Assembly: GCA_944372455.1 (NCBI GenBank)
Contig: CALVZF010000002.1
Span: 1 to 55,071, forward strand
Source of the DNA: an uncultured Bacilli bacterium
GTDB taxonomy: Bacteria; Bacillota_I; Bacilli_A; RF39; UBA660
DNA length: 55,071 bases
Direction of reading: 5' to 3'
Shown: piece after piece, positions 1-55,071 of the stretch
Layout of the letters: every line of letters starts with the position of its first letter
How positions within the stretch are numbered: the stretch's first letter is position 1
Translations under genes and position numbers: made by a program
Notes under the pieces: model-generated
Database searches by the model: none
Told to the model about the DNA's origin: nothing
Seen by the model: the letters and a program-made list of their open reading frames with translations, nothing else

Positions 1-947
1 TTTTCTGTTGCAACTAAACTATCATTTGTTCCTGTTATATTACTATTGTACCAATTATTAAGATTTGTTCCTATATAATCATCAAAACTTAATGTGTCTG
101 TTGCATAGTCTTTTGTCATATCTAATGTGGAATCTACTGTTGTTAATCCTGCTAATTTTATTGTTCCATCTTCATTTATTCCCATTATTCTCCAGTTTTG
201 TCCTGCAAAATTTACATAGTTGTTTGTTACTTCTCCTCTATAGTAATATACTGGAAATCCAAACTCACTTTTTTCACTATCCTCTTTTTGTACATATAAT
301 CCTAAATCGGTTGTTTCTTTATCAAATTCTAATGTGTTTGTTTGTACATTACTATTATTATTCCCTAAAATTTTATATGCTAAAGTATTTGATTTTTCTT
401 TTCTTCCAACAACAGTTATTTTTCCACTTAAACTGCCACCTTGTAAAGAATTTTGATCTAATGGGGTTTCATTGATCCAAATATATAAATTGTAACTCTT
501 AGTAGCATTAATTTCTAACTCAATATTATTTACCATATTTATACTTGTACTTCCATCTAATGTTTGAGCAAATGTTCCGGTTGTTAATTTAGTATTACCG
601 TCATATAATGCCCATTTAACATCGTAATCTTTAAAGTTATTTGATACATTTAAACTTGACATTGAAATATCTACGTATAGTTTACTTTTACCAGTATTAG
701 TCATTGTAAACGATGATTTAAAAGCTTTAGTTGAAATTTCACTTTCCTTAATAGGCACTGCATTATCTAATATAATTTTATCTGAAGTCTCAAAGTCTAA
801 CGAAATTTTTTTTGCCGATGTAACATTTATTTGCTCACTTTGTCTTCTATTTCTAAAAAAAGCATAAGTAGCTCCTGCAAGCAATACTATTATTACAATT
901 ACAAATATCGCAATTTTTCTAATATTTTTCTTTTTTTCTTCTTCCAT
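1..947 (-). CDS. Partial CDS (start codon at 947, runs off the window start): secreted or surface protein with a TasA/camelysin-type signal region; larger paralog of 27210..27752
   Basis: Absent from the ORF track because there is no stop in the window. My reverse-strand translation from ATG 947 reads MEEEKKKNIRKIAIFVIVIIVLLAGATYAFFRNRRQSEQINVTSAKKISLDFETSDKIILDNAVPIKESEISTKAFKSSFTMTNTGKSKLYVDISMSSLNVSNNFKDYDVKWALY..., and later ..RGEVTNNYVNFAGQNWRIMG. The frame stays open to position 1. It shares the blocks G..YA[YF]F, NTG, [FV]KWALY and GKITV with 27210..27752. Confidence 0.65.
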   Translation of the reverse strand, partial: MEEEKKKNIRKIAIFVIVIIVLLAGATYAFFRNRRQSEQINVTSAKKISLDFETSDKIILDNAVPIKESEISTKAFKSSFTMTNTGKSKLYVDISMSSLNVSNNFKDYDVKWALYDGNTKLTTGTFAQTLDGSTSINMVNNIELEINATKSYNLYIWINETPLDQNSLQGGSLSGKITVVGRKEKSNTLAYKILGNNNSNVQTNTLEFDKETTDLGLYVQKEDSEKSEFGFPVYYYRGEVTNNYVNFAGQNWRIMGINEDGTIKLAGLTTVDSTLDMTKDYATDTLSFDDYIGTNLNNWYNSNITGTNDSLVATE

Positions 948-994
948 ATAATATCCCTCGCTACCTTCATTATACTTTAATTTTATATTGATTT

Positions 995-1642
995 TTATTT
1001 ATTGTCAATTAATTTTACTTTTTTTATGGCTTCTAAACGATTAATATACACACCTTTTTTTCTAAATTTTTCTTCATATTCAGTTTTTATATTGTCATCA
1101 CTATCAATTAAATCAGGTGTTACATTATTTAATTTATATCCATTATTATTTAAAGTTTCTATAGAATATGCAAATAAATCTTTATTATCTGTTTTTAAAT
1201 GGACTTCTACTTTCTCTTTTGAAATTAATTCATACTTACTTAAAAAAATATAGCTTGTTAATCTTCTTTTATAATGTCTTTTTTTAGGCCAAGGATCTGA
1301 AAAATTTAAATATATTCTTGTTATTTCATTTTTAAAAATTTCATCAATTTGTAAAGCATCTATTCTTATTAATTTTAAATTAGGTAAATCAATTTCTTCT
1401 AATTTTTCAAGTGCTCTTACAATAACACTGTCAAATTTTTCTATTCCAATAAAATTAATATTTGGAAATTTTATTGCGTTTTCTATTATGAATTTCCCCT
1501 TACCCATTCCAATTTCAATATATATATCATTTTGATTTTCAAATAATTTATTATACTTTCCACAATATTTTTTGGGATCTTTTATCAAATATTTAGAATT
1601 TTTTAGTATTTCTTCTTTTCCTTTTACATTTCTAAGTCTCAT
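995..1642 (-). CDS. trmB: tRNA (guanine46-N7)-methyltransferase
   Basis: MRLRNVKGKEEIL...IEIGMGKGKF...NFSDPWPKKRHYKRRL are typical TrmB motifs. ATG 1642 is preceded by GGGTGA, so the upstream M at 1675 is unlikely to be the start. Confidence 0.85.
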   Translation of the reverse strand: MRLRNVKGKEEILKNSKYLIKDPKKYCGKYNKLFENQNDIYIEIGMGKGKFIIENAIKFPNINFIGIEKFDSVIVRALEKLEEIDLPNLKLIRIDALQIDEIFKNEITRIYLNFSDPWPKKRHYKRRLTSYIFLSKYELISKEKVEVHLKTDNKDLFAYSIETLNNNGYKLNNVTPDLIDSDDNIKTEYEEKFRKKGVYINRLEAIKKVKLIDNK

Positions 1643-1733
1643 TATAATCACCCATTTAATTGTACAATAGCCCATACTTTTTGTAAACTAATGTCATATA
1701 ATTAATTGAAGAAATGAAAGGAGTTTTTCTTTA

Positions 1734-2096
1734 ATGAAAAAAGATAGAGACCTATATTTTGAAAATCAGGGATATTTTGGTAACCCAATGATGGGGCAAC
1801 CTGGATTTCAAACTTCACAAATGTATGCAAATAATAATTTTGGACAAATGCCACCATATATGAATACTATGGGAATGAATATGCCGGGGGGAATGCCTAA
1901 TTATCATAATCAAAATTCATACCCTAATTATGATATGAATTCTATTGAACAAAGAGTACTTAGGCTTGAACGACAAATTAGACGACTAGATTCTAGAGTA
2001 AATAGAATTGAAGCTAAATTAAATCTTGATAATCCTGATTATAAAACCACTGCTGATAATTATCAAATAAATGAAAATAATATGTATATGATGTAA
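1734..2096 (+). CDS. Hypothetical protein: Q/N/M/G/P-rich N-terminal half plus a C-terminal Arg-rich coiled coil
   Basis: RBS AAAGGAG lies upstream. The N-terminal half is low-complexity (GQPGFQTSQMYANNNFGQMPPYMNTMGMNMPGGMPNYHNQNSYPNY). It is followed by the heptad-like segment EQRVLRLERQIRRLDSRVNRIEAKL. Confidence 0.5.
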   Translation: MKKDRDLYFENQGYFGNPMMGQPGFQTSQMYANNNFGQMPPYMNTMGMNMPGGMPNYHNQNSYPNYDMNSIEQRVLRLERQIRRLDSRVNRIEAKLNLDNPDYKTTADNYQINENNMYMM

Positions 2097-2120
2097 AAAA
2101 CCGCTATATAAAGCGTTTTT

Positions 2121-2741
2121 TTAATGTATTTTTTCAATAAATTTATTGATTAAAAAGGATTTCTTGGCTTTATTTTCTATTAAATATAAAATACTAAAAA
2201 TTATAGAACCTATAAATGCCATTATCATATCTGTCATTGTATCATCTACTCCAGTGGTAAGAACTTTTTGAGCATCTTTACTAAAAATATTATCATTAAT
2301 AAATTCAAAAAATTCCCATAAAGCAGCTATACTAAGCGTAACTGAGATTATAAACAAAATATTTACCCATAATGGATTTTGTTTAAGACATTTTGATTTA
2401 ATTAATATAATAATAGCTAATATTGAAGTCATAATACCACTTATACCATGCATCAATTTATCGTATATACTAATTTTGTAATAAAAATTTAATATAGTAC
2501 CTAAAAAATGTGCGAAAAAAATAAAAATTAGATAAACAAATATTATTTCTTCTTCTATCTTTTCTTTTAAAAATAAATTAATTAAATATGGTAATAGCAT
2601 GACAGGAGTAATAGATAAGATTATTAAATTTTTATATATTCCTTTCTCATGGTTTCCAAAAAATAAAAATAGGATTGAAAATATAGCTACAAAAATTATT
2701 ATAAAAATATTTATTTTTTTAATTAGATTATTATTTTTCAT
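2121..2741 (-). CDS. Polytopic membrane protein (possibly YjdF/DUF2238-like)
   Basis: Several hydrophobic helices. ATG 2741 follows GGAGGT, whereas the track start at 2789 lacks an RBS. The family assignment is only an impression from the DKLMHGISG segment. Confidence 0.45.
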   Translation of the reverse strand: MKNNNLIKKINIFIIIFVAIFSILFLFFGNHEKGIYKNLIILSITPVMLLPYLINLFLKEKIEEEIIFVYLIFIFFAHFLGTILNFYYKISIYDKLMHGISGIMTSILAIIILIKSKCLKQNPLWVNILFIISVTLSIAALWEFFEFINDNIFSKDAQKVLTTGVDDTMTDMIMAFIGSIIFSILYLIENKAKKSFLINKFIEKIH

Positions 2742-2799
2742 AAAATTACCTCCATATATTATATTAATTAAAAAATGATTATATATCAAAAAAGAGTTT

Positions 2800-3432
2800 T
2801 TAATCTTTAATTTGAATTCCTAAAATTGTTGATAAAATAATTGCTTGAAAACTGTCTACAATTACCCCTTTTAAATCTTCTATACGTATTTTTATTTCAT
2901 TTATTTGACAGGTAGATAAATCAATATTTTTAAGGGGTGTATTTATAAATTCTGTACCTTTAAAATTAACATTATTAAAATTGATAGTTTTTAATTTTGT
3001 TTCATTTAAACTAGCTAATTCTAAATCTGAATTAAAAATATTGGAATTAGTAATTTTAGAATAAGAAAAATTAATATATTTACTTTTACAATTTTTTATC
3101 TGTACATCTTTTAGTGTTGAACTACTTAAATCCATTCCTAACATTTTACAATTTTCAAATATTGTTCTATAAATTATACTATCACTCATATCTTGATTTG
3201 AAAAGTCTGGGTTAATAAATAAAACATCTAAAAGCGTCATTTTTTGCATATTACAATTAACAAATTTAACATTTTCAAAAATACATTCATTAAATTCTAT
3301 AGATTTAAAATCTAAATTTTTAATTTCCGTATTAGCAAATTTGCATCTATAAATAGTATCGTTTGTTTTTATTTCATCATATATATTGCACTCTCTTAAA
3401 TCTAGATTAGAAAATTTTGGCTCTACACTCAT
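2800..3432 (-). CDS. Pentapeptide-repeat protein
   Basis: Long runs of A(D/N)LXX-type pentapeptides (NLDFKSIEFNECIFENVKFVNCNMQKMTLLDVLF...). ATG 3432 has GGTGAAAG upstream. Confidence 0.8.
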   Translation of the reverse strand: MSVEPKFSNLDLRECNIYDEIKTNDTIYRCKFANTEIKNLDFKSIEFNECIFENVKFVNCNMQKMTLLDVLFINPDFSNQDMSDSIIYRTIFENCKMLGMDLSSSTLKDVQIKNCKSKYINFSYSKITNSNIFNSDLELASLNETKLKTINFNNVNFKGTEFINTPLKNIDLSTCQINEIKIRIEDLKGVIVDSFQAIILSTILGIQIKD

Positions 3433-3516
3433 ATCTTTCACCACTTTTATTAAATTATAACACAAAAATTATAATTTACTTTTAGTTTTTAAAATAATAT
3501 GGTATTATATATTTAT

Positions 3517-3590
3517 GCCGCAATAGTATAGTGGTATTACGAGGCCATGGTAAGGCTTTAATCGGTGTTCAATTCACCGTTGCGGCACCA
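3517..3590 (+). tRNA. tRNA-Thr (anticodon GGU)
   Basis: Hand-folded cloverleaf. Acceptor GCCGCAA/TTGCGGC, anticodon stem AGGCC/GGCTT with loop AT-GGT-AA, T arm CGGTG-TTCAATT-CACCG, encoded ACCA 3' end. Confidence 0.9.
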
Positions 3591-3816
3591 TTGGGAAATC
3601 TGCTTGAACTTATGAGCTTTATATATATTTTAAGGTAGGACTATATTGGTTCTACATTTTATTTATATATTTTGACAAAATGTCAAAATATATAGGGAGT
3701 TAGAGGTTTTGCACTCAAAATTTTTATACTGAAAAGCATTGGTTTTTTATTTCCCAAAATCAAAAAAAAATCATTTTTGGGAAATAATATGATATAATGT
3801 TATTGGAGGACTTATT

Positions 3817-5019
3817 ATGAAGCTAATAAAAAGAACTGATTATTTAGAGAAATTAATAAATACAATGAATACACCAGACATAAAAGTTATAACTGGTGTT
3901 CGTCGTGCTGGTAAATCAAAACTTTTAGAAGAATTCAAAAAATATATTATAAAGAATGACAAAGATTATAATATAATACATATTAATTACAATTTAACTA
4001 AGTATGAGAATATCAATGAATATCATAAATTAATAGAATATGTTGAGAAAAATTATAAAGATGATAAACAAAATTATTTATTAATAGATGAGGTTCAAAT
4101 GTGTGATGGTTTTGAAAAAGCAATTAATAATTTTCACGCTGAAGAAAAATATGATATTTATATTACTGGCTCTAATGCTTTTTTAATGAGTAGTGATTTG
4201 GCTACACTTTTTACTGGAAGAACATTTGAAATAAAAGTTTATCCATTTTCATATAAAGAATATTTAGAATATTATAATAAAGAAAACAATGAAAAAGCAT
4301 TTGATAGTTATGTTTATGAAGGTGGATTATCAGGCTCTTATCTATATAAAGAAAATGATGAAAAATATAATTATGTAAATGATATTTATAATACTCTTAT
4401 AAAAAGAGATATTTGTAATAAATATAAAATAAAAAAAGAACACTTATTAGATATGATTAACGATTTTCTAATGGACAATATATCAAATTTAACATCAGTT
4501 AGAAATATATCTGATTCTTTAACAAATAACAAAGATAAAATCAATCATAAAACAGTTAGTTTATATATAAAATATTTATGTAATGCCTTTTTATTTTATA
4601 AAATAAGAAGATATGATATTCAGGGTAAAAGGTATCTATTATCTCAAGATAAATATTATTTGGTAGATCAATCTTTTAAGTTCTCAAAATTGGGAACAAA
4701 AAATATTAATTATGGAAGAGTGTATGAAAATATAATAGCAATAGAACTGCTTAGAAGAGGATATGAGGTTTATGTTGGAACTTTATACAAAAAAGAAATA
4801 GATTTTGTAGCTACAAAAAGAAATGAAAAAGTTTATATTCAAGTATCAAGTGATATTGGAGATGATTTTGAAAATAAAACATTTAGAAGAGAAGTAGATC
4901 CTTTATTAAAAATAAAAGATGCATATCCTAAAATATTAATTGCTAGAACACATCATGATATGTATACATATGAGGGTATTCAAATAATAGATATTAAAGA
5001 TTGGCTTATTAAAAATTAG
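3817..5019 (+). CDS. AAA-family ATPase with a C-terminal DUF4143-like nuclease-fold domain
   Basis: Walker A-like ITGVRRAGKSKLL and Walker B LLIDEVQ. The C-terminal GYEVYVG..KEIDFV segment is typical of the AAA_14/DUF4143 family. RBS GGAGGA. Confidence 0.7.
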   Translation: MKLIKRTDYLEKLINTMNTPDIKVITGVRRAGKSKLLEEFKKYIIKNDKDYNIIHINYNLTKYENINEYHKLIEYVEKNYKDDKQNYLLIDEVQMCDGFEKAINNFHAEEKYDIYITGSNAFLMSSDLATLFTGRTFEIKVYPFSYKEYLEYYNKENNEKAFDSYVYEGGLSGSYLYKENDEKYNYVNDIYNTLIKRDICNKYKIKKEHLLDMINDFLMDNISNLTSVRNISDSLTNNKDKINHKTVSLYIKYLCNAFLFYKIRRYDIQGKRYLLSQDKYYLVDQSFKFSKLGTKNINYGRVYENIIAIELLRRGYEVYVGTLYKKEIDFVATKRNEKVYIQVSSDIGDDFENKTFRREVDPLLKIKDAYPKILIARTHHDMYTYEGIQIIDIKDWLIKN

Positions 5020-5193
5020 AATAAAATAATGAAAAAGTTTAAAAACCGTAAACTGTTAATATATTTTGGTTCGAGATACCTTATTTAAGGCACTATATGG
5101 ATAATTACTCGAACTTATAAAAGTTTGAGTTTTTAAATGTATTTATTTTTCATTTTAGCATATAATACATATAATAATATAAATATAAAAGAC

Positions 5194-5222
5194 TTGACGT
5201 ACATTAAAAAGTACGTTATAAT
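5194..5222 (+). promoter_or_regulatory. Sigma-A-type promoter with an embedded palindromic operator upstream of yefM-yoeB
   Basis: TTGACG (5194-5199), a 17-nt spacer, then TATAAT (5217-5222). The spacer carries the inverted repeat ACGTAC-N8-GTACGT. GTAC-core palindromes are the known operator type for YefM-YoeB. Confidence 0.55.
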
Positions 5223-5240
5223 GTAACTGAGGTGAAAAAT

Positions 5241-5495
5241 ATGAATACCATAAACATAACTAATGCTAGACAAAATCTATTTCAATTAGTTTCTGACGTA
5301 AATAAAGGATTTAATCCAGTCAACATAATCAACAATAAAGGTGAAAATGCTATATTGCTATCGGAAAGTGATTGGAGAGATATAGAAGAAACGATTTATT
5401 TAAACTCTATACCTGGCTTTGTAGAATCTATCAATGAAGCTAGGAAAGAAGATAAAAATAAATGTAGTATTTATAAAAAAGGTGAAGAATGGTAG
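5241..5495 (+). CDS. yefM: Phd/YefM-family antitoxin
   Basis: MNTINITNARQNLFQLV...ILLSESDWRDIEETIYL is a classical YefM N-terminal domain. RBS GAGGTG. Its stop overlaps the toxin start (ATGGTAG). Confidence 0.85.
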   Translation: MNTINITNARQNLFQLVSDVNKGFNPVNIINNKGENAILLSESDWRDIEETIYLNSIPGFVESINEARKEDKNKCSIYKKGEEW

Positions 5496-5761
5496 AATAC
5501 AAAATAATATTTTCTAAATTTGCTGATAAAGATAAAAAATTACTAAAGCAAGCTGGACTTGAAAATAAAACAAAAGAACTATTAGATTTAATAGCAATAA
5601 ATCCTTATCAAACACCACCGACATATGAAAAGTTAAAAGGAAACTTAAATGGTCTTTGTTCTAGAAGAATAAGTTATCAACATAGACTAGTGTATGAAAT
5701 AGATGAAAATAAAAAAGAAATATTTATTTTAAGGATGTGGACACATTATGATAAATTATAA
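5489..5761 (+). CDS. yoeB: YoeB/Txe-family mRNA interferase toxin
   Basis: KLKGNLNGLCSRRISYQHRLVYEIDENKKEIFILRMWTHY matches the conserved YoeB/Txe C-terminal core. Translationally coupled to the antitoxin. Confidence 0.85.
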   Translation: MVEYKIIFSKFADKDKKLLKQAGLENKTKELLDLIAINPYQTPPTYEKLKGNLNGLCSRRISYQHRLVYEIDENKKEIFILRMWTHYDKL

Positions 5762-6014
5762 TATTCTTTTAGAAATTAACCTTAATAGAAATTTCTAAAC
5801 TTGTACTACTACGACACCAGATTGATTATTACTAGAACTTTTCGATTTCATATACTAAAATGCACAATATATCCAAAATATTGTGTGTTTTTAATTTTGA
5901 TATAATTTTTATAGATAAATCTTAATGAAATGAAATATTATTGGAAATATAGAAAATATGATAAAATTAATATATAAAGAATAAAAAGAAAAATATCAGT
6001 TTAGGAGGATGAAA

Positions 6015-7217
6015 ATGGAACAATCAAAAATCAAGGTTAGTATTTTACCTAATCAATTTTTAAAATCAAATGGAACATTTGATAAAGAATCTGCAATTAA
6101 ATTATGCGGAAAAATTGCTGGAGTATGTTATGATAAAGAAGGATTTTCTCATCTTGAAAATGAACCAGAAGAAAAAACTATGCGTAGAGTTAATTTAACA
6201 TTAAATAACGGACATCATAGTGTTTATGATCACATTTTAATTAATTTTAATATGCAAAATTTACCTAAAATCTTAGCAATGGTATTAAATAATGAACATC
6301 AATATACAACAAGTGAAAAATCAGCAAGATATACACCAGTTATAAGACAAAATAATTCAATTATAACTTTTGAAGAAGAAAAGCTATATAATAAATGGAT
6401 TGAAATATTTAAAACTAAAATTAAGACCCAATATGGAAATGTATTTAATGATTCTAAAATCCAAAAGTTGGCACAAGAAAATGCTAGATATTTAGTAACG
6501 GTATTTATGCCTACACAAATGATTTATTCAACTTCTTTAAGACAAATAAATTATATTGCTTCTTGGATGCAAAATTATATTAAAACTGCTAATATGAATA
6601 ATAATTTTGAAAGAAATTTAAAAACAGCTATGGAAGAGCTATTAATAGAATTTGATAATGTTAATGTTCTTGAAGAAGGTTTATTACAAAATGAAAAATA
6701 TAGAAAATTATCTTTATTTGGAAAAAATTTAGATCAAAAAGAAGAATATTTTGGAAATGTTTATTCATGTACTTATAAAGGTTCTTTTGCTCAATTAGCA
6801 CAAGCACATAGACATAGAACTCTGGATTATCAAATGGAAATGTTATCCGAAAAAGAATATTTCATTCCACCAATTATTTTAGATGATCAAATGTTAGTAG
6901 ATGAATGGCTTAACGATATACAAATGGTTAGTAAAGTTACCCCACAAGGCCAATTAGTTAAAATTAATGAAATGGGTAAATATGAGGACTTTATTTTAAA
7001 ATGCAAAGAAAGACTATGCTCTTTTGCACAACTTGAAATAATGCTTCAAACTAAAGAAACGTTATTGAAATATAAAGAAGCATTAGAAAAAAAACAAAGT
7101 CCGTTAGCTAAAGATATTGAAAAATACTCTCACGGAGCTAGATGTACTTTTAAAGACTTTGATTGTAAATCAGACTGTAAATTTAATGAAGGTAAAAAAT
7201 TAATAAGAAAAATTTAA
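6015..7217 (+). CDS. ThyX-like protein (flavin-dependent thymidylate synthase fold), double length, with degenerate motifs
   Basis: The first half aligns by eye to ThyX: GHHSVYDH versus GHETPFEH, NNEHQYTTSEKSARY versus RHRxxSxxxxSxRY, and ENARYLVTVFMPTQMIYSTSLRQINY. The second half carries AQAHRHRTLDY and CSFAQLEIM. ATG 6015 is better spaced from AGGAGG than 6009. Confidence 0.5.
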   Translation: MEQSKIKVSILPNQFLKSNGTFDKESAIKLCGKIAGVCYDKEGFSHLENEPEEKTMRRVNLTLNNGHHSVYDHILINFNMQNLPKILAMVLNNEHQYTTSEKSARYTPVIRQNNSIITFEEEKLYNKWIEIFKTKIKTQYGNVFNDSKIQKLAQENARYLVTVFMPTQMIYSTSLRQINYIASWMQNYIKTANMNNNFERNLKTAMEELLIEFDNVNVLEEGLLQNEKYRKLSLFGKNLDQKEEYFGNVYSCTYKGSFAQLAQAHRHRTLDYQMEMLSEKEYFIPPIILDDQMLVDEWLNDIQMVSKVTPQGQLVKINEMGKYEDFILKCKERLCSFAQLEIMLQTKETLLKYKEALEKKQSPLAKDIEKYSHGARCTFKDFDCKSDCKFNEGKKLIRKI

Positions 7218-7250
7218 TTTTAAAATTAATTAAAATTAAATTTTTTCTTT

Positions 7251-7358
7251 TTAGTTTCTTTTCATACATAAGACAAGATATGGATTACCTTGTTCATCAA
7301 GATCTTCTCTCTTGTCTATTTTAAATTGCATATATTCATAAAATTCTGTATTCCCATA
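7251..7358 (-). pseudogene. Possible C-terminal remnant of a GNAT-type acetyltransferase
   Basis: The reverse frame reads YGNTEFYEYMQFKIDKREDLDEQGNPYLVLCMKRN*, which resembles a GNAT C-terminus. A stop lies immediately upstream and there is no start codon. Confidence 0.3.
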
Positions 7359-7391
7359 CTTCTAATAATTTCATCATAACTCCATTAATTT

Positions 7392-8414
7392 TTAACGTTT
7401 TACAAATAAACATTTTACAGTTTGAATACCTCCAATTATAACAAATAATAAAGGTATAATTATCCAAAAACCAAGTGATTTAATTGTTTCAATAAAAGAT
7501 GAAGCAGTTCCATATTGAACTAATATAATTCCTATACCAATTATTAAAAATGCTAATCCCAAATAAGTTCCTATAACATCAATTTTAAATCTATCAAAAG
7601 CACCACGAATATGCAATGCACCTAATACAAAGGCAAGTCCACCTAATGTGAAGAAACCTCCAAAAAATATTAAAAAGTTACTACTGTTTGTTCCTACTAA
7701 AATAGCTTCTTTTGGGTTATCAGGGTTATATTTAACTTTTCTAACACTATTTTTCTCTGGAATACTACCTGTTCCATAATTAGTTGAAACATTATATTTT
7801 TTTCCTTTTACTTCATATACATATGATAATTTATAGGTTACTCCATCCCTATCACGATTATAAATTTCATAATCATTAAAATATCCATTCGTTGTAAGAT
7901 AATCTTTAGAAATTTTACTCAATCTGTAAGTATCTTTTATTCCAATAACCAAAAGTGTAATTCCAATTATTAAAACTATTGAAATTAAAAATACAGAAAT
8001 TATTATTTTAAAATTAAAATTAAAATTTAATTTCTTATTTTTTGGGATACTTTTTTTATTTATACCAAATAATGATTTTCTAACTATACTAATTCCTGCT
8101 ATCCAAAAAGGAATAGAAAATAATAAATATAAATACAATTCCTTTTTAATGCTATAATAGGAGACAAAAAATAAAAATCCAAACCAAAATAATAAGAATC
8201 CACAAATATATAATTTCTTAAAAAAATTTGCAAATTTTTCTTTTTCTAAGATTAAACTTATATTTTGCAAAACTATTGAAATTCCACAAATTATAAAAGG
8301 AATAAAAACTATTTTAAATATTATATTATTATTTTTAAATAGTAAAGCTATAAGTATAAAGGTCATTAGTATTGCATATATTAATCTACTTATAAAAATA
8401 CTTTTATTTTTCAT
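7392..8414 (-). CDS. Membrane protein with a central DUF3592-like domain
   Basis: Multiple TM helices flank GVTYKLSYVYEVKGKKYNVSTNYGTGSIPEKNSVRKVKYNPDNPKEAIL, a DUF3592-type beta domain. RBS GGGAGGA. Confidence 0.55.
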   Translation of the reverse strand: MKNKSIFISRLIYAILMTFILIALLFKNNNIIFKIVFIPFIICGISIVLQNISLILEKEKFANFFKKLYICGFLLFWFGFLFFVSYYSIKKELYLYLLFSIPFWIAGISIVRKSLFGINKKSIPKNKKLNFNFNFKIIISVFLISIVLIIGITLLVIGIKDTYRLSKISKDYLTTNGYFNDYEIYNRDRDGVTYKLSYVYEVKGKKYNVSTNYGTGSIPEKNSVRKVKYNPDNPKEAILVGTNSSNFLIFFGGFFTLGGLAFVLGALHIRGAFDRFKIDVIGTYLGLAFLIIGIGIILVQYGTASSFIETIKSLGFWIIIPLLFVIIGGIQTVKCLFVKR

Positions 8415-8534
8415 AAAATTCCTCCCAAATTTTGATAATCTAAAACAATTATAACAATATTTATAATTAATTTCTACTGATGCAATATAATATACTAAAT
8501 TAGTGTTATAATAAATTTGATTTTATTATTAGAA

Positions 8535-9332
8535 ATGGGGGTATTTAGTTTGAAATATGAAGATTTTATAAATTGGTCAAATTACCGTGAAACACTACCA
8601 ATGATAAAAGAAAATTTAATTGCTTTCAAAGTAATCCAAGAATATTTATCAAATAGTTTTAATCATAAATATAATATTAACAATGCTCCAAATTATGTAT
8701 TAGAATTGCTTTATAACTATTCTTTAATTAGTGATGATGTAAATAAACAAATTATAAATAAAATATTAACTAATTATAATTTTAATTATTCTATATCCAT
8801 TCATAACGCTATATATTCTTTATTAAATTTAGAAGAATCTAATCTAATTGCCCCTCTATCTTGGCCTGGAATAGAAAATATAGATTACAAAGAAAATAGT
8901 TATTATACTTTAAATACTACTTTAGGAACTATAAAGGTTTTTAAAGCAAGTAAAATTTTTTCAAAAACTCGTTCTTCAATTATTTTTGCAAAAAAGAAAT
9001 TAATTGGAGAATGTTATGCTAGAACTTACGATTTTATAAAACAAAACAAAGAATATAATGCAATTATATCATATATGCCTAATTTTTTTTATGGGAGACA
9101 CTATCACGCCTATATAGAAAATAATAAAGAAGTTATTGATATTGCAGCAAACGCATATTATAATTCTAAAAGTTTTTCAAATAAAACTCTTTGTGGAAAT
9201 ATAATAACTAAATTATCATATGAAAAGATAGAAGAAGAATTTGGGAAAATAATAAATAAAATTCCAGAATTTAAAAAGGAAGATAAGTTGCATATTCTTG
9301 CTTTATATTATGATCACAAAATGAACAACTAA
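8535..9332 (+). CDS. Hypothetical protein
   Basis: Long ORF with no motif I recognise. The start is uncertain: ATG 8535, or TTG 8550 which follows GGGGG. Confidence 0.4.
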   Translation: MGVFSLKYEDFINWSNYRETLPMIKENLIAFKVIQEYLSNSFNHKYNINNAPNYVLELLYNYSLISDDVNKQIINKILTNYNFNYSISIHNAIYSLLNLEESNLIAPLSWPGIENIDYKENSYYTLNTTLGTIKVFKASKIFSKTRSSIIFAKKKLIGECYARTYDFIKQNKEYNAIISYMPNFFYGRHYHAYIENNKEVIDIAANAYYNSKSFSNKTLCGNIITKLSYEKIEEEFGKIINKIPEFKKEDKLHILALYYDHKMNN

Positions 9333-9334
9333 GT

Positions 9335-9512
9335 CTTCCTTTACTCTAACTTCATCCATTAATTCCATAATTTTCTTCTAATTCTTTTTTAGCTTTTAAC
9401 AAAGTAGACTTTGTTTTATTACAATATTATAATTATTTTTAGCAAATGCTTTTGCTATTCCAAAGCCTATACCTCTACCTCCCCCAGTAATTAAAACAAC
9501 TTTTTTATTCAT
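9335..9512 (-). pseudogene. Truncated and frameshifted short-chain dehydrogenase/reductase (SDR) remnant
   Basis: From ATG 9512 the sequence reads MNKKVVLITGGGRGIGFGIAKAFAKNNYNIVIKQSLLC*. This is the TGxxxGxG Rossmann N-terminus, stopped after 38 codons. A shifted frame continues AKKELEENYGING*. There is no room for the remaining ~200 aa. Confidence 0.6.
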
Positions 9513-9566
9513 AATTTTTTCCCTTTCATCACTATTTATAAAAACTGTTTCATTCTGAAACAGCCT

Positions 9567-10448
9567 TTAATCTATATTTATTATTTCATAATCACTAGTA
9601 CCTATTCCTAATTTAGACGCATAAGGAATAATATAAGTTCCATTTTGTCTTTCTACTCTTGCTACAAAATGATCTCTTCCAGGATCTTTTGAATTATAAA
9701 TCAAATCAATTGAAGCTTTATCAAGCGCAACAGGATCTGTTGAAGCAAGAATCCCAATATCTTTCATACAAGGAGCTTCAGGATTAGAATCACAATCACA
9801 ATCAACTGATAAATTATTCATTACGTTAATATATAATAAATTATCTTTCATATAATCAATAACAGATTTAGCTGCTTCAGCCATTGATTCTAAAAAATCA
9901 TTTTGAGGGGCTAAATTTTCCCATAGTATATTTGTATCTGATACTTTACCAGCGCTATGTATTACTGCTTTTCCTTTTGAAGAAGCAACACCTATACTAA
10001 TGTTTTTTAAAGCGCCCCCAAAACCTCCCATCGCATGTCCTTTGAAATGAGATAAGATTAACATTGAATCATAGTTTTCTATATTTTTTCCTACATAATT
10101 AATTTTTAGATGTTTACCACCTATAACTTTTAATTCTTTATCCCCATCTCTATCCATAATATCAACTGTAGCTATATCTGTAAATCCATGCTCTTTTGCG
10201 GCTAATAAGTGTGACTCAGTAGAAGTTCTTTTACCAGCATAAGCAGTATTGCATTCTACAATTGTTCCGTTAAGCTTCTTAACTAACCCCTTAATTAAAT
10301 TAGGATTTAAAAAATTATGTCCTCCAGGTTCACCAGTTGAGATTTTAATAGCTACTTTCCCATTTAAATTTTTATTTAGAGCTCCAAATACTTTGATTAA
10401 ACCTTCTGAATTAATTTGTTTAGTAAAATAAACCTTTGCTTTTTCCAT
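9567..10448 (-). CDS. DUF362-family protein
   Basis: The N-terminal KVAIKISTGEPGGHNFLNP and the Cys cluster LSVDCDCDSNPEAPC resemble DUF362 proteins. RBS AAGGAGGA. Confidence 0.55.
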   Translation of the reverse strand: MEKAKVYFTKQINSEGLIKVFGALNKNLNGKVAIKISTGEPGGHNFLNPNLIKGLVKKLNGTIVECNTAYAGKRTSTESHLLAAKEHGFTDIATVDIMDRDGDKELKVIGGKHLKINYVGKNIENYDSMLILSHFKGHAMGGFGGALKNISIGVASSKGKAVIHSAGKVSDTNILWENLAPQNDFLESMAEAAKSVIDYMKDNLLYINVMNNLSVDCDCDSNPEAPCMKDIGILASTDPVALDKASIDLIYNSKDPGRDHFVARVERQNGTYIIPYASKLGIGTSDYEIINID

Positions 10449-10459
10449 AAAATTCCTCC

Positions 10460-10759
10460 TTAATTATTAACTTTTACATGAAAATCCCCAACTTTTTTAT
10501 AAACTCTTTTTTTATTTTTGATATGCTTTTTTTGAATTTCATCTAATAAATCGTATCCAAGCATCTCAGAAATACCCATTAGAAAAATCCCTATATCAGC
10601 AAGTTCCTCCCCTATATCGTTTTTTTGTTTTCTATATGCTTCATAAGCTTCTGCTACTTCTGCATAAAGCAAGCAAAATTCCATATTTACATCAGTAGTA
10701 TTAAATCCTTTATCTAGTTTATTTTGCCAAATATCTTTTTGTAATTCTTTAATGTCCAT
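10460..10759 (-). CDS. MazG-like nucleotide pyrophosphohydrolase (small, single domain)
   Basis: Contains an EVAEAYEAYRK...EELADIGIFLMGISEMLGYDL EExxE/D helix pair. RBS AAGGAGG. Confidence 0.55.
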   Translation of the reverse strand: MDIKELQKDIWQNKLDKGFNTTDVNMEFCLLYAEVAEAYEAYRKQKNDIGEELADIGIFLMGISEMLGYDLLDEIQKKHIKNKKRVYKKVGDFHVKVNN

Positions 10760-10881
10760 TTTTAAAAACCTCCTTACTTTAACCTATAACTTTATTATAA
10801 TGAACAACTATATTTTTAGTCAATCTTTTTTACAATTTTTAATTTAGAAAAAAGTAAATCTCTTAAGACTTACTCTAAAAA

Positions 10882-12105
10882 TTAACCATAAATTCCTTTT
10901 AACATATTAGATACTGCTGCAAAAATAGCTGATATTTTATACCAAGTAGCAAAATTTACTATTCCAGTTACTGGTAAATTAAAAACACTTTGAAATTTTT
11001 TAACCGCTTCTAAAGTTTCGTTATCAAAAACCCCATTAGCATTACTTATTAGTGGAATAGCGGGATAACTCCCCTTTATTTTATTTAAGGCATTTTGCAT
11101 TAATTGTATTGCTTCACTACAATCTCCTTTGCTTATATTATACCCTGGAAAAGATGTAGGAAGATTAGGAACTAATTCGGCAGTTTCTAAATTGATACTA
11201 TTTCCATAATAAAATCTTACAATTTGTAAAGCATTGTAACCTTGATCTCCTAAACTTTTAGATCCCCACTGACTTAACCAACCTTCTCTTACTACATTAA
11301 TACCATCACTGTACTGTGCTAAAAAAGGATATGATTGATTAGGAAATTGTAAATATTTATTAAAAATTTCATCTACTACATTTGATACAGTATCAAAAAT
11401 AGTTCTATTATGAGTATATTTTTGATCATAGGCAGTTGATGAAGTTATTGTAAAATTATAACCTTTAGATAAATACCATTCTGTATATACCCTATTTAAG
11501 GTAAATGAAACTATTGCATGCACATTGGCTTTTAAAGTTTCTCTTGGCCAAGTGGGATAAATCTCAGAACAAGCGACATTTTTTATATAGTCTGAAAAAG
11601 CTACATAATAATTTGGAGCATAAGTATCACTAGGTATTCCATCATGAACTATAATATATTCTGGAATAACTATTCTAGGTAAAACCTTTGGGTTTATTTC
11701 ATTAAGTTGTGTAGAATTTTCTACAAGTTTAGTTGGATCATTTGCCCATAAAGCTGGCGGAGATATTACAGTTACATTTTTAGCAGATTCTCCTAGTGTT
11801 GTTCCGAAAACTATATTCTGAAAAGAATCCACATTAGCATATATTTGTACTCCTACTACCCCATTTGTTCCTATTCCATCTTTAGAAGCAGTTACTGTAT
11901 AGGTACTAAACGGTTGAGTTACATTTTGTGGTTCTAAAGAATAATCAACATCAGGAGCTTCTAATTCTATAGTTTCTGTTTTTCCAGATTCATCTGTAAC
12001 TAAATCTATATTAGTATTTTCCCCACTTATATTAACCTTTGCGCCACTTAATGGTTGGGCAATATTATCTACAAATACACTAACAGTTAAACGTCCTATT
12101 GCCAT
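10882..12105 (-). CDS. sleC: SleC-like spore cortex-lytic enzyme (pre-pro form) with a C-terminal PG_binding_1 domain
   Basis: The N-terminal MAIGRLTVSVFVDN..LEAPDVDYSLEP is a carboxypeptidase-regulatory-like beta domain. The central part reads YIIVHDG..PNYYVAFSDYIKNVACSEIYPTWPRETLKANVHAIVSFTLNRVYTEWYLSKGYNFTITSSTAYDQKY. The C-terminal part reads AIQLMQNALN..GVFDNETLEAVKKFQSVFNLPVTGIVNFATWYKI. This architecture matches my recollection of clostridial SleC. The start is taken at ATG 12105. Confidence 0.65.
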   Translation of the reverse strand: MAIGRLTVSVFVDNIAQPLSGAKVNISGENTNIDLVTDESGKTETIELEAPDVDYSLEPQNVTQPFSTYTVTASKDGIGTNGVVGVQIYANVDSFQNIVFGTTLGESAKNVTVISPPALWANDPTKLVENSTQLNEINPKVLPRIVIPEYIIVHDGIPSDTYAPNYYVAFSDYIKNVACSEIYPTWPRETLKANVHAIVSFTLNRVYTEWYLSKGYNFTITSSTAYDQKYTHNRTIFDTVSNVVDEIFNKYLQFPNQSYPFLAQYSDGINVVREGWLSQWGSKSLGDQGYNALQIVRFYYGNSINLETAELVPNLPTSFPGYNISKGDCSEAIQLMQNALNKIKGSYPAIPLISNANGVFDNETLEAVKKFQSVFNLPVTGIVNFATWYKISAIFAAVSNMLKGIYG

Positions 12106-12229
12106 AAAATCTAATTCCTTTCTTTTATTACAATTAAATATATGCACAAATATCAAAATAATAAGTAAAATGCACCTTCTAAAACCTAAACAATATAATA
12201 ATAGTGATAATGATAGGAGGTTATATTAA

Positions 12230-12811
12230 ATGGATTCCTCATTAAAAAGTGATGAAATAGAGTTAAATCCAACATTAAAAGAAGGAGATACTGGTAACTA
12301 TGTTATAATTTTACAGGCAAAATTAAAAGTTTTGGGATATTACGATCTTAGTATAACAGGTAGTTTTGATAATTATACTAAAGATGCTGTTGTTAAATTT
12401 CAAAAAGCTAATGATATTAGTCCAACCGGAATTGTAAATTCCGAGTCTTGGTTAAAATTATACGAATTAACTAGTCAAAGAGAAAGTGCCTATAATATAA
12501 AACAGACAAAACCTACATTAAAACTTGGTAGTACTGGAATATATGTTGTAGAACTTCAAACTCTTTTGAAAGATTTACTTTATTATAATGGTCCAATAGA
12601 TGGAAATTTTGATACAACTACTCAAACAGCCGTTAAATCTTTTCAAACTAATAACAGATTAACTTCTGATGGTATAGTAGGAAGAAATACTTGGAGTGCC
12701 CTTGAAACTCTTTATACTCCATTAGCGATTTGTAATGGTGAAAATAACGGTGAAAATCAAACTTATACAGTCGTTTCAGGGGATACAAATTTTATGGGGA
12801 ATAATGGGTAA
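12230..12811 (+). CDS. 5' segment of an interrupted gene: two PG_binding_1 domains plus the first 8 codons of a LysM domain, then 8 element-encoded codons and a stop
   Basis: RBS AGGAGG. Two PG_binding_1 domains are present: GDTGNYVIILQAKLKVLGYY..GSFDNYTKDAVVKFQKANDISPTGIV and GSTGIYVVELQTLLKDLLYY..GNFDTTTQTAVKSFQTNNRLTSDGIV. The ORF ends ..QTYTVVSGDT|NFMGNNG*, so the LysM consensus YxVxxGDTLW breaks exactly at the element junction. Confidence 0.8.
   Translation: MDSSLKSDEIELNPTLKEGDTGNYVIILQAKLKVLGYYDLSITGSFDNYTKDAVVKFQKANDISPTGIVNSESWLKLYELTSQRESAYNIKQTKPTLKLGSTGIYVVELQTLLKDLLYYNGPIDGNFDTTTQTAVKSFQTNNRLTSDGIVGRNTWSALETLYTPLAICNGENNGENQTYTVVSGDTNFMGNNG
12766..12793. other. attL junction (chromosomal half-site, GG core, element half-site)
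   Basis: tacagtcgtttca-GG-ggatacaaatttt. The right arm is the inverted partner of the arm at 16164..16176 (see findings). Confidence 0.65.
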
Positions 12812-12869
12812 ATTTATTGATTTATTTAGAAAAAAGTCTATAATATAAAACAAGAAAGGAGATTTGTTA

Positions 12870-13229
12870 ATGAATGAAACTTTTGATGTAGGAAACCCAA
12901 CAAAAGAAAATATCGACTTTGCTTTTAAAAATTTAATATTTTATGTTACAGCTTCAACTCAATTAGATATTTACAAAGAACAAAAAAAGAATTTTGAAAA
13001 AGTATTAGTCGAAATTAATACGATTTTAGCAACATATGTGAATAAAGAAAGTCTAGTATCTATAGATGAAGAAAAATTGCAAAATATAAAATTTGATTTA
13101 ATTGATTTAGATACTGAAACAAAATCTTTAAAATCTTATTTTGCAGAATGGTCTTTGTTGTGGTTAGAGGCAATTATTTCTTTAAGAATGTCAGAAATTA
13201 AAATGGAAGGTGTTAATAATGGCAGATAG
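12870..13229 (+). CDS. Element cargo: hypothetical alpha-helical protein
   Basis: RBS AAGGAGA lies 7 nt before ATG 12870. No recognisable motif. Confidence 0.45.
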   Translation: MNETFDVGNPTKENIDFAFKNLIFYVTASTQLDIYKEQKKNFEKVLVEINTILATYVNKESLVSIDEEKLQNIKFDLIDLDTETKSLKSYFAEWSLLWLEAIISLRMSEIKMEGVNNGR

Positions 13230-13800
13230 AGATAAGTATGGAAATTATGTAAATGATAAAGGGGTTACTATAAAGGTTAATACAGATAAAAATGGTAATG
13301 ATCATATTAGTTTTTATGGCAGTGAAGTAGATAAACCACATGATGCGGCACATGTTAATGTAAATTATGATAAAGGATCATGGAGTTCTACAACACATGG
13401 ACCTGATAAAAGTGATACAAGTTCAGGATCAGGTGGTTGTTATTTAACTTCAGCTTGTATGAAATATTTTCAAGAAAAATTTGATGATAATTGTTATGAA
13501 TTAACAGTACTAAGATGGTTTAGAGATAATTTTGTTTCAAAAGAAGATATACAACATTACTATGAAGTAGCACCAATTATTGTTGAAACAATTAATAAAG
13601 AAGAAAAATCTGATATTATTTATGATTATATTTACGATAATATAGTAGATTATTGTGTTGAACAAATTGAACAAGGAAACTATGAGACAGCATATAACAG
13701 ATATAAAAATAGTGTTTTAGTATTAGAAGAACAATTTGCAAAACCAGCATTAACAGATAGATTTGTAAAAACTTTAAAATTAAAAACTAATAATCAGTAA
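13219..13800 (+). CDS. Element cargo: hypothetical protein with a conserved-looking Cys motif (GGCYLTSAC...DDNCYELTVLRWFRD)
   Basis: RBS GGAAGGTG precedes ATG 13219, and the gene overlaps the previous ORF by 11 nt. The CY[LI]T[ST]AC..C[YE]EL..LR.FRD pattern is one I have seen in uncharacterised phage and bacterial proteins. No function is assigned. Confidence 0.45.
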   Translation: MADRDKYGNYVNDKGVTIKVNTDKNGNDHISFYGSEVDKPHDAAHVNVNYDKGSWSSTTHGPDKSDTSSGSGGCYLTSACMKYFQEKFDDNCYELTVLRWFRDNFVSKEDIQHYYEVAPIIVETINKEEKSDIIYDYIYDNIVDYCVEQIEQGNYETAYNRYKNSVLVLEEQFAKPALTDRFVKTLKLKTNNQ

Positions 13801-13805
13801 AAATT

Positions 13806-13853
13806 AATCATCCTATAAAATTTAGTGAAAACTAGAAATTAGGATGATTTTTT
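13806..13853 (+). terminator. Candidate intrinsic terminator after the element cargo genes
   Basis: AATCATCCT (13806-13814) pairs with AGGATGATT (13841-13849) and is followed by TTTT. The loop is long (26 nt), hence the moderate confidence. Confidence 0.4.
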
Positions 13854-14125
13854 GTGCTATAAATTATTGTTAATATTAGACTTATCCTATATAGCATCCT
13901 ACTTTGTAGGATGAATTTCGTAAGTACGAAATAAGCATGGTGCATATACAAGCCCTTATTTCATAAGGAAAAGTGAGTATATATGCACCATTTTCTTATC
14001 CTGCTATTCAATATTTTAATAGATTCTTAACTATTTTAGGATGATAGATAAAATCTTCTATGCTTTATGACTTGACTCTTTTAATAATTGGAGCTACCAT
14101 GCACCATGTGAAGGAGATGATGTGA

Positions 14126-14275
14126 ATGAAAAGAATTAATTTTTATTTACCAGAGGAGTTATTTGAAAGAATTAAATTACTCCCAAATTAGTATAACATT
14201 TCTATGACTAAATTAATGAAAGAATTATTAGAAATTGGTTATATAGATATGTTAGATACACGAAAAAATAAATAA
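14126..14275 (+). pseudogene. Ribbon-helix-helix (CopG/Arc-like) gene with an in-frame TAG at codon 22
   Basis: RBS AAGGAGA, then MKRINFYLPEELFERIKLLPN-TAG(14189-14191)-YNISMTKLMKELLEIGYIDMLDTRKNK*. The beta-strand then helix-helix pattern continues across the stop. Confidence 0.5.
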
Positions 14276-14420
14276 TAAAGTAGAGAGGTTTGGTGATGAA
14301 TATGATAATAAAAATAATGGTGGTTTATGATAGTAAGTAATATTATTAGGTATGCAAAAACCATACCAAGTAATATTACAAAAATTATAACCATAGAATT
14401 AATTGGGGGTATTAAACTCT

Positions 14421-14600
14421 ATGGTTAAATACAAAGTTAATTTAAAGTTTAAAGAAAGCGGAAAATCTTTAAATGAAATAATAACTGAAGTATTAAAACT
14501 TGAAATAATAAAGCAATTTATGAAGACTTGCAATAATTTGAAAGTAGAGCTACCATGTAATCGTACTCATTATTCCCAAAATGGAAGGAGTTATAATTGA
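14421..14600 (+). CDS. Small protein (59 aa) translationally coupled to the serine recombinase; candidate accessory, regulator or directionality factor
   Basis: GGGGGT lies 10 nt before ATG 14421. The product is MVKYKVNLKFKESGKSLNEIITEVLKLEIIKQF.... The TGA stop (14598-14600) overlaps the recombinase ATG (14600-14602). Confidence 0.45.
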   Translation: MVKYKVNLKFKESGKSLNEIITEVLKLEIIKQFMKTCNNLKVELPCNRTHYSQNGRSYN

Positions 14601-16165
14601 TGGTTGGGAATAATAGTTTTAAAGTAGGATTATATATAAGATTATCAAGAGATGATGGAAATATTGAATCAGATAGTATTATTAGTCAAAGAAGTTTATT
14701 AAATCAATATGTTAAAGAAAATAATTATGTAATAGTAGATGAATATGTAGATGATGGATTTTCTGGAACTAATTTTGATAGACCAGCTTTTAAAAGAATG
14801 ATTAAAGATATTGAAATGGGTAAAATCAATATGATAATAACAAAAGATATGTCAAGATTAGGCAGAGATTATATAGGTACTGGTGAATTAATTGAAAAGT
14901 ATTTTCCAAATAATAATATTAGGTATATTGCAATTAACGATGGAATAGATACTTTTATTGATAATACAAATAATGATATTGCACCATTTAAAGCAATTAT
15001 GAATGATATGTATGCTAAAGATATTTCTAAAAAAATCAAAAGTAGTCTTCATTCAAGAATGAAAGATGGATTATATGTATCTGGTAGATGCTCTTTTGGT
15101 TATATGAAAGATCCAAATAATAAAAATCATTTAGTTGTAAATGAAGAACAAGCAGAAATTATTAAATTAATATTTGATTTAGCACTTAAAGGTAATACTT
15201 ACCACTATATAGCACAATATCTTACCGAAAGAAAAATTAAAACTCCGGCATCTTATTATAATTATGTTTGGAATACTAAATGTATAAATGCAAATTGTAT
15301 TTCACAAGAATATGGAGTATGGGTAGATACCACTATAAAAGCAATTCTTACTAATCCAATATATGTAGGAGATACAGTTCAAGGTAAGACTAAAAAGATT
15401 AATTATAAATTGAAAAAAACAGTTAAAAATAAGCCCAATGATTTTATAATAGTAGAAAATACGCATGAAGCAATCATAGATAGAGATACTTTTAATTATG
15501 TTCAAACACTTTTACCAAAAAATGTTAAAAGACCAGAGAAAAAAAGATTTTACCTACTTGATGGACTTTTATATTGTGGAGATTGCAAGCATCGTATAAC
15601 TGTTAGGTATCAAACTAAAACTGGTAAAAGTTATACTACTTGTAATTATTATAGAACATATTCAAAGTATCATGTATGTACAACTCATACAAATAACTAT
15701 GAAACATTAGAAAACGTTGTTTTAGATAATATCAGAGAAGTGTGTAAAAGTTATTTAGATAAGAGTAAGATAAAAGATTCTATTGGTAATATAGAGTTTG
15801 AAGACAATAGTTTAAAGATTAAAAAGCAAATTGAAAGTTTGGAACTTACTAATAATAAATTAACTGAAAGTCTAGATAAAACATATATGGATAGATTAAA
15901 GGGAATAATTGATGAAGAACAATATATAAGAATAAGTGAAAACCTAAAGCAAGAAATAGAAAGTAATAAATCAAGCATTGATAATCTCAAGAATGAACAA
16001 ATAGAAGAAAATAAAATAGACAATAAACAAATAGAAAAATATATAAATGAATTTTTATCATTAAATAATCTAACTAGAGAATTAATAATTAATTTAGTTG
16101 AGAAGATCTACATCTATCAAGATAAACGGGTAGATATTATATTTATATTTAAAAATGCTACATAA
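14600..16165 (+). CDS. Large serine recombinase (resolvase catalytic domain, recombinase domain, zinc ribbon and coiled coil)
   Basis: RBS GGAAGGAG. Motifs: VGLYIRLSRDDG..SDSIISQRSLL (catalytic Ser region), DDGFSGTNFDRPAFKRMI, ITKDMSRLGRDY, Cys cluster CGDCKHR..C..C, and a C-terminal heptad-rich segment. Confidence 0.9.
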   Translation: MVGNNSFKVGLYIRLSRDDGNIESDSIISQRSLLNQYVKENNYVIVDEYVDDGFSGTNFDRPAFKRMIKDIEMGKINMIITKDMSRLGRDYIGTGELIEKYFPNNNIRYIAINDGIDTFIDNTNNDIAPFKAIMNDMYAKDISKKIKSSLHSRMKDGLYVSGRCSFGYMKDPNNKNHLVVNEEQAEIIKLIFDLALKGNTYHYIAQYLTERKIKTPASYYNYVWNTKCINANCISQEYGVWVDTTIKAILTNPIYVGDTVQGKTKKINYKLKKTVKNKPNDFIIVENTHEAIIDRDTFNYVQTLLPKNVKRPEKKRFYLLDGLLYCGDCKHRITVRYQTKTGKSYTTCNYYRTYSKYHVCTTHTNNYETLENVVLDNIREVCKSYLDKSKIKDSIGNIEFEDNSLKIKKQIESLELTNNKLTESLDKTYMDRLKGIIDEEQYIRISENLKQEIESNKSSIDNLKNEQIEENKIDNKQIEKYINEFLSLNNLTRELIINLVEKIYIYQDKRVDIIFIFKNAT

Positions 16166-16191
16166 AAATTGTATCTGGAGATACTCTTTGG
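16164..16191. other. attR junction (element half-site, GG core, chromosomal half-site)
   Basis: aaaaattgtatct-GG-agatactctttgg. The left arm is the inverted partner of 12781..12793. Confidence 0.65.
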
Positions 16192-16626
16192 AAGATAGCT
16201 CAAAAATTTAATACTACTGTAGATGAAATAAAAAGTTTAAATAATCTTACTAGTAATATAATTACAATAGGTCAAAAACTATTAATACCAAGTTCAGATA
16301 ATAATATTATTCCACCAAGTAATAATATTACATATACAGTAGTTAAAGGAGATACTTTATGGAAATTATCTCAAAGATTTAATACTACTGTAGATGCTAT
16401 AAAAAAACTTAATAACTTAATGAATAACAATTTAAGTATTGGACAAAAATTACTAATTCCAACAAATAATCAAAATATAACAAATTATGTAGTAGTTAGA
16501 GGAGATACTTTATGGAGCTTAGCTAGAAAATTTAATACTACAGTAAGTGAAATAAAAAAGTTGAATAATCTTACTAGTGATAACTTAAGTATTGGACAAA
16601 AATTATTAATATCTCAAAATTATTAA
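16179..16626 (+). CDS. 3' segment of the interrupted gene: the rest of LysM 1 plus LysM 2 and 3. No start codon or RBS of its own
   Basis: The frame is open from 16153. It reads ..(IVSG)DTLWKIAQKFNTTVDEIKSLNNLTSNIITIGQKLLIP, YTVVKGDTLWKLSQRFNTTVDAIKKLNNL..IGQKLLIP and YVVVRGDTLWSLARKFNTTVSEIKKLNNL..IGQKLLIS. The repeats are also similar at nucleotide level, with a 153-171 nt period. The track ORF 16420..16626 is only the part after the first internal Met. Confidence 0.8.
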
Positions 16627-16661
16627 AAAAAGAACTAAAAAATAGTCCTTAGTTTCATAAG

Positions 16662-16738
16662 TGGCGTCCTCAATTGGATTTGAACCAACGACCTATCGCT
16701 TAGGAGGCGATTGCTCTATCCTACTGAGCTATGAGGAC
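16662..16738 (-). tRNA. tRNA-Arg (anticodon CCU)
   Basis: The reverse complement GTCCTCATAGCTCAGTAGGATAGAGCAATCGCCTCCTAAGCGATAGGTCGTTGGTTCAAATCCAATTGAGGACGCCA folds as a cloverleaf. The anticodon loop is CT-CCT-AA. Confidence 0.9.
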
Positions 16739-16784
16739 AACATATTAATTATATCATAAAAATAAAAGGTTATCAAAAGATAAC

Positions 16785-17297
16785 CTATTTTTTTAAGTTT
16801 ATAAATAAGATCAACCAAATATTTAGAACCGTATTAATTTGATATCTAAATTTTTTACTAAACTCATAAACACTTACGAAAGTATCTACAAAGTTCACTA
16901 CCCAACCTTCTAAATATTTAGGAATTCTAAAATCAATTGGGAACATGTGAGTCTTAATGATATCTTGCTCTTTTAACGATAAATTAAACTCATTATTTGC
17001 ATTTTCTAAGGCATCTAGAGGATGACCAGTAGTATAAAGTTTAACTTTATCTTTAACTTTAGTAAAATCTTTAGTTCTATCAAAATAAAAATCATGTAGA
17101 AGTGCAGCTCTAGCTGTTTGTTTGTAATCAAGTTTTAACATTTTAGAAATTTTGTATGAATAATAAGAAACTCTAATACTGTGTGTCAATCGGTTTTCTC
17201 CGTGGTGTGGGATATTTTCAAGTTTAACAAAGTTACTATTATTCATTATATCGGAAACTATATATTTGTAATCAATATCTTTATTGAAATAGTCCAT
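16785..17297 (-). CDS. HD-domain phosphohydrolase
   Basis: HHGENRLTHSIRVSYYS...AALLHDFY HD motif. Paralogous to 22206..22832, sharing THMFP..IPKY..W.V...D. Confidence 0.7.
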   Translation of the reverse strand: MDYFNKDIDYKYIVSDIMNNSNFVKLENIPHHGENRLTHSIRVSYYSYKISKMLKLDYKQTARAALLHDFYFDRTKDFTKVKDKVKLYTTGHPLDALENANNEFNLSLKEQDIIKTHMFPIDFRIPKYLEGWVVNFVDTFVSVYEFSKKFRYQINTVLNIWLILFINLKK

Positions 17298-17408
17298 AAT
17301 TCACCTCTGTAACTACTATATTATATCACATTTTACGAAAAAAAGAAACTACATAAGCCAAAATGGTAAAAGGAGCTTGCTATTAAACAAACTCCCTTAA
17401 ATTTCAAA

Positions 17409-17485
17409 TGGTGATCCGTACGAGATTCGAACTCGTGAATGCATGCGTGAAAGGCATGTGTGTTCAGCCACTTCACCAACGGACC
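17409..17485 (-). tRNA. tRNA-Glu (anticodon UUC)
   Basis: Reverse complement GGTCCGTTGGTGAAGTGGCTGAACACACATGCCTTTCACGCATGC...TCGTACGGATCACCA. Anticodon stem CATGC/GCATG, loop CT-TTC-AC. Confidence 0.85.
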
Positions 17486-17508
17486 ATATCGGTTTGCCAA
17501 TAACAAAA

Positions 17509-17585
<77 letters not shown>

Positions 17586-17768
17586 ATTTTTGCTTGACGA
17601 CTACTTAATTTTACAATAATATTATGATAAAATCAAGTAAAAAATGACATTTTTATATTAAATTTTAAAATTGCTTTAAAATTTAATAACGCATACTTAT
17701 AATACAATATATTATAACTACATGTCAATAGAATAAAACAATTAAATATGTAATAAATAATTCAATAT

Positions 17769-20138
17769 TTAATTGTTTTTTATACTATTAACCTTTTTTT
17801 CATACTTTTTAATAAATTTATTAGTTAAACTAGTCATCAAACTAAACATATATATTGATATACCCATTAATATAACCATTAAAAATAACATGTATGGACT
17901 AAGCATTGTTAATGAGAATAAATTATTCAATCCTAAGATTCCTACTAAAAACAAAATAATCATAGAAATAAATAAAATTTTTCTAATTGTATTAAATGGA
18001 CTACATAAATTATATAGTAGTAAAAATCCAGTATAAGCAGTTAATATAACACAAAGTGTAGAAGTTTCTTTTGGATGGATTTTAAATACACTTGAAGCTA
18101 TCATAACAATTATAATATTTATTACAATTGTTAACGCTGTAGGAATTGCTCTACTTATAACATTTATTAAGAAATTACCTTTTACTAATTCCTTATTTGG
18201 CTCTAAGGCTAATATAAATGAAGGAATCCCAATAGTTACAATACTAGTTAAAGTTAGTTGTATTGGTTGAAATGGGTAACTCATATCAATAAATAAGAAT
18301 AACAAAGCAAGTAAAGTAGAATATAAAGTTTTAACTAAAAATAAAGTGGCAGATCTTTGAATATTATTGATAGTTCTTCTACCTTCTGCAACTATTTTAG
18401 GCATAGAATCAAAATTAGAATCTAAAAGTACTAATTCTGAGACATTTCTTGCAGCATCACTACCCTCTGCCATCGCAATACTACAATCTGCTTCTTTTAG
18501 TGCTAAACAATCATTTACTCCATCACCAGTCATTGCTACTGTATGTCCATTTTCTTTAAGAGCTAAAACAATTTGTTTTTTTTGAAAAGGAGATACTCTA
18601 CCAAAAATAGTATATGTTTCTACTGCATTTTTAACCTTTTCATAAGTATTTAATTCTCTAGCATCAATATAGTTTTCAGCTCCTATTAACCCTACCCTTT
18701 TAGCCACATTTGATACTGTAATAACATTATCTCCAGAAATAACTTTAATATTAACTCCTTGTTCTTTAAAATATTCTAAAGTTTTACTAGCTTCTTTTCT
18801 AACTTTATCTCTAATTAAAATTATCCCTAATGGTTTAATATCTTCTGGTAATTCAGTAGTTAATTTGGAAGGAGAAGATGCTAGTAAAACCACTCTATTT
18901 TCCTTAGAATACTGATTAATTTTATTTAGTAGTTTTTCATCTTTTAAAATCACTTCTGGAGCGCCTAAAATATAACTTTTGTCATTAAATGAAGCTCCAG
19001 ACCATTTTCTTTGAGAAGAAAAGTGTATTACTTTTTTAGCTTTCCAATTTAAATCAATATTAAATATTTTTTTGATAGCATTCATTGTAGCATTGTCATC
19101 ATCTAAAACATTAGTAAGTGCACATAGTGAATCATTAATTTCATTTTGATATTTTTTATCTATTGGAATTACATCAAAAACTTCCATTATTCCAGAAGTT
19201 ATCGTTCCTGTTTTATCTAAACAAAGCACATCAACACGAGCTAAAGTTTCAGAACAATATAATTCTTGAATTAAAACGTTATATTTAGCAAGTCTAATAA
19301 CACTTACTGCAAAAACGGTACTAGTAAGTAAAATAAGTCCTTCTGGAATCATTCCAATTAAAGCGGCAACTGTATTTATTACTGCATTTTGTAAAGTATT
19401 TCCTTCTATATGAAGTTGATTATTAAATAATAATATACTGATAGGTATTATAGCAATAGAGATATATTTAATAACTTGATTTAATGATTTTAAAATTACA
19501 GAATTAGTTTTTTTAATATATGAAGCTTCTTTAGAAATAGAAGAAGTATAATTATCCAACCCTATATGTTCTACTTTTGCTTTTACTTCTCCAGATACAA
19601 TAAAAGTTCCAGATAAAATCATGTCTCCTCTTTTTTTTACAACAGGTTCTGATTCCCCTGTTATAAAAGCTTCGTTTACTTCACATTCTCCACTTAATAC
19701 TTTAGAATCTACAACTACTTGATTACCAGATTTTAAAGCAATTACATCATCCAAAACAATTTCATTAATAGCAACTTCTTTTTGGATTCCATCTCTAATA
19801 ACTTTAACTTTTGTAGCTGCAATTAAAGAAAGTTTATCAATAGTTTTTTTTGCATGAATTTCTTGTAAAGTACTAATTACAATATTACTTAAGACTACTC
19901 CTAAAAATAATAGATTTTTATATGAATTAACTAAAATAATAGCAAGCGCTAATATTAAATTTAATAAGTTAAACAACGTAAACAAATTAGTTTGAATTAT
20001 TTGAGGAATAGTTTTAGTTTTAACAGAAGTATCAAAATTTACTAGATTATTTTCAATTCTATTTTTAACTTCACTAGAAGATAATCCATGAACTGAATCT
20101 GGATTATATCTAATAACTTTTTTATCAATTTTATCCAT
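17769..20138 (-). CDS. Cation-transporting P-type ATPase (P2/P3-like; Ca2+/Mg2+-type suspected)
   Basis: Motifs TGES, phosphorylation site CLDKTGTIT, hinge MTGDGVNDCLALKEAD, and about 10 TM segments. RBS AAGGAGG. Confidence 0.85.
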   Translation of the reverse strand: MDKIDKKVIRYNPDSVHGLSSSEVKNRIENNLVNFDTSVKTKTIPQIIQTNLFTLFNLLNLILALAIILVNSYKNLLFLGVVLSNIVISTLQEIHAKKTIDKLSLIAATKVKVIRDGIQKEVAINEIVLDDVIALKSGNQVVVDSKVLSGECEVNEAFITGESEPVVKKRGDMILSGTFIVSGEVKAKVEHIGLDNYTSSISKEASYIKKTNSVILKSLNQVIKYISIAIIPISILLFNNQLHIEGNTLQNAVINTVAALIGMIPEGLILLTSTVFAVSVIRLAKYNVLIQELYCSETLARVDVLCLDKTGTITSGIMEVFDVIPIDKKYQNEINDSLCALTNVLDDDNATMNAIKKIFNIDLNWKAKKVIHFSSQRKWSGASFNDKSYILGAPEVILKDEKLLNKINQYSKENRVVLLASSPSKLTTELPEDIKPLGIILIRDKVRKEASKTLEYFKEQGVNIKVISGDNVITVSNVAKRVGLIGAENYIDARELNTYEKVKNAVETYTIFGRVSPFQKKQIVLALKENGHTVAMTGDGVNDCLALKEADCSIAMAEGSDAARNVSELVLLDSNFDSMPKIVAEGRRTINNIQRSATLFLVKTLYSTLLALLFLFIDMSYPFQPIQLTLTSIVTIGIPSFILALEPNKELVKGNFLINVISRAIPTALTIVINIIIVMIASSVFKIHPKETSTLCVILTAYTGFLLLYNLCSPFNTIRKILFISMIILFLVGILGLNNLFSLTMLSPYMLFLMVILMGISIYMFSLMTSLTNKFIKKYEKKVNSIKNN

Positions 20139-20209
20139 GGATAACCTCCTTTACTCTAATAAATTATAACACTTTTTAGTTTTTTATTAAATAAAAATTA
20201 CAATTAATG

Positions 20210-21586
20210 TTAATTGTAATTCACTTCTTTTTCTTTTAATTCAGATTTGTCATAATATGAAGTATGTAATAATTCTTCTGATAAATCACTAAGTGGTTTA
20301 TTTAGAAAATCTTGATAAATTTTTTGTATATCTTTATTTTGATAACTACATTTAATTTCTGATGAATTATCATCTACATAAAGAGATTGCATTCTTTTTT
20401 GTATTACTTCTTTTTGATCACTAATTGGTGGTTTAATTTGTCCAGCTCCACCAATACAACCTCCAGTACAATTCATTACTTCAATAAAGCTATAATTTGA
20501 TTTATTAGCTTGTATTTCTTCTAAGAATGGTTTAACATTATCTAGGCCATGAATTACAGCTACTTTAAGGTCTTTATCACCTATCGTTATACTTGCTTCT
20601 TTAACATTATCCATTCCACGAACTTTTTCAAAGGTTAATAGTTTTTCTTTTGGATCAAGCCCAGTAAGAATATTATAACAAGTTCTTATAGCTGCTTCCA
20701 TTACTCCTCCACTAGCACCAAATAATACTCCAGCACCACTTCCTTTAGATAATAAAGAATCATATTTTCCATCTTCTAAATTGCTAAAATCAATTCCTTT
20801 TTCTTTTAACATAAGTGCAAATTCTGAAGTAGTTATTACATAATCCATATCTTTTAATGTAGAAATTTCATTATATTTACTACTATCATTCATTTCTTCG
20901 CGTACAATTTCTGCTTTTTTGGCAACACAAGGGGTAAGTGCTACATTAACTATTTTTTTAGGATCAATATTATTTAATTTACTAAAATAAGTTTTTATAA
21001 TTGCGCCTTGCATTCCAATAGGACTTTTGCAGGAAGAAAGATGTGGTAGAAGTTGTGGGTAATTAATTTCTAAATGTTTTACCCAAGCAGGACAACAACT
21101 AGTAAACATTGGTAGTGATTTATTATTTATAATTCTATCTACTAATTCGTTTGCTTCTTCCATTATAGTAAGGTCAGCTCCAAAGGTTGTGTCTAAAACA
21201 TAGTTAAATCCTAATGTTTTTAGGGCAGTAATCATCTTACCTTCTACAAAGCTTCCAGCTTCCATTCCAAATGCTTCACCAAGAGATACTCTTACTGAAG
21301 GAGAAGTAGATACTATTACAATTTTATCAGTATTATCTAACTCTTCTAAAACTTTTTTATAGCTATATTGTGGAGTAATTGCAGTCATTGGGCAGTTTAA
21401 AAGACAAGCTCCACAATTTATACATTCATTATTAATAGTTTGTCCACTTTTATATTTAATACCCGTTTTTAAAGAACAAATATTTTTACATATTCCACAA
21501 TCTATACACTTTTCTAAATCTCTTTTGATTGATGGATTATCCTTATTTATTGGTACTCTATTACCAATTACTTCATTATTTTGCAT
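20210..21586 (-). CDS. [FeFe]-hydrogenase, monomeric, with N-terminal 2x[4Fe-4S] ferredoxin domains
   Basis: Motifs CIDCGICKNIC and CINCGACLLNCP. H-cluster motifs TSCCPAW, TPCVAKK and EVMNCTGGCIGGAGQ. RBS AGGAGGG. Confidence 0.85.
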   Translation of the reverse strand: MQNNEVIGNRVPINKDNPSIKRDLEKCIDCGICKNICSLKTGIKYKSGQTINNECINCGACLLNCPMTAITPQYSYKKVLEELDNTDKIVIVSTSPSVRVSLGEAFGMEAGSFVEGKMITALKTLGFNYVLDTTFGADLTIMEEANELVDRIINNKSLPMFTSCCPAWVKHLEINYPQLLPHLSSCKSPIGMQGAIIKTYFSKLNNIDPKKIVNVALTPCVAKKAEIVREEMNDSSKYNEISTLKDMDYVITTSEFALMLKEKGIDFSNLEDGKYDSLLSKGSGAGVLFGASGGVMEAAIRTCYNILTGLDPKEKLLTFEKVRGMDNVKEASITIGDKDLKVAVIHGLDNVKPFLEEIQANKSNYSFIEVMNCTGGCIGGAGQIKPPISDQKEVIQKRMQSLYVDDNSSEIKCSYQNKDIQKIYQDFLNKPLSDLSEELLHTSYYDKSELKEKEVNYN

Positions 21587-21595
21587 AAATCCCTC

Positions 21596-22162
21596 CTATT
21601 TATATCTTGCAATTCTATATGCATTATCATTACTAGTAATTGTTTTATCTACTCCTAAACCTTTATAATCATAAGTAGGAGAAGTTTTCGTATCATTTTT
21701 ATCTGTAGCTTTACTCATATCACTAGCTTTATCAATTATTTTTTCTATTTCTTTTGAACTTAATTTATCATTGTTAGTCTTAATCAATACTTTTAAATAT
21801 TTTTCGTATTCTTTAGTTTTTTCAAGTTTTGAATCATAAGAAAGTGCTGTAATTCTTACAATACTATCTTCTTTCTTTTCTTTTTCTTCATCTACTAAAA
21901 CTGCGATATCAATATTATCTGTTAATTCTAACCAGAAAGTTTTATTAAAAGCTATAGTATTTCCTAATTCTAATTTTTCACTAATATTTTCTTTTTTTAA
22001 ATTATCGTTAAATTTATCAATAAAATCTTTAATTTTAATATCTTTAACTACTAAATTTTCATTTATATAGTTTTCTGTTATTTTTCTACTAAGAAAATAA
22101 CTTCCAAAACCTACTAATATTAATACAAGAACAAGTATTATTATTTTTACTATCTTTTTCAT
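21596..22162 (-). CDS. Hypothetical membrane-anchored or secreted protein
   Basis: N-terminal TM/signal KIVKIIILVLVLILVGFGSYF, then a Lys/Glu-rich soluble part. No recognisable motif. Confidence 0.45.
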   Translation of the reverse strand: MKKIVKIIILVLVLILVGFGSYFLSRKITENYINENLVVKDIKIKDFIDKFNDNLKKENISEKLELGNTIAFNKTFWLELTDNIDIAVLVDEEKEKKEDSIVRITALSYDSKLEKTKEYEKYLKVLIKTNNDKLSSKEIEKIIDKASDMSKATDKNDTKTSPTYDYKGLGVDKTITSNDNAYRIARYK

Positions 22163-22205
22163 AACTTCACCTACTATAAGTATAACATAAAATTTATAAG
22201 AAAAA

Positions 22206-22832
22206 CTAAAGCTTTTTTAATTTTCTTTTTACTAGGCCACAGTACTTTGGTAACTCTTGTATTTTAGGAAAATTATTAAAAGAGACAATTTTGTCTGCTA
22301 AAGTAACTATCCAACTTTCTTTATATTTAGGAATTTTATATTTAGTAAATAAAGATAAAGGAAACATATGTTTTACAATTGCATCTTCTATTCTTTTATT
22401 TATTATTTTATTAAAATATATATTAGAATTTATTAAAGCTACATTTGGATGGGTAAATCCATGTTTTTTAAAAAAAGATGGAGATTTATAACCTGGTAAA
22501 AAGGCTCTTCTATATTTTTCTTCAAGTAGTTCTAATTTTTCAGAATATTGCCATGCTTCAGTATAAAAATCGTGTAAAAGGCCTGCAATCGCACAATTTT
22601 TTACATCAGCCTTAAATTTTTTTGCTAATAAAAAAGCTTTAAATGAAACTAAAACAGAATGGTCAAATAAACTTTCTTCTTCGTGATGAATAAATAATTT
22701 TCTTTTTTGAAATTCTTCATTTTCTAATATTGGTTTTACAATTTCCAACCATTCACTAAGATTATTACTATATACTAAAAAATCATACTTTATTAAATCA
22801 CTTATTATATTTTCGTTATAATATTGCTTCAC
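22206..22832 (-). CDS. HD-domain phosphohydrolase (paralog of 16785..17297)
   Basis: Motifs HHEEESLFDHSVLVSF and AGLLHDFY. Confidence 0.7.
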   Translation of the reverse strand: MKQYYNENIISDLIKYDFLVYSNNLSEWLEIVKPILENEEFQKRKLFIHHEEESLFDHSVLVSFKAFLLAKKFKADVKNCAIAGLLHDFYTEAWQYSEKLELLEEKYRRAFLPGYKSPSFFKKHGFTHPNVALINSNIYFNKIINKRIEDAIVKHMFPLSLFTKYKIPKYKESWIVTLADKIVSFNNFPKIQELPKYCGLVKRKLKKL

Positions 22833-23220
22833 TTAAGTCATCCCTATCTATATTCCATAAACCTAATTTACCTTTTATAGGTATTTTAGTATCATATTTT
22901 TTGACATTTTCTAATTTCCAAGCATAAGTTTCTACATGATTACTTCTACCATAAACAACAGGATCTATCTTTTTAAGTTTATCATTAAACGCTTTATCAA
23001 CTAAAATACAATCCACTATTTCTGCTTCTCCAATAATCTCACCTTTACTGCAGTTAATATTATAATTTTCAAAACGTTTTAACATATCTTTTTCTAAACT
23101 CATACCTGCATGAATTAATATTTTTCCTCTATATTTAGTCTTCCAACTTCTAAATTCATATTTTTTGTATCCCTCAATTATAAGAGACGCCCAGGGTTCT
23201 TTAATTGTTAATACTTTCAT
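22816..23220 (-). CDS. ASCH-domain protein
   Basis: MKVLTIKEPWASLIIEGYKKYEFRSWKTKYRGKILIH is a classic ASCH N-terminus. ATG 23220 follows GGAGGG. Confidence 0.75.
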   Translation of the reverse strand: MKVLTIKEPWASLIIEGYKKYEFRSWKTKYRGKILIHAGMSLEKDMLKRFENYNINCSKGEIIGEAEIVDCILVDKAFNDKLKKIDPVVYGRSNHVETYAWKLENVKKYDTKIPIKGKLGLWNIDRDDLSEAIL

Positions 23221-23303
23221 ATTGCCCTCCAATATAATAATTATACCATGACTTTAAATATGTGAAAATAAAAAAATAGACTAATTATAAATTAATCTAT
23301 TAA

Positions 23304-23501
23304 TTACTTCTTAAATTTATGAATTAAAAAGGCTATTCCTAATAAAATAGTTAAAACAATTATAAAAAATATTATTAATCTAATTAAAACTACTTTTGTT
23401 GGAAAATCTCCAAAATGATACCAACTCATTTGTTCAAAAGTAAAAAAAGTTATAAGTAATGCAACAATAATTATTATTAAAATCGTTAAAAATTTCTTCA
23501 T
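23304..23501 (-). CDS. Small two-TM membrane protein
   Basis: 65 aa with two hydrophobic helices. Overlaps the stop of the upstream lipoprotein gene by 4 nt. Confidence 0.4.
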   Translation of the reverse strand: MKKFLTILIIIIVALLITFFTFEQMSWYHFGDFPTKVVLIRLIIFFIIVLTILLGIAFLIHKFKK

Positions 23502-23818
23502 ATTTTACCTCTTTCATTTTCAGTGGTTAAACTTTCTCCTTTAACAAATACAATGTATGGAGAATCAATTACAAGTTGTTTAAATTTTTCTTGTTCTTTT
23601 TGACTATTATTTAGTAATCCTACAACAACTCTTCTATTAGCTTCATCTACATAATTAAAGCTTAAATTGTTATATTTATGATGCAAAGAAAAGTATTCAT
23701 TTATCTTATTATTAACATCGTGTAATTCTTGTAAAGTAACTTTATTTTCTTTACTACAGGATGTAGTAAAAGTTATAGTAATTCCACATAATATTAGCGT
23801 TAATAAAAACTTTTTCAT
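23498..23818 (-). CDS. Small putative lipoprotein
   Basis: Signal peptide with a lipobox-like ITFTTSC followed by SKENK. Confidence 0.45.
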   Translation of the reverse strand: MKKFLLTLILCGITITFTTSCSKENKVTLQELHDVNNKINEYFSLHHKYNNLSFNYVDEANRRVVVGLLNNSQKEQEKFKQLVIDSPYIVFVKGESLTTENERGKI

Positions 23819-23917
23819 AAAATCTCCTCTAACACTTTATATAGCTAATTATATCACATATATATTATTTATAAAATAAAAACTCTTATAAAATTATAAG
23901 AGCTTTTAATTACTTTA

Positions 23918-23993
23918 TGGTGAGCTGTTAGGGACTTGAACCCTAGACCCACTGATTAAGAGTCAGTTGCTCTACCAACTGAGCTAACAGCCC
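23918..23993 (-). tRNA. tRNA-Lys (anticodon CUU)
   Basis: Reverse complement GGGCTGTTAGCTCAGTTGGTAGAGCAACTGACTCTTAATCAGTGGGTCTAGGGTTCAAGTCCCTAACAGCTCACCA. Anticodon loop CT-CTT-AA. Confidence 0.9.
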
Positions 23994-24085
23994 ATAAGTT
24001 ATTACGAGAATAATTGTAACACATTTTTTAAAGTTTGAATAGCATTTTTTATAAAAAAACTAGAATTACAATCTTATAATTCTAG

Positions 24086-24622
24086 TTATACACTCATTAA
24101 TTCATTTTCTTTTTCTTTTAAAAGTTTATCTACTTCTTTATTAAATTCATTAATTAAGTTTTGAATGTCATCTTGCATTCTTTTTTCTTCATCTTCTGCT
24201 AATTCTTCATTTTTGATATCTTTATTAGCGTCTTGTCTAATATTTCTAAGTGCAATTTTTGCTTCTTCAGCCATTGCTTTAACTTGTTTAACATAATTTC
24301 TTCTTGTTTCTTCAGTAAGTTCAGGAATAGTTATTATTATTATTTCCCCATTATTTGTAGGAGTAATACCTAAATTAGCTTCAAAAATAGCTTTTTCTAT
24401 ATCTTTAAGACAAGATTTATCAAAAGGTTTAATAGATAATTGTCTAGCTTCTGGAATAGAAATAGTAGCAAGTTGTAGTATCGGAGTATCTACTCCATAA
24501 TAAGAAACTTTAATATCGTTAACTAATGCAGGATTAGCTCTACCCGCTCTTACTGTAGTAAATCTATGTTTTAAATTTTCAATAGCTTTGTTCATTTTAG
24601 TTTTAGTTTCATCTAATATCAT
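24086..24622 (-). CDS. frr: Ribosome recycling factor
   Basis: FTTVRAGRANPALVNDIKVSYYG..TPILQLATISIPEARQL.IKPFD is a near-consensus RRF sequence. Confidence 0.92.
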   Translation of the reverse strand: MILDETKTKMNKAIENLKHRFTTVRAGRANPALVNDIKVSYYGVDTPILQLATISIPEARQLSIKPFDKSCLKDIEKAIFEANLGITPTNNGEIIIITIPELTEETRRNYVKQVKAMAEEAKIALRNIRQDANKDIKNEELAEDEEKRMQDDIQNLINEFNKEVDKLLKEKENELMSV

Positions 24623-24761
24623 TAAAAATCATCCTTTCTTATATATTGTACTATATTTTAGTTAATTTGCAAACAATAGATAAATATTATCTAAATTTAT
24701 GTAACTTTTTTGCTTGTAAATATATTAACACAAAAAGCTTTATATTTAAACTATTAAATCT

Positions 24762-24797
24762 AAAAAGACAAAAAATTAAATTATTTAACTTTTTGTC
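24762..24797 (-). terminator. Intrinsic terminator overlapping the GH31 stop codon
   Basis: On the reverse strand, GACAAAAAGTT pairs with AATTTTTTGTC (one mismatch), followed by TTTTT. Confidence 0.5.
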
Positions 24798-27190
24798 GTA
24801 GTTTCAACATATTCTAATAGTCTTAAAAATAATCTAATAAATAAATCATCTATTTTCTCTTTTTTTAATTTTCTAATAGCGATTCTTTTCTTTTTAATAG
24901 GTAATTCACTAAACATTATTTCACTAATTTTTTCTTTCATCAAAGTCTCAATTGGAATATCAGAAATAATAGAATCAATATCTTCATTAATTAGTCTAAC
25001 TGCATCTATTTCAATATTTTTTCCTTTACAATTAATAGTTAATTGTCCAATTGTAGGAACCTCTTTTACTTCTACAATAAAATCAGTATCATCTACATAA
25101 GTATTAGGAATAACCTCTTTATCATTTATATATACTATTACGTCATCAGCTTTTTTAACATTTCTAAATCTAATTTTATAATCTCTTTTTTCAGGAATAA
25201 TGCCTGTTTTTCCTTCAACTGGCCTAATAATAACTGTATAATTATTTTCTCTATAATTATAATCAATAGAAGTTACTAAATAGTATCCTTCTTTATAAAG
25301 AGTAGTAATACCATCATCTTCATATAAATAATATGTATTATTTTTACCAGGGAAAATTTGAATTTCTAAGCTATTAGGAACTCTAGTACTATTGACATTT
25401 TGATTAGATAATACTATAATTCCCCCTTCATTTACAAATACTGGATAATCTTCATCTTTATAAAAAGATATATAATCCCTATTACCAGGAAATTTCTTTC
25501 CAGTTTTAAAATCATACCATACTCCCTCAGGTAAATAAAATCTATGAATTACTCTATTCATAACTTCTTCTTTTTTAGTTACAATAGGCGCTATTAACAT
25601 TTCTTCACCAAAATAATATTGATTTCTAACCTTTTCATCATCATACATTTCAGGAACTTTATAATAAATTGGTGTTACTAAAGGTTTTCCAGTCTTATGG
25701 TATTTATAACTTTCAGAATATATATAAGGAATAAGTCTATGACGTAACTGTAAATAATCACGAGTAATTTCTAAAGTTTTATAATCCTGTTTCCATGGCT
25801 CTTTTTTATAATATTTACCTTCAATTGAAGAAAATCTAAGTATTGGTGAAAAAACTCCTAATTGAATATATCTTAAATATAATTCCTTATCTTCAATTCC
25901 TTTATAAAAGCCTCCAATATCATGACTCCAAAAAGATATTCCGGAATTCGCACTTGAGGAATTATAAAAAGGTAAATTTTTAAGTGTATTAAAACTAGAT
26001 ATAGTTCTTCCTGAATAATTAATTGGATATCTATGAGGAGCTATTTTGGCATTTCTAGTTAAAATTAATGGTCTTTTGTTCATTATCCTTTCCATATCCA
26101 TAGTATGATAATGATCAAGTAAAAATAAATTAATTAGATCATTTTTAGTAGGTTTATAATCTATCCAAAAAAAATCTACCCCATAACTTTCAATTACATG
26201 TATAAATAATTTTAAATAAACATCAATAAATCTTGGGGAATTAGGGTCAAAATTAATTATGTTTCCTTTTGGAACACCTAAATATTGACAAGCTTTATCA
26301 TAGTTATATTCACTTGGATAAATTCCAAAGGAAGGATCAATATTTACTCCTAATACAATATTATTAGAGTGGACAAAATCTACTAATTCTTTTGGATTTT
26401 CATATAGATCATGATCAAAGGTAAAACCAGTACCACTCTCATTTTTAATATGCCAAGTATTATCTAATAATAGAATAGAAATAGGTATTTCTTCTTTTTT
26501 AAACTTATCTATTAAATCTACAATATCAGCTTTATTATAGTTAGCCATTTTACTCCACCAATTACCAAACGCATAACGAGGAATCATTGGAGGAAGTGAA
26601 GTTAATGTAAAATAATCTTTTAGGCAAAGTCCAAAATCTTTTCTATAGGCAAATAAATATATATCTGTAGATTTGCTTTTTTTAGGAACTAAAACTCCTT
26701 TTTCATCAAAAATCAAACTATCAGAATCATCAATAGAAGCAAAACCATCAGCTGAATAAAGTCCGTTATCAAGTTTTAAATCTCCTGTAAAATCATCTAG
26801 TGAAACATTACTTCCACCATAATTTCTTACTTCAGGATGGCCATAATACCAAACTCTATCTGCATTTTCTAAAGTAACCCTAAGGTATGCTCCTGGAAAA
26901 GTTTTAGGACCTATAAAACCTCTTTCCTTTTGATATTCCACCTTAAAATATGGAGTAGTTATTTCTAAATATTTATCATCTTGCTTAACACTAAATTCAC
27001 ATTTAGGAAAATCTCTATACCAGGCAAAAGAAGTAATTTCATCAACAAATTCTCCAGTTTCGCTATATTCAAATCTAATTAATCTTTCAGTTAGAATAGT
27101 AAATCTATACTTATTCCCTTTTATAATATTTGCATCATTTGCTTTGCCATGTGACATGTCAAAAACAAACTGCTTACCTAAATCATACAT
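24785..27190 (-). CDS. Glycoside hydrolase family 31 (alpha-glucosidase/alpha-xylosidase-like)
   Basis: About 800 aa. Motifs: PRYAFGNWWS, GVDFFWIDY (nucleophile region), HDIGGF (acid/base region), FSPILRFSS. No signal peptide. Confidence 0.8.
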   Translation of the reverse strand: MYDLGKQFVFDMSHGKANDANIIKGNKYRFTILTERLIRFEYSETGEFVDEITSFAWYRDFPKCEFSVKQDDKYLEITTPYFKVEYQKERGFIGPKTFPGAYLRVTLENADRVWYYGHPEVRNYGGSNVSLDDFTGDLKLDNGLYSADGFASIDDSDSLIFDEKGVLVPKKSKSTDIYLFAYRKDFGLCLKDYFTLTSLPPMIPRYAFGNWWSKMANYNKADIVDLIDKFKKEEIPISILLLDNTWHIKNESGTGFTFDHDLYENPKELVDFVHSNNIVLGVNIDPSFGIYPSEYNYDKACQYLGVPKGNIINFDPNSPRFIDVYLKLFIHVIESYGVDFFWIDYKPTKNDLINLFLLDHYHTMDMERIMNKRPLILTRNAKIAPHRYPINYSGRTISSFNTLKNLPFYNSSSANSGISFWSHDIGGFYKGIEDKELYLRYIQLGVFSPILRFSSIEGKYYKKEPWKQDYKTLEITRDYLQLRHRLIPYIYSESYKYHKTGKPLVTPIYYKVPEMYDDEKVRNQYYFGEEMLIAPIVTKKEEVMNRVIHRFYLPEGVWYDFKTGKKFPGNRDYISFYKDEDYPVFVNEGGIIVLSNQNVNSTRVPNSLEIQIFPGKNNTYYLYEDDGITTLYKEGYYLVTSIDYNYRENNYTVIIRPVEGKTGIIPEKRDYKIRFRNVKKADDVIVYINDKEVIPNTYVDDTDFIVEVKEVPTIGQLTINCKGKNIEIDAVRLINEDIDSIISDIPIETLMKEKISEIMFSELPIKKKRIAIRKLKKEKIDDLFIRLFLRLLEYVETTTKS

Positions 27191-27209
27191 AGCAAATCAC
27201 CCTTTATTC

Positions 27210-27752
27210 TTATTGATTAGCATTTACTGTTATTTTTCCTTTTAAAGATTTATTTTGAAGTTCATCTTGTTTAATTCCAGTTTCTTCTATCCAAACGTAA
27301 AAAGTATAATCTTTATATGTATTAGCTGATATTGAAATATTATCTTTAAGTTTAATCGCACTAGAAACGTTAAGAAAAGATCCAACAGCTATTTCATTAT
27401 CATCTTCATATAAAGCCCATTTAAAATCAGAAGTTTTTAATTCCTCGCTAATAGATTCTATATTAAAATTAATAGTAGCTGTAAAATCTGTATCACCAGT
27501 ATTTTTAACAGTAAATGGAAGCGCAGTAGCTTTTTCTTTCATTTCAACGGTATTTATAGGGACAATATTAGTAGCTCTTAATATACCGTTGTTAGCTACT
27601 TCAACCTCAAAAGAAGCTGTATTTATTGTTTGCGTTGAAGTATTACTTTTCGCACTAAAATATGCATAAGCTCTTTGAATTCCAAATACTAGTAACAAAA
27701 GAATTAAAACAAAAAATATTTTCTTATCAGTATCAATTTTCGCTTCTACCAT
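27210..27752 (-). CDS. Small secreted protein with a TasA/camelysin-type (SipW-class-like) signal region; paralog of the N-terminal part of 1..947
   Basis: KKIFFVLILLLLVFGIQRAYAYFSAKSNTSTQTINTASFEV resembles the GGTFAYFSD signal/N-terminus of TasA and CalY. A beta-rich body follows, with the shared blocks KNTGD, FKWALY, YTFYVWIEET and GKITV. Confidence 0.6.
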   Translation of the reverse strand: MVEAKIDTDKKIFFVLILLLLVFGIQRAYAYFSAKSNTSTQTINTASFEVEVANNGILRATNIVPINTVEMKEKATALPFTVKNTGDTDFTATINFNIESISEELKTSDFKWALYEDDNEIAVGSFLNVSSAIKLKDNISISANTYKDYTFYVWIEETGIKQDELQNKSLKGKITVNANQ

Positions 27753-27831
27753 TTAATATTCCCCTATTCTATTATTAATTTTAACATTCTTTCAAATTTA
27801 TTTCAATAAATTTAATTTTATTTTACAAACG

Positions 27832-27868
27832 AAAAGAAGTTTTTAAAATAACTCATAAAAACTTCTTT
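27832..27868 (-). terminator. Intrinsic terminator after tadC
   Basis: On the reverse strand, AAAGAAGTTTTT pairs with AAAAACTTCTTT around a loop and is followed by a T-rich tail. Confidence 0.55.
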
Positions 27869-27870
27869 AT

Positions 27871-28581
27871 TTATCCAGTAATAATTGTGACAATAATAGG
27901 TCCTAAAACAATTAATAACATTAGTGGTATAAAAAAGATAACTGATAAAATACTAATTTTAATTGGAAGTTTACCTATTTGTCCTCTAATACTTTGAATT
28001 CTTTTATCTGCTAAAAAATCAATTTGATTATACATTGTATCAATAATATTACCACCAAAAATATTAGTTTGACTAATATTTAAAATAATATTGTTAATAT
28101 TATCAGATGGTATTCTTTTTCTCATGTCATCTAAAGCTTCATCTAAACTTTTACTGTAATTCATTTCATTTAAAGTTTTTTTGAATTCGTTAGATAACTC
28201 ACTATCAATATTATCACAAGTAATTTCTAAAGCACTTTTTAAATCTCTACCCGTTTCAACAGATAAAGTTAAAACTTCAAAAAAGTTTACTGCTTCAGCT
28301 TCAAGCTTGCTAATTCGCTTTTTAATTCTATAATCAATTACTATATAATAAATTCCCAAGTAATAAAGTACACTCATAAGAGGAGCATAAATATAACCAT
28401 AATCGGGAACTAAATAAAGTAATACAAAAAATAATATTATTGTAGTAATAAGTCTAATATTTAAAAATACTATAGGATCAATTTTATTATATATACCTAA
28501 CATTTCTACTTTACTCTTAGTTTTTTCAATGGACTTTTTAGTATATACTTTACGCGCTAAAGGAAATTCTTTTCTCATCAT
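27871..28581 (-). CDS. tadC: TadC-like platform protein (single T2SS-F domain)
   Basis: A T2SSF-type helical domain (FFEVLTLSVETGRDLKSALE...SLDEALDDM) between TM segments. ATGA overlap with tadB. Confidence 0.7.
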   Translation of the reverse strand: MMRKEFPLARKVYTKKSIEKTKSKVEMLGIYNKIDPIVFLNIRLITTIILFFVLLYLVPDYGYIYAPLMSVLYYLGIYYIVIDYRIKKRISKLEAEAVNFFEVLTLSVETGRDLKSALEITCDNIDSELSNEFKKTLNEMNYSKSLDEALDDMRKRIPSDNINNIILNISQTNIFGGNIIDTMYNQIDFLADKRIQSIRGQIGKLPIKISILSVIFFIPLMLLIVLGPIIVTIITG

Positions 28582-29591
28582 TACACCTTAATTCTCATTG
28601 TTTTTTTAACAAAATATACATAAAGTACAAATATAATTATAATTAGTCCAGTGATAACTAGTCCTATTTCTGTAGTATATAAAGGAGTAAAGTAACTTGG
28701 ATTTAAGAAGAAAATTATAAGAAAAATTATAAATGGAGCACTTACTAATACTTTAAACATAATTTCAGAAGAAGCAGTTAAAGTTTTCATTTCGTTTTTT
28801 AATTTTCTTCTATTAAAGAAAGATTTTTCTATTGAAGAAAATACTTTAACAATATCTCCCCCAGTTTTATTTAAAATGGTAAGAGAAGCTGTTATATATT
28901 TAACATCCTCAGTATTAATTCTTTTAGCAAATCTTTCAAAAACAATATCTAATTCTAATCCAAAAGAAATATCAATATACATTCTATTAAATTCTTCACC
29001 TATAGGTCCAGATAACTCATGTTTTACTATTTCAATAGCTTGCATAGTAGTACGTCCACTTTTGAAAGCACTATTCAATATAATTATAGCTTTTAAAATA
29101 TCTTCATCAATTTTTTTCTTTCTTTTATAGTTTTTAAAAAATAAAACGATATCAATGGTAAAGAAGCCACCTACTAAAATTATAAATATTTGTAGTATAC
29201 TAAAATTTCTATATTGTAATACGTTAAATAAAAGAGTAACTAAAAATAGAAAAATAGTTAAAACAAGTTTTGAAGAGACATAATCCATAGGATCTACTAC
29301 ATTTTTTTTGGAATATGGAATATATTTATTATATTTAGAAGCTATTTTTTTAAGAAAATAAGAATGGTTAAATATTTTATTTAAAGCTTTAATTAATTTA
29401 TTATATAAATTTATTCCTTTATCAAAAAAAGATTCAACATTATTATTTAAGGGTTCAACAGAATATCTTCCAATTCGCTTTTCTAAGTTTGCAGCATGCC
29501 TAAATAGTAATACTTGTATTAAAATTATTATAAGTATTACTATTATTATTATCTGCAATATAAATAAAGGGATATTAATGTTATTTCCCAT
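28581..29591 (-). CDS. tadB: TadB-like platform protein (single T2SS-F domain)
   Basis: ILNSAFKSGRTTMQAIEIV..GPIGEEF...FERFAKRI with flanking TM helices. ATG 29591 follows AGGTGA, and the GTG at 29600 lies within the RBS. Confidence 0.7.
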   Translation of the reverse strand: MGNNINIPLFILQIIIIVILIIILIQVLLFRHAANLEKRIGRYSVEPLNNNVESFFDKGINLYNKLIKALNKIFNHSYFLKKIASKYNKYIPYSKKNVVDPMDYVSSKLVLTIFLFLVTLLFNVLQYRNFSILQIFIILVGGFFTIDIVLFFKNYKRKKKIDEDILKAIIILNSAFKSGRTTMQAIEIVKHELSGPIGEEFNRMYIDISFGLELDIVFERFAKRINTEDVKYITASLTILNKTGGDIVKVFSSIEKSFFNRRKLKNEMKTLTASSEIMFKVLVSAPFIIFLIIFFLNPSYFTPLYTTEIGLVITGLIIIIFVLYVYFVKKTMRIKV

Positions 29592-29600
29592 AAGTATCAC

Positions 29601-30929
29601 CTACTTACCAAAAATATCTTTTAAGTTTTTGATTCCTTTTGAAGTAATTTTTTCATATACTTTTGGAATATAATTATAAAGAATAAACTCTCCATCTACT
29701 TCTCCGTTTGAAGTAAGACCTTTTTGACGGAATGCAAAGATTTCTTGAAGTTTTAAAACTCCATTTTTAATTTCAGTAATCTCGCTAATAGAAGTTATTT
29801 TTCTTCTACCATCTCCAAGTCTTTCAATATGTACTACTAAATCAATTGCATTAAATATATATTCTCTAATCGCACTTACTGGTATATCTAATCCTGCCAT
29901 TAATACCATTGATTCTAATCTATTTAAAGCATCTATTGGAGAATTAGCGTGCATTGTAGTTAATGAACCATCATGACCAGTATTCATAGCTTGAAGCATA
30001 TCAAAAGCTTCTTTTCCTCTTACTTCTCCTACAATTATTCTATCTGGTCTCATTCTAAGAGAGTTAATTACTAAATCTCTAATAGTAATTTCTCCTTGAT
30101 TTTCATAGTTTTCTGGACGAGTTTCAAGACTAATAACATGATTTTGTTCCAGTTTTAATTCAGCAGCATCTTCAATTGTGATTATTCTTTGATCATCTGG
30201 AATAAAACTAGATAAAATATTTAGAAGTGTAGTTTTACCAGCACCAGTTCCTCCACTAACTATTATATTTAAATTAGCTTCTACGCAAGCTTCTAAAAAT
30301 CTAGCCATATATGGAGTTAAGGTACCACTACGTAAATAATCATCAATACTAGTCATGTTTTTTCTAAATTTACGAATAGTTAAAACTGGACCTTTTAAAG
30401 ATAATGGTGGAATAATTGCATTAATTCTAGAGCCATCTGGTAGTCTTGAATCTACCATTGGATTTGAAGCATCAATCGTTCTACCAAGAGGTTGAACCAT
30501 TCTTTGTATAGTTCTTAAAATATGATCATTATTAATAAAAGAAACCGAATCATCTTTAACTACTTTCCCATTAATTTCAATATATATTTCATTTGGTCCA
30601 TTTACCATTATTTCAGTAATATTCCCATCTTCTAGTAACTCAGTAATTGGTCCATAACCATTAATTTCATTTTCAATTAAATTGTAAATATGGGCACGTG
30701 CTAAATTAGATAGATCGTATCCTTCCAATGTTTTATCTATTTCATCATTAATATAATCTTTTAAAATTTTATCTTTGGGAATTTTATCATCAATAATATT
30801 TTGAATAATTTGATTTCTCAAACTATCAAGTAAAACTTTGTTTGGAAAAACTTCATAATCAGATAAAATACTTATTTTATTTTGTTTAGGCTTTATATCA
30901 AAAGCTTCTGTTAAAGTTTTTTTAGGCAT
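29601..30929 (-). CDS. cpaF: CpaF/TadA-family secretion ATPase
   Basis: Walker A GGTGAGKTTLLN, Asp box IITIEDAAEL, Walker B RIIVGEVRG, His box TGHDGSLTTMHAN. Confidence 0.9.
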   Translation of the reverse strand: MPKKTLTEAFDIKPKQNKISILSDYEVFPNKVLLDSLRNQIIQNIIDDKIPKDKILKDYINDEIDKTLEGYDLSNLARAHIYNLIENEINGYGPITELLEDGNITEIMVNGPNEIYIEINGKVVKDDSVSFINNDHILRTIQRMVQPLGRTIDASNPMVDSRLPDGSRINAIIPPLSLKGPVLTIRKFRKNMTSIDDYLRSGTLTPYMARFLEACVEANLNIIVSGGTGAGKTTLLNILSSFIPDDQRIITIEDAAELKLEQNHVISLETRPENYENQGEITIRDLVINSLRMRPDRIIVGEVRGKEAFDMLQAMNTGHDGSLTTMHANSPIDALNRLESMVLMAGLDIPVSAIREYIFNAIDLVVHIERLGDGRRKITSISEITEIKNGVLKLQEIFAFRQKGLTSNGEVDGEFILYNYIPKVYEKITSKGIKNLKDIFGK

Positions 30930-31699
30930 TATTTCACCTTCTTATCTTTTATTAGGTCAAGTGCCATATTTTTAAAATTTTGAAAATCTTTTCTTTTGGC
31001 TTTTTGAATTTTTTTATCTAATAGTAAAATTTTTCCATTAATTGTATAATTATCTATATCTTTAATATAAAAATTTTTAGAAATAGTATAATCAATATTA
31101 GAGCCAATTACGGTTTTAATATCAAATGTAGTAAAGTAATCTTTTCCAGTATCTCTAGAATTATTGTACAATATTTTATAGTTATTAATTTGATTATCAT
31201 TAAAAATAGAAATTATTGATTTAGTGTTTTTAAGATCTACTGGATCATTAGTTACTACAAACAAAGTATTATAAGCACTATCCATAATAGTAAGATTTAT
31301 TTCAGTTAAAATATGGGTAGTATCTATTAAAATCACTTCATATTTACTTTCTACATTGTATAAAAGTAAATCAATATATTTAGCTTCTACTTTCATGGCT
31401 TGTCTTGGGTCTTTAGGTGCGCATATTACATCAATACCTTCAATGTAATTATATATATAATCATCAATATGCATAAATCTATTATTCATCATGTCATCAA
31501 CTACATTATAAACAGTCTTTTTATTTTTTAAATTTAAAGCAAGAGCGAGTGCTCCACCATATAGATCTAAATCTATTATTAAAACTTTTTTACCTAATAA
31601 GTGATAAGTAGCAGCAAGATTAAGCAATACTGTAGTTTTTCCTACTCCACCTTTTGTAGAAGTTATACAAATTGTTTTGGCTTTTTTAATTTTAGGCAT
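30929..31699 (-). CDS. ParA/MinD-type ATPase (CpaE/TadZ-like)
   Basis: Deviant Walker A TSTKGGVGKTT followed by IIDLDLYGG. Confidence 0.75.
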   Translation of the reverse strand: MPKIKKAKTICITSTKGGVGKTTVLLNLAATYHLLGKKVLIIDLDLYGGALALALNLKNKKTVYNVVDDMMNNRFMHIDDYIYNYIEGIDVICAPKDPRQAMKVEAKYIDLLLYNVESKYEVILIDTTHILTEINLTIMDSAYNTLFVVTNDPVDLKNTKSIISIFNDNQINNYKILYNNSRDTGKDYFTTFDIKTVIGSNIDYTISKNFYIKDIDNYTINGKILLLDKKIQKAKRKDFQNFKNMALDLIKDKKVK

Positions 31700-31710
31700 G
31701 TAATCACCTT

Positions 31711-32094
31711 CTAACCCTTTTTTAATTCTTTTTTATTATCTAATATTGTACCTTCATACTTAGATACAATTTTATATTCTTTTATTCCTATTATTTTTCC
31801 AAAAGTACTTTCTATATTTTTATGAAAATTAATATTAATTTGATTAGTACCAATTTTAATATTATCAATAATTATTTTATCATCATTTTTAAGTATTAAC
31901 TCTTTTATTTCACTTTCTAAATTCTTATTTTCAAGTTTTTCTAATGATAAAGAAATAACCATCTTATTAATTTCATCTAATTTATTTTTATTTTGATACA
32001 TAGTAGTTATATCTATTACAGTAGCCATAATAATTATTAATAATGGTAAAAATACTACAAACACTATTAAAGTTTGACCTTTATTATTTATCAT
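31711..32094 (-). CDS. TadE/TadG-like pseudopilin-type protein
   Basis: The N-terminus MINNKGQTLIVFVVFLPLLIIIMATVIDI fits the TadE/G-like N-terminal pattern (G then hydrophobic, ..P.L.....D). Confidence 0.55.
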   Translation of the reverse strand: MINNKGQTLIVFVVFLPLLIIIMATVIDITTMYQNKNKLDEINKMVISLSLEKLENKNLESEIKELILKNDDKIIIDNIKIGTNQININFHKNIESTFGKIIGIKEYKIVSKYEGTILDNKKELKKG

Positions 32095-32431
32095 ATACTA
32101 CCCTACTCACCTTTATCTTGTATGGACTATCTAATAACAAATTTAATCCAGGAGTTATGATATCTACTGAAGTGAATAGTCTTACCTCTTTATACTTACC
32201 ATTAGTAACTATTCTATAAGTAACTTTCTTACTAGTATCTTGATTTATAAACGAAATAATTTCTTCTTCTGTTTCATTATTTTGTATCATATTAATAACA
32301 TCATTTAATTTACTTTCAAGCTTACTTTTGTTATATATTATTACTCCGAAATCAATAGTGGCAAAAAGTATCATAATTAGTACTGGTAAAACAATAACAA
32401 ATTCTACTAAGGCTTGACCTTTTTGTTTCAC
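32084..32431 (-). CDS. TadE-like (pseudo)pilin with a class III signal, KG|QALVEF
   Basis: GTG 32431 lies 10 nt after AGGGG and gives MKQKG|QALVEFVIVLPVLIMILFATIDFG, with Gly at -1 and Glu at +5. The track start at 32440 has no spacing from the RBS. Confidence 0.6.
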   Translation of the reverse strand: MKQKGQALVEFVIVLPVLIMILFATIDFGVIIYNKSKLESKLNDVINMIQNNETEEEIISFINQDTSKKVTYRIVTNGKYKEVRLFTSVDIITPGLNLLLDSPYKIKVSRVVYDK

Positions 32432-32489
32432 TAATATCACGCCCCTATTATATCTAGTATATCAGAAAATTTGAGATTTTTAAATATTT

Positions 32490-33251
32490 TTATACAAGAT
32501 AATTTATTAAATCTAATAATGATACACTAGTAAATTTTAAAAGTAGTAAAATAATTGCAGTTATAGAAAGGAATGGTCCAAAAGGGACAATATTATCTTT
32601 TTTTCTTATCATTGTAATAATAGCATAAGGAAGCGCAATAAAAGATGCCAAAAATATTATTACAATAGCTGTTTTAATATGAAAAACCAAGCCAAAAAAG
32701 AAAAATAATTTTATATCTCCCCCACCTAATGATTCAGTTTTAAAAATAAAATCTCCAATCCATTTTATTAAATACATAAAACAAAAACAAAGAACGCCAT
32801 AAAATATAGCTAATAAAAATGAGAAAACTCCATTTAATATTAAAGTTTCTATAAGTATTAGAATGCTTCCACATATTAAAACTTCATCTGAAATGATCAT
32901 GTATTCAATATCGCTAATTATTACTATTATTAAAATTGAAACAAACGTAATAGGTATTATTACGTTTACACTTAATCCAAAAACTATATAACACAAACTA
33001 AATAGAATTCCTGTTAATAATTCATATATTGGATATTTAATTGATATATGTGTTTTACAATTTCTACATTTTCCCAATTGAATTAGATATGAAATAACCG
33101 GGATAAGCTCATACCATTTTAATTTTTTATTACACTTCTCACAATGAGATGGAGGATTAATAATAGATTTTCCTTCTGGAAGTCTTAAAGCAACTACTTG
33201 AAAGAAAGATCCAAAAACTAACCCAAATATAAAGAAAATTAAACAAACCAT
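32490..33251 (-). CDS. pilD: Prepilin peptidase (A24 family, PilD/ComC-like, with an N-terminal Cys4 domain)
   Basis: Motifs CEKCNKKLKWYELIPVISYL..GKCRNCK, and the conserved Asp regions ISD and GGGDIKLF. ATG 33251 follows GGGGG. Confidence 0.85.
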   Translation of the reverse strand: MVCLIFFIFGLVFGSFFQVVALRLPEGKSIINPPSHCEKCNKKLKWYELIPVISYLIQLGKCRNCKTHISIKYPIYELLTGILFSLCYIVFGLSVNVIIPITFVSILIIVIISDIEYMIISDEVLICGSILILIETLILNGVFSFLLAIFYGVLCFCFMYLIKWIGDFIFKTESLGGGDIKLFFFFGLVFHIKTAIVIIFLASFIALPYAIITMIRKKDNIVPFGPFLSITAIILLLLKFTSVSLLDLINYLV

Positions 33252-33261
33252 AAAATACCCC

Positions 33262-34917
33262 CTAAATTTGATTATATAAACTAAACATTGGTATAACAAT
33301 TGCAAGTAGTAAACCACCAACTAGAAAAGCTAAAAAAGCAATCATTACTGGTTCAATTAAACTTTTCATTTGAGTAACTAAAGCTGCATGTTGTTCTTGA
33401 TAGAAAACTGAAACTTTATTCATCATTTTACCTAGTTCTCCGGTTCTTTCTCCTGTTAAAAGCATTTCGTAAGCTACATCTGGAAATGCCCAATGATCTT
33501 TAAATGAAGCAGAAATACTTTCACCCTTAGAAAGATTAGTAATAGTATCGTATATAATCATTTTATAAATCTCATTATTAGTTATCTTACTTAAAATTTC
33601 CATACTATCAGTTATAAAAACATTATGATTTAAAAGTGAACCAAAAGTTTTAGTAAAAGTAGTAATTTCGTTATATATAATTATTTTACCAATTATAGGT
33701 AATTTCATCGTTATATATTGAACCATAGTTCTAAATAATTTAATCTTTTTATAAAGATAAACTAGTAAAACAATAATTCCCGCTATTCCTAAGAAAATAT
33801 ACAAATAATACTTACCTAAGAAATTACTAAGATTGATTATAAATTGAGTGATAGCTGGTATTTCTGCTCCTATTCCACTATATATATCTACAAATTGTGG
33901 AACTACATAAAGCATTATAAAAGTAACGATTGCGATTGACATAACAAATACAATAGAAGGATACATCATCGCACTTATCATTTGCTTTCTTGTTTTTTCT
34001 AACGAATCATAATAATCAGCCATATCATCTAAAGTTTCTGGTAATTCTCCTGTCATTTCTGCGGTTTTAATCATATTAATTAATAACCTTGGGAAAGCTT
34101 TACCTTGTTTATCTAATGCATTAGAAAACGATTCTCCCATTACTAATTCGTAAACAATTGATTGCATTACTTTTTTCTTATTAGCCTTTTTTTCTTGATT
34201 TGAAAAAATTCTAAGTGAGTCAATTAGTGAAATTCCAGCTCTTAAATATGTTGATAATTGAGTTAAAAAGAATACTAATTCTTTTTTAGAATATTTAGGT
34301 GCATTAATACTGCTACTTCCATATAGAAAGTTAATCCATTTAGAGGTTTTAATGGAATAAACCTCATAGCCTTCATTTATAAGGAATGAATGTACATCTA
34401 CTTTTGAAAAAGCGTCAAATTTACCTTTAATATATTTTCCATCTGCATCTTTAGCTTCATATATATACGTTTGTTTTTTATCACTTTTAGCAGTATCTTC
34501 TTCTCCAAAATTCATTAACATAACTTCTTTTTTATTTTCTTGATGATTTTTCTTGTTTTTAGCAATACCCCCTATAATACTACCATTCATTTTTTTATAT
34601 TTTTCTTTTTCTCGTTTTTCTGCTAAACGTGTTTTTTCTTTCGCTTTTTTAGCTTTATCTTTTAAAGTCATTTTTTCAATTAATTCTTTAGTTTCATTAT
34701 TTAAATTGTTTTCACCTTTAATTACTTTAGTTTTTTTAGGTTTGTTATTAACTTTCTTTTTAGGCTTTCTTATAAAAATTTTCTTCAAAATAAAGATAAT
34801 ACCTACAAAAAAGTATTTAATAAGACTAAATAAAAAATAAAAAACTGCAGCTATACCTAGGAAAAAGTTTTTAAATATTGCCACAATAAAACTACCAATT
34901 GCTTTTAATATTTTCAT
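33262..34917 (-). CDS. PilC/GspF-family platform protein (two T2SS-F domains) with an unusual ~150-aa TM plus Lys-rich N-terminal extension
   Basis: YIYEAKDADGKYIKGKFDAFSKVDVHSFLINEGYEVYSI is a PilC N-terminal domain. The two F domains carry ...QLSTYLRAGISLIDSL... and ...TFGSLLNHNVFITDSMEIL.... ATG 34917 follows AGGAGAGGGG. Confidence 0.8.
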   Translation of the reverse strand: MKILKAIGSFIVAIFKNFFLGIAAVFYFLFSLIKYFFVGIIFILKKIFIRKPKKKVNNKPKKTKVIKGENNLNNETKELIEKMTLKDKAKKAKEKTRLAEKREKEKYKKMNGSIIGGIAKNKKNHQENKKEVMLMNFGEEDTAKSDKKQTYIYEAKDADGKYIKGKFDAFSKVDVHSFLINEGYEVYSIKTSKWINFLYGSSSINAPKYSKKELVFFLTQLSTYLRAGISLIDSLRIFSNQEKKANKKKVMQSIVYELVMGESFSNALDKQGKAFPRLLINMIKTAEMTGELPETLDDMADYYDSLEKTRKQMISAMMYPSIVFVMSIAIVTFIMLYVVPQFVDIYSGIGAEIPAITQFIINLSNFLGKYYLYIFLGIAGIIVLLVYLYKKIKLFRTMVQYITMKLPIIGKIIIYNEITTFTKTFGSLLNHNVFITDSMEILSKITNNEIYKMIIYDTITNLSKGESISASFKDHWAFPDVAYEMLLTGERTGELGKMMNKVSVFYQEQHAALVTQMKSLIEPVMIAFLAFLVGGLLLAIVIPMFSLYNQI

Positions 34918-35040
34918 AAAATGCCCCTCTCCTATTCTAACTATTAAATAGTATATCATATTAGTTAATTTTTTTAAATAAATTTTTAGAAAGTAACTTA
35001 ATTTTACATAAAACATATAATGTGGTAAGGGGGATTACTT

Positions 35041-35397
35041 ATGTTTAATAGAGGAATTTCTCCGTACGGAGCTTATGGTCTTGGTGGTGCGGTAAAACAA
35101 GGAATAAACTGGTCTAGCCTTTTAACTAATACACAAAAAACTTTGGGAATTATTAATCAAGCAATACCAGCTTTTTATCAAGTAAAACCTATTTTTAATA
35201 ATATGAAAACTATGTTTAGATTGGTAAATGAGATAAATAAAGATGATAAAAAAACTGATTCTACAATACAAGAGGCTAATTATACTAGTACTAATACAAG
35301 TACAAATGTAACTGAAAAAGCTACTACTAAAGTTAATCAAGAACAATATTATAGCGATAACTCTTCTTATAACGATGGACCAAATTTCTTTTTATAA
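35041..35397 (+). CDS. Hypothetical protein, possibly VrrA/YqfQ-like
   Basis: INWSSLLTNTQKTLGIINQAIPAFYQVKPIFNNMKTMFRLV resembles my recollection of the conserved YqfQ core. The tail is low-complexity and T/N/S-rich. Confidence 0.4.
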   Translation: MFNRGISPYGAYGLGGAVKQGINWSSLLTNTQKTLGIINQAIPAFYQVKPIFNNMKTMFRLVNEINKDDKKTDSTIQEANYTSTNTSTNVTEKATTKVNQEQYYSDNSSYNDGPNFFL

Positions 35398-35425
35398 AAG
35401 CGATGTAAACTAACATCGCTTTTAA

Positions 35426-37822
35426 CTATTTAACTACTATATTTACTATTTTATTTTTTATTACAATAATTTTAACAATTGTTTTATCACAAGTATGTCT
35501 TTTAATATTTTCTTCAAGAAGCGCTAAATTTTTAATTTCTTCTTCAGTCATACGGTCATTTATTTTTATAGTTGCACGTACTTTACCGTTTACTTGAACT
35601 CCTATTTCTTTTTCTGTTTCAACTATTTTACTTTCATCAAAAGTTGGCCATGATTCATAGGCTATTGTATTATTGTGTCCTAAAACTTCTTTCCAAATTT
35701 CTTCTGTAATATGTGGCGCAATTGGATTTAAAAGTTTTATAAATCCTTCTAGATATTCTACTGGTATAGTAGTTTCTTTATATGCTGCATTAATGAATAT
35801 CATCATTTGGCTTATTGCAGTATTAAAGTTTAAACTTTCGTAATCTTGTGTTACTTTTTTAACAGTTTGATGATAGATTTTATCAAGATTTTTATTTGGA
35901 CCATATTGTTTATTTTCTTCTGTATATAATCTATATATTCTATCTAAAAATTTTTTAGCCCCTTCTACTCCTTTGGTACTCCATGGTTTGTCTGCTTCTA
36001 ATGGTCCCATAAACATTTCATAAAGTCTTAATGTATCTGCACCATAATCTCTTACTATATCGTTAGGATTAATTGCATATTCTGGGTATCTTTTACCCAT
36101 TTTAATTCCATTTTCACCTAATATCATACCTTGATGTACCAATTTTTTAAAAGGTTCTTTTACTGGAACAATTCCCTTATCATATAAATAATTATTCCAC
36201 ATTCTAGAATATAATAAATGCCCTACTGCATGTTCTGGTCCACCTATATATAAATCAACTGGCATCCAATGTTCTAATAATTTTTTATTGGCAATTTCTT
36301 TATCATTATCCGGATCAATATATCTTAAAAAATACCAACTAGATCCAGCACTTCCAGGCATAGTGGCAGTTTCTCTTAATGCTTTTTTACCATCAACTGT
36401 AATATTAACCCAATCAGTAGCTTTATTTAATGGTGAAGCGCCTGACTTACTTGGACTATAATCTTCTAATTCTGGCAAAATAAGTGGTAGTTCACTATCA
36501 GGTAAAGCTTTTATACTTCCGTCTTCATAGTGAACAACTGGAATTGGTTCCCCCCAATATCTTTGACGAGCAAAAATCCATTCTCTTAAACGATAATTAA
36601 TTTGTTTTTTACCTATTTTATTTTCTTCTAAATAATTAATCATTTTATCTATTGCTTCAGTTTTACCTAATCCATCTAAAAATGAAGAATTTATATGTAG
36701 TCCATCTTCAGTATAAGCTTCTTTTGTAATATCTCCACCTTCTAATACTGGAATAATTGGGATGTCAAACTTTTTAGCAAATTCATAATCTCTTTCATCA
36801 TGTGCAGGAACTGCCATAATTGCTCCTGTACCATAGGTTGATAAAACATAATCACTAATCCAAATTGGGATTTCTTTATTATTAACCGGATTAATTGCAT
36901 AAGCTCCTGTGAATACTCCAGTTTTTTCTTTATTTAAATCAGTTCTTTCTAATTCTGATTTAGAAGCACATTCTTGTTTATATTTTTCTATTTTGGATTT
37001 TTGTTCTTTAGTAGTAATTTGATCTACTAAAACGTGTTCTGGTGATAATACACAATAAGTAGCTCCAAATAAGGTATCACAACGTGTAGTAAAAACTACA
37101 AAAGACTTATCGGTATTAGCTACTTTAAAAGTAACTTCTGCCCCGATTGATTTACCAATCCAATTTCTTTGCATTTCTTTAGTAGATTCAGGCCAATCAA
37201 TTTCATTTAATCCTTCAAGTAACCTTTCTGCATATTTAGGTATATCAATTACCCATTGTTTCATATTTTTACGAACAACTGGGTATCCCCCTCTTTCGCT
37301 TTTTCCATCAATTATTTCATCATTTGCAAGTACTGTTCCTAATTCTTCACACCAATTTACAGGCATATCAATATATTTAGCTAAACCACTTTCAAATAAT
37401 CTTTTAAAAATCCATTGAGTCCATTTGTAAAATTTAGGATCACAAGTAGATACTTCTCTATCCCAATCGTAAGAAAAACCTAATAATTTTAGTTGTTCTT
37501 TGAAAGTCGCAATATTTTTTTTAGTAAATTCATCTGGGCGATTACCAGTTTTAATAGCGTATTGTTCAGCTGGTAATCCAAATGAATCAAATCCCATTGG
37601 ATGTAATACATTATAGCCTTGCATTCTTTTCATACGAGATACTATATCGGTTGCAGTATAGCCTTCTGGGTGTCCTGCATGTAATCCTACTCCTGATGGA
37701 TATGGAAACATATCTAGAGCGTAAAATTTAGGTTTACTAAAATCCCAAATATCAGTTTTAAATGTTTGATTTTCTTCCCAATACTTTTGCCATTTCTTTT
37801 CAATTTCTCTATAATTATACAT
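35426..37822 (-). CDS. leuS: Leucyl-tRNA synthetase
   Basis: Motifs [18 protein letters not shown] (HIGH) and KMGKRYP (KMSKS-type), plus the CP1 editing domain. 798 aa. Confidence 0.95.
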
Positions 37823-38174
37823 TTTTTGTCAATCCTTTCTTTTGATAATATTTACCAAGTAACATATAGAATATAAATATTAATGGAATTAATATAAAAA
37901 TAGAAATAAATATTTGCCAAAATACTCCATTTACTATTTGTACCATTACTAAAGTAAAAGCTAAAATAAAACTATTAATAAGCGCTACAGTATATAAATG
38001 TTTCTTATAATTAATATTAGCAAAATCTACTTTATAATTTGCAATTAGATATACCTCTTCAACTTTTAATTTCCTAGGATTAAATTTTTTGTTTTTTTTC
38101 TTTTTTATCACAAATATAAAATAAACTAAGAAAAAAATTATAAAAAATATTAAAAATTCTAATAAATAAATCAT
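37815..38174 (-). CDS. Small membrane protein (three TM segments and a Lys-rich loop) between the T-box leader and leuS
   Basis: RBS GGAGG (38181-38185 on the reverse strand). Its stop overlaps the leuS start by 8 nt. Confidence 0.5.
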
Positions 38175-38185
38175 GAAACACCTCC

Positions 38186-38395
38186 ATAAAAAAAATCTAT
38201 TACTTCCTAATAAGGACGAAATAGATTCCGCGGTACCACCTTAATTCACATTTAATGTGCACTCAAATATTTAACGCTATTAACGTTGTCTTACTTTTTG
38301 AAACAAGTTCATAAATCTTTTAAATTAGTTTTCACCAACCACTAACTCTCTTAATTAAAAAAATTTATTACTACTTTTCAAAGACAATAAAAATA
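38186..38395 (-). promoter_or_regulatory. T-box leader (Leu; specifier CUU) with terminator/antiterminator
   Basis: On the reverse strand: an AGAGAG stem I motif, a specifier loop ..GAA-CUU-G (plus-strand AAG at 38305-38307), the T-box AATTAAGGTGGTACCGCGG (38228-38240 region), and the terminator AATCTATT..AATAGATTTTTTTT. Confidence 0.8.
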
Positions 38396-38507
38396 AATTA
38401 TAAATATAGTATATATAGCATTTAATAATTTGTCAATTAATTTTATAAGTATTTTAACTAAATATAATTACTGTTTAAAAAGTGTTATAATATTAATTGG
38501 TGATTTT

Positions 38508-39989
38508 ATGAATTTATTTAAATATACTTTAGATAATAAAAGATACCATACCTTAAATTATGAATACAAGAAAAAATTTGGCTGTAAAGTTTTTAAAGTA
38601 AGTTTAAATGGAAATTTTACCTGTCCTAATATAGATGGTACAGTAGGATATGGAGGCTGTATTTATTGTTCAAAAAACGGTAGTGGTGAATTTGCTGGTG
38701 ATAAGACTAAAGATTTAGTCACACAATTTAACGAAGTAAAAAATATATTGGAAAAAAAGTGGCCTAATAGTAAATATATTGGATATTTTCAAGCAAATAC
38801 TAATACTTATGCACCCTTAAAAGTTTTAAAAGAAAAATATGAAACTATATTAAAATTACCAAATGTTATTGGTCTTTCAATTTCTACAAGACCAGATGCA
38901 ATTAGTGATGAAGTTTTAGATTATTTAGCTGATTTAAATAAAAAAACCTTTTTAACTATAGAATTAGGGCTTCAAACTATTCACCCTACCACTTCTAAGC
39001 TCATTAATAGATGTCATACTTTAGAATGTTTTGATAATATGGTTAAAAAATTACATAGTAGAAAAATAAATACTGTAGTACATATAATAAATGGACTTCC
39101 CTTTGAAACTAAAGAAATGATGTTAGATACTATTAGACATTTAAATAAACTACCTATTGATGGAATCAAAATTCACATGCTTCATATTTTAAAAAATACT
39201 CCACTAGAAACTTTTTATAAAAAAACTAAATTTCATGTTTTAAAAAAGGAAGAGTATGTAGATATAGTTTGTGATCAACTAGAACTTTTAAAAGATAATA
39301 TAGTTATCCATAGAATTACTGGTGATCCTAAAAGTGAAGATTTAGTTGAACCAGAATGGCTAGTTAAAAAGTTTGGGGTTTTAAATGAAATAGACAAAGA
39401 ATTAGAAAAAAGAAATACTTTCCAAGGATTTAATATATCAGTTTTAAATATGGTAAGAAAATTAGCTATTCAGACTGTCAAATCTAAAGATTTAGTAATA
39501 GACGCTACTGCTGGAAATGGAAATGATACTTTGTTTTTAGCTAACTTAGTACCTTATGGGAAAGTATTTGCTTTTGATATTCAAAAAGAAGCAATACATA
39601 ATACTAAAAAACTTTTAAATAAAAATAATGTTAATAATGTTATCCTCTATAATCATTCCCATGATAAATTTAACCTATTTTTAAAAGATTATCAAAATAG
39701 AATAAGTTTTATAGTATACAATTTAGGTTATTTACCTAGAGGAAATGAACAAATTACTACTAACTATAAAACTACTATCAATTCTCTTAGACAAGCTTTA
39801 AATTTAATAAATAAAAAAGGAGTTATTGTTCTAACTATTTATACTGGTCATGATAATGGTTTAGAAAGTCAAAAAATAAAAGAGTATTTAGAAACTATTA
39901 AAGATGAATATAATATTTTTGAATTTCATAATACTTGCGATGTAAAATCTCCTTATGTTATTTATATAAAACAAAAGAAAACAGTTTAA
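38508..39989 (+). CDS. Fusion of a TIGR01212-type radical SAM protein (YtqA-like) with a YtqB/MnmM-like SAM-dependent methyltransferase
   Basis: N-terminal part: FKVSLNGNFTCPNIDGTVGYGGCIYCS, then a TIM-barrel radical SAM body. C-terminal part: DLVIDATAGNGNDTLFLANL..GKVFAFDIQKEAI and YNLGYLPRG. ATG 38508 is chosen as the start. Confidence 0.75.
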   Translation: MNLFKYTLDNKRYHTLNYEYKKKFGCKVFKVSLNGNFTCPNIDGTVGYGGCIYCSKNGSGEFAGDKTKDLVTQFNEVKNILEKKWPNSKYIGYFQANTNTYAPLKVLKEKYETILKLPNVIGLSISTRPDAISDEVLDYLADLNKKTFLTIELGLQTIHPTTSKLINRCHTLECFDNMVKKLHSRKINTVVHIINGLPFETKEMMLDTIRHLNKLPIDGIKIHMLHILKNTPLETFYKKTKFHVLKKEEYVDIVCDQLELLKDNIVIHRITGDPKSEDLVEPEWLVKKFGVLNEIDKELEKRNTFQGFNISVLNMVRKLAIQTVKSKDLVIDATAGNGNDTLFLANLVPYGKVFAFDIQKEAIHNTKKLLNKNNVNNVILYNHSHDKFNLFLKDYQNRISFIVYNLGYLPRGNEQITTNYKTTINSLRQALNLINKKGVIVLTIYTGHDNGLESQKIKEYLETIKDEYNIFEFHNTCDVKSPYVIYIKQKKTV

Positions 39990-40041
39990 TAACCATAATA
40001 TTTATGATAAAATTATTATTAGAAAGTGAATGTGATACTTT

Positions 40042-41046
40042 ATGAAAACAATACTTACTGGAATTAGACCTACAGGACCATTACACTTAGGTCATTACTT
40101 TGGAGCAGTAAAAAATTGGGTAAAATTACAAGATGAATATAATACTTTTATTGAAATTGCCGATGTACAAGCTCTAACTGATAATTTTAATAATCCTGAA
40201 AAAGTAAGAAAAAACGTAAGAGAATTAGCAATAGATTTACTTGCTTCAGGAATTGATCCAAACAAGGCTACTATTTTTATTCAATCTATGGTTCCAGAAA
40301 TTGCAGAACTTACTATCTATTTTTCAAATCTAGTAACTGTTTCTAGATTACAAAGAAACCCTACAATTAAAACTGAAATTAAACAAAAAAAGGAATTATT
40401 TGGTAATTCTGGAGAAAGTGTTACTTATGGATTCTTAGGATACCCTGTAAGTCAAGCTGCAGATATTACTTTATTTGGAGGAGAAGTAATTCCTGTTGGA
40501 GAAGATCAGTTACCATTAGTTGAACAAACAAGAGAAATAGTAAGAAAATTTAATAGTATTTATGGAGAAACCTTTAAAGAACCAGAAGCACTCCTTAGTA
40601 ATGTTACTAGATTAAAAGGATTAGATGGTAATGAAAAAATGGGAAAAAGTTTAGGTAATGCTATTAATTTAACTGATGACATAAATGAAATTAAAAGAAA
40701 AATTATGGGAGCGGTTACAGATCCAGATAAAATTAAAAAAGATGATAAAGCAAATCCTGAGGTATGTATGGTCTACTATTATCACAAGTTAGTTAGTAAA
40801 GATAATTTAGATACTATAAAAAAAGAATGCCAAAATGGACATCGTGGATGTGTTGATTGTAAAAAAGAATTAATTAAAAATATGGAGGAATTTTTAAAAC
40901 CGATCCAAGAAAGAAGAAAATATTATGAAGAACATGAAGAAATAGTAGATAAAATTTTAATAGATGGTACTGTAAAAGCAAGAATGATAGCTATGGAAAC
41001 AATTGCCAAAGTAAAAAAACAAATGCAAATAGATTACTTTAATTAG
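40042..41046 (+). CDS. trpS: Tryptophanyl-tRNA synthetase
   Basis: TGIRPTGPLHLGHYFGA (HIGH-type), KMGKSLGN (KMSKS), 334 aa. No room for a leader of its own, as only 52 nt separate it from the upstream gene. Confidence 0.75.
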   Translation: MKTILTGIRPTGPLHLGHYFGAVKNWVKLQDEYNTFIEIADVQALTDNFNNPEKVRKNVRELAIDLLASGIDPNKATIFIQSMVPEIAELTIYFSNLVTVSRLQRNPTIKTEIKQKKELFGNSGESVTYGFLGYPVSQAADITLFGGEVIPVGEDQLPLVEQTREIVRKFNSIYGETFKEPEALLSNVTRLKGLDGNEKMGKSLGNAINLTDDINEIKRKIMGAVTDPDKIKKDDKANPEVCMVYYYHKLVSKDNLDTIKKECQNGHRGCVDCKKELIKNMEEFLKPIQERRKYYEEHEEIVDKILIDGTVKARMIAMETIAKVKKQMQIDYFN

Positions 41047-41055
41047 TAATCTATT

Positions 41056-41712
41056 TTATATTTGTTTATTTTTATTTGAAAGTTTAATTAACTCGTAAAG
41101 TTTAATATGTTTTTTATTAAATTCTTCTTTACTAATATTTTTTAAATTTTCTATAACTTCATTTATATCGGGTTCTTTTTTATTAAACCATTCATAATAT
41201 AAATAACTTAATTTATTAAAATTTTTTCTTTTTAATAATAGTTTTATTTCATTATCAATATAATCAAGTATTTCTAATTGAAATCTAGTTTCAAAATGAT
41301 AAGGATTATTATTTAACTTTACTACTTCATAATTTATTTCAAATAAATCTAATAACTCGCTTTCATCTAAAGTATCTTCATATTCATCTAAAAGCATACT
41401 ACTTTTTAAATAGCCTACTCCTTCACTATCAAATTCTATTATTACTAAATCCATTCCATCTGTAAATATCGCACAATACTCAATTACTCCTACTTCAGTA
41501 TTAGTAAAAATTTCAGTTTTATTTTTGATTTTCTCTAGAAAAAGTTTATCAACTTTCACAATATTATTTTTAAAATCTAGAAAATCATTTGTATTAATTT
41601 TGAAAATAGGAATTTTCCTTAAATGTTCTATATTATCTTCTTTATCCCATTCAAAAAATTCGTATAATGTTTTTGAACTAAAATTAACTAAAATATCATA
41701 AATGTATCCCAT
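41056..41712 (-). CDS. Hypothetical cytoplasmic protein
   Basis: Long ORF with no motif I recognise. Overlaps the upstream small membrane ORF by 17 nt. Confidence 0.4.
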   Translation of the reverse strand: MGYIYDILVNFSSKTLYEFFEWDKEDNIEHLRKIPIFKINTNDFLDFKNNIVKVDKLFLEKIKNKTEIFTNTEVGVIEYCAIFTDGMDLVIIEFDSEGVGYLKSSMLLDEYEDTLDESELLDLFEINYEVVKLNNNPYHFETRFQLEILDYIDNEIKLLLKRKNFNKLSYLYYEWFNKKEPDINEVIENLKNISKEEFNKKHIKLYELIKLSNKNKQI

Positions 41713-41920
41713 ATTTTTTTCCTCCTGGTAATATGATTGTAAGAAAAATTATAATTAATCCTAAAATTAAATAATACATTTCAGGTCTTCTAATTATAAA
41801 ATTAACATATTCTAAAAAAGTATACCCTGTTGTAATTAAATTTAAATATAAAATTAAAAAAGAGGCTCCAATTACTGAAAGTCCAAAACCAAATAAAAAA
41901 ATAAAAATTCGCGCAAACAT
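41696..41920 (-). CDS. Small two-TM membrane protein
   Basis: 74 aa with two hydrophobic helices. Confidence 0.4.
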   Translation of the reverse strand: MFARIFIFLFGFGLSVIGASFLILYLNLITTGYTFLEYVNFIIRRPEMYYLILGLIIIFLTIILPGGKKYGIHL

Positions 41921-41979
41921 ATTACCACCTAATAAATTTTATTTAAAAAATTAAAAAAATATTAGGAATTCTCTAATAT

Positions 41980-42825
41980 TTATAAAAACATTTTATACGG
42001 TTTTAAATAACCTAGATTTAATTTGTAAATTGCTATAATTTTATCATCATATTCAAACATTATCATTTCTTCATTATAAATATTTTCTAATATAACTCCA
42101 TTAGTAACTTTTTTTAACAAGTTTTCATCTGCTATTTTAACTATTTTATAATCCAATACTTCTCTTATATCTAATAACTTATAACTACCACTTTCAATAT
42201 CAGAAATTTTATAACATTTATCAATACTAAATTTTCCTTGTTTAGTTCTTATTAATCCACTCATAGTTAATGGAATTCCTAGTTTATTTCCAATATCATT
42301 TATGAGACTTCTAATATAAGTTCCTTTAGATACTAAAACTTTAAACTTAAAATAATCCTCTTTTTTTTCTAAAAGTTCTATACTTTTAATTTCTACTTCT
42401 CTTTTTGGAAGAATGACATCTTCATTTTTTCTAGCATATTCATATAACTTTTTACCATTTATTTTAACTGCCGAATATAATGGTACTTCTTGTAAGTATT
42501 TTCCCTTAAAAGAGCTTAAAACTCTTTTTAGATCTAATATATCTATTTTAGCATTTTTAGTTTCTATAACTTTGCCAGTAATATCTAAAGTATCTGTTCT
42601 AACACCAATTTTAACAGTAGCTATGTATTCTTTTTCATAACTAGTAATAAGATCTACTAGTTTGGTATATCTTCCTATACAAAGTACTAAAACCCCTGTA
42701 GCAAGAGGATCTAAAGTTCCAGTATGACCAATTTTTTTAGTATTAAGAATTTTAGATACCTTATTTACTACATCTCTACTAGTAATTCCACTCGGTTTAT
42801 CTATTAACAAAATTCCATCTTTCAT
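41980..42825 (-). CDS. truB: tRNA pseudouridine-55 synthase
   Basis: GILLIDKPSGITSRDVV...IGHTGTLDPLATGVL contains the catalytic Asp motif. The start is taken at ATG 42825. Confidence 0.9.
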   Translation of the reverse strand: MKDGILLIDKPSGITSRDVVNKVSKILNTKKIGHTGTLDPLATGVLVLCIGRYTKLVDLITSYEKEYIATVKIGVRTDTLDITGKVIETKNAKIDILDLKRVLSSFKGKYLQEVPLYSAVKINGKKLYEYARKNEDVILPKREVEIKSIELLEKKEDYFKFKVLVSKGTYIRSLINDIGNKLGIPLTMSGLIRTKQGKFSIDKCYKISDIESGSYKLLDIREVLDYKIVKIADENLLKKVTNGVILENIYNEEMIMFEYDDKIIAIYKLNLGYLKPYKMFL

Positions 42826-42883
42826 ATAAACCACCAACAAAATTTTATCATAACAAAAGAAAAAATAAAACCAAAGTTTGATT

Positions 42884-43333
42884 TTATTCTTCACTTAATT
42901 TTTGTTTAACAATACTACTAACCATTCCCATATCTGCCTTTCCTTTTAGAATAGGTGTTAACTCTTTCATCAAAATTCCCATTTGTTTACTACTTTCAAT
43001 TTTTAATTCACTAATTTTTTGATCAACTATTTCTTCTACTTCACTACTATCTAATTGTTCTGGCATATATCTATTTAAAATAGATATTTCTGAATTATTT
43101 TTATCAATTAAATCTTGTCTATTACCTTTTTCAAATTCATTATTAGCGTCTTTTCTTTGTTTGATTTGTTTACTTATAACACCTACTACTTCGTCATCAG
43201 TTAATTCTCTTTTTTTACTTATTTCTTCTAATTGGATTGCGCCTTTAACCATTCTAACAACAGCTAAAGTTTCTTTATCTTTATTTTTCATAGATTCTTT
43301 AATATCATTTAAAATTCGTTCTCTTAAACTCAT
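42884..43333 (-). CDS. GatB/YqeY-domain protein
   Basis: The sequence LRERILNDIKESMKNKDKETLAVVRMVKGAIQ..E..KR and the 149-aa length are typical of YqeY. Confidence 0.8.
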   Translation of the reverse strand: MSLRERILNDIKESMKNKDKETLAVVRMVKGAIQLEEISKKRELTDDEVVGVISKQIKQRKDANNEFEKGNRQDLIDKNNSEISILNRYMPEQLDSSEVEEIVDQKISELKIESSKQMGILMKELTPILKGKADMGMVSSIVKQKLSEE

Positions 43334-43348
43334 ACATATCTTTCCTTT

Positions 43349-45868
43349 CTATATTTCAAAATCATCTAAAAAATCATCAATAGTCATCATTTTATCATCT
43401 ATACTTTTTAATGAAACTTCTTCTTGCTTTTTTGAATTTTTATGTTCTATTTTATCACTAGTTTCTATCTCTTCTTTTTTCAATAATTCTAATTTTATAA
43501 AAGCATCATCAAATCCATTTTTATTTATTACTGACCCTACACTATATCTATCCATGATTGGAATTTCAGTAAGTTTTACTTCTCTTATATCTTCATCTCT
43601 TTTAAGTCCTAAATATTGTTTTGAATCAATTACAAAACTTTTTATAATATTTTGAGGATTGGATTTTACTTCTTTTAATATTAATAGACCTCTTGAAGCT
43701 CTTCTTCCTTTTTCTAAATCAGTTAATTTAATTCTTTTTGAATGACCTTTATCAGTTACGATTGTAACATATTCTTTATTTTTAAATGTTGAACCACTAA
43801 CTACATAATTATCTTTTAAGTTAATTGATTTAACTCCTGAAGCTTTAACTCCAACTATTGGAATACTATCTATGTCGTACCATAATCCATACCCTGTATT
43901 TGTACTTATAAATACTTCATCATTATCGTTACTAATATCTACACTTACTACTAAATCATCACCTTTAAGCTTAATTGTAGAGATTGGCTTAGAGTATCTT
44001 TGTACTTGATAATCAGCTAAATTACTTCTTTTTACCATTCCATTTTTGGTAAATATTGTAATATAAGCATTGATTTTAAAATCATAAGCTGGGATTGAAG
44101 CAATAATATTTTCGTTTGCTTTGATATCTATTATATTACTTACATGTTTACCCAATTCTTTCCATTTTACATCTGGTAATTCATGGACTGGAATGTGTAA
44201 ATAGTTACCTTGATCAGTAAATAATAATAGTGTATCTAAAGTATTCATTTCATATAATCCTATTACATAGTCTCCCTTTTTTACTACTGTTTCTTCTTCA
44301 CTTGAAGCAGCATAGCTTTTTTTAGAAACTTTTTTAACATATCCTTCTTTAGTTACAACTACTATTACGTCTTCTTTAGGAATAAGAGATGTGGTATCAA
44401 TCTTTATTTCTGTTATTTCCGCTTTAATATCAGTTTTTCTATCAATTCCATATTCTTTTTTAGTAGCTCTAAGTTCAGTTTTTATTACATCAAATAATTT
44501 ATTTTCATCACTTAATATAGTTGTCAAAGCATTTATAATAATGTTAAGATTTTTTAATTCTTCTTGTAATTCAAGAATATCCGTATTAGTTAATCTATAT
44601 AGTTGTAACATTACGATTGACTTAGCTTGTATTTCAGTAAATTCAAAATTTATTACTAAATTCTTTTCTGCATCTGCTTTATTTTTACTTTTTCTAATTA
44701 CTTCTATCACTTGATCTAATATAGATAGCATTTTCATAAAGCCTTCTACAATATGAAGACGTGCTTTAGCGTGTTCTAAGTCAAACTCACTTCTTCTTTT
44801 TACCACTTCTTTTTGATGTGCAATATAAGCATCTAAAATTTTGATTATGCCAAGTAGTTTAGGACGTCTATTAATTATTGCGACCATGTTGTAATTGTAA
44901 CTAATTTGTAATTCTGTGTTTTTAAGTAAATAATTTAATACTAATTCTTTATTGCATCCTTTTTTTAAGTCTATTACAATTCTAAGTCCTTCTCTATCCG
45001 ATTCATCTCTAACCTCTAATATTCCATCTATTTTCTTTTCTATTCTTATTTCATCTATTTTTCTTACAAGTTGCGATTTATTGACTTCAAATGGAATTTC
45101 AGTAACTATAATTTGGTCTTTTATTATTTCTACTCTACTTTTAAGAATTATTTTTCCTTTACCCGTTTCAAATGCTTCTTTTATACCTTTTAATCCTTCC
45201 ACTATTCCACCAGTTGGAAAATCAGGCCCTTTTACTATTTCCATAATTTTATCTAAAGTACAATTTTTATGATCAATTCTATAAATTGCGGCATCTATAA
45301 TTTCTTTTAGGTTATGAGGAGGAATATTAGTAGCATATCCTGCACTTATTCCACTTGAACCATTAACTAATAAATTAGGAAATTTAGCGGGTAGAACTGT
45401 AGGTTCCATTTCTGTATCGTCATAATTAGGCGCAAATTCTACTACATTTTTATCTATATCTTTTAATAACTCGCTACTAATTTTTGCTAAACGGGCTTCA
45501 GTATAACGCATTGCAGCTGGTGGATCACCATCCATTGATCCATTGTTTCCGTGCATATCTATATAAACGGCATTTTGTTTCCACCATTGACTCATACGAA
45601 CCATTGCATCATATATACTTGAATCTCCGTGTGGATGAAATTGTCCCATTACATTACCAACGGTTTTCGCACTTTTTTTATAAGGTTTATCATAAGTATT
45701 TTTATCTTTATACATAGAAAATAAAATTCTTCTTTGTACAGGTTTTAGTCCATCTCTTACATCTGGAAGCGCTCTATCTTGGATAATAGTTTTAGCATAT
45801 CTTCCAAATCGTTTACCCATGATTTCTTCTAGGGAATATTCAAAAATTCTGTCTGTTATGTTTGCCAT
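43349..45868 (-). CDS. parC: DNA topoisomerase IV subunit A (type IIA topoisomerase A subunit)
   Basis: [43 protein letters not shown] is ParC-like rather than GyrA-like. AAMRYTE holds the catalytic Tyr. No parE or gyrB partner is adjacent. Confidence 0.8.
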
Positions 45869-45936
45869 ATTTATCACCATATCAATTATAACACAAAAAA
45901 AGCAAGTTACAAAACTTGCTTTTGATTAATTAAACA

Positions 45937-47382
45937 TTATTTTTTTTCACCAATCAAAGTATATCCATCATTTATAAGATCTCTATCATTTGCTGAAGTT
46001 GAATATTTAAAAGTTCTACGTGAATATTTATATTCAGTTACTCTTTCTTCATCTATTTCAGTCCATCTAACTGTAAACTTGATTGGAACAATATATGAAT
46101 CATAATTTCCACCAATTATATTATTGTTATAATAACTGATTGGAACAATCCATCTACTACCACTACGATATATTGATAATCTGTTATAAGTAAATCTAGC
46201 TATTGGAGTGCTGTAAATATCTCTATCTTGAATTATATTTGCAGTAGTTCTAGAAGGACAACCAGATCCTACTACTTGAATATCACAACTATATCTATTA
46301 TTTACATAACTTCTTAAATCACTTGAACCTGAAATTTTTGAAGATGATGAAATACGTACATCTCTAGCATTTGAAGGAATATCGTTTATGTATAAGTCAT
46401 AACTATGAGAAGAAGTTTGACCAAAGATCCAACTTACTGTTCTATAAGTTTTTGATCTTGATATTTCATCTTCGTCATAAGTAGTTCTCGTATCTGCAAT
46501 TTTTAAATTTTCATTAGTAGATAATCTATTTCTAGTCCAACTACTATCAGTAGTCCACTTAGCGTATTCATAAATTTTAGTATCCTCATTAGCCCATTGT
46601 GCATGTAAAGTCATATTACTATTAACGGGATTTCCAAAGTTATATGCATAACTACATGATGAATCGCTATCTTTAGTACTCCAACATAAGAATTTATAAC
46701 CATTTCTGTAAGTTGAAGGACTATTAACAATTGAACCTTTTGGAATAGTTTGACTATTTACTTTTGAACCACCATTTGAATCAAATGAAACAGTAACATA
46801 ACTTACATTTTGACTACCAGAACCACCATTATTATTTGTTTTATTATTTGTTGATTGAGTATATACTACTTTAGTAGTAGCAGTCTTAGTTCCTGCTGGA
46901 CTTGGAGTAGCTACACAACCTGGACAAACACTTGTACATCCAATTGTTTCTATAATGTAGTCTTTTTTATCACTACATGATAAATTAACTTTCATAGTAT
47001 ATTCAGTTGAAGAAATTCTTGTAACTTCAACATATGAATCATTAGTATCACATGTTTTTCCATTTGCATCTACAAAAGGAGCAACCATTTTTTTATTAAG
47101 CATTTCTTGTAAAGTCATTTTATCAGTATCACCATTATTTTTAGGTAATCTATCTATTGTATAATATGATCTTGCTGCTTCTTTCATAGAAGTAATATTA
47201 TCATTAAATATACCTGCAAATAAAGGTTCTAATTCTGTTTTGTCAACCTTTACTTTAACGTCACTTAAATCTACTTTAGGAGCTGGATAAAGCCACATAA
47301 ATAGAAATAGAAATAGAAACATATAAAGTAATTTTATAACGAAATCTTTTATAAATGAGTTTTTCTTTTCTTCTTCGTACAT
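45937..47382 (-). CDS. Membrane-anchored protein with a Listeria-Bacteroides (Flg_new) repeat
   Basis: N-terminal TM. VTVSFDSNGGSKVNSQTIPKGSIVNSPSTYRNGYKFLCWST...NSNMTLHAQW matches the repeat consensus. RBS AGAGGGGGA. Confidence 0.55.
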   Translation of the reverse strand: MYEEEKKNSFIKDFVIKLLYMFLFLFLFMWLYPAPKVDLSDVKVKVDKTELEPLFAGIFNDNITSMKEAARSYYTIDRLPKNNGDTDKMTLQEMLNKKMVAPFVDANGKTCDTNDSYVEVTRISSTEYTMKVNLSCSDKKDYIIETIGCTSVCPGCVATPSPAGTKTATTKVVYTQSTNNKTNNNGGSGSQNVSYVTVSFDSNGGSKVNSQTIPKGSIVNSPSTYRNGYKFLCWSTKDSDSSCSYAYNFGNPVNSNMTLHAQWANEDTKIYEYAKWTTDSSWTRNRLSTNENLKIADTRTTYDEDEISRSKTYRTVSWIFGQTSSHSYDLYINDIPSNARDVRISSSSKISGSSDLRSYVNNRYSCDIQVVGSGCPSRTTANIIQDRDIYSTPIARFTYNRLSIYRSGSRWIVPISYYNNNIIGGNYDSYIVPIKFTVRWTEIDEERVTEYKYSRRTFKYSTSANDRDLINDGYTLIGEKK

Positions 47383-47500
47383 AAAAATTCCCCCTCTTTT
47401 TAAGTGCTTTGTATTATAACACTGAAGAAATTGTTTGTCAATAGTAATTAATCAATTTATTTCTTCCTTTTTAGACAAGTAAATTGTACCATAAAATAAG

Positions 47501-47776
47501 CTATTTGTCAATTTTTAACCAAACAATTGTACTACCTTGGTTAAAGTGCATAGTTTGGTAATTAATTACATTTTTTTGACGTTTTAAAACTTCATGAGTA
47601 GTAGTTCTTAAAACTCCAGTTCCAATACCATGAATTATAATAATTTTATCATTTTTCATTTTAATATTATTTTCTAGAAAGTCTATAATTTTAATTCTAG
47701 CAGTATCCCTATCATCACCATGTAAGTCTATTGACGGAATATTATATGTAAATGGATCAATTATTTTATTTTTCAT
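47501..47776 (-). CDS. Smr-domain protein
   Basis: IDLHGDDRDTARIKI..F......IIIIHGIGTGVLR is the Smr signature. Confidence 0.75.
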   Translation of the reverse strand: MKNKIIDPFTYNIPSIDLHGDDRDTARIKIIDFLENNIKMKNDKIIIIHGIGTGVLRTTTHEVLKRQKNVINYQTMHFNQGSTIVWLKIDK

Positions 47777-48665
47777 AGAGTTGTAAAACTTCTTCTAAAC
47801 TAGGAACTGAGTTTCTTGCACCTATATGTCTTGTGGAAAGTGCCCCTGCAATATTTCCAAACTTAACCGCTTGTTCTAAAGTATAATCATTAGAAATAGC
47901 ATAAGTAAATGCCCCATGAAAAATATCTCCTGCTCCTGTTGTATCTTTTACAGGCATTTTATATGTTGGCATTATTTTCAAGTATTCTCCATCTAGAAAA
48001 ATACTTCCCTTATCTTCCAAAGTTATTACATATTGCTTGTTTGGAAATAGTTCCATAAGCTTTGTAAAAATTTTATTAAAAGAGTTCATATCACGATAAT
48101 TAGCCTTTATTTTGGTAACTTTCTCCGCAAAATCTTTAGAACATACAATATAATCTACAATTTTACATAATTCTATCACTTCATCAGTATCTCTACCAGC
48201 ATCAATAATTTTAATAGCATTTTTATTTTTTTCAATTATATTTTTAGATAGTTCATACTCTTGTCCATCTACTAAAATAACATCTGTTTTAATATCTATA
48301 TCTTTGCTTTCCATTTTCATTTTAGGATTTTTATATGCTAAAGTCGTTCTAGAACTTTTATTTTTAGCAACAATAATTACACTGATTGTTGTCCCAAATT
48401 TTTTAGAAACCTCCATATAATCTATATTCACATTTACTGTTTTTAATTCCTGTTTAATAGTTTCACCATATATATCGTTTCCCACTATTCCAATAAAAGA
48501 AGTATCCATTCCCCATTTACCAAGCAAATAAGCAGCATTTGAGGCAGGACCACCACCACATTCTACTATTTCTTTAACTCTATTTTTAGTATTTTCTATA
48601 GGATAACTACTTAATGGAAAGGTAATATCAAAAGCAGCATGTCCAATACAAGTTATTTTTTTCAT
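47766..48665 (-). CDS. PfkB-family sugar kinase (ribokinase-like)
   Basis: The motifs GGGPASNAAY, a GG dipeptide and the C-terminal DTTGAGDIFHGAF are present. Confidence 0.8.
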   Translation of the reverse strand: MKKITCIGHAAFDITFPLSSYPIENTKNRVKEIVECGGGPASNAAYLLGKWGMDTSFIGIVGNDIYGETIKQELKTVNVNIDYMEVSKKFGTTISVIIVAKNKSSRTTLAYKNPKMKMESKDIDIKTDVILVDGQEYELSKNIIEKNKNAIKIIDAGRDTDEVIELCKIVDYIVCSKDFAEKVTKIKANYRDMNSFNKIFTKLMELFPNKQYVITLEDKGSIFLDGEYLKIMPTYKMPVKDTTGAGDIFHGAFTYAISNDYTLEQAVKFGNIAGALSTRHIGARNSVPSLEEVLQLYEK

Positions 48666-48673
48666 AAATCCTC

Positions 48674-49579
48674 CTATCTTAATTTTTCTTTGTATGAATT
48701 TATTATTCTTATTGATTCGTTAAGTTTTGTTTTCTCTTCTTCAGTTAAATTTAATTTTACTCTTTTTTTAATTCCATTTTTATTGATAATAGCTGGCATA
48801 CCATAATATAAATCTTTTTCTTCATCGTAAACTGACAATGCTAATATTGAATTATCATTATCTAATATTGCATTAGTAATTCTTACTAAACACATACCTA
48901 TTCCATAATATGTAGCTCCTTTTTTTTCTATAATATCATAAGCAGAATTTTTAACAGAAAGTGCAATTTCCTCTAATTTTTCTTTTCTTATGCATTCTGT
49001 TACTGGAATAACACTAACTAAAGAATTACTCCAAGGAACAAATTCACTATCCCCATGTTCACCTATCACGTAAGCATGAACATTTTTGGGATTTATTCCT
49101 AACTCTTCACCTATTAAAAATCTAAGGCGGGCAGTATCTAACATTGTTCCACTACCTATAACTTTACTACTATCAAATGATGAAAGCTTTTTAGTAATAT
49201 AAGTCATTATATCTACGGGATTAGTTGCAATTAAATAAATCCCATCAAAATTAGTTTTATTAATTTCAGCTATAATATTAGAAAACACCTCATAATTTTT
49301 TTTAACTAAATCTAGTCTAGTTTCCCCTATTTCTTGATTTCTACCAGCTGCTATCATAATAATAGTAGCATCGTTACAATCTTCATAATTCCCTGCTTTA
49401 ATTTTAATCTTAGAAGGTGCAAAAGCTAAACAATGATTTAAATCCATTGCTTCCCCAATAGTTTTTTCTTTATTTATATCTATTAAAACTAATTCTTCTA
49501 CTTTTGTTCTTTGATTTAATAAAGCATAAGCATAACTCATTCCTACATTCCCACAACCAATTATAACAACTTTATTCAT
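48674..49579 (-). CDS. ldh: L-lactate dehydrogenase
   Basis: Motifs VVIIGCGNVGMSYAYAL, ITAGRNQ-like IAAGRNQEIGETRLDL, IGEHGDSEFVPWS. Confidence 0.88.
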   Translation of the reverse strand: MNKVVIIGCGNVGMSYAYALLNQRTKVEELVLIDINKEKTIGEAMDLNHCLAFAPSKIKIKAGNYEDCNDATIIMIAAGRNQEIGETRLDLVKKNYEVFSNIIAEINKTNFDGIYLIATNPVDIMTYITKKLSSFDSSKVIGSGTMLDTARLRFLIGEELGINPKNVHAYVIGEHGDSEFVPWSNSLVSVIPVTECIRKEKLEEIALSVKNSAYDIIEKKGATYYGIGMCLVRITNAILDNDNSILALSVYDEEKDLYYGMPAIINKNGIKKRVKLNLTEEEKTKLNESIRIINSYKEKLR

Positions 49580-49677
49580 ATTTATTTCCTTTCTATAGTT
49601 ATAATACAAGTATACCATATCTGAAAAGGAATGGAATAAAAATATAAATTATATACTATAATTTAGTGGTGAATATA

Positions 49678-50421
49678 ATGGAAAATATAGGACTTCCTTT
49701 ACTACTGACAACTATTTCAGGACTATCTACTATGCTAGGCGCAATTATTATCTTTATTACTAAAAAGAAAAATAATAATATATTAGTATTTTCACTAAGT
49801 TTTGCAGCTACTATTATGTTTGGAGTAAGTATTACAGATTTAATTCCAACGGCTTATATATCTTTATCAAAACATTATAGCCTATTAATAATTATATTAT
49901 TTTTTCTAATAGGAGCAACATTTACTTTTTTAATTGATCAATATATTCCTGAGACTAATAATAAAGAAAATAATAAATTGTATAAAATAGGAATTTTTTC
50001 AATGCTAGCTATTTGTCTTCACAATATACCAGAAGGCATCATAACTTTTATTTCTTCTTATGAAAATATTGCATTAGGATTATCTTTAACAATAGCTATC
50101 GCACTACACAATATACCAGAAGGAATATCTATTTCTTTACCTATATATTATGGAACCAAGTCTAAATTTAAAGCATTATTATATACTTTTATTTCTGGTA
50201 TCTCAGAACCAATTGGTGGATTTTTAATTTATCTAGCATTTAGAAATTATATTAATGATTTTATTTTAAATTTTATTTTATTATTTGTAGCTGGAATGAT
50301 GAGCTATCTTTCTTTAGTAAAACTACTACCAGAAGCTTTAAAAAATAAAAAATACAAATTGACTATTATATCTATTTTAATAGGAACTTGTATTATTTTA
50401 ATTAATCATTTTTATTTTTAA
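49678..50421 (+). CDS. zupT: ZIP-family zinc transporter (ZupT-like)
   Basis: Two HNIPEG motifs (CLHNIPEGI and ALHNIPEGI) and about 8 TM segments. The 3' end overlaps the convergent tmcAL gene by 20 nt. Confidence 0.8.
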   Translation: MENIGLPLLLTTISGLSTMLGAIIIFITKKKNNNILVFSLSFAATIMFGVSITDLIPTAYISLSKHYSLLIIILFFLIGATFTFLIDQYIPETNNKENNKLYKIGIFSMLAICLHNIPEGIITFISSYENIALGLSLTIAIALHNIPEGISISLPIYYGTKSKFKALLYTFISGISEPIGGFLIYLAFRNYINDFILNFILLFVAGMMSYLSLVKLLPEALKNKKYKLTIISILIGTCIILINHFYF

Positions 50422-51562
50422 AAATAATTTTGGAATGTATTTCAGCTTTAATATAATCTTTTATTTTATTTATATTGTCTAAATTGTAGATATAAGTTAA
50501 CTTTAATTCTTTAATTCTATTTTTCTCATCAAAATCACTAAATTTAGTGACTAATGGAACATTAATTTTCTTTTTAACACTATTTAAATATTCTTGACCT
50601 CTATCATTTAATCCTAATACTCTAATATAGTCCAGAGTGTTATTGTTGTTAGCTTTTTTAAATGAAGTTAGAATATGAAGAAGCATTCTAGATACTTTAT
50701 TATATGTATATCTTTTATTTTTAACTTGATCTAATAGTTCTTCATAAGAATTTGTGTTATAAATATATTTTTTAATTCTATTTTCTATTCCTTCATCAAC
50801 TGTCATATATTCATCTAATGAATCAATATTTGAAATTATATTATATTTAATGAAAGAATAATAATCGTTCATTTTTTTAATATTCTTATTTTTTAGTATT
50901 TCATAAGTTTTTTCGGGTACAAATTTTTTAATATCACATTTTATGTTTAATTTATTTCTTATATTTGTCGCACTAATTATTTTATCGTTACTTTCTATAT
51001 CGTGATAATTATTTGTTCTTTTAATAGAAACAGGATTAATTTTATATGAATTTTTAATAATCTCTTTTATATAGGAAAGAGCTAGAATATCATTTGGAGA
51101 AGATATTTCAACATTAGTTAATTCTTTTAATGCTTTAGACATTGCAGTAGGATAATTAATTCCTTTGTCTAACAATTTCTTCACTTTTTCGTTATAGTTT
51201 TGATTATTAATTTGGATATTTGCAAGTTTTATCAATGTTTCAACATCATTAGATTCGCTTCCAAAAACTAGAGTATCTATTTTAAATTCATTTAAAATTT
51301 TTAAAGCGCCATGAGCAAAAACATCCGCACTTTGAGTTGCAAATTTAAATGGTAACTCTAAAACTATATCTATTCCATATTCAAGTGATATTTTAGTTTT
51401 TTCGTATTTGTCAAGTAAACTTACTGTACCACGTTGTAAAAAGTTACCGGATAGTACTAAAACAATTAATGAATCTTTATACATTTCTTTTATTTTTGAT
51501 ATATGATATAAATGTCCATTATGGAATGGATTATATTCAGCAATTATTCCTACTATATTCAT
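50402..51562 (-). CDS. tmcAL: tRNA(Met) cytidine acetate ligase (UPF0348/YlbM family nucleotidyltransferase)
   Basis: GIIAEYNPFHNGHLYHI is an HxGH nucleotidyltransferase motif. The ~386-aa length and the LELPF..ATQSAD.FA segment are typical of YlbM/TmcAL. Confidence 0.75.
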   Translation of the reverse strand: MNIVGIIAEYNPFHNGHLYHISKIKEMYKDSLIVLVLSGNFLQRGTVSLLDKYEKTKISLEYGIDIVLELPFKFATQSADVFAHGALKILNEFKIDTLVFGSESNDVETLIKLANIQINNQNYNEKVKKLLDKGINYPTAMSKALKELTNVEISSPNDILALSYIKEIIKNSYKINPVSIKRTNNYHDIESNDKIISATNIRNKLNIKCDIKKFVPEKTYEILKNKNIKKMNDYYSFIKYNIISNIDSLDEYMTVDEGIENRIKKYIYNTNSYEELLDQVKNKRYTYNKVSRMLLHILTSFKKANNNNTLDYIRVLGLNDRGQEYLNSVKKKINVPLVTKFSDFDEKNRIKELKLTYIYNLDNINKIKDYIKAEIHSKIIFKNKND

Positions 51563-51687
51563 ATTATCCCTTCTTTTTATAAAAAGTTTATATTATAAAA
51601 GTATTTATTTTTATAATAACATAAAAAAGAACTTTTAAAAAGTTCTCTTCTATAATTATCTAGAACAGTTTCTAGATTATTTTCTAA

Positions 51688-51764
51688 TGGTGGACCTTGT
51701 AGGACTCGAACCTACGACCGCCCGGTTATGAGCCGGATGCTCTAACCAACTGAGCTAAAGGTCC
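51688..51764 (-). tRNA. tRNA with a CAU anticodon (elongator Met, or Ile2 if lysidine-modified)
   Basis: Reverse complement GGACCTTTAGCTCAGTTGGTTAGAGCATCCGGCTCATAACCGGGCGGTCGTAGGTTCGAGTCCTACAAGGTCCACCA. Its similarity to the tRNA-Ile(GAU) body hints at Ile2, but this cannot be decided from sequence alone. Confidence 0.85.
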
Positions 51765-51858
51765 ATTGCTTCTATATAATATCATAATATGATTTTGAGT
51801 TCAAGATTATTTTTTAAAAAAATAAAAAATATTGAAAAAATTTGATTTTTCCAATATT

Positions 51859-54054
51859 TTATAATTTATTTGGTTCATTATCTATTTCTACGCTAACATC
51901 TTTATTAGTTATATAATGATTGATAATTTTTAACAATGCACTTCTTAATTTTTCGTCTTTTTTATATTTTATAATACATTGAAATCTATAGACATTATTT
52001 ATTTTGTACATAATTGATGTAGTTGGACCTAAAACGATGCTATTTTTATTTAAAATATTTGATAAATAACTTTTAATTTTTTTACTTGCTTCCATTCCTT
52101 TTTGATAATCTTTTGACAAAATTCTAACTAAAGTGATAAAGTAGTATGGAGGATATTTCATCGCATGTCTTAAATTCATTTCTTTAATATAAAAAGATTC
52201 ATAATCGTGATGTTTAGCTAAATATATACTGTAGTGTTCTGGATTAAAAGTTTGAATAACTACTTCACCTTTTAATTTGTTTCTTCCTGCTCTACCAGCT
52301 ACTTGACTTAATAGTTGGAAAGTTCTTTCTCCACTTCTAAAATCTGGAATATTTAAAGAAGTATCTGCATTGATTACTCCTACTAATGTAACTTTTGGGA
52401 AATCCAAACCTTTCGCAATCATTTGAGTACCTAATAAAATATTATATTTTTCTTTTTTAAAATCATTTATAATTTTTTCATGACTTCCCTTTTTTGTTGT
52501 TGTATCAACATCCATTCTAATTATTTTGGCATCAGAAAATAAGTGATTTAATTCTTCTTCTATTTTTTGAGTTCCAGTTCCTAAATCTTTAATTTCACTG
52601 CTTCCACATTCTGGACAAATGACTAATTTTTTATCTGCATACCCACAGTAATGACATCTCATCATGTTAGAAGTTTTATGATAAGTAAGGGATATATCAC
52701 AGTTTGGACATTTATGAGTATAACCACAATTTTTACATGTAATAAAAGTAGAATATCCTCTTCTATTTAATAATAAAATAATTTGTTCGTTTCTTTCTAA
52801 TCTATTTCTTATTTTATCTAGTAAAATTTTAGAAAAAGTAGAATTACCATTTTTTATTTCTTCTTTCATATCAATAATATTTACGTCTGGTAAAACACTA
52901 CTACCTACTCTAGTTTTTAATTCTAGTAATTGATATACTCCCTTTTTAGCTCGTGCAAAACTTTCTAATGATGGAGTGGCACTTCCTAAAATTAAAGGAC
53001 AATTATGGGTTTGTGCTCTTTTTTTTGCAATATCAATTGCATGATATCTAGGGTGATTATCTTGTTTATAACTTTCTGTATGTTCTTCATCTATTATAAT
53101 TATTCCTATATTTTTAAATGGTGCAAAAATCGCGCTTCTCGCTCCTATTACTATCTTTACATCTCCATTTAATATTTTTCTATATTCATCATATTTTTCT
53201 CCTAAACTAAGTCCACTATGCAATACTGCAATATTACTTCCAAATACATTAGTAAATCGATTAACCATTTGTGGAGTTAAACTAATTTCTGGAACCAGCA
53301 TTATAGCTTCTTTACCTTCTTTTAGTACTTTTTTTATGATAGAAATATATACTTCTGTTTTACCACTACCAGTTACTCCATATAGTAAATATGTAATGTT
53401 TTGATTTAAATTGGTTATTACTTTGTTAGAAATTTCTTGTTGTTTTTCCGTTAAAACAATTTTTCTAGTATCTTCTAAGATATTATTATGAAGTCTATAT
53501 ACTTCTTCTTTAATAGTTTTTATTAAACCCTTAGTTTCTAATGATTTTACTACATTGTTATCAAATTTATTTTTTTCTATTTTTTTATCTTTTAATAATT
53601 GTAACAACAAATTGTTTTGTTTTTCACTTCTTTTATTATTTTGAATGTATAGATTAACTTCATCTTCAGTTTGATTTAAAACCACATAACTTTTTTCTTT
53701 AATATTTATTTTAGTTTTTTTTCTTGCTTTTAAAGCAGTTGGTAACATTACTTGGTAAGCACTAATTAGAGTACATAAGGTTTTATCACTAATATATTTT
53801 CCTAATTCTAGTAATTCTTTATTTAATACTGGGAACTCATCTACTAAATCTATAATTTCTTTTAGTTCATAGCTATAAGATTTTTGATCATATTCTTTTA
53901 TATTTAAGATGAAACCTTCTAATTTTTGTTTACCGAATGATACTAATACTCTCATTCCAATTTGAATTTTATCTAAATATTCTGTAGGAATTTTATATGT
54001 AAAAGTTTTATTTAATTTTTCAATTCCAAGTTCTATTAAAATGTCTGCTACCAT
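51859..54054 (-). CDS. priA: Primosomal protein N' (replication restart helicase)
   Basis: Motifs GVTGSGKTEVY (Walker A), IIDEEH, and the Cys-rich zinc region CKNCGY..CPNC...CHYCGY..CPECGS. Confidence 0.92.
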   Translation of the reverse strand: MVADILIELGIEKLNKTFTYKIPTEYLDKIQIGMRVLVSFGKQKLEGFILNIKEYDQKSYSYELKEIIDLVDEFPVLNKELLELGKYISDKTLCTLISAYQVMLPTALKARKKTKINIKEKSYVVLNQTEDEVNLYIQNNKRSEKQNNLLLQLLKDKKIEKNKFDNNVVKSLETKGLIKTIKEEVYRLHNNILEDTRKIVLTEKQQEISNKVITNLNQNITYLLYGVTGSGKTEVYISIIKKVLKEGKEAIMLVPEISLTPQMVNRFTNVFGSNIAVLHSGLSLGEKYDEYRKILNGDVKIVIGARSAIFAPFKNIGIIIIDEEHTESYKQDNHPRYHAIDIAKKRAQTHNCPLILGSATPSLESFARAKKGVYQLLELKTRVGSSVLPDVNIIDMKEEIKNGNSTFSKILLDKIRNRLERNEQIILLLNRRGYSTFITCKNCGYTHKCPNCDISLTYHKTSNMMRCHYCGYADKKLVICPECGSSEIKDLGTGTQKIEEELNHLFSDAKIIRMDVDTTTKKGSHEKIINDFKKEKYNILLGTQMIAKGLDFPKVTLVGVINADTSLNIPDFRSGERTFQLLSQVAGRAGRNKLKGEVVIQTFNPEHYSIYLAKHHDYESFYIKEMNLRHAMKYPPYYFITLVRILSKDYQKGMEASKKIKSYLSNILNKNSIVLGPTTSIMYKINNVYRFQCIIKYKKDEKLRSALLKIINHYITNKDVSVEIDNEPNKL

Positions 54055-54156
54055 ATTACCACCTAATCTATTATATCAAAAATAAGAAAATTAATAAATT
54101 TTGTCTATTTATATAATAGCGAACAAATGTATATATTGTCAAGAAAAACTTTAAAT

Positions 54157-54197
54157 AAAAAAGACAAAATAGCAATTACTTGCTTTTTGTCTTTTTT
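54157..54197. terminator. Strong palindromic (bidirectional-looking) terminator
   Basis: AAAAAAGACAAAATAGCAA-ttac-TTGCTTTTTGTCTTTTTT. A- and T-runs flank the stem on both sides. Confidence 0.6.
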
Positions 54198-54223
54198 AAA
54201 ATTTTTAATCTATATATGATTTA

Positions 54224-55071
54224 TTATCTAGCATAATTATTGGTTTTTAACCAGTTAGTAATAAAGTTTATTTCTTCAGCACTACCAGCAGTATGATCAA
54301 GAGTAGCTTTCCAATCAATTAATGCTTGTGTAAGGGCTTCTTGAGCTACTGTATTAAATTCATTAACTTTAATATTTGAAAGTACTGAATCTAATTTATC
54401 ATTTGCATCATTTACATTAGTATTAATAGTATTAATTGTTGTTTCAATAGTTGCTAATTTATTACTAATGAAACCAAGACGTCCGAATAATGTATCATCA
54501 GTTGTATCAGTTTTTAAACCAACTAATTTTTGAAGTGCTATAACATTTGTACTAATAGTCTCAGTATTTGATTTAATAGTAGTTAATCCACCACCAACAC
54601 TTACAAGTTTACTATTAGTAATATTTGTTGCAGTTTTTAAATCAGTAATTCCTGTATCAACTGTATCAAATCTTCCGATAAATTCAGTTCTATCATTATT
54701 TAATCTGTTATTTAAATTGTAAAAACTTGAATACATATCTTGTTTTATTTGAGCTACTTGACTATCTAAATTATCAAATCTATTATTTAATTCTGTCATT
54801 TTATTGTTTAGTTCACTTCTTACAAAACTTTTCATATCAATAAAACGATTTTCTAAAGAACTATTTCCGAATTTGATATTTAAATCATTTAATACATCAA
54901 ATCCATCTGCTAAAGTTGAATCTACATTATCAAATCTTGTAGCAATTAAACTTTGGTTAGTATCCATTGCTAATTCCATTCTTAATAAAGTAGTTGCTAA
55001 AGATGCTTGATTATCATTCATATTTTGGTCAACAATGTTGAATCTTGAATTAATATTTGATTGATTATTAT
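54224..55071 (-). CDS. Partial CDS (runs off the window end): repetitive coiled-coil protein with a recurring [NGST]RFDx[VL]D motif
   Basis: The frame stays open upstream of the track ATG (55021): ..NNQSNINSRFNIVDQN-MNDNQ.. The motif recurs as SRFNIVD, TRFDNVD, NRFIDMK, NRFDNLD, GRFDTVD and GRLGFIS. Confidence 0.55.
   Translation of the reverse strand, partial: NNQSNINSRFNIVDQNMNDNQASLATTLLRMELAMDTNQSLIATRFDNVDSTLADGFDVLNDLNIKFGNSSLENRFIDMKSFVRSELNNKMTELNNRFDNLDSQVAQIKQDMYSSFYNLNNRLNNDRTEFIGRFDTVDTGITDLKTATNITNSKLVSVGGGLTTIKSNTETISTNVIALQKLVGLKTDTTDDTLFGRLGFISNKLATIETTINTINTNVNDANDKLDSVLSNIKVNEFNTVAQEALTQALIDWKATLDHTAGSAEEINFITNWLKTNNYAR

Follow-up and report, generated by a model that had tools for sequence, protein, structure and literature searches.

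The split LysM gene and its in-silico restoration

The window analysed here, a 55,071-nt stretch of DNA from an uncultured Bacilli bacterium, carries a peptidoglycan-binding gene whose two parts, which would meet at 12780/16179, are separated by a 3.4-kb serine-recombinase element (coordinates are on the + strand unless stated otherwise). The 5′ part of the gene (12230..12780) encodes two PG_binding_1 domains and the beginning of LysM-1 and closes with the crossover GG; from there an element-encoded tail, NFMGNNG*, extends the frame to 12811. The resulting 193-aa ORF (12230..12811) ends in ..YTVVSGDT|NFMGNNG*, as originally predicted from its translation. The 3′ part (16179..16626) encodes the rest of LysM-1 followed by LysM-2 and LysM-3 and, likewise as predicted, is in the same frame past the recombinase stop: the frame is open from 16153 to its stop at 16626 and reads (K)IVSGDTLWKIAQKFN.., with its first start codon, an ATG, at 16420 and none in the preceding ~80 codons. 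The claim that the 3′ part lacks a start codon and stays silent for as long as the element is in place is thereby supported, and exact removal of the element would reconstitute the gene. Though untranslated, the 3′ part is free of stops and frameshifts across 150 codons, and it contains two more attB-like sites, both unoccupied (16333..16355 and 16486..16508).

When 12230..12780 is fused with 16179..16626, the result is an in-frame ORF of 999 nt that encodes 332 aa with two PG_binding_1 (E=1.9e-35) and three LysM domains (E=2.5e-54) in Pfam, in line with the original prediction. The junction falls within LysM-1, which covers residues 179-221 (model positions 1-43 of 43). The homologue search that had been proposed for the joined ORF returned uninterrupted full-length orthologues (P0005; L003, L004, L005). 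P0005 has 331 aa and 70% identity over 99% coverage (E=2.8e-141), and the existence of such homologues places the joined ORF far beyond chance. In L003, L004 and L005 the uninterrupted gene adjoins an orthologous neighbour gene (72-75% identity) and reads contiguously ..ACTTATACAGTAGTTGCT GG TGATAGCCTTTGG.. exactly where the window has its junction; comparison with these natural empty sites demonstrates the split, its boundaries and the precision of the insertion at the sequence level. The left junction, the only one reached by the short contigs L001 (Logan ERR4096322) and L002 (ENA ERZ28614620), is 100% identical in these two independent assemblies, which rules out an assembly artefact as the cause of the split. 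All sightings of the window species are occupied, the 193-aa truncated product being found in 5/5 contigs, and no contig was found with an intact product above 70% identity. Such full occupancy also fits a fixed, domesticated copy.

Outside the element, the divergently transcribed neighbour (10882..12156, − strand; annotated with 407 aa on a further contig of the window species) has a C-terminal PG_binding_1 domain and a weak SpoIID-like match in Pfam. The earlier label sleC-like holds for it by architecture only, and its homologues are named just "peptidoglycan-binding protein" in their sources.

Organization of the element

The inserted element (12781..16178, 3398 bp) has 24.8% GC, compared with 25.2% for the window, and all its genes run in the direction of the host gene. 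Its layout would comprise attL, a cargo promoter, variable cargo, a terminator and a hairpin block ending in TATCCTGC as a candidate orphan oriT, followed by a sigma-A-like promoter, an optional ribbon-helix-helix (RHH) gene, a 33-aa ORF, a 59-aa ORF, the recombinase and attR. The attL site (12760..12806) consists of the host half-site TATACAGTCGTTTCA, the central GG (12779-12780) and the element half-site GGATACAAATTTTATGGGGAATAATG, and attR (16161..16200) of the element half-site CATAAAAATTGTATCT, the central GG (16177-16178) and the host half-site AGATACTCTTTGGAAGATAGCT.

A sigma-70-like promoter, TTGATT-16-TATAAT (12817..12844), a consensus match only, precedes two cargo ORFs. The predicted e121 (12864..13229, 121 aa), also present in the L092/L093 element, has no match in Pfam or PADLOC, nor does its L092 counterpart in PHROGs; e196 (13210..13800, 196 aa) has homologues in the L092, L141 and L154 elements, and the AlphaFold2 model built from its single sequence is of poor quality (mean pLDDT 50). 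A terminator-like hairpin, AATCATCCTA..TAGGATGATTTTTT (13806..13853), lies 3′ of the cargo and is kept in nearly all aligned elements.

The conserved non-coding block that follows (13898..14005) forms three hairpins and then an almost invariant CTTCTTATCCTGCT, within which lies the nick-like motif TATCCTGC (13997..14004). Compensatory changes are seen in 14/27 pairs of the hairpins, and an oriT-like block is also present in recombinase relatives of 53-55% identity (L146, L150). The MOBP nick consensus is (C/T)ATCCTG(C/T) with a 5′ inverted repeat (PMC3772185), and the block is therefore a candidate MOBP-type orphan oriT by resemblance, an assignment resting on the 8-nt motif and the hairpins. 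The block has no Rfam match, no similar sequences were found on known plasmids and no relaxase is encoded in the element; the covarying hairpins could equally act as RNA.

Upstream of the recombination operon is P1, a conserved sigma-A-like box (TTGACT-17-TACCAT, 14072..14100), and a similar box, P2 (TTGCAA-17-TACCAT, 14528..14556), lies inside the 59-aa ORF. No other promoter-like boxes precede the recombinase operon; both resemble sigma-A sites, and no sigma-E or sigma-K motif was recognised. The RHH-like small gene (14126..14275) has an in-frame TAG at 14189..14191 and is probably a pseudogene, so that regulation may differ from that in relatives; intact versions of 65-67 aa occur in L111, L123, L126 and L154, and L085 and L089 lack the gene. 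The conserved 33-aa ORF (14327..14428) has within it an 18-bp inverted repeat (14337..14379) that may serve as an operator or form an RNA hairpin. The conserved 59-aa ORF (14421..14600; MVKYKVNLKFK...TCN..LPCNHTHYSQ) is kept open across 30 distinct versions, and its TGA stop shares bases with the ATG of the recombinase (TGATG). Its AlphaFold2 model is uninformative, and the protein is a candidate accessory factor or recombination directionality factor (RDF); if it is an RDF, regulated excision would be possible.

The large serine recombinase (LSR; 14600..16165) has 521 aa from the ATG, or alternatively 522 aa from a TTG at 14597, and matches Resolvase, Recombinase and Zn_ribbon_recom in Pfam. 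Its closest named full-length relative is TndX (36% identity over 97% of the protein, E=2e-82), its best solved-structure match is the TnpX catalytic domain (E=1.5e-28), and phage SPbeta is not among the matches listed for it in phage records at E<=1e-30. Sequence comparison places it nearest to TnpX and TndX, both of them recombinases of transposons.

LysM specificity, mobility and cargo

The family, previously undescribed, is abundant and widespread: more than 120 recombinase clusters are 84-91% identical to the window LSR, and 459 family matches were confirmed in the metagenome contig collection. The element type (recombinase 83-92% identical) occupies at least 29 distinct insertion contexts, all within LysM repeats (29/29 distinct attR contexts and 21/22 attL contexts are LysM), in host genes of at least five architectures that encode amidases, M23 peptidases, GH25 lysozymes or LysM-only proteins, and at differing repeat positions. 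At the 21 loci with both ends, where the elements span 3.2-8.6 kb, in-silico excision gives an intact in-frame LysM protein in every case, and all 21 of the 3′ fragments are undecayed. The insertions always spare the N-terminal catalytic or peptidoglycan-binding domains and remove only LysM repeats. The element ends are conserved and mirror-symmetric around the central GG, which falls in the glycine codon of the LysM "SGDT" motif and which we infer to be the cut site; the left-junction tail, (N/I/L)FMGNN(G/E)*, recurs in the relatives translated at L085 and L089. Judging from these contexts, DNA coding for the LysM "SGDT" motif is recognised by the family recombinase in whichever gene it lies. 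Since the insertions follow this motif across host genes, the simplest account of the place beside the sleC-like gene is that a LysM repeat happened to be there.

Comparison of loci likewise shows that the family moves horizontally. In L092 and L112, with 98% identical flanks, different elements (84% identity, different cargo) sit in adjacent repeats of one M23-LysM gene, and each in-silico excision reproduces the uninterrupted site of the other (0/121 and 3/121 mismatches). The element type of the window (same cargo, 86-90% nt identity) occupies a different gene in L092/L093, and one element of 24% GC resides in a host of 44-50% GC, where its target is a secreted GH25-LysM gene in a polysaccharide-synthesis locus. 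By sequence comparison the cargo is varied and often includes anti-phage defence genes, with Pycsar, Iet, Old, restriction-modification, extra tRNA synthetases and others found elsewhere in the family.

Comparison with known systems

The LysM family is similar to the integrative mobilizable elements Tn4451/Tn4453 (TnpX; Clostridium perfringens, C. difficile), which are likewise small, cargo-bearing elements of low-GC anaerobes moved by an LSR. Tn4451, however, encodes its own Mob relaxase (TnpZ) and an oriT, has a GA core and inserts with low specificity, whereas the LysM family has no relaxase, a MOBP-like nick motif, a GG core and high specificity for LysM-coding DNA. The C. difficile conjugative transposon Tn5397, a self-conjugative element of roughly 21 kb, carries TndX, of which only about one third of the residues are identical to the window LSR, and uses another target sequence. 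Tn4451/Tn4453 cross over at a 2-bp core and excise precisely as circles with no RDF needed (PMC5704250).

The sporulation intervening elements share the architecture of an LSR-bearing element that splits a coding sequence and restores it exactly upon excision. They include skin (sigK/SpoIVCA; in C. difficile CD1231 with the RDF CD1234), SPbeta (spsM/SprA-SprB), gin (gerE/GirC-GirX), vfbin, vrin and yin (yabG), and the literature found on them names sigK, spsM, spoVFB, spoVR, gerE and yabG but no LysM gene, in agreement with the suggestion that the target is undescribed. Each interrupts one mother-cell sporulation gene, is prophage-derived or large, and in the studied cases is timed in its excision by a sporulation-controlled RDF; the 28.6-kb gin is, like the LysM family, free of phage genes, and it bears a restriction-modification system, which also occurs among LysM-family cargo. 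The LysM element, in contrast, targets a domain motif of many genes, has 3.4 kb, is horizontally mobile and shows no sporulation control that could be found.

The integrative mobilizable elements (IMEs) with serine recombinases in streptococci and other Firmicutes (e.g. at rumA) also have a single serine recombinase and very short end repeats. They disrupt dispensable genes site-specifically and rely on helper conjugative elements, and TnpX needs no RDF (PMC5704250). They differ in having one orthologous target gene each and, in most known IMEs, an encoded relaxase, whereas the LysM family has at most an orphan oriT and, with a repeated domain-coding motif as its target, many potential sites per genome. 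The comK prophages of Listeria (A118, phi10403S) provide another serine-integrase element within a gene whose function is restored by excision ("active lysogeny"); these are full prophages of a single specific gene, excised on a trigger inside the host cell.

Interpretation of the insertion

The insert is likely a small integrative element, probably a mobilizable one, for which LysM-coding DNA serves as the attachment site. The LSR would use DNA coding for the motif ..Y-T-V-x-S/K-G-D-T-L-W.. and cross over at GG between a near-palindromic attP (CATAAAAATTGTATCW-GG-NGATACNNTTTTTATG) and an attB in any suitable LysM repeat, with the orientation set by the non-palindromic centre, so that the element would always be codirectional with its host gene. 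Once inserted, it would supply a ..FMGNNG/E* tail that closes the 5′ part, and the 3′ LysM repeats would go untranslated; as C-terminal wall-binding repeats are hit and the N-terminal domains, here two PG_binding_1, stay expressed, the cost to the host may stay low. By analogy with TnpX and TndX, the LSR would excise the element as a circle, presumably irrespective of a sporulation signal, and restore the LysM gene exactly, and the circle could then insert into a different LysM repeat or undergo transfer, for which a conjugative element in the same cell would probably act at the oriT-like site.

The original prediction had favoured a developmental element akin to skin and SPbeta, and its structural part, an LSR-bounded insertion in a coding sequence, stands. 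In its full form, a germ-line copy would be kept in the forespore while the LSR excises it in the terminally differentiating mother cell, rebuilding a LysM/peptidoglycan-binding spore-envelope protein that works with the neighbouring cortex-lytic enzyme. The architecture shared with skin, SPbeta, gin and yin, the neighbour of SleC-type architecture, the targeted amidase-LysM genes of L085 and L089 near a 140-aa Hydrolase_2 (SleB/CwlJ family) gene, the undecayed 3′ fragments of all 21 loci and the occupancy of all five window-species sightings are consistent with this, as are the small ORF coupled to the recombinase, which could be an RDF, and the likeness of gin in gene content. The developmental tie nevertheless appears unlikely, as target choice tracks the LysM motif and not sporulation function in at least 29 contexts (GH25-LysM, M23-LysM and LysM-only hosts with varied repeats), the family is mobile and polymorphic between 98% identical strains, the LSR groups with TnpX and TndX, the promoter-like boxes are sigma-A-like, and the undecayed 3′ fragments are equally predicted by recent insertion. 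A role of the element as a sporulation switch is thus not shown by the sequences. The hosts nonetheless appear to be spore formers, given their sleC-like and CwlJ-like neighbours, so that some link with sporulation is not implausible. It is also rather improbable that the element integrated once and is now immobile, with the host gene merely truncated to 193 aa and excision of no biological role. The stop in the RHH gene, one substitution in the left element arm (AAATTTTATG in place of the family consensus NNTTTTTATG) and the occupancy of every window-species sighting would fit such a dead insertion, but the RHH gene is missing from many apparently intact relatives, the recombinase and 59-aa ORFs are intact and near consensus, as are both att arms and the oriT-like block, and the 3′ part is open throughout; this copy may still be active.

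A host-selected phase-variation switch, in which reversible excision toggles the LysM modules of autolysins in subpopulations as in comK "active lysogeny", is very unlikely. The sparing of N-terminal domains would suit it, and a TnpX-like enzyme could integrate and excise with no extra factors. The circle, however, carries nothing recognisable for its own replication, so that dividing cells would lose it and the switch would be mostly one-way. Spread that is selfish or driven by cargo is what the variable defence genes and the transfer across lineages point to.

Disruption and reconstruction of the host gene

The split in the peptidoglycan-binding gene is real and its joint is exact. The 5′ ORF (12230..12811, plus strand, 193 aa) proceeds to ..NQTYTVVSGDT and then reads NFMGNNG and a stop, and the 3′ frame on the same strand, which reads KCYIKIVSGDTLWKIAQKFN..., continues downstream of the recombinase stop codon (16163-16165), being open from 16153 to its own stop at 16626 with the first start codon, an ATG, at 16420. 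As the original prediction had it, joining 12230..12780 to 16179..16626 restores an ORF of 999 nt and 332 aa, in which Pfam finds two PG_binding_1 and three LysM domains, and the junction falls inside the first LysM (residues 179-221), which is then matched over the full model length. Full-length uninterrupted homologues of the joined protein are many, for example P0005, a 331-aa protein with 70% identity and 99% coverage (E=2.8e-141); the homologue search gave no intact orthologue above 70% identity. In three related loci (L003, L004 and L005) an intact gene adjoins, and is divergent from, an orthologue of the same neighbouring gene (72-75% identity), and the sequence is unbroken at the junction position as ACTTATACAGTAGTTGCT-GG-TGATAGCCTTTGG, where the reconstructed junction of the window reads ACTTATACAGTCGTTTCA-GG-AGATACTCTTTGG. 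Since the intact relatives are contiguous through the junction, the original observation stands. L001 and L002, short contigs from two independent public assemblies, match the left junction, the sole one that they reach, at 100% identity, so the split is not an assembly artefact. The contigs carrying the 193-aa product of the window's species are all occupied by the insertion (five of five), and the species was not found among the GTDB representative genomes. The 3193-bp L001 contig (Logan ERR4096322) stops 63 nt into the conserved left arm of the element, as is expected if related elements, or occupied and empty forms, coexist and break the assembly graph.

The divergent neighbour (10882..12156, minus strand) carries a C-terminal PG_binding_1 domain and a weak SpoIID-like region (Pfam, NCBIfam), so that its initial description as sleC-like is apt for the architecture. 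Its identity as sleC was not confirmed, as the NCBIfam search gave only a sub-threshold SpoIID/LytB match, and the source names of its homologues read ‘peptidoglycan-binding protein’. Upstream of this gene, at 12105..12160 (minus strand), the motif CATATATTTAA(A)TTG is kept in the 75% identical L003 and L004 and by eye is similar to -10 boxes of the CATA type used by mother-cell sigma factors.

A family of LysM-targeting elements

Large serine recombinases (LSRs) comprise an N-terminal resolvase domain with a Y-x-R-x-S motif, a Recombinase domain and a zinc beta-ribbon in about 450-700 aa. The recombinase of the window (14597/14600..16165, 521 aa, N-terminus ..VGLYIRLSRDDG..) conforms to this in size and in its Pfam domains, Resolvase (E=7.4e-22), Recombinase (E=5.8e-24) and Zn_ribbon_recom (E=5.1e-11). 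Its best match among solved structures is the TnpX catalytic domain (E=1.5e-28), and among named full-length proteins TndX of Tn5397 comes closest (36% identity, 97% of the protein covered, E=2e-82); phage SPbeta is not among the phage-record matches listed for the recombinase at E<=1e-30. At 84-91% identity the recombinase is represented by over 120 database clusters, some of them comprising hundreds of members, and a metagenome contig collection contains 459 confirmed matches, many of them labelled human gut. The elements apparently constitute an undescribed family of very small integrative elements that is abundant in gut metagenomes.

The genomic contexts of two homologues display the same layout within a different gene, Amidase_3-LysM, with both ends nearly identical to those in the window: on the left, host ..Y-T-V-K-S-G-D-T is followed by NNTTTTTATGGGGAATAATGRGTA, and on the right ..AAAAATGTTACATAAAAATTGTATCW-GGNGATAC precedes the host sequence. 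Both ends were found in 21 loci with elements of 3.2-8.6 kb, and in every one of the 21 excision in silico restores the reading frame of a protein whose LysM is complete across the joint. Distinct junctions lie within LysM-coding sequence at 29 of 29 right ends, a count that takes in three protein-terminating LysM repeats recognised by inspection and failing the strict regular expression, and at 21 of 22 left ends. The host genes are of PG_binding_1-LysM (window only), Amidase_3-LysM, Peptidase_M23-LysM, signal-peptide GH25-LysM and LysM-only architecture, and insertion may be into the first, second or third LysM repeat or into one further along. The distinctive trait of these elements, which are probably serine-recombinase integrative mobilizable elements (IMEs), is an attachment site defined by a protein-domain motif; the LysM coding sequence as the site explains how elements of 3-9 kb find harmless positions in hosts ranging from about 25% to about 47% GC. 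Many ‘truncated’ LysM autolysins in annotations may likewise be split genes.

A sister group of recombinases (L094, L095 and L143-L158) is 53-55% identical, and in L094 and L095 (53% identity) the module of a ribbon-helix-helix gene, a small ORF and the recombinase is kept, with no LysM remnant after the recombinase. Some 5 kb downstream of its LysM-inserted element, the L085 locus has a second, unrelated LSR (13454..15566, 505 aa up to the locus edge, where it is cut off); an HTH gene and a 61-aa ORF lie ahead of this LSR, which is possibly part of another integrative element.

Attachment sites

LSR attachment sites have imperfect inverted-repeat arms around a non-palindromic central dinucleotide, with no target duplication beyond the shared core. 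In the present family the arms mirror each other as CATAAAAA-TT-GTATC-W and N-GATAC-NN-TTTTTATG on either side of a GG, positions 1 and 2 of the glycine codon in S-G-D-T. In the right occupied junction (attR) the sequence right of the GG varies as host codons do (GATAGT, GACACG, GATTCA), and in the left one (attL) the sequence left of the GG is that of the host, which places strand exchange at or next to the GG; the symmetry of the arms suggests the GG itself as the probable cut site. Because the 2-bp centre used by LSRs is non-palindromic, every element is codirectional with its host gene. The GG pairs of the window at 12779-12780 and 16177-16178 (plus strand) delimit an element of 3398 bp (12781..16178), in exact agreement with the join first proposed. 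The predicted attB, or excised site, reads ..ACTTATACAGTCGTTTCAGGAGATACTCTTTGGAAG.. and the predicted attP of the circle ..CATAAAAATTGTATCTGGGGATACAAATTTTATGGGG.., and the host gene contains two further unoccupied attB-like sites, one in LysM-2 and one in LysM-3. The related LSRs with their short, well-defined and degenerate attB form a natural series that may serve the study and engineering of target recognition by recombinases.

Natural counterparts of the empty site are found in the L092 and L112 loci, the host flanks of which are 98.0-98.6% identical and which carry different elements (3235 and 4581 bp, respectively) in adjacent LysM repeats of one M23-LysM gene, with recombination modules 84% identical and different cargo. 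Excision of the L112 element in silico reproduces the uninterrupted repeat of L092 with 0/121 mismatches, and the reciprocal comparison gives 3/121. The mirrored arms and matching empty sites are as in LSR attachment sites generally, and the latter validate the inferred boundaries and mark the two integrations as independent.

Horizontal mobility and cargo

The element type of the window, with its two cargo ORFs e121 and e196 and 86-90% nucleotide identity throughout the element, is also present in L092, L093 and L124, there inserted in the M23-LysM gene and not in a PG_binding gene. In L115 the element (5363..9207) has 24% GC within flanks of 44-50% GC and occupies a GH25-LysM gene with a signal peptide, encoding a secreted protein; the same insertion is carried by L116 and L117, and the L115 flank is rich in glycosyltransferase, Wzy and UDP-galactopyranose mutase genes. 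Together, the L092/L112 polymorphism, the change of host gene by the window type and the GC mismatch in L115 show that the family moves horizontally. When the whole element was compared by blastn with 50,697 phage records, only a 3% recombinase match was obtained, and an oriT-like block within it had no blastn match in 72,556 plasmids; the searches thus provide no evidence of the element riding in known phages or plasmids. For L092 and L093, IMG/VR contigs labelled ‘viral’, a prophage origin was considered and rejected, as both contain the same 3.2-kb element in the M23-LysM gene, located a few kb from a prophage lysis cassette.

The cargo varies between elements and is frequently a known defence system. 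PycC and PycTM of Pycsar are found in L119 along with a ThrRS-like class II gene, which is also present in L142; L123 has IetA with an adjacent S8 protease and a DpnII-type restriction-modification system, the latter also carried by L089 and L130; L126 has an Old-family nuclease and a TyrRS, and L115 an HNH protein. The cargo of the family also includes RhuM with UPF0158, an SDR, and a kinase/phosphatase/ligase-like protein of 727 aa. The aminoacyl-tRNA synthetases (L119, L126, L142) may represent alleles that confer resistance or immunity to synthetase inhibitors. As carriers of Pycsar, Iet, Old, restriction-modification and spare tRNA synthetases, the elements bear on the spread of defence systems. 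The e121 and e196 ORFs have no match in Pfam or PADLOC, nor do their L092 counterparts in PHROGs, and AlphaFold2 single-sequence models were too poor for a fold search (pLDDT 60 for a 59-aa ORF of the conserved core and 50 for e196).

The conserved core and a putative origin of transfer

The conserved core of the element begins with a terminator-like hairpin (13806..13853), followed by a structured non-coding block (13898..14005) in which hairpins with compensatory changes precede an almost invariant CTTCTTATCCTGCT. A box TTGACT-17-TACCAT (14072..14100) lies upstream of the small ORFs, the first of which, an optional ribbon-helix-helix-like gene of 49 codons (14126..14275), in the window has an in-frame TAG (14189..14191) between MKRINFYLPEELFERIKLLPN and YNISMTKLMKELLEIGYIDMLDTRKNK; the gene is intact in L111, L123, L126 and L154 and deleted in L085 and L089. 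Next, a 33-aa ORF contains an 18-bp inverted repeat (14337..14379, GTAATATTATTAGGTATG-N7-CATACCAAGTAATATTAC) that is largely conserved throughout the family and is possibly an operator or attenuator, and the 59-aa ORF ends in a stop codon that overlaps the start of the recombinase (TGATG). The TTGACT-17-TACCAT box recurs in similar form: its two copies, ATGACTTG(A/C)..GAGCTACCATG, lie at 14068..14103 and, inside the 59-aa ORF just before the recombinase, at 14524..14559, and look like sigma-A promoters or paired operator sites.

In the non-coding block, double changes are seen in 14 of the 27 predicted pairs, and the octamer TATCCTGC within CTTCTTATCCTGCT corresponds to the MOBP nick consensus. 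In RP4, T-DNA borders and tfs4 that consensus, (C/T)ATCCTG(C/T), directly follows an inverted repeat on the 3′ side (PMC3772185). Even next to recombinases only 53-55% identical (L146:2673..2817 and L150:2374..2518), a ATCTTATCCTG hairpin block with other stems is followed by the same nick-like motif. The element encodes no relaxase gene. The covarying hairpins, the nick-like motif and the layout maintained beside the distant recombinases lead us to propose an orphan oriT, which would make the elements integrative mobilizable. The hairpins could instead belong to a structured RNA, for which the compensatory changes would also be suited; an Rfam search of the element at gathering score and E<=1 assigned the block to no known RNA family.

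Relation to known mobile elements

IMEs possess their own integration and excision module, are small, lack T4SS genes, and use an oriT and/or relaxase for mobilization by a helper. In its module and small size the window element conforms to this, consisting of an LSR, small ORFs and the two cargo ORFs within 3.4 kb, and no T4SS families were found among the scanned cargo proteins of the surveyed family (3.2-8.6 kb). The Tn4451/Tn4453 elements are characterised by a TnpX orthologue, the TnpZ (MobV) relaxase with an oriT, and low target specificity. While the catalytic-domain match relates TnpX to the window recombinase, the family lies outside this group, with about 36% identity to the nearest named relative TndX, and in contrast has no Mob gene, a GG core and strict LysM specificity. 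For the excision and integration of Tn4451, TnpX requires no directionality factor, and serine-recombinase IMEs of Firmicutes typically integrate in and disrupt dispensable genes (PMC5704250).

Developmental switch or mobile element

The original prediction placed the element among the mother-cell intervening elements, in a new target. Those described, skin, SPbeta, vfbin, vrin, gin and yin, are each bound to a single mother-cell gene, and where their excision has been studied a sporulation-controlled factor sets its timing; the literature found on them does not name LysM as a target. The architectural likeness holds in that the skin, SPbeta and gin elements likewise split a protein-coding gene and encode a serine recombinase able to rejoin it in frame. 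The stable tie to one target gene, however, is not shared by the window family, which is found in 29 LysM contexts and at least five gene architectures, in separate repeats of a single gene between strains that are 98% identical, and as a 24% GC element in 44-50% GC surroundings. The range of LysM contexts and the signs of mobility thus do not favour a mother-cell intervening element. The one feature pointing to a mother-cell sporulation gene as the target is the neighbour of SleC-type architecture; yet other members of the family reside in clearly unrelated LysM genes, such as the secreted GH25 in a polysaccharide locus, and a LysM repeat at this place best accounts for the position beside the sleC-like gene. 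Inspection by eye of the sequences ahead of the target gene and of the recombinase operon for sigma-E, -K, -F and -G motifs revealed only sigma-A-like boxes as conserved, which is weak evidence for or against sporulation-specific excision, with no recognisable sigma-E/sigma-K promoter upstream of the target gene. Developmentally timed excision of the window copy is judged unlikely, and it is kept in consideration in view of the apparent spore formation of the hosts and the occupied state of all sightings of the species.

The presence of a serine-recombinase element within a spore-former gene therefore does not in itself make a skin-like switch, attractive but unsupported as that reading is here, and the comparisons point to a mobile element. 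A broader scenario, which we likewise regard as improbable, is that the LSR evolved for the footprint of the LysM motif, repeated within and between genes, in distant lineages and in phage and host lysins, as a universal landing pad, and that some copies in spore formers, possibly that of the window, were co-opted, with a spore-envelope or autolysin gene being restored by excision at a defined time in development. With such a landing pad, tiny elements that carry defence genes would have many safe sites in each genome and a wide range of hosts, and co-option would add a new target class for programmed DNA rearrangement.

Other features of the window

At 3517..7217, a tRNA-Thr gene comes first, then an ATPase of the AAA_14/DUF4143 type (3817..5019) and a protein of 402 aa (6009..7217) in which the one recognised domain is a partial ThyX (Thy1); this is possibly another small island at a tRNA gene. 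A T-box leader (38209..38387, minus strand; Rfam RF00230, 101.5 bits) upstream of leuS (35426..37822, minus strand) is an ordinary feature. A Tad/Flp-type pilus cluster (27871..35016, minus strand) includes a TadA/VirB11-like ATPase (29601..30929) and a GspF/PilC-like protein (33262..35016).

Follow-up and report, generated by a model that had tools for sequence, protein, structure and literature searches.

Within the window, by which we mean the whole 55,071-nt stretch from an uncultured Bacilli bacterium (GCA_944372455.1 CALVZF010000002.1:1-55071), the 5' part of a LysM gene is separated from the codons of its remaining LysM repeats by DNA that carries the gene of a large serine recombinase. 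This arrangement raises the question of what kind of element lies between the two parts, at which bases it was joined to the LysM gene, and what would move it. From the sequence alone, a preliminary description had proposed an element at 12781..16178, bounded by serine-integrase att junctions with a GG crossover core and lacking a target duplication. We conclude, with a probability of roughly 85%, that 12781..16178 is a small, non-phage integrative cassette that would be moved by its own recombinase (14600..16165) through conservative exchange at a GG in DNA encoding the start of LysM. The features on which this conclusion rests are as follows.

12781..16178, + strand, integrated element of 3,398 bp (the 2-nt GG makes 12779..16176 equivalent limits)
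12230..12780, + strand, 5' portion of the host gene, made up of codons 1-183 and the GG that begins Gly184, with two PG_binding_1 domains and the start of LysM repeat 1
16179..16626, + strand, 3' part of the host gene: the remainder of LysM repeat 1, then repeats 2 and 3
12766..12793, + strand, attL, TACAGTCGTTTCA-GG-GGATACAAATTTT: host B arm, GG at 12779..12780, element P' arm
12781..12811, + strand, conserved left end of the element (P' arm, GGATACAAATTTTATGGGGAATAATGGG), whose positions +9..+25 are kept in 44 loci
16164..16191, + strand, attR, AAAAATTGTATCT-GG-AGATACTCTTTGG: element P arm, GG at 16177..16178, host B' arm (aGATACTCTTTGG, coding for G-D-T-L-W)
14600..16165, + strand, large serine recombinase of 521 aa (the ORF is also open from 14597, giving 522 aa)
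16348..16362, + strand, unoccupied LysM motif GGAGATACTTTATGG in repeat 2, a potential secondary target
16501..16515, + strand, unoccupied LysM motif GGAGATACTTTATGG in repeat 3, a potential secondary target

As found in the window, the 5' host ORF extends to 12811 with an element-encoded tail, and an in-frame TAA stop (12809..12811) in the P' end yields a cut-off host protein that ends ...GDTNFMGNNG*. Removal of the 3,398 bp, so that 12230..12780 is joined to 16179..16626, restored an intact 999-nt ORF of 332 aa in an excision performed in silico only. The rejoined product contains two PG_binding_1 and three LysM domains and aligns end to end with intact homologues of 325-335 aa (61-70% identity), the alignment running through the join without a gap. 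This result fixes the limits of the mobile element in the window and shows that the LysM gene, which appeared truncated, is an interrupted gene. The orthologue of a gene neighbouring the host gene gave a weak SpoIID-like match.

The enzyme encoded at the right end of the element is a large serine recombinase, with Resolvase (PF00239, E = 7e-22), Recombinase (PF07508, E = 6e-24), and Zn_ribbon_recom (PF13408, E = 5e-11) domains; no DUF4368 domain was detected in it. Its catalytic-serine motif YIRLSRDD aligns to YERLSRDD of TnpX, and of the solved structures, the TnpX catalytic domain matches the enzyme best (E = 1.5e-28; ≈55% identity across residues 9-118). TndX proteins are its nearest annotated full-length relatives, with 36% identity over 97% of the length. 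NCBIfam scores for CcrB (E = 1.6e-34), CcrC, and XisF were far under the cut-offs; CcrB was the best of these, at 120 vs 900 bits. The last codons and the stop codon of the recombinase gene lie inside the P arm.

We searched for relatives of the recombinase in one genome per species. More than 500 stretches encode relatives, and 80 loci were kept; recombinases 76-89% identical to that of the window occur in at least 80 species-representative genomes. The 80 loci come mostly from gut MAGs designated uncultured Bacilli, Tenericutes, or Erysipelotrichaceae, together with Eubacterium sp. CAG:180 and others. In most loci, the recombinase gene ends with ...ACA TAA followed by AAAnTGTATCw-GG, after which come the host codons G-D-T/S-L-W/Y-x-I-A of a LysM start. 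Both junctions were readable in 49 loci, where attL consists of host Y-x-V-x-x codons, the GG, and then nGATACAATTTTTATGGGGAATAATGAG. The search pattern for these 49 junction pairs itself required GG, and an attR listing made without the pattern also gave GG. A first, looser attL pattern had produced false sites at L016, L017, L044, L070, and L080 and was replaced by the stricter pattern. Element sizes in the family range from 2.3 to 7.5 kb, plus one 1.6-kb remnant with no recombinase; in the loci with enough flank, long in-frame LysM ORFs resulted when the flanks were joined at GG. All 49 elements (49/49) lie the same way relative to the host gene, as is to be expected with a non-palindromic core GG and an asymmetric attB.

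The attL and attR sequences given in the preliminary description are exact as written in the window, and recomputation returned its counts of 11/13 inverted-repeat matches between the arms of the rebuilt attP and 5/13 between those of the rebuilt attB. With longer arms, the attP match rises to 14/16 and is 18/25 at the greatest length compared, and attB gives 6/16. A match of 11/13 arose by chance in 24 of 200,000 random GG-position pairs from the AT-rich window (1.2e-4). The asymmetry ascribed to attB is a family trait, since attB scores 0-8/16 and attP 12-15/16 in the 49 loci. The further claim that all four inner half-sites resemble GTATCY was right for three of them and wrong for the left half of attB. 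Across the 49 family sites, the other three half-sites match at 5-6/6 positions in 48, 48, and 41 cases and never at fewer than 4, whereas the attB left half matches at only 0-3/6 in 44 of the 49. The window copy (gtttca, 4/6) is therefore best read, in light of the family, as a chance resemblance. Likewise, GATAC occupies positions 2-6 from the core in three of the four half-sites and is lacking in the attB left half, where no recombinase motif is recognisable, a point that counts against our reading of the element. The inverted repeat of the proposed serine-integrase attP stands. Because the characterised enzymes nearest to the recombinase are TndX and TnpX, not phage integrases, and the 3.4-kb element contains no phage genes, this attP would more aptly be called the closed joint of a circularised cassette, which in rebuilt form is CATAAAAATTGTATCT-GG-GGATACAAATTTTATG, a 14/16 inverted repeat.

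In the window, attL and attR also have GATAC in common at +2..+6, because the right arm of the element resembles the LysM codons GAT-AC; the sole shared junction sequence that the mechanism demands is the GG. Since GG-n-GATAC is common to both junctions, the window alone cannot distinguish exchange at GG from exchange inside the shared GATAC. In the latter case, the +1 base would belong to the host in attL and to the element in attR, attB would read TCAGGGGATACT, and the rebuilt attP would be 12/13 symmetric, although its dyad centre would be the GG either way. The related loci argue strongly against exchange inside GATAC. In every locus, the attP dyad centre lies between the two G's. On the left of attR, positions -20 to -1 are near-invariant, except at -8 and, in part, at -7, -1, and three wobble positions of the last recombinase codons. 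From +1 rightward, conservation in attR is periodic by 3 nt, and +4 is T or C, as is expected of an Asp wobble base, which puts the exchange to the left of +4. The attL profile is the mirror image, with the switch between element-like and host-like conservation at the GG (49 loci). We therefore placed the exchange between -1 and +4. The composition of +1 narrows this interval. In attR, it equals that of the Gly wobble base in 145 unoccupied LysM motifs of the same loci (p = 0.30); in attL, G makes up 47% vs 10% in the control motifs (Fisher p = 2e-7). Thus, +1 is host sequence in attR, where it fits host codon usage, and element sequence in attL, where it does not.

Pairs of occupied and empty sites in related species gave the same answer. 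P0060, encoded on a contig (L081) that carries an empty site, has 97% identity to the protein joined from L071, and L081 aligns with the L071 flanks joined at GG without a gap over 302 nt (93% nt identity). The empty site reads aaaaagGGaGATAC / aaaaagGGaGATACTTTATAC; at -1 it has g, as attL does, where attR has t, and at +1 it has a, as attR does, where attL has t. L086 compared to L014 (85% nt identity) likewise agrees with the attR base at +1, and the comparison of L082 with L063 carries no information on the crossover. The two informative pairs place the exchange between -1 and +1. One observation points the other way: in L021 and L047, both junctions are host-like up to +11. To the right of GG, the attL of these two loci resembles the host for 11-13 nt, more than an exchange of 2 nt accounts for by itself; our best guess is that a neighbouring LysM repeat donated this sequence by gene conversion. 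On balance, we regard exchange inside GATAC as extremely improbable, and across the family the exchange appears to be confined to the GG.

For the window copy itself, we infer cleavage at the GG by homology to these loci, because neither an empty site nor a circular joint was found for the window species. Metagenome contigs scanned for the exact pattern yielded no empty site of this species, two patterns found no circular joint in viral contigs, and 5.8 billion proteins included no intact host allele of >70% identity. Exchange at GG predicts that attB of the window species would read GTCGTTTCAGGAGATACTCTTTGG and its empty site TCAGGAGATACT, with the base a after GG, and that the joint of the circle would read TTGTATCTGGGGATACAAATTTT / TCTGGGGATACA, with g after GG. 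The locus that is closest by cargo (L037) also has g after GG in attL. Taken together, the proposed limits of 12781..16178 were confirmed by the in-frame rejoining, the gap-free alignment of homologues at the join, and the 49 related loci. The proposed lack of target duplication agrees with the gapless L071/L081 pair and with the gapless alignment of the window join to intact homologues, and the GG crossover gained the backing of the 49 two-junction loci, the +1-base statistics, and the two occupied/empty pairs.

Between its left end and the recombinase gene, the element contains two cargo ORFs and a short non-cargo module.

12870..13229, + strand, cargo ORF of 119 aa from ATG (listed from the TTG at 12864), no family match
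13219..13800, + strand, cargo ORF of 193 aa from ATG (listed from the GTG at 13210)
about 13905..14005, + strand, structured segment in the non-cargo module, a candidate RNA
14126..14275, + strand, Arc/RHH-like small gene, broken by an in-frame TAG at 14189..14191
14421..14600, + strand, orf59, a conserved 59-aa partner ORF whose TGA stop overlaps the recombinase ATG (TGATG)

Searches of the window cargo with PADLOC, PHROGs, and NCBIfam gave nothing except a sub-threshold CFI-box-CTERM match and one borderline PHROG. For the 119-aa ORF, the sole close homologue is in L037 (95%), with a weak partial match in L051 (29%, 93 aa), and this ORF accounts for the borderline PHROG, a family of unknown function (E = 0.009). 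The 193-aa ORF contains the weak CFI-box-CTERM-like domain, under the curated cut-off, and has homologues in 12 loci. Cargo varies by locus and includes DpnII endonuclease, D12 and N6_N4 methyltransferases, AIPR, RhuM, DUF6414, SWIM, and UPF0158. By contrast, the family has a conserved core that consists of the two ends, the ≈600-nt non-cargo module, orf59, and the recombinase. Within the module, the structured segment has 40 predicted pairs, 9 of them with compensatory changes among 9 sequences; Rfam gave no credible match anywhere on the element, this segment included. The position of the in-frame TAG in the RHH gene (14189..14191) is TAC or TTC in intact relatives, and the intact consensus matches the Arc-like repressor family phrog_582 weakly (E = 0.0018). 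The ORF orf59 is present in 73 of the 80 loci. It corresponds to 738 protein clusters; among the 120 listed, nearly all are 59 aa long, with no Pfam domain or descriptive name. Its AlphaFold2 model is poor (pLDDT 65) and contains a single helix. A promoter and terminator scan of the element gave no signal above the expectation from shuffled sequence in this AT-rich DNA. No conjugation or mobilisation ORF was found in the 3.4 kb with Pfam, NCBIfam, and PHROG, nor was a recognisable mobilisation gene or oriT. PHROGs matched the integrase and the weakly Arc-like repressor, in addition to the borderline match of the 119-aa ORF. A prophage was ruled out by the size of 3,398 bp (2.3-7.5 kb in the family) and by gene content.

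These features suggest a mechanism in which the recombinase would join the joint of the circular element to DNA that codes for the LysM start T-Y-T-V-V-S-G-D-T-L-W. Two recombinase dimers, one bound to the circular joint and the other to the LysM-motif DNA, would meet in a synapse, the four strands would be cut with a 2-nt stagger at the GG, the half-sites would rotate, and the ends would be rejoined. Cutting and rejoining would thereby fall on the GG that forms the first two bases of the Gly codon in G-D-T. Integration would be conservative and leave no duplication, excision would restore the gene exactly, and the fixed orientation would keep the recombinase gene in the direction of the host gene. 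Between sites, the element would pass through a circle. By analogy to TndX and TnpX, the enzyme may insert and excise the element without help, and orf59 or the RHH protein might control direction or expression. TndX is reported to be required and sufficient for insertion and excision in the title of Wang & Mullany (2000), as listed in PMC3783163, and titles in the reference list of that paper report that TndX and TnpX act alone. Phage-type enzymes and gin of Bacillus cereus need a directionality factor (PMC5595907).

The distribution of insertions bears on what the enzyme recognizes. Insertion sites lie in the 1st to the 5th LysM repeat of proteins whose N-terminal parts vary and whose repeats number 1 to 6. 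Because insertions occur in many LysM repeats and genes, the enzyme targets the LysM motif rather than any one gene. Two elements occupy two different LysM genes within 6 kb in L054. Element DNA is 83-88% identical across species, and the flanks are ≤72% identical or do not align; for the window element, it is the right 1.9-2.4 kb that is 83-88% identical at the nt level to elements of other species with non-aligning flanks. The window and L037 elements (84-88% nt identity) lie in different LysM genes, the L021 element has 24% GC in flanks of 45-47% GC, and L071 and L081 represent occupied and empty sites in closely related lineages. As judged from these sequence comparisons, the element family has spread horizontally.

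The in-frame interruption, with scarless restoration possible, also recalls domesticated developmental switches such as skin, SPbeta, and gin, and the element could be of this kind, excised only in a sporulating cell so that a LysM envelope gene is rebuilt. The pairing of a serine recombinase with small, conserved ORFs is reminiscent of GirC/GirX of gin, and the weak SpoIID-like match of the neighbour's orthologue fits such a role. However, a switch of this kind accords poorly with insertions in the 1st to 5th LysM repeats of many non-orthologous genes, with the two elements in two genes in L054, and with recent horizontal spread and a cargo of restriction-modification and Abi-type genes. Moreover, several hosts are represented by assemblies in a single contig or chromosome that measures just 1.2-1.5 Mb, and a scan of 30 of the 40 window ORFs with at least 150 aa gave no match to a sporulation family, an absence that is not conclusive. 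We therefore consider a developmental switch very unlikely and retain the reading of a mobile cassette that homes to LysM motifs.

Partial decay of the window copy of this cassette is possible, given that a stop codon interrupts its RHH gene and that at +9 its P' arm does not follow the family consensus. The same two features would fit an immobile fossil, in which the junctions are real and the copy is no longer excised or transferred, and so would the interrupted gene in all assemblies of the window species found so far, with the missing intact allele (>70% identity) noted above for 5.8 billion proteins. On the other hand, the recombinase and orf59 are both full length and 89-92% identical to their relatives, and both arms have kept their GATAC cores and the 14/16 symmetry. 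Since the RHH gene is also broken in L013 and L021, it is possibly dispensable. We regard an immobile copy as possible but less likely than not.

The kind of element and the anatomy of its junctions are already known and are standard for large serine recombinases. Tn5397 with TndX, a conjugative transposon of Clostridioides difficile, is the closest annotated relative and has in common the 2-nt central crossover, the lack of a duplication, and the circular-joint donor. The core dinucleotide of TndX is GA. In the window family, the core was GG at every junction read, both in the attR listing made without a pattern and in the 49 pairs whose search pattern required it, in contrast to the GA of TndX/TnpX-type transposons. 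Tn5397 is ≈21 kb long and has a conjugation module, whereas the window element is 3.4 kb long without one, targets a motif that encodes a protein domain, and lacks DUF4368 in its recombinase. Tn4451 and Tn4453 with TnpX, integrative mobilisable elements of Clostridium, are likewise elements of a few kb with one large serine recombinase; the window element differs from them in core dinucleotide and target, and no mobilisation gene or oriT was recognised in it. TnpX has ≈700 aa, compared to 521 aa for the window recombinase. SCCmec elements are also cassette-like, with variable cargo and tandem composites, and their Ccr enzymes gave the best NCBIfam scores for the window enzyme. However, the window element has a single recombinase in place of the CcrA/CcrB pair, and its target is not orfX/rlmH.

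Among gene-intervening elements, gin of B. cereus is a non-phage element that interrupts a coding sequence, and its serine recombinase (GirC) and small factor (GirX) rebuild the ORF; in its donor site, inverted repeats flank a central dinucleotide (PMC5595907). As in the sporulation elements of this type, excision of the window element rebuilds an intact ORF, in this case in silico. By contrast, skin, SPbeta, gin, and vfbin each occupy one specific sporulation gene, for the window family any LysM repeat can serve, across many genes, and the window host gene encodes a generic PG_binding_1/LysM protein. In a large computational survey, Durrant et al. (bioRxiv 10.1101/2021.11.05.467528) described, in general terms, "multi-targeting" large serine recombinases, in which one recombinase cluster uses many target-gene clusters; the survey assigns the TndX-like enzymes to a multi-targeting clade and reports complex target motifs for some of them. 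In contrast to these enzymes, the window family has a long, information-rich target that is set by protein-domain conservation, rather than relaxed specificity, and its window member has no DUF4368. The searched literature contained no paper in which "LysM" and "large serine recombinase" occur together and no account of a LysM target or of this family.

Homing to a domain motif by widespread minimal cassettes appears to be the more novel part of these results. With moderate confidence, we read the evidence jointly as pointing to a large, apparently undescribed family of minimal cassettes, one copy of which lies in the window, that would home to the LysM start Y-x-V-x-x-G-D-T-L, of which each genome offers many redundant, low-cost sites. 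Such cassettes would have spread horizontally in small-genome gut Bacilli and carry swappable cargo (DpnII-type restriction-modification, AIPR, RhuM, DUF6414). Their attB would have a conserved core in one half-site only, and they would have a private control module made up of the structured RNA-like segment, the Arc-like gene, and the 59-aa ORF, which matches no family in the libraries searched. The family supplies ≈50 natural attB/attP pairs for one enzyme lineage, with a fixed GG core and a one-sided attB. These pairs are useful material for work on site recognition by large serine recombinases and as a source from which new orthogonal integrases can be chosen. More generally, a conserved protein-domain motif can act as a multi-copy landing pad, an idea that may explain the movement of small cassettes, some of them with restriction-modification or Abi-type genes, among reduced-genome gut bacteria.

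Joints of the P-GG-P' type were present in two loci, L032 and L087, and a similar joint in L051 reads TG instead of GG. The L087 joint, from a metagenome, has only ≈20 nt of the recombinase 3' end upstream, which suggests a tandem arrangement or a remnant, not a clean circle. In L032, an autonomous element stands in tandem with a 1.6-kb recombinase-less derivative that resembles the window cargo.

Conservation at the left end of the element extends well past the 16-nt symmetric arm, and the left end always supplies an in-frame stop (window 12781..12811 and the attL of 44 related loci). Consequently, truncated host proteins terminate in ...GDTIFMGNNE*, or in the window version, ...GDTNFMGNNG*. 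The same truncated gene as in the window is present in a different sample, on Logan contig ERR4096322_9617 (L088), which ends ≈30 nt past the stop codon of this gene, within the conserved left end of the element. A contig broken in assembly at a repeat would be expected to end in this way.

In Eubacterium sp. CAG:180 (L021), a 24%-GC element lies within 45-47%-GC host DNA (3690..3780, 7540..7620), and its attL and attR share GGCGACACGCTTT, which implies that 11 nt to the right of the GG in attL are host-like. A weaker form of this host-like sequence occurs in the attL of another related locus (L047). The stretch in L021 probably arose by gene conversion from another LysM repeat. In the window, LysM repeats 2 and 3 of the interrupted gene contain GGAGATACTTTATGG (16348..16362 and 16501..16515), which is near the occupied site in sequence, but unoccupied.

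More than one copy of the element can occur per genome, as implied by a comparison contig (L054, 1..6668) in which two different LysM genes, less than 6 kb apart, each hold an element (the first with its attR at 132, the second at 1795..5847). Tandem arrangements with P-GG-P' joints were also found at three loci (L032, 2781..9177; L087, 136..179; L051, ≈4030..4070), the joint in L051 having TG in place of GG. The L032 array consists of an autonomous element and, after it, a 1.6-kb derivative without a recombinase; this derivative carries homologues of the 193-aa cargo ORF of the window and of orf59, the small ORF upstream of the recombinase. A large share of the cargo of related elements is of restriction-modification or Abi type; the cargo includes DpnII endonuclease, D12 and N6_N4 DNA methyltransferases, and AIPR, RhuM, DUF6414, SWIM, and UPF0158 proteins (elements in L018, L023, L044, L068, L006, L025, and others).

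Three features precede the recombinase gene:
13905..14005, + strand, conserved segment of ≈100 nt within the non-cargo module
14126..14275, + strand, Arc/RHH-like gene of 49 codons, kept in related elements
14421..14600, + strand, orf59, whose stop overlaps the recombinase start (TGATG)

The consensus fold of the conserved segment is nested and multi-hairpin, with 40 pairs and compensatory changes at 9 of them (9 loci), and has no Rfam match. With the RHH, orf59, and recombinase genes downstream, the segment is a candidate for either a cis-regulatory RNA or a small RNA. The RHH gene of the window is broken by an in-frame TAG (14189..14191), where L011, L004, and L020 have TAC or TTC, and is likewise disrupted in L013 and L021. 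The orf59 family comprises 738 protein clusters; among the 120 listed, nearly all are 59 aa, without a Pfam domain or descriptive name. It is thus a genuine, widely distributed protein family, and translation of orf59 is coupled to that of the recombinase via TGATG. Its AF2 model is poor and consists of a single helix, and orf59 could act as a directionality factor or regulator.

Elsewhere in the window lies a further gene cluster:
27871..35016, - strand, TadA/VirB11-type ATPase, MinD/ParA-like ATPase, and GspF/PilC-like membrane protein

In this small-genome host, the cluster resembles a Tad or type IV pilus-like locus.

Follow-up and report, generated by a model that had tools for sequence, protein, structure and literature searches.

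The eight genes that run from position 34917 down to position 27871 of the window (the whole stretch of 55,071 nucleotides analysed here, labelled W; L001 and similar labels denote the loci and contigs compared with it) probably represent two adjacent type IV filament modules of known machines, not a new hybrid. Immediately after the pilC-pilD pair of a separate type IV/competence-like pilus comes an ordinary Tad (type IVc) operon of the Gram-positive type. All eight genes are on the minus strand, in the order PilC-like, PilD, two TadE-like pilins, CpaE/TadZ, CpaF, TadB and TadC, and Pfam and NCBIfam profile searches bore out the identities and the tight, co-directional packing described in a first-pass annotation. 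Intergenic distances are -11 to +11 bp within each block, and the pilD-tadE gap measures 58 bp. The range given in that annotation, 27210-34917, does contain all eight genes, but it also takes in a ninth (27210-27752) that lies outside the operon.

The first block opens with a PilC/GspF-type platform protein (33262-34917, minus strand) with two T2SSF stretches (171 bits, 1.2e-50). Its NCBIfam profile scores are 286 bits for GspF, 245 bits for PilC and 148 bits for ComGB, it has more than 7500 homologues, and its N-terminus carries a transmembrane, Lys-rich extension of about 150 amino acids. The PilD/ComC-type bifunctional prepilin peptidase that follows (32490-33251, minus strand; A24_N_bact, 9.6e-35; Peptidase_A24, 2.4e-13; 253 aa in the public gene call) carries both CxxC pairs and combines an N-terminal Zn-finger/methyltransferase-type domain with the A24 domain. 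Divergent from pilC lies a yqfQ-like gene (35041-35397, plus strand; Pfam YqfQ, 31.4 bits), whose place beside the pilC-pilD unit is conserved, with the same divergent arrangement in L001, L003, L005, L089, L090, L091 and L175.

The six Tad genes, all on the minus strand, begin with a TadE-like minor pilin of 115 aa (32084-32431; PF07811 TadE, 1.5e-12) whose leader, MKQKG|QALVEF, is a class III signal peptide; its real start is the GTG at 32431, as supported by the spacing of the ribosome-binding site (RBS) and by the public gene call, which is also 115 aa long. This pilin is kept in position across related modules and was missed only in a few truncated or divergent loci. The second, TadF/TadG-N-like minor pilin (31711-32094; 127 aa) starts with MINNKG|QTLIVF, without Glu at +5, and matches Pfam 'Tad' at 20.8 bits (cut-off 22.3) and TadE at 15.5 bits, both below cut-off; nearly all related modules have a positional orthologue, that of L089 being a weak TadE match. 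The CpaE/TadZ-like ParA/MinD-family ATPase (30929-31699; AAA_31, 3.7e-16; ParA, 4.7e-13; CbiA) has MinD-type NCBIfam matches and a weak CpaE_hom_Actino match, and its gene occupies the same position in all related modules. The Tad pilus motor, the CpaF/TadA secretion ATPase (29601-30929; T2SSE, 215 bits, 1.4e-63), scores 326 bits against the TadA-family profile TIGR03819, compared with 64 bits for ComGA and 42 bits for PilB (NCBIfam). TadB (28581-29600; 3.4e-10; 336 aa from a start 9 nt downstream in the public gene call) and TadC (27871-28581; 6.3e-14) are platform proteins with a single T2SSF stretch each, and tadC, the last gene of the operon, has a conserved position in related modules.

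The separateness of the two blocks emerges from comparative synteny, a check that the first-pass annotation had proposed. The order tadE-tadE-cpaE-cpaF-tadB-tadC is conserved in 61 related species-level genomes, in which CpaF is 63-74% identical (63-86% when the sister contigs are included), and in none of the 61 was pilC or pilD found in the fetched flanks of the Tad module, which extend at most 8.5 kb upstream of it and 10 kb downstream. Likewise, pilC occurs without Tad genes in the more distant relatives L003-L006 and L091, where yqfQ/pilC/pilD is followed by a two-component system, by murG-murB-ftsQAZ or by other unrelated genes; comEA-comEC lie near pilC-pilD in L003, L005 and L091. Each unit, the Tad module as well as pilC-pilD, is thus conserved independently of the other, and their junction is confined to the window's clade; the PilC-like protein is a component not of the Tad module but of a dispersed type IVa/Com-like pilus system.

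The pilD-tadE junction itself goes back to a single derived event within the clade to which the window belongs. A neighbour-joining tree of CpaF groups W, L089, L088 and L001 as a single clade, which has L016/L020 as its sister and is nested among lineages in which flp is adjacent; L175 shows the same junction, and all five sister contigs retain it. PilC proteins have diverged to 65-77% identity across the junction-bearing clade, and persistence of the junction despite this divergence is compatible with some selective advantage of linkage. The lineage with the junction is a small group of uncultured low-GC gut Bacilli.

Signals in the DNA further suggest that the blocks have transcription units of their own. 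An extended -10, promoter-like element (32456-32484, minus strand) was found in the pilD-tadE spacer by a consensus scan as TTTAAA-17-TGATATACT. W, L001, L088 and L089 share a conserved TGATATAAT/TGATATACT box and, downstream, a conserved ATAATAGGGG ribosome-binding site, and the remaining spacer differs among them. Promoter-like matches occur near chance in the AT-rich window (76 found, 67.5 expected), so that conservation, and not the match itself, is the evidence for this element, which is probably the Tad operon's own promoter. Directly 3' of the tadC stop, an AT-rich hairpin with a T-rich tract (27831-27868, minus strand), read from the sequence as AAAGAAGTTTTTA...TAAAAACTTCTTT followed by TCGTTTG, is a probable intrinsic terminator, with analogous hairpins after tadC in L001 and L089; the consensus terminator scanner skips it because its stem has too few G-C pairs. 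We infer separate transcription of the pilC-pilD and Tad blocks; as the pilD-tadE gap contains no terminator, transcripts may also read through and cover all eight genes.

These observations bear on the claim of the first-pass annotation that the string encodes one hybrid machine, in which PilC, TadB and TadC would all form the platform for CpaF as the sole ATPase and PilD would mature the TadE-like proteins as the only subunits. Eight co-directional genes without an intervening terminator, a junction that all sister contigs retain and the lack of flp and pilB within the roughly 64 kb covered of this genome fit such a machine. Nevertheless, we consider it very improbable: it is contradicted by the comparative synteny, with the pair absent from the fetched Tad surroundings of all 61 relatives and standing without Tad genes elsewhere, and by the conserved promoter-like element between the blocks. 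Within the type IV filament superfamily, moreover, PilC-type platforms are known to pair with PilB/GspE-type ATPases and not with CpaF-type ones (PMC6668835).

Sister genomes with the identical junction retain such an ATPase. A GspE/PilB-type protein of 519-530 aa (PilB, 462 bits; ComGA, 272 bits, cut-off 300) is encoded one or two genes past tadC in L001, L088 and L175, and in L175 its gene precedes one for a 106-aa ComGC-like pilin (MVNKKG|FTLIEV) and two further genes that are pilin-like. The window's own contig, which is 82 kb long and 100% identical over a 5-kb overlap, encodes an 82-aa N_methyl pilin (MKKRLNKKG|FTLVELLAV) about 6.3 kb beyond the window end. A PilB-type ATPase was found neither in the window (tblastn), as had been claimed, nor within the approximately 64 kb covered. 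The two genes that the first-pass annotation had named as speaking against a hybrid if present nearby, flp and a PilB partner, are largely accounted for by homology in sister genomes, although neither was found in this exact genome.

The second pillar of the hybrid proposal was the absence of an Flp pilin. A regex for class III signal peptides over all window ORFs of at least 30 aa returned no Flp, and a family-specific Flp HMM run on the six frames from stop to stop matched only the N-termini of the two TadE-like proteins (E 0.01 or weaker); applied to a further 9 kb of the same contig past the window, it likewise found no Flp. The claim that the window has no flp therefore stands, whereas the claim that the TadE-like proteins are the only substrates probably does not, since the module family has a true Flp, linked or orphaned. 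This pilin is 62-73 aa long, carries G|QALVEY (PF04964, 32.3 bits) and ends in a C-terminal tail of about 25 aa with two invariant Cys; the protein search gave more than 4000 matches at E<=0.001, among whose source names are two 'Flp family type IVb pilin' and one 'Flp pilus assembly pilin Flp'. Among 54 informative MAG loci, 25 have flp in the fetched locus, 24 of them directly upstream of tadE and one (L055) 3.4 kb upstream. Orphan flp genes are also common: in 27 of the 71 metagenomic flp loci that were informative, the flanks fetched, which reach up to 8 kb, contain no Tad gene, with about one third being short contigs of 1.5-5 kb. Their contexts are housekeeping ones (for example rpoZ-flp-M16 peptidase, DUF192/flp and ruvB-flp), and none of the usual neighbours (rpoZ, DUF192, M16 peptidase, ruvB, obg, gmk) lies in the window, which is therefore uninformative on those sites. 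Since orphan flp is so frequent in these Bacilli, its absence from a view of 20-60 kb says little, and the flp of the window's lineage most likely resides at an unlinked genome site.

Two other explanations for the missing flp deserve consideration. First, flp could have been lost in the window clade and in other lineages without a linked copy, with the 115-aa TadE-like pilin or borrowed small N-methyl pilins building a short pilus or pseudopilus instead. The remaining 29 of the 54 informative relatives lack flp in the fetched DNA and have six intact, conserved Tad genes, as do W, L001, L088, L089 and L175; genes for N-methyl pilins are interspersed among the Tad genes of L013, L024, L027, L043, L050, L055 and L056, and the N-methyl pilin on the window's contig is of Flp-like size. 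We regard this variant as unlikely, however, given the abundance of orphan flp, and neither the length nor the motif of the TadE-like proteins differs between flp-linked and flp-less lineages, which gives no sign of a takeover of the major-pilin role. TadE and TadF serve as minor pilins in those Tad systems that have been studied (PMC6916266). Second, the module could be a non-functional remnant heading to pseudogenisation, as flp is gone from its ancestral position and the genes past tadC are rearranged among clade members. Such decay is hardly credible when W, L001, L088, L089, L172 and L175 all have the six genes in intact form, signal-peptide motifs and Walker-type domains are preserved, identity to the L001 orthologues is 84% for CpaF, 75% for TadC, 73% for CpaE and 66% for TadE, and CpaF identity lies at 84-86% among L001, L088 and L089.

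Under the two-module explanation, the Tad genes (32431-27871) would form a minimal monoderm Tad/type IVc operon with its own promoter and terminator, in which CpaF/TadA would be the hexameric motor, TadB and TadC the split platform, CpaE/TadZ a ParA-like scaffold or localiser, and the two TadE-like proteins minor pilins that prime or cap a fibre made mainly of the 62-73-aa Flp encoded elsewhere. The gene set is that of the minimal monoderm Tfpc machinery of Bifidobacterium breve, in which the peptidase is encoded at a different locus (Pelicic, 2019; PMC6916266). As in B. breve tad2003 and Micrococcus luteus tad, there are two TadE/TadF-type minor pilins, TadZ/CpaE, TadA/CpaF, TadB and TadC; secretin, Rcp and TadD proteins are lacking, the core operon does not include the peptidase, and the window's relatives carry an Flp with G|xxxxEY. 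Unlike in those systems, flp is unlinked in the window clade, the minor pilins come first in the gene order, the nearest peptidase is PilD-type with an N-terminal domain rather than a short TadV, and the family's Flp has the Cys-containing tail.

The pilC-pilD pair (34917-32490) would belong to a dispersed type IVa/Com-like pilus, with the genes for its PilB-type ATPase and its N-methyl (G|FTLVE) pilins at other sites. It resembles Gram-positive type IVa/ComG pili in the two T2SSF stretches of PilC, the A24_N_bact and A24 domains of PilD, the GspE/PilB/ComGA-like ATPase and ComGC-like pilin of sister genomes, and the proximity of comEA-comEC in some relatives. It differs from a ComG pilus in that its genes are dispersed rather than gathered in one comG operon, PilC scores higher for the GspF and PilC models than for ComGB and has the long N-terminal extension, and the sister-genome ATPase falls just below the ComGA cut-off.

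The functional link between the modules is likely to be the peptidase. No A24 peptidase other than PilD was detected in the window, and a phmmer search of PilD against six-frame translations found no second one in the window or in 61 related Tad loci; in L073 and L081, distant Thermoactinomycetaceae Tad loci, weak PilD matches (E=0.005 and 0.06) fall in an upstream ORF of about 160 aa that may encode a TadV-like peptidase. Because no Tad-specific peptidase was found near these TadV-less modules, PilD probably processes both pilin sets, whose leader contexts are nearly alike (M-N-K-K-G|QALVEF/Y for Tad, M-x-K-K-G|FTLVE for N-methyl pilins). In Pseudomonas aeruginosa, a dedicated peptidase, FppA, and not PilD, processes Flp, so that cross-processing by PilD here is something we infer. 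It is established that type IV filament systems can share a peptidase, as with PilD/XcpA for T4aP and T2SS and with MSH loci that have no peptidase of their own, and tadV can be a 'loner' gene (Denise et al., 2019; PMC6668835); the Tad modules described here, with no A24 peptidase nearby, would extend such sharing to a Tad and PilD-type combination.

The ninth gene (27210-27752, minus strand) encodes a 180-aa secreted TasA/camelysin/AbpX-like protein with a signal peptide (...QRAYA|YFSA). It is set apart from tadC by the probable hairpin terminator and by its own promoter-like site with TG (27806-27778), and it has its own RBS. Its L001 homologue matches Peptidase_M73 at 23.2 bits (cut-off 22.5), the family profile matches PDB AbpX 9sj2_C (E=0.0016), and the gene following tadC varies among sister genomes.

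The window DNA is chromosomal, with about 25% G+C and housekeeping genes among which are leuS, frr, gyrA/parC, priA, ldh and an [FeFe] hydrogenase. Between 34917 and 27871, eight genes lie co-directionally on the minus strand, and Pfam and NCBIfam searches confirmed every gene identity proposed for them in the first-pass annotation. That annotation had read the string as a hybrid Tad/type IV operon combining PilC and TadB/TadC platforms with a single CpaF and no Flp pilin. Such a hybrid machine is not borne out by comparison with other genomes. What looks like a hybrid operon is made up of two type IV filament modules, both well known, that have come to adjoin each other in a single lineage, a pilC-pilD pair (34917-32490) and a tadE-tadE-cpaE-cpaF-tadB-tadC module (32431-27871), a verdict that spares wet-lab follow-up of a false hybrid lead. 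Its particular features are a gene order peculiar to the lineage, an flp gene that is unlinked or possibly lost and, probably, a shared PilD.

The components of the Tad module are of standard type. CpaF belongs to the TadA clade and not to PilB/GspE, scoring 326 bits with the TadA-family model TIGR03819, 250 with VirB11 and 213 with FlaI, versus 42 with PilB, 50 with GspE and 64 with ComGA. TadB and TadC, encoded by adjoining genes downstream of cpaF, have a single T2SSF stretch apiece (3.4e-10 and 6.3e-14, respectively), and CpaE/TadZ, whose gene overlaps cpaF by 1 bp, matches AAA_31, ParA and CbiA together with MinD-type NCBIfam models. The first TadE-like pilin, with a GTG start at 32431, matches PF07811 (1.5e-12) and carries the class III signal peptide MKQKG|QALVEF; comparison of the TadE-like protein with PDB sequences gave no informative match. 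The second, a TadE/TadG-like pilin, has a sub-threshold Pfam match and the cleavage context G|QTLIVF, without Glu at +5. In its components the module corresponds to the machinery that Pelicic summarised for minimal monoderm type IVc (Tad) pili, which consists of a pilin with two minor pilins, a peptidase, TadB/TadC and TadA/TadZ, with no secretin (PMC6916266).

A scan with the window CpaF as query and one genome per species retrieved 61 metagenome-assembled genomes (MAGs) of uncultured low-GC Bacilli, whose CpaF proteins are 63-74% identical to that of the window and whose depositors named them Bacilli, Mollicutes/Tenericutes, Erysipelotrichaceae, Clostridium sp. CAG:710, Firmicutes bacterium CAG:822 or Ca. 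Coprosoma. The cpaE-cpaF-tadB-tadC core is present in 61/61 wherever the contig allows, nearly always with two tadE-like genes upstream, and within the fetched flanks none of the 61 has pilC or pilD near the Tad module. Conversely, distant relatives have a conserved yqfQ(divergent)-pilC-pilD unit without Tad genes, followed by unrelated genes (a two-component system and ABC transporters; murG-murB-ftsQAZ; or a recombinase and pgm). The pilC-pilD-tad junction was seen solely in the window's own clade, that is, in the window and in L001/L002, L088, L089, L172 and L175, where PilC is 65-77% identical to that of the window in sister species (identical in L172) and CpaF 84-86%. The clade comes out as monophyletic in a neighbour-joining (NJ) CpaF tree, nested among lineages with flp adjoining tadE, and the junction is therefore one derived rearrangement.

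A minimal Tad pilus module is present across a large group of uncultured gut Bacilli with small, low-GC genomes. In Bifidobacterium, such minimal modules act as a colonisation factor. Differently ordered Tad loci have been described in the Erysipelotrichales, in Bulleidia extructa (PMC12786226).

About half of the related modules have a long TadB (ORFs of 488-527 aa in L010, L012, L018, L028-L062 and others), in which an extracellular N-terminal Ig-like domain of ~170 aa with the motif Y.IDKE.P.I precedes the first membrane helix; the window TadB, at 339 aa, is without it. A pilin gene in the ~500-bp gap between cpaF and tadB of about half of the relatives was considered and rejected, as the gap is this TadB extension.

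The two members of the upstream pair have their own affinities. The PilC-like protein has two T2SSF stretches and scores 286 bits with GspF and 245 bits with PilC, each under the equivalog cut-off, while PilD matches A24_N_bact (119 bits) and Peptidase_A24 (51 bits) and contains HCEKC and KCRNC motifs. More than 7500 homologues of the PilC-like protein were found by protein search, and in distant relatives yqfQ-pilC-pilD often has comEA-comEC or genes for N-methyl pilins close by. A PilB-type ATPase was indeed absent from the window by tblastn, as the first-pass annotation had stated, and none occurs within the ~64 kb read of the window's genome (the window plus 9 kb more of its contig). Among the sister genomes, L001, L088 and L175 encode an ATPase of 519-530 aa (GspE 468 bits, PilB 462, ComGA 272) on the opposite strand, one or two genes past tadC and separated from it by yebC; in L175, a gene for a 106-aa ComGC-like pilin (MVNKKG|FTLIEV) and two more pilin-like genes come after it. 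A look-up with the window's PriA led to an 82,109-bp contig of the same genome, 100% identical to the window across a 5-kb overlap. Directly after smc, about 6.3 kb past the high-coordinate end of the window (55071), it encodes an 82-aa N_methyl pilin (2576-2824 of that contig) with the canonical N-methyl signal MKKRLNKKG|FTLVELLAV. The ATPase of the sister genomes, the pilins of L175 and this pilin on the window's own contig assign PilC and PilD to a dispersed type IVa/Com-like pilus and not to the Tad machine. Type IVa/ComGC-type pilins are usually longer than these 82 aa, a size close to that of Flp.

Canonical PilC/GspF proteins have about 400 aa. In the PilC family seen here (homologues P0002-P0120), an N-terminal extension of 150-500 aa consists of two hydrophobic helices and then a Lys/Glu-rich low-complexity stretch; in the window, this N-terminal region of ~150 aa is encoded at 34470-34917. 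A yqfQ-like gene is always divergent to pilC in this family.

The junction itself has conserved transcription signals. The 58-bp pilD-tadE spacer holds TTTAAA-17-TGATATACT, and in the four genomes compared (the window, L001, L088 and L089) an extended -10 box, TGATATAAT/TGATATACT, and a ribosome-binding site, ATAATAGGGG, are kept while the remaining spacer differs. It is very probable that the Tad genes are transcribed from a promoter of their own. No terminator was found after pilD, so read-through from pilD into the Tad genes is possible. An AT-rich hairpin with a T-rich tail is present 3' of tadC in the window, L001 and L089.

A second A24 peptidase, or a dedicated TadV (A24 without the N-terminal domain), was found neither in the window nor near the 61 modules, the PilD type being the only one; in distant Thermoactinomycetaceae Tad loci, weak matches (E=0.005 and 0.06) fell in an upstream ORF of ~160 aa that could be a putative short TadV-like gene. 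The lack of TadV does not exclude membership of the Tad class, because published system models allow TadV to be a 'loner' or to be exchanged (PMC6668835). In B. breve, the Tad peptidase is encoded elsewhere (PMC6916266). The leaders and cleavage contexts of TadE/Flp proteins (M-N-K-K-G|QALVE) and N-methyl pilins (M-x-K-K-G|FTLVE) are almost identical, and the sharing of prepilin peptidases among type IV filament systems is, like the loner status of tadV, an established idea (PMC6668835). We therefore infer that PilD would mature the TadE/Flp and N-methyl pilin sets alike, and such sharing may be a reason why the pilD-tad linkage persisted once formed. Whether type IVa and type IVc filaments share a peptidase can be tested on these Tad modules, which are seemingly without TadV and occur in genomes with a PilD-type peptidase.

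The absence of Flp, claimed at first pass for the operon and its immediate surroundings, held for the whole window in two regex scans of ORFs of at least 30 aa and in a search of stop-to-stop translations of all six frames with a family-specific Flp HMM. Besides the two TadE-like proteins, no class III signal peptide was found anywhere in the 55 kb, and a further 9 kb of the window's contig also contains no flp. In relatives with enough upstream sequence, flp (62-73 aa) lies immediately upstream of tadE in 24/54, and 3.4 kb upstream in L055, bringing the count to 25/54. The family has the motif G|QALVEY and reaches 32.3 bits with Pfam Flp_Fap (cut-off 32.2); protein searches with it returned >4000 matches at E<=0.001, among them source-named 'Flp family type IVb pilin' and 'Flp pilus assembly pilin Flp'. 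According to the CpaF NJ tree, the flp-tad linkage was lost several times; the closed genome of the relative OZ007025.1 also has no linked flp. When metagenomes were scanned with the Flp profile, flp stood beside Tad genes at 44 loci and was an orphan at 27, and 9 loci were uninformative, so that 27/71 are orphans in a view where some contigs are short (1.5-5 kb) and their flanks consequently narrower than 8 kb. Orphan flp contexts are of housekeeping type (rpoZ-flp-M16 peptidases, DUF192/flp, ruvB-flp and xseB-flp-alaS), and apart from a PriA homologue none of these neighbour genes occurs in the window. The absence of flp from the window is real, yet uninformative about the whole genome, and the simplest reading is that flp lies unlinked elsewhere in it. 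We regard a truly Flp-less Tad variant as rather unlikely. With flp so often unlinked from the assembly genes in this group, these systems will be under-called by any detection tool that demands a pilin gene in the cluster.

Three further observations concern flp and its surroundings. The usual description of Flp pilins is of bare helices; in these low-GC Bacilli they have a conserved C-terminal tail of ~25 aa with two invariant Cys (C42 and C60 of the reference) and GGYL(K/Q)D (family profile alignment A1; loci L007-L067 and L092-L171). A DUF192 (COG1430) gene lies divergently and immediately upstream of flp in many genomes, whether flp is Tad-linked or orphaned (L012 7715-8059 and L114 7589-7942, both on the minus strand; also L131, L138, L164-L169 and many others). 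Synteny of orphan-flp loci with the window was rejected, only the PriA homologue being common (52% identity) in a different gene order.

In this clade, where neither a TadV nor a linked flp was found, the Tad machine might depend on neighbouring type IVa/Com-like parts, using the bifunctional PilD next to it, with TadE-like or small N-methyl pilins polymerised to replace Flp and the pilD-tad linkage selected for that reason. If true, this would make a real functional chimera of type IVa and type IVc filaments; we consider it improbable and prefer two juxtaposed modules with an unlinked flp. In at least seven related species, N-methyl (G|FTLVE-type) pilin-like genes lie among the Tad genes or directly beside them (L013 9360-10549; L024 8089-8544; L027 11330-11839; L043 9781-10347; L050 2840-4095), and some are very large, namely a 1074-aa ORF between flp (4595-4807) and tadE (at 8205) in L055 and a 591-aa ORF upstream of tadE in L056. 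These hint at cross-talk between both pilin classes.

Downstream of tadC, the window encodes a 180-aa protein (p180; 27210-27752, minus strand) of a TasA/camelysin/AbpX-like secreted fibre or biomatrix family. Its signal peptide ends ...AYA|YFS, the L001 homologue matches Peptidase_M73 (23.2 bits) and the family profile matches AbpX in the PDB (9sj2_C, E=0.0016). We rejected p180 as a Tad substrate or part of the operon, because it is set apart from tadC by a terminator and has a promoter of its own, its position is unconserved and its signal peptide is of Sec/SipW type and not class III. Homologues occur in L001 (7521-8090 and 8256-9476), L026 (6578-8390) and L031 (5906-8407 and 14018-15409), and two of these genomes, L026 and L031, have three or four paralogues in tandem upstream of tadE, exactly where flp lies in other genomes. 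Some 12 kb from the operon, a 522-aa large serine recombinase (14597-16165, plus strand; Resolvase, Recombinase and Zn_ribbon_recom) may mark an integrated element, with no link to the pilus genes seen. At 54224-55071 on the minus strand, an Asn/Thr-rich repeat protein gene overruns the high-coordinate end of the window; on the longer contig it encodes 301 aa with a faint DUF1664 match.
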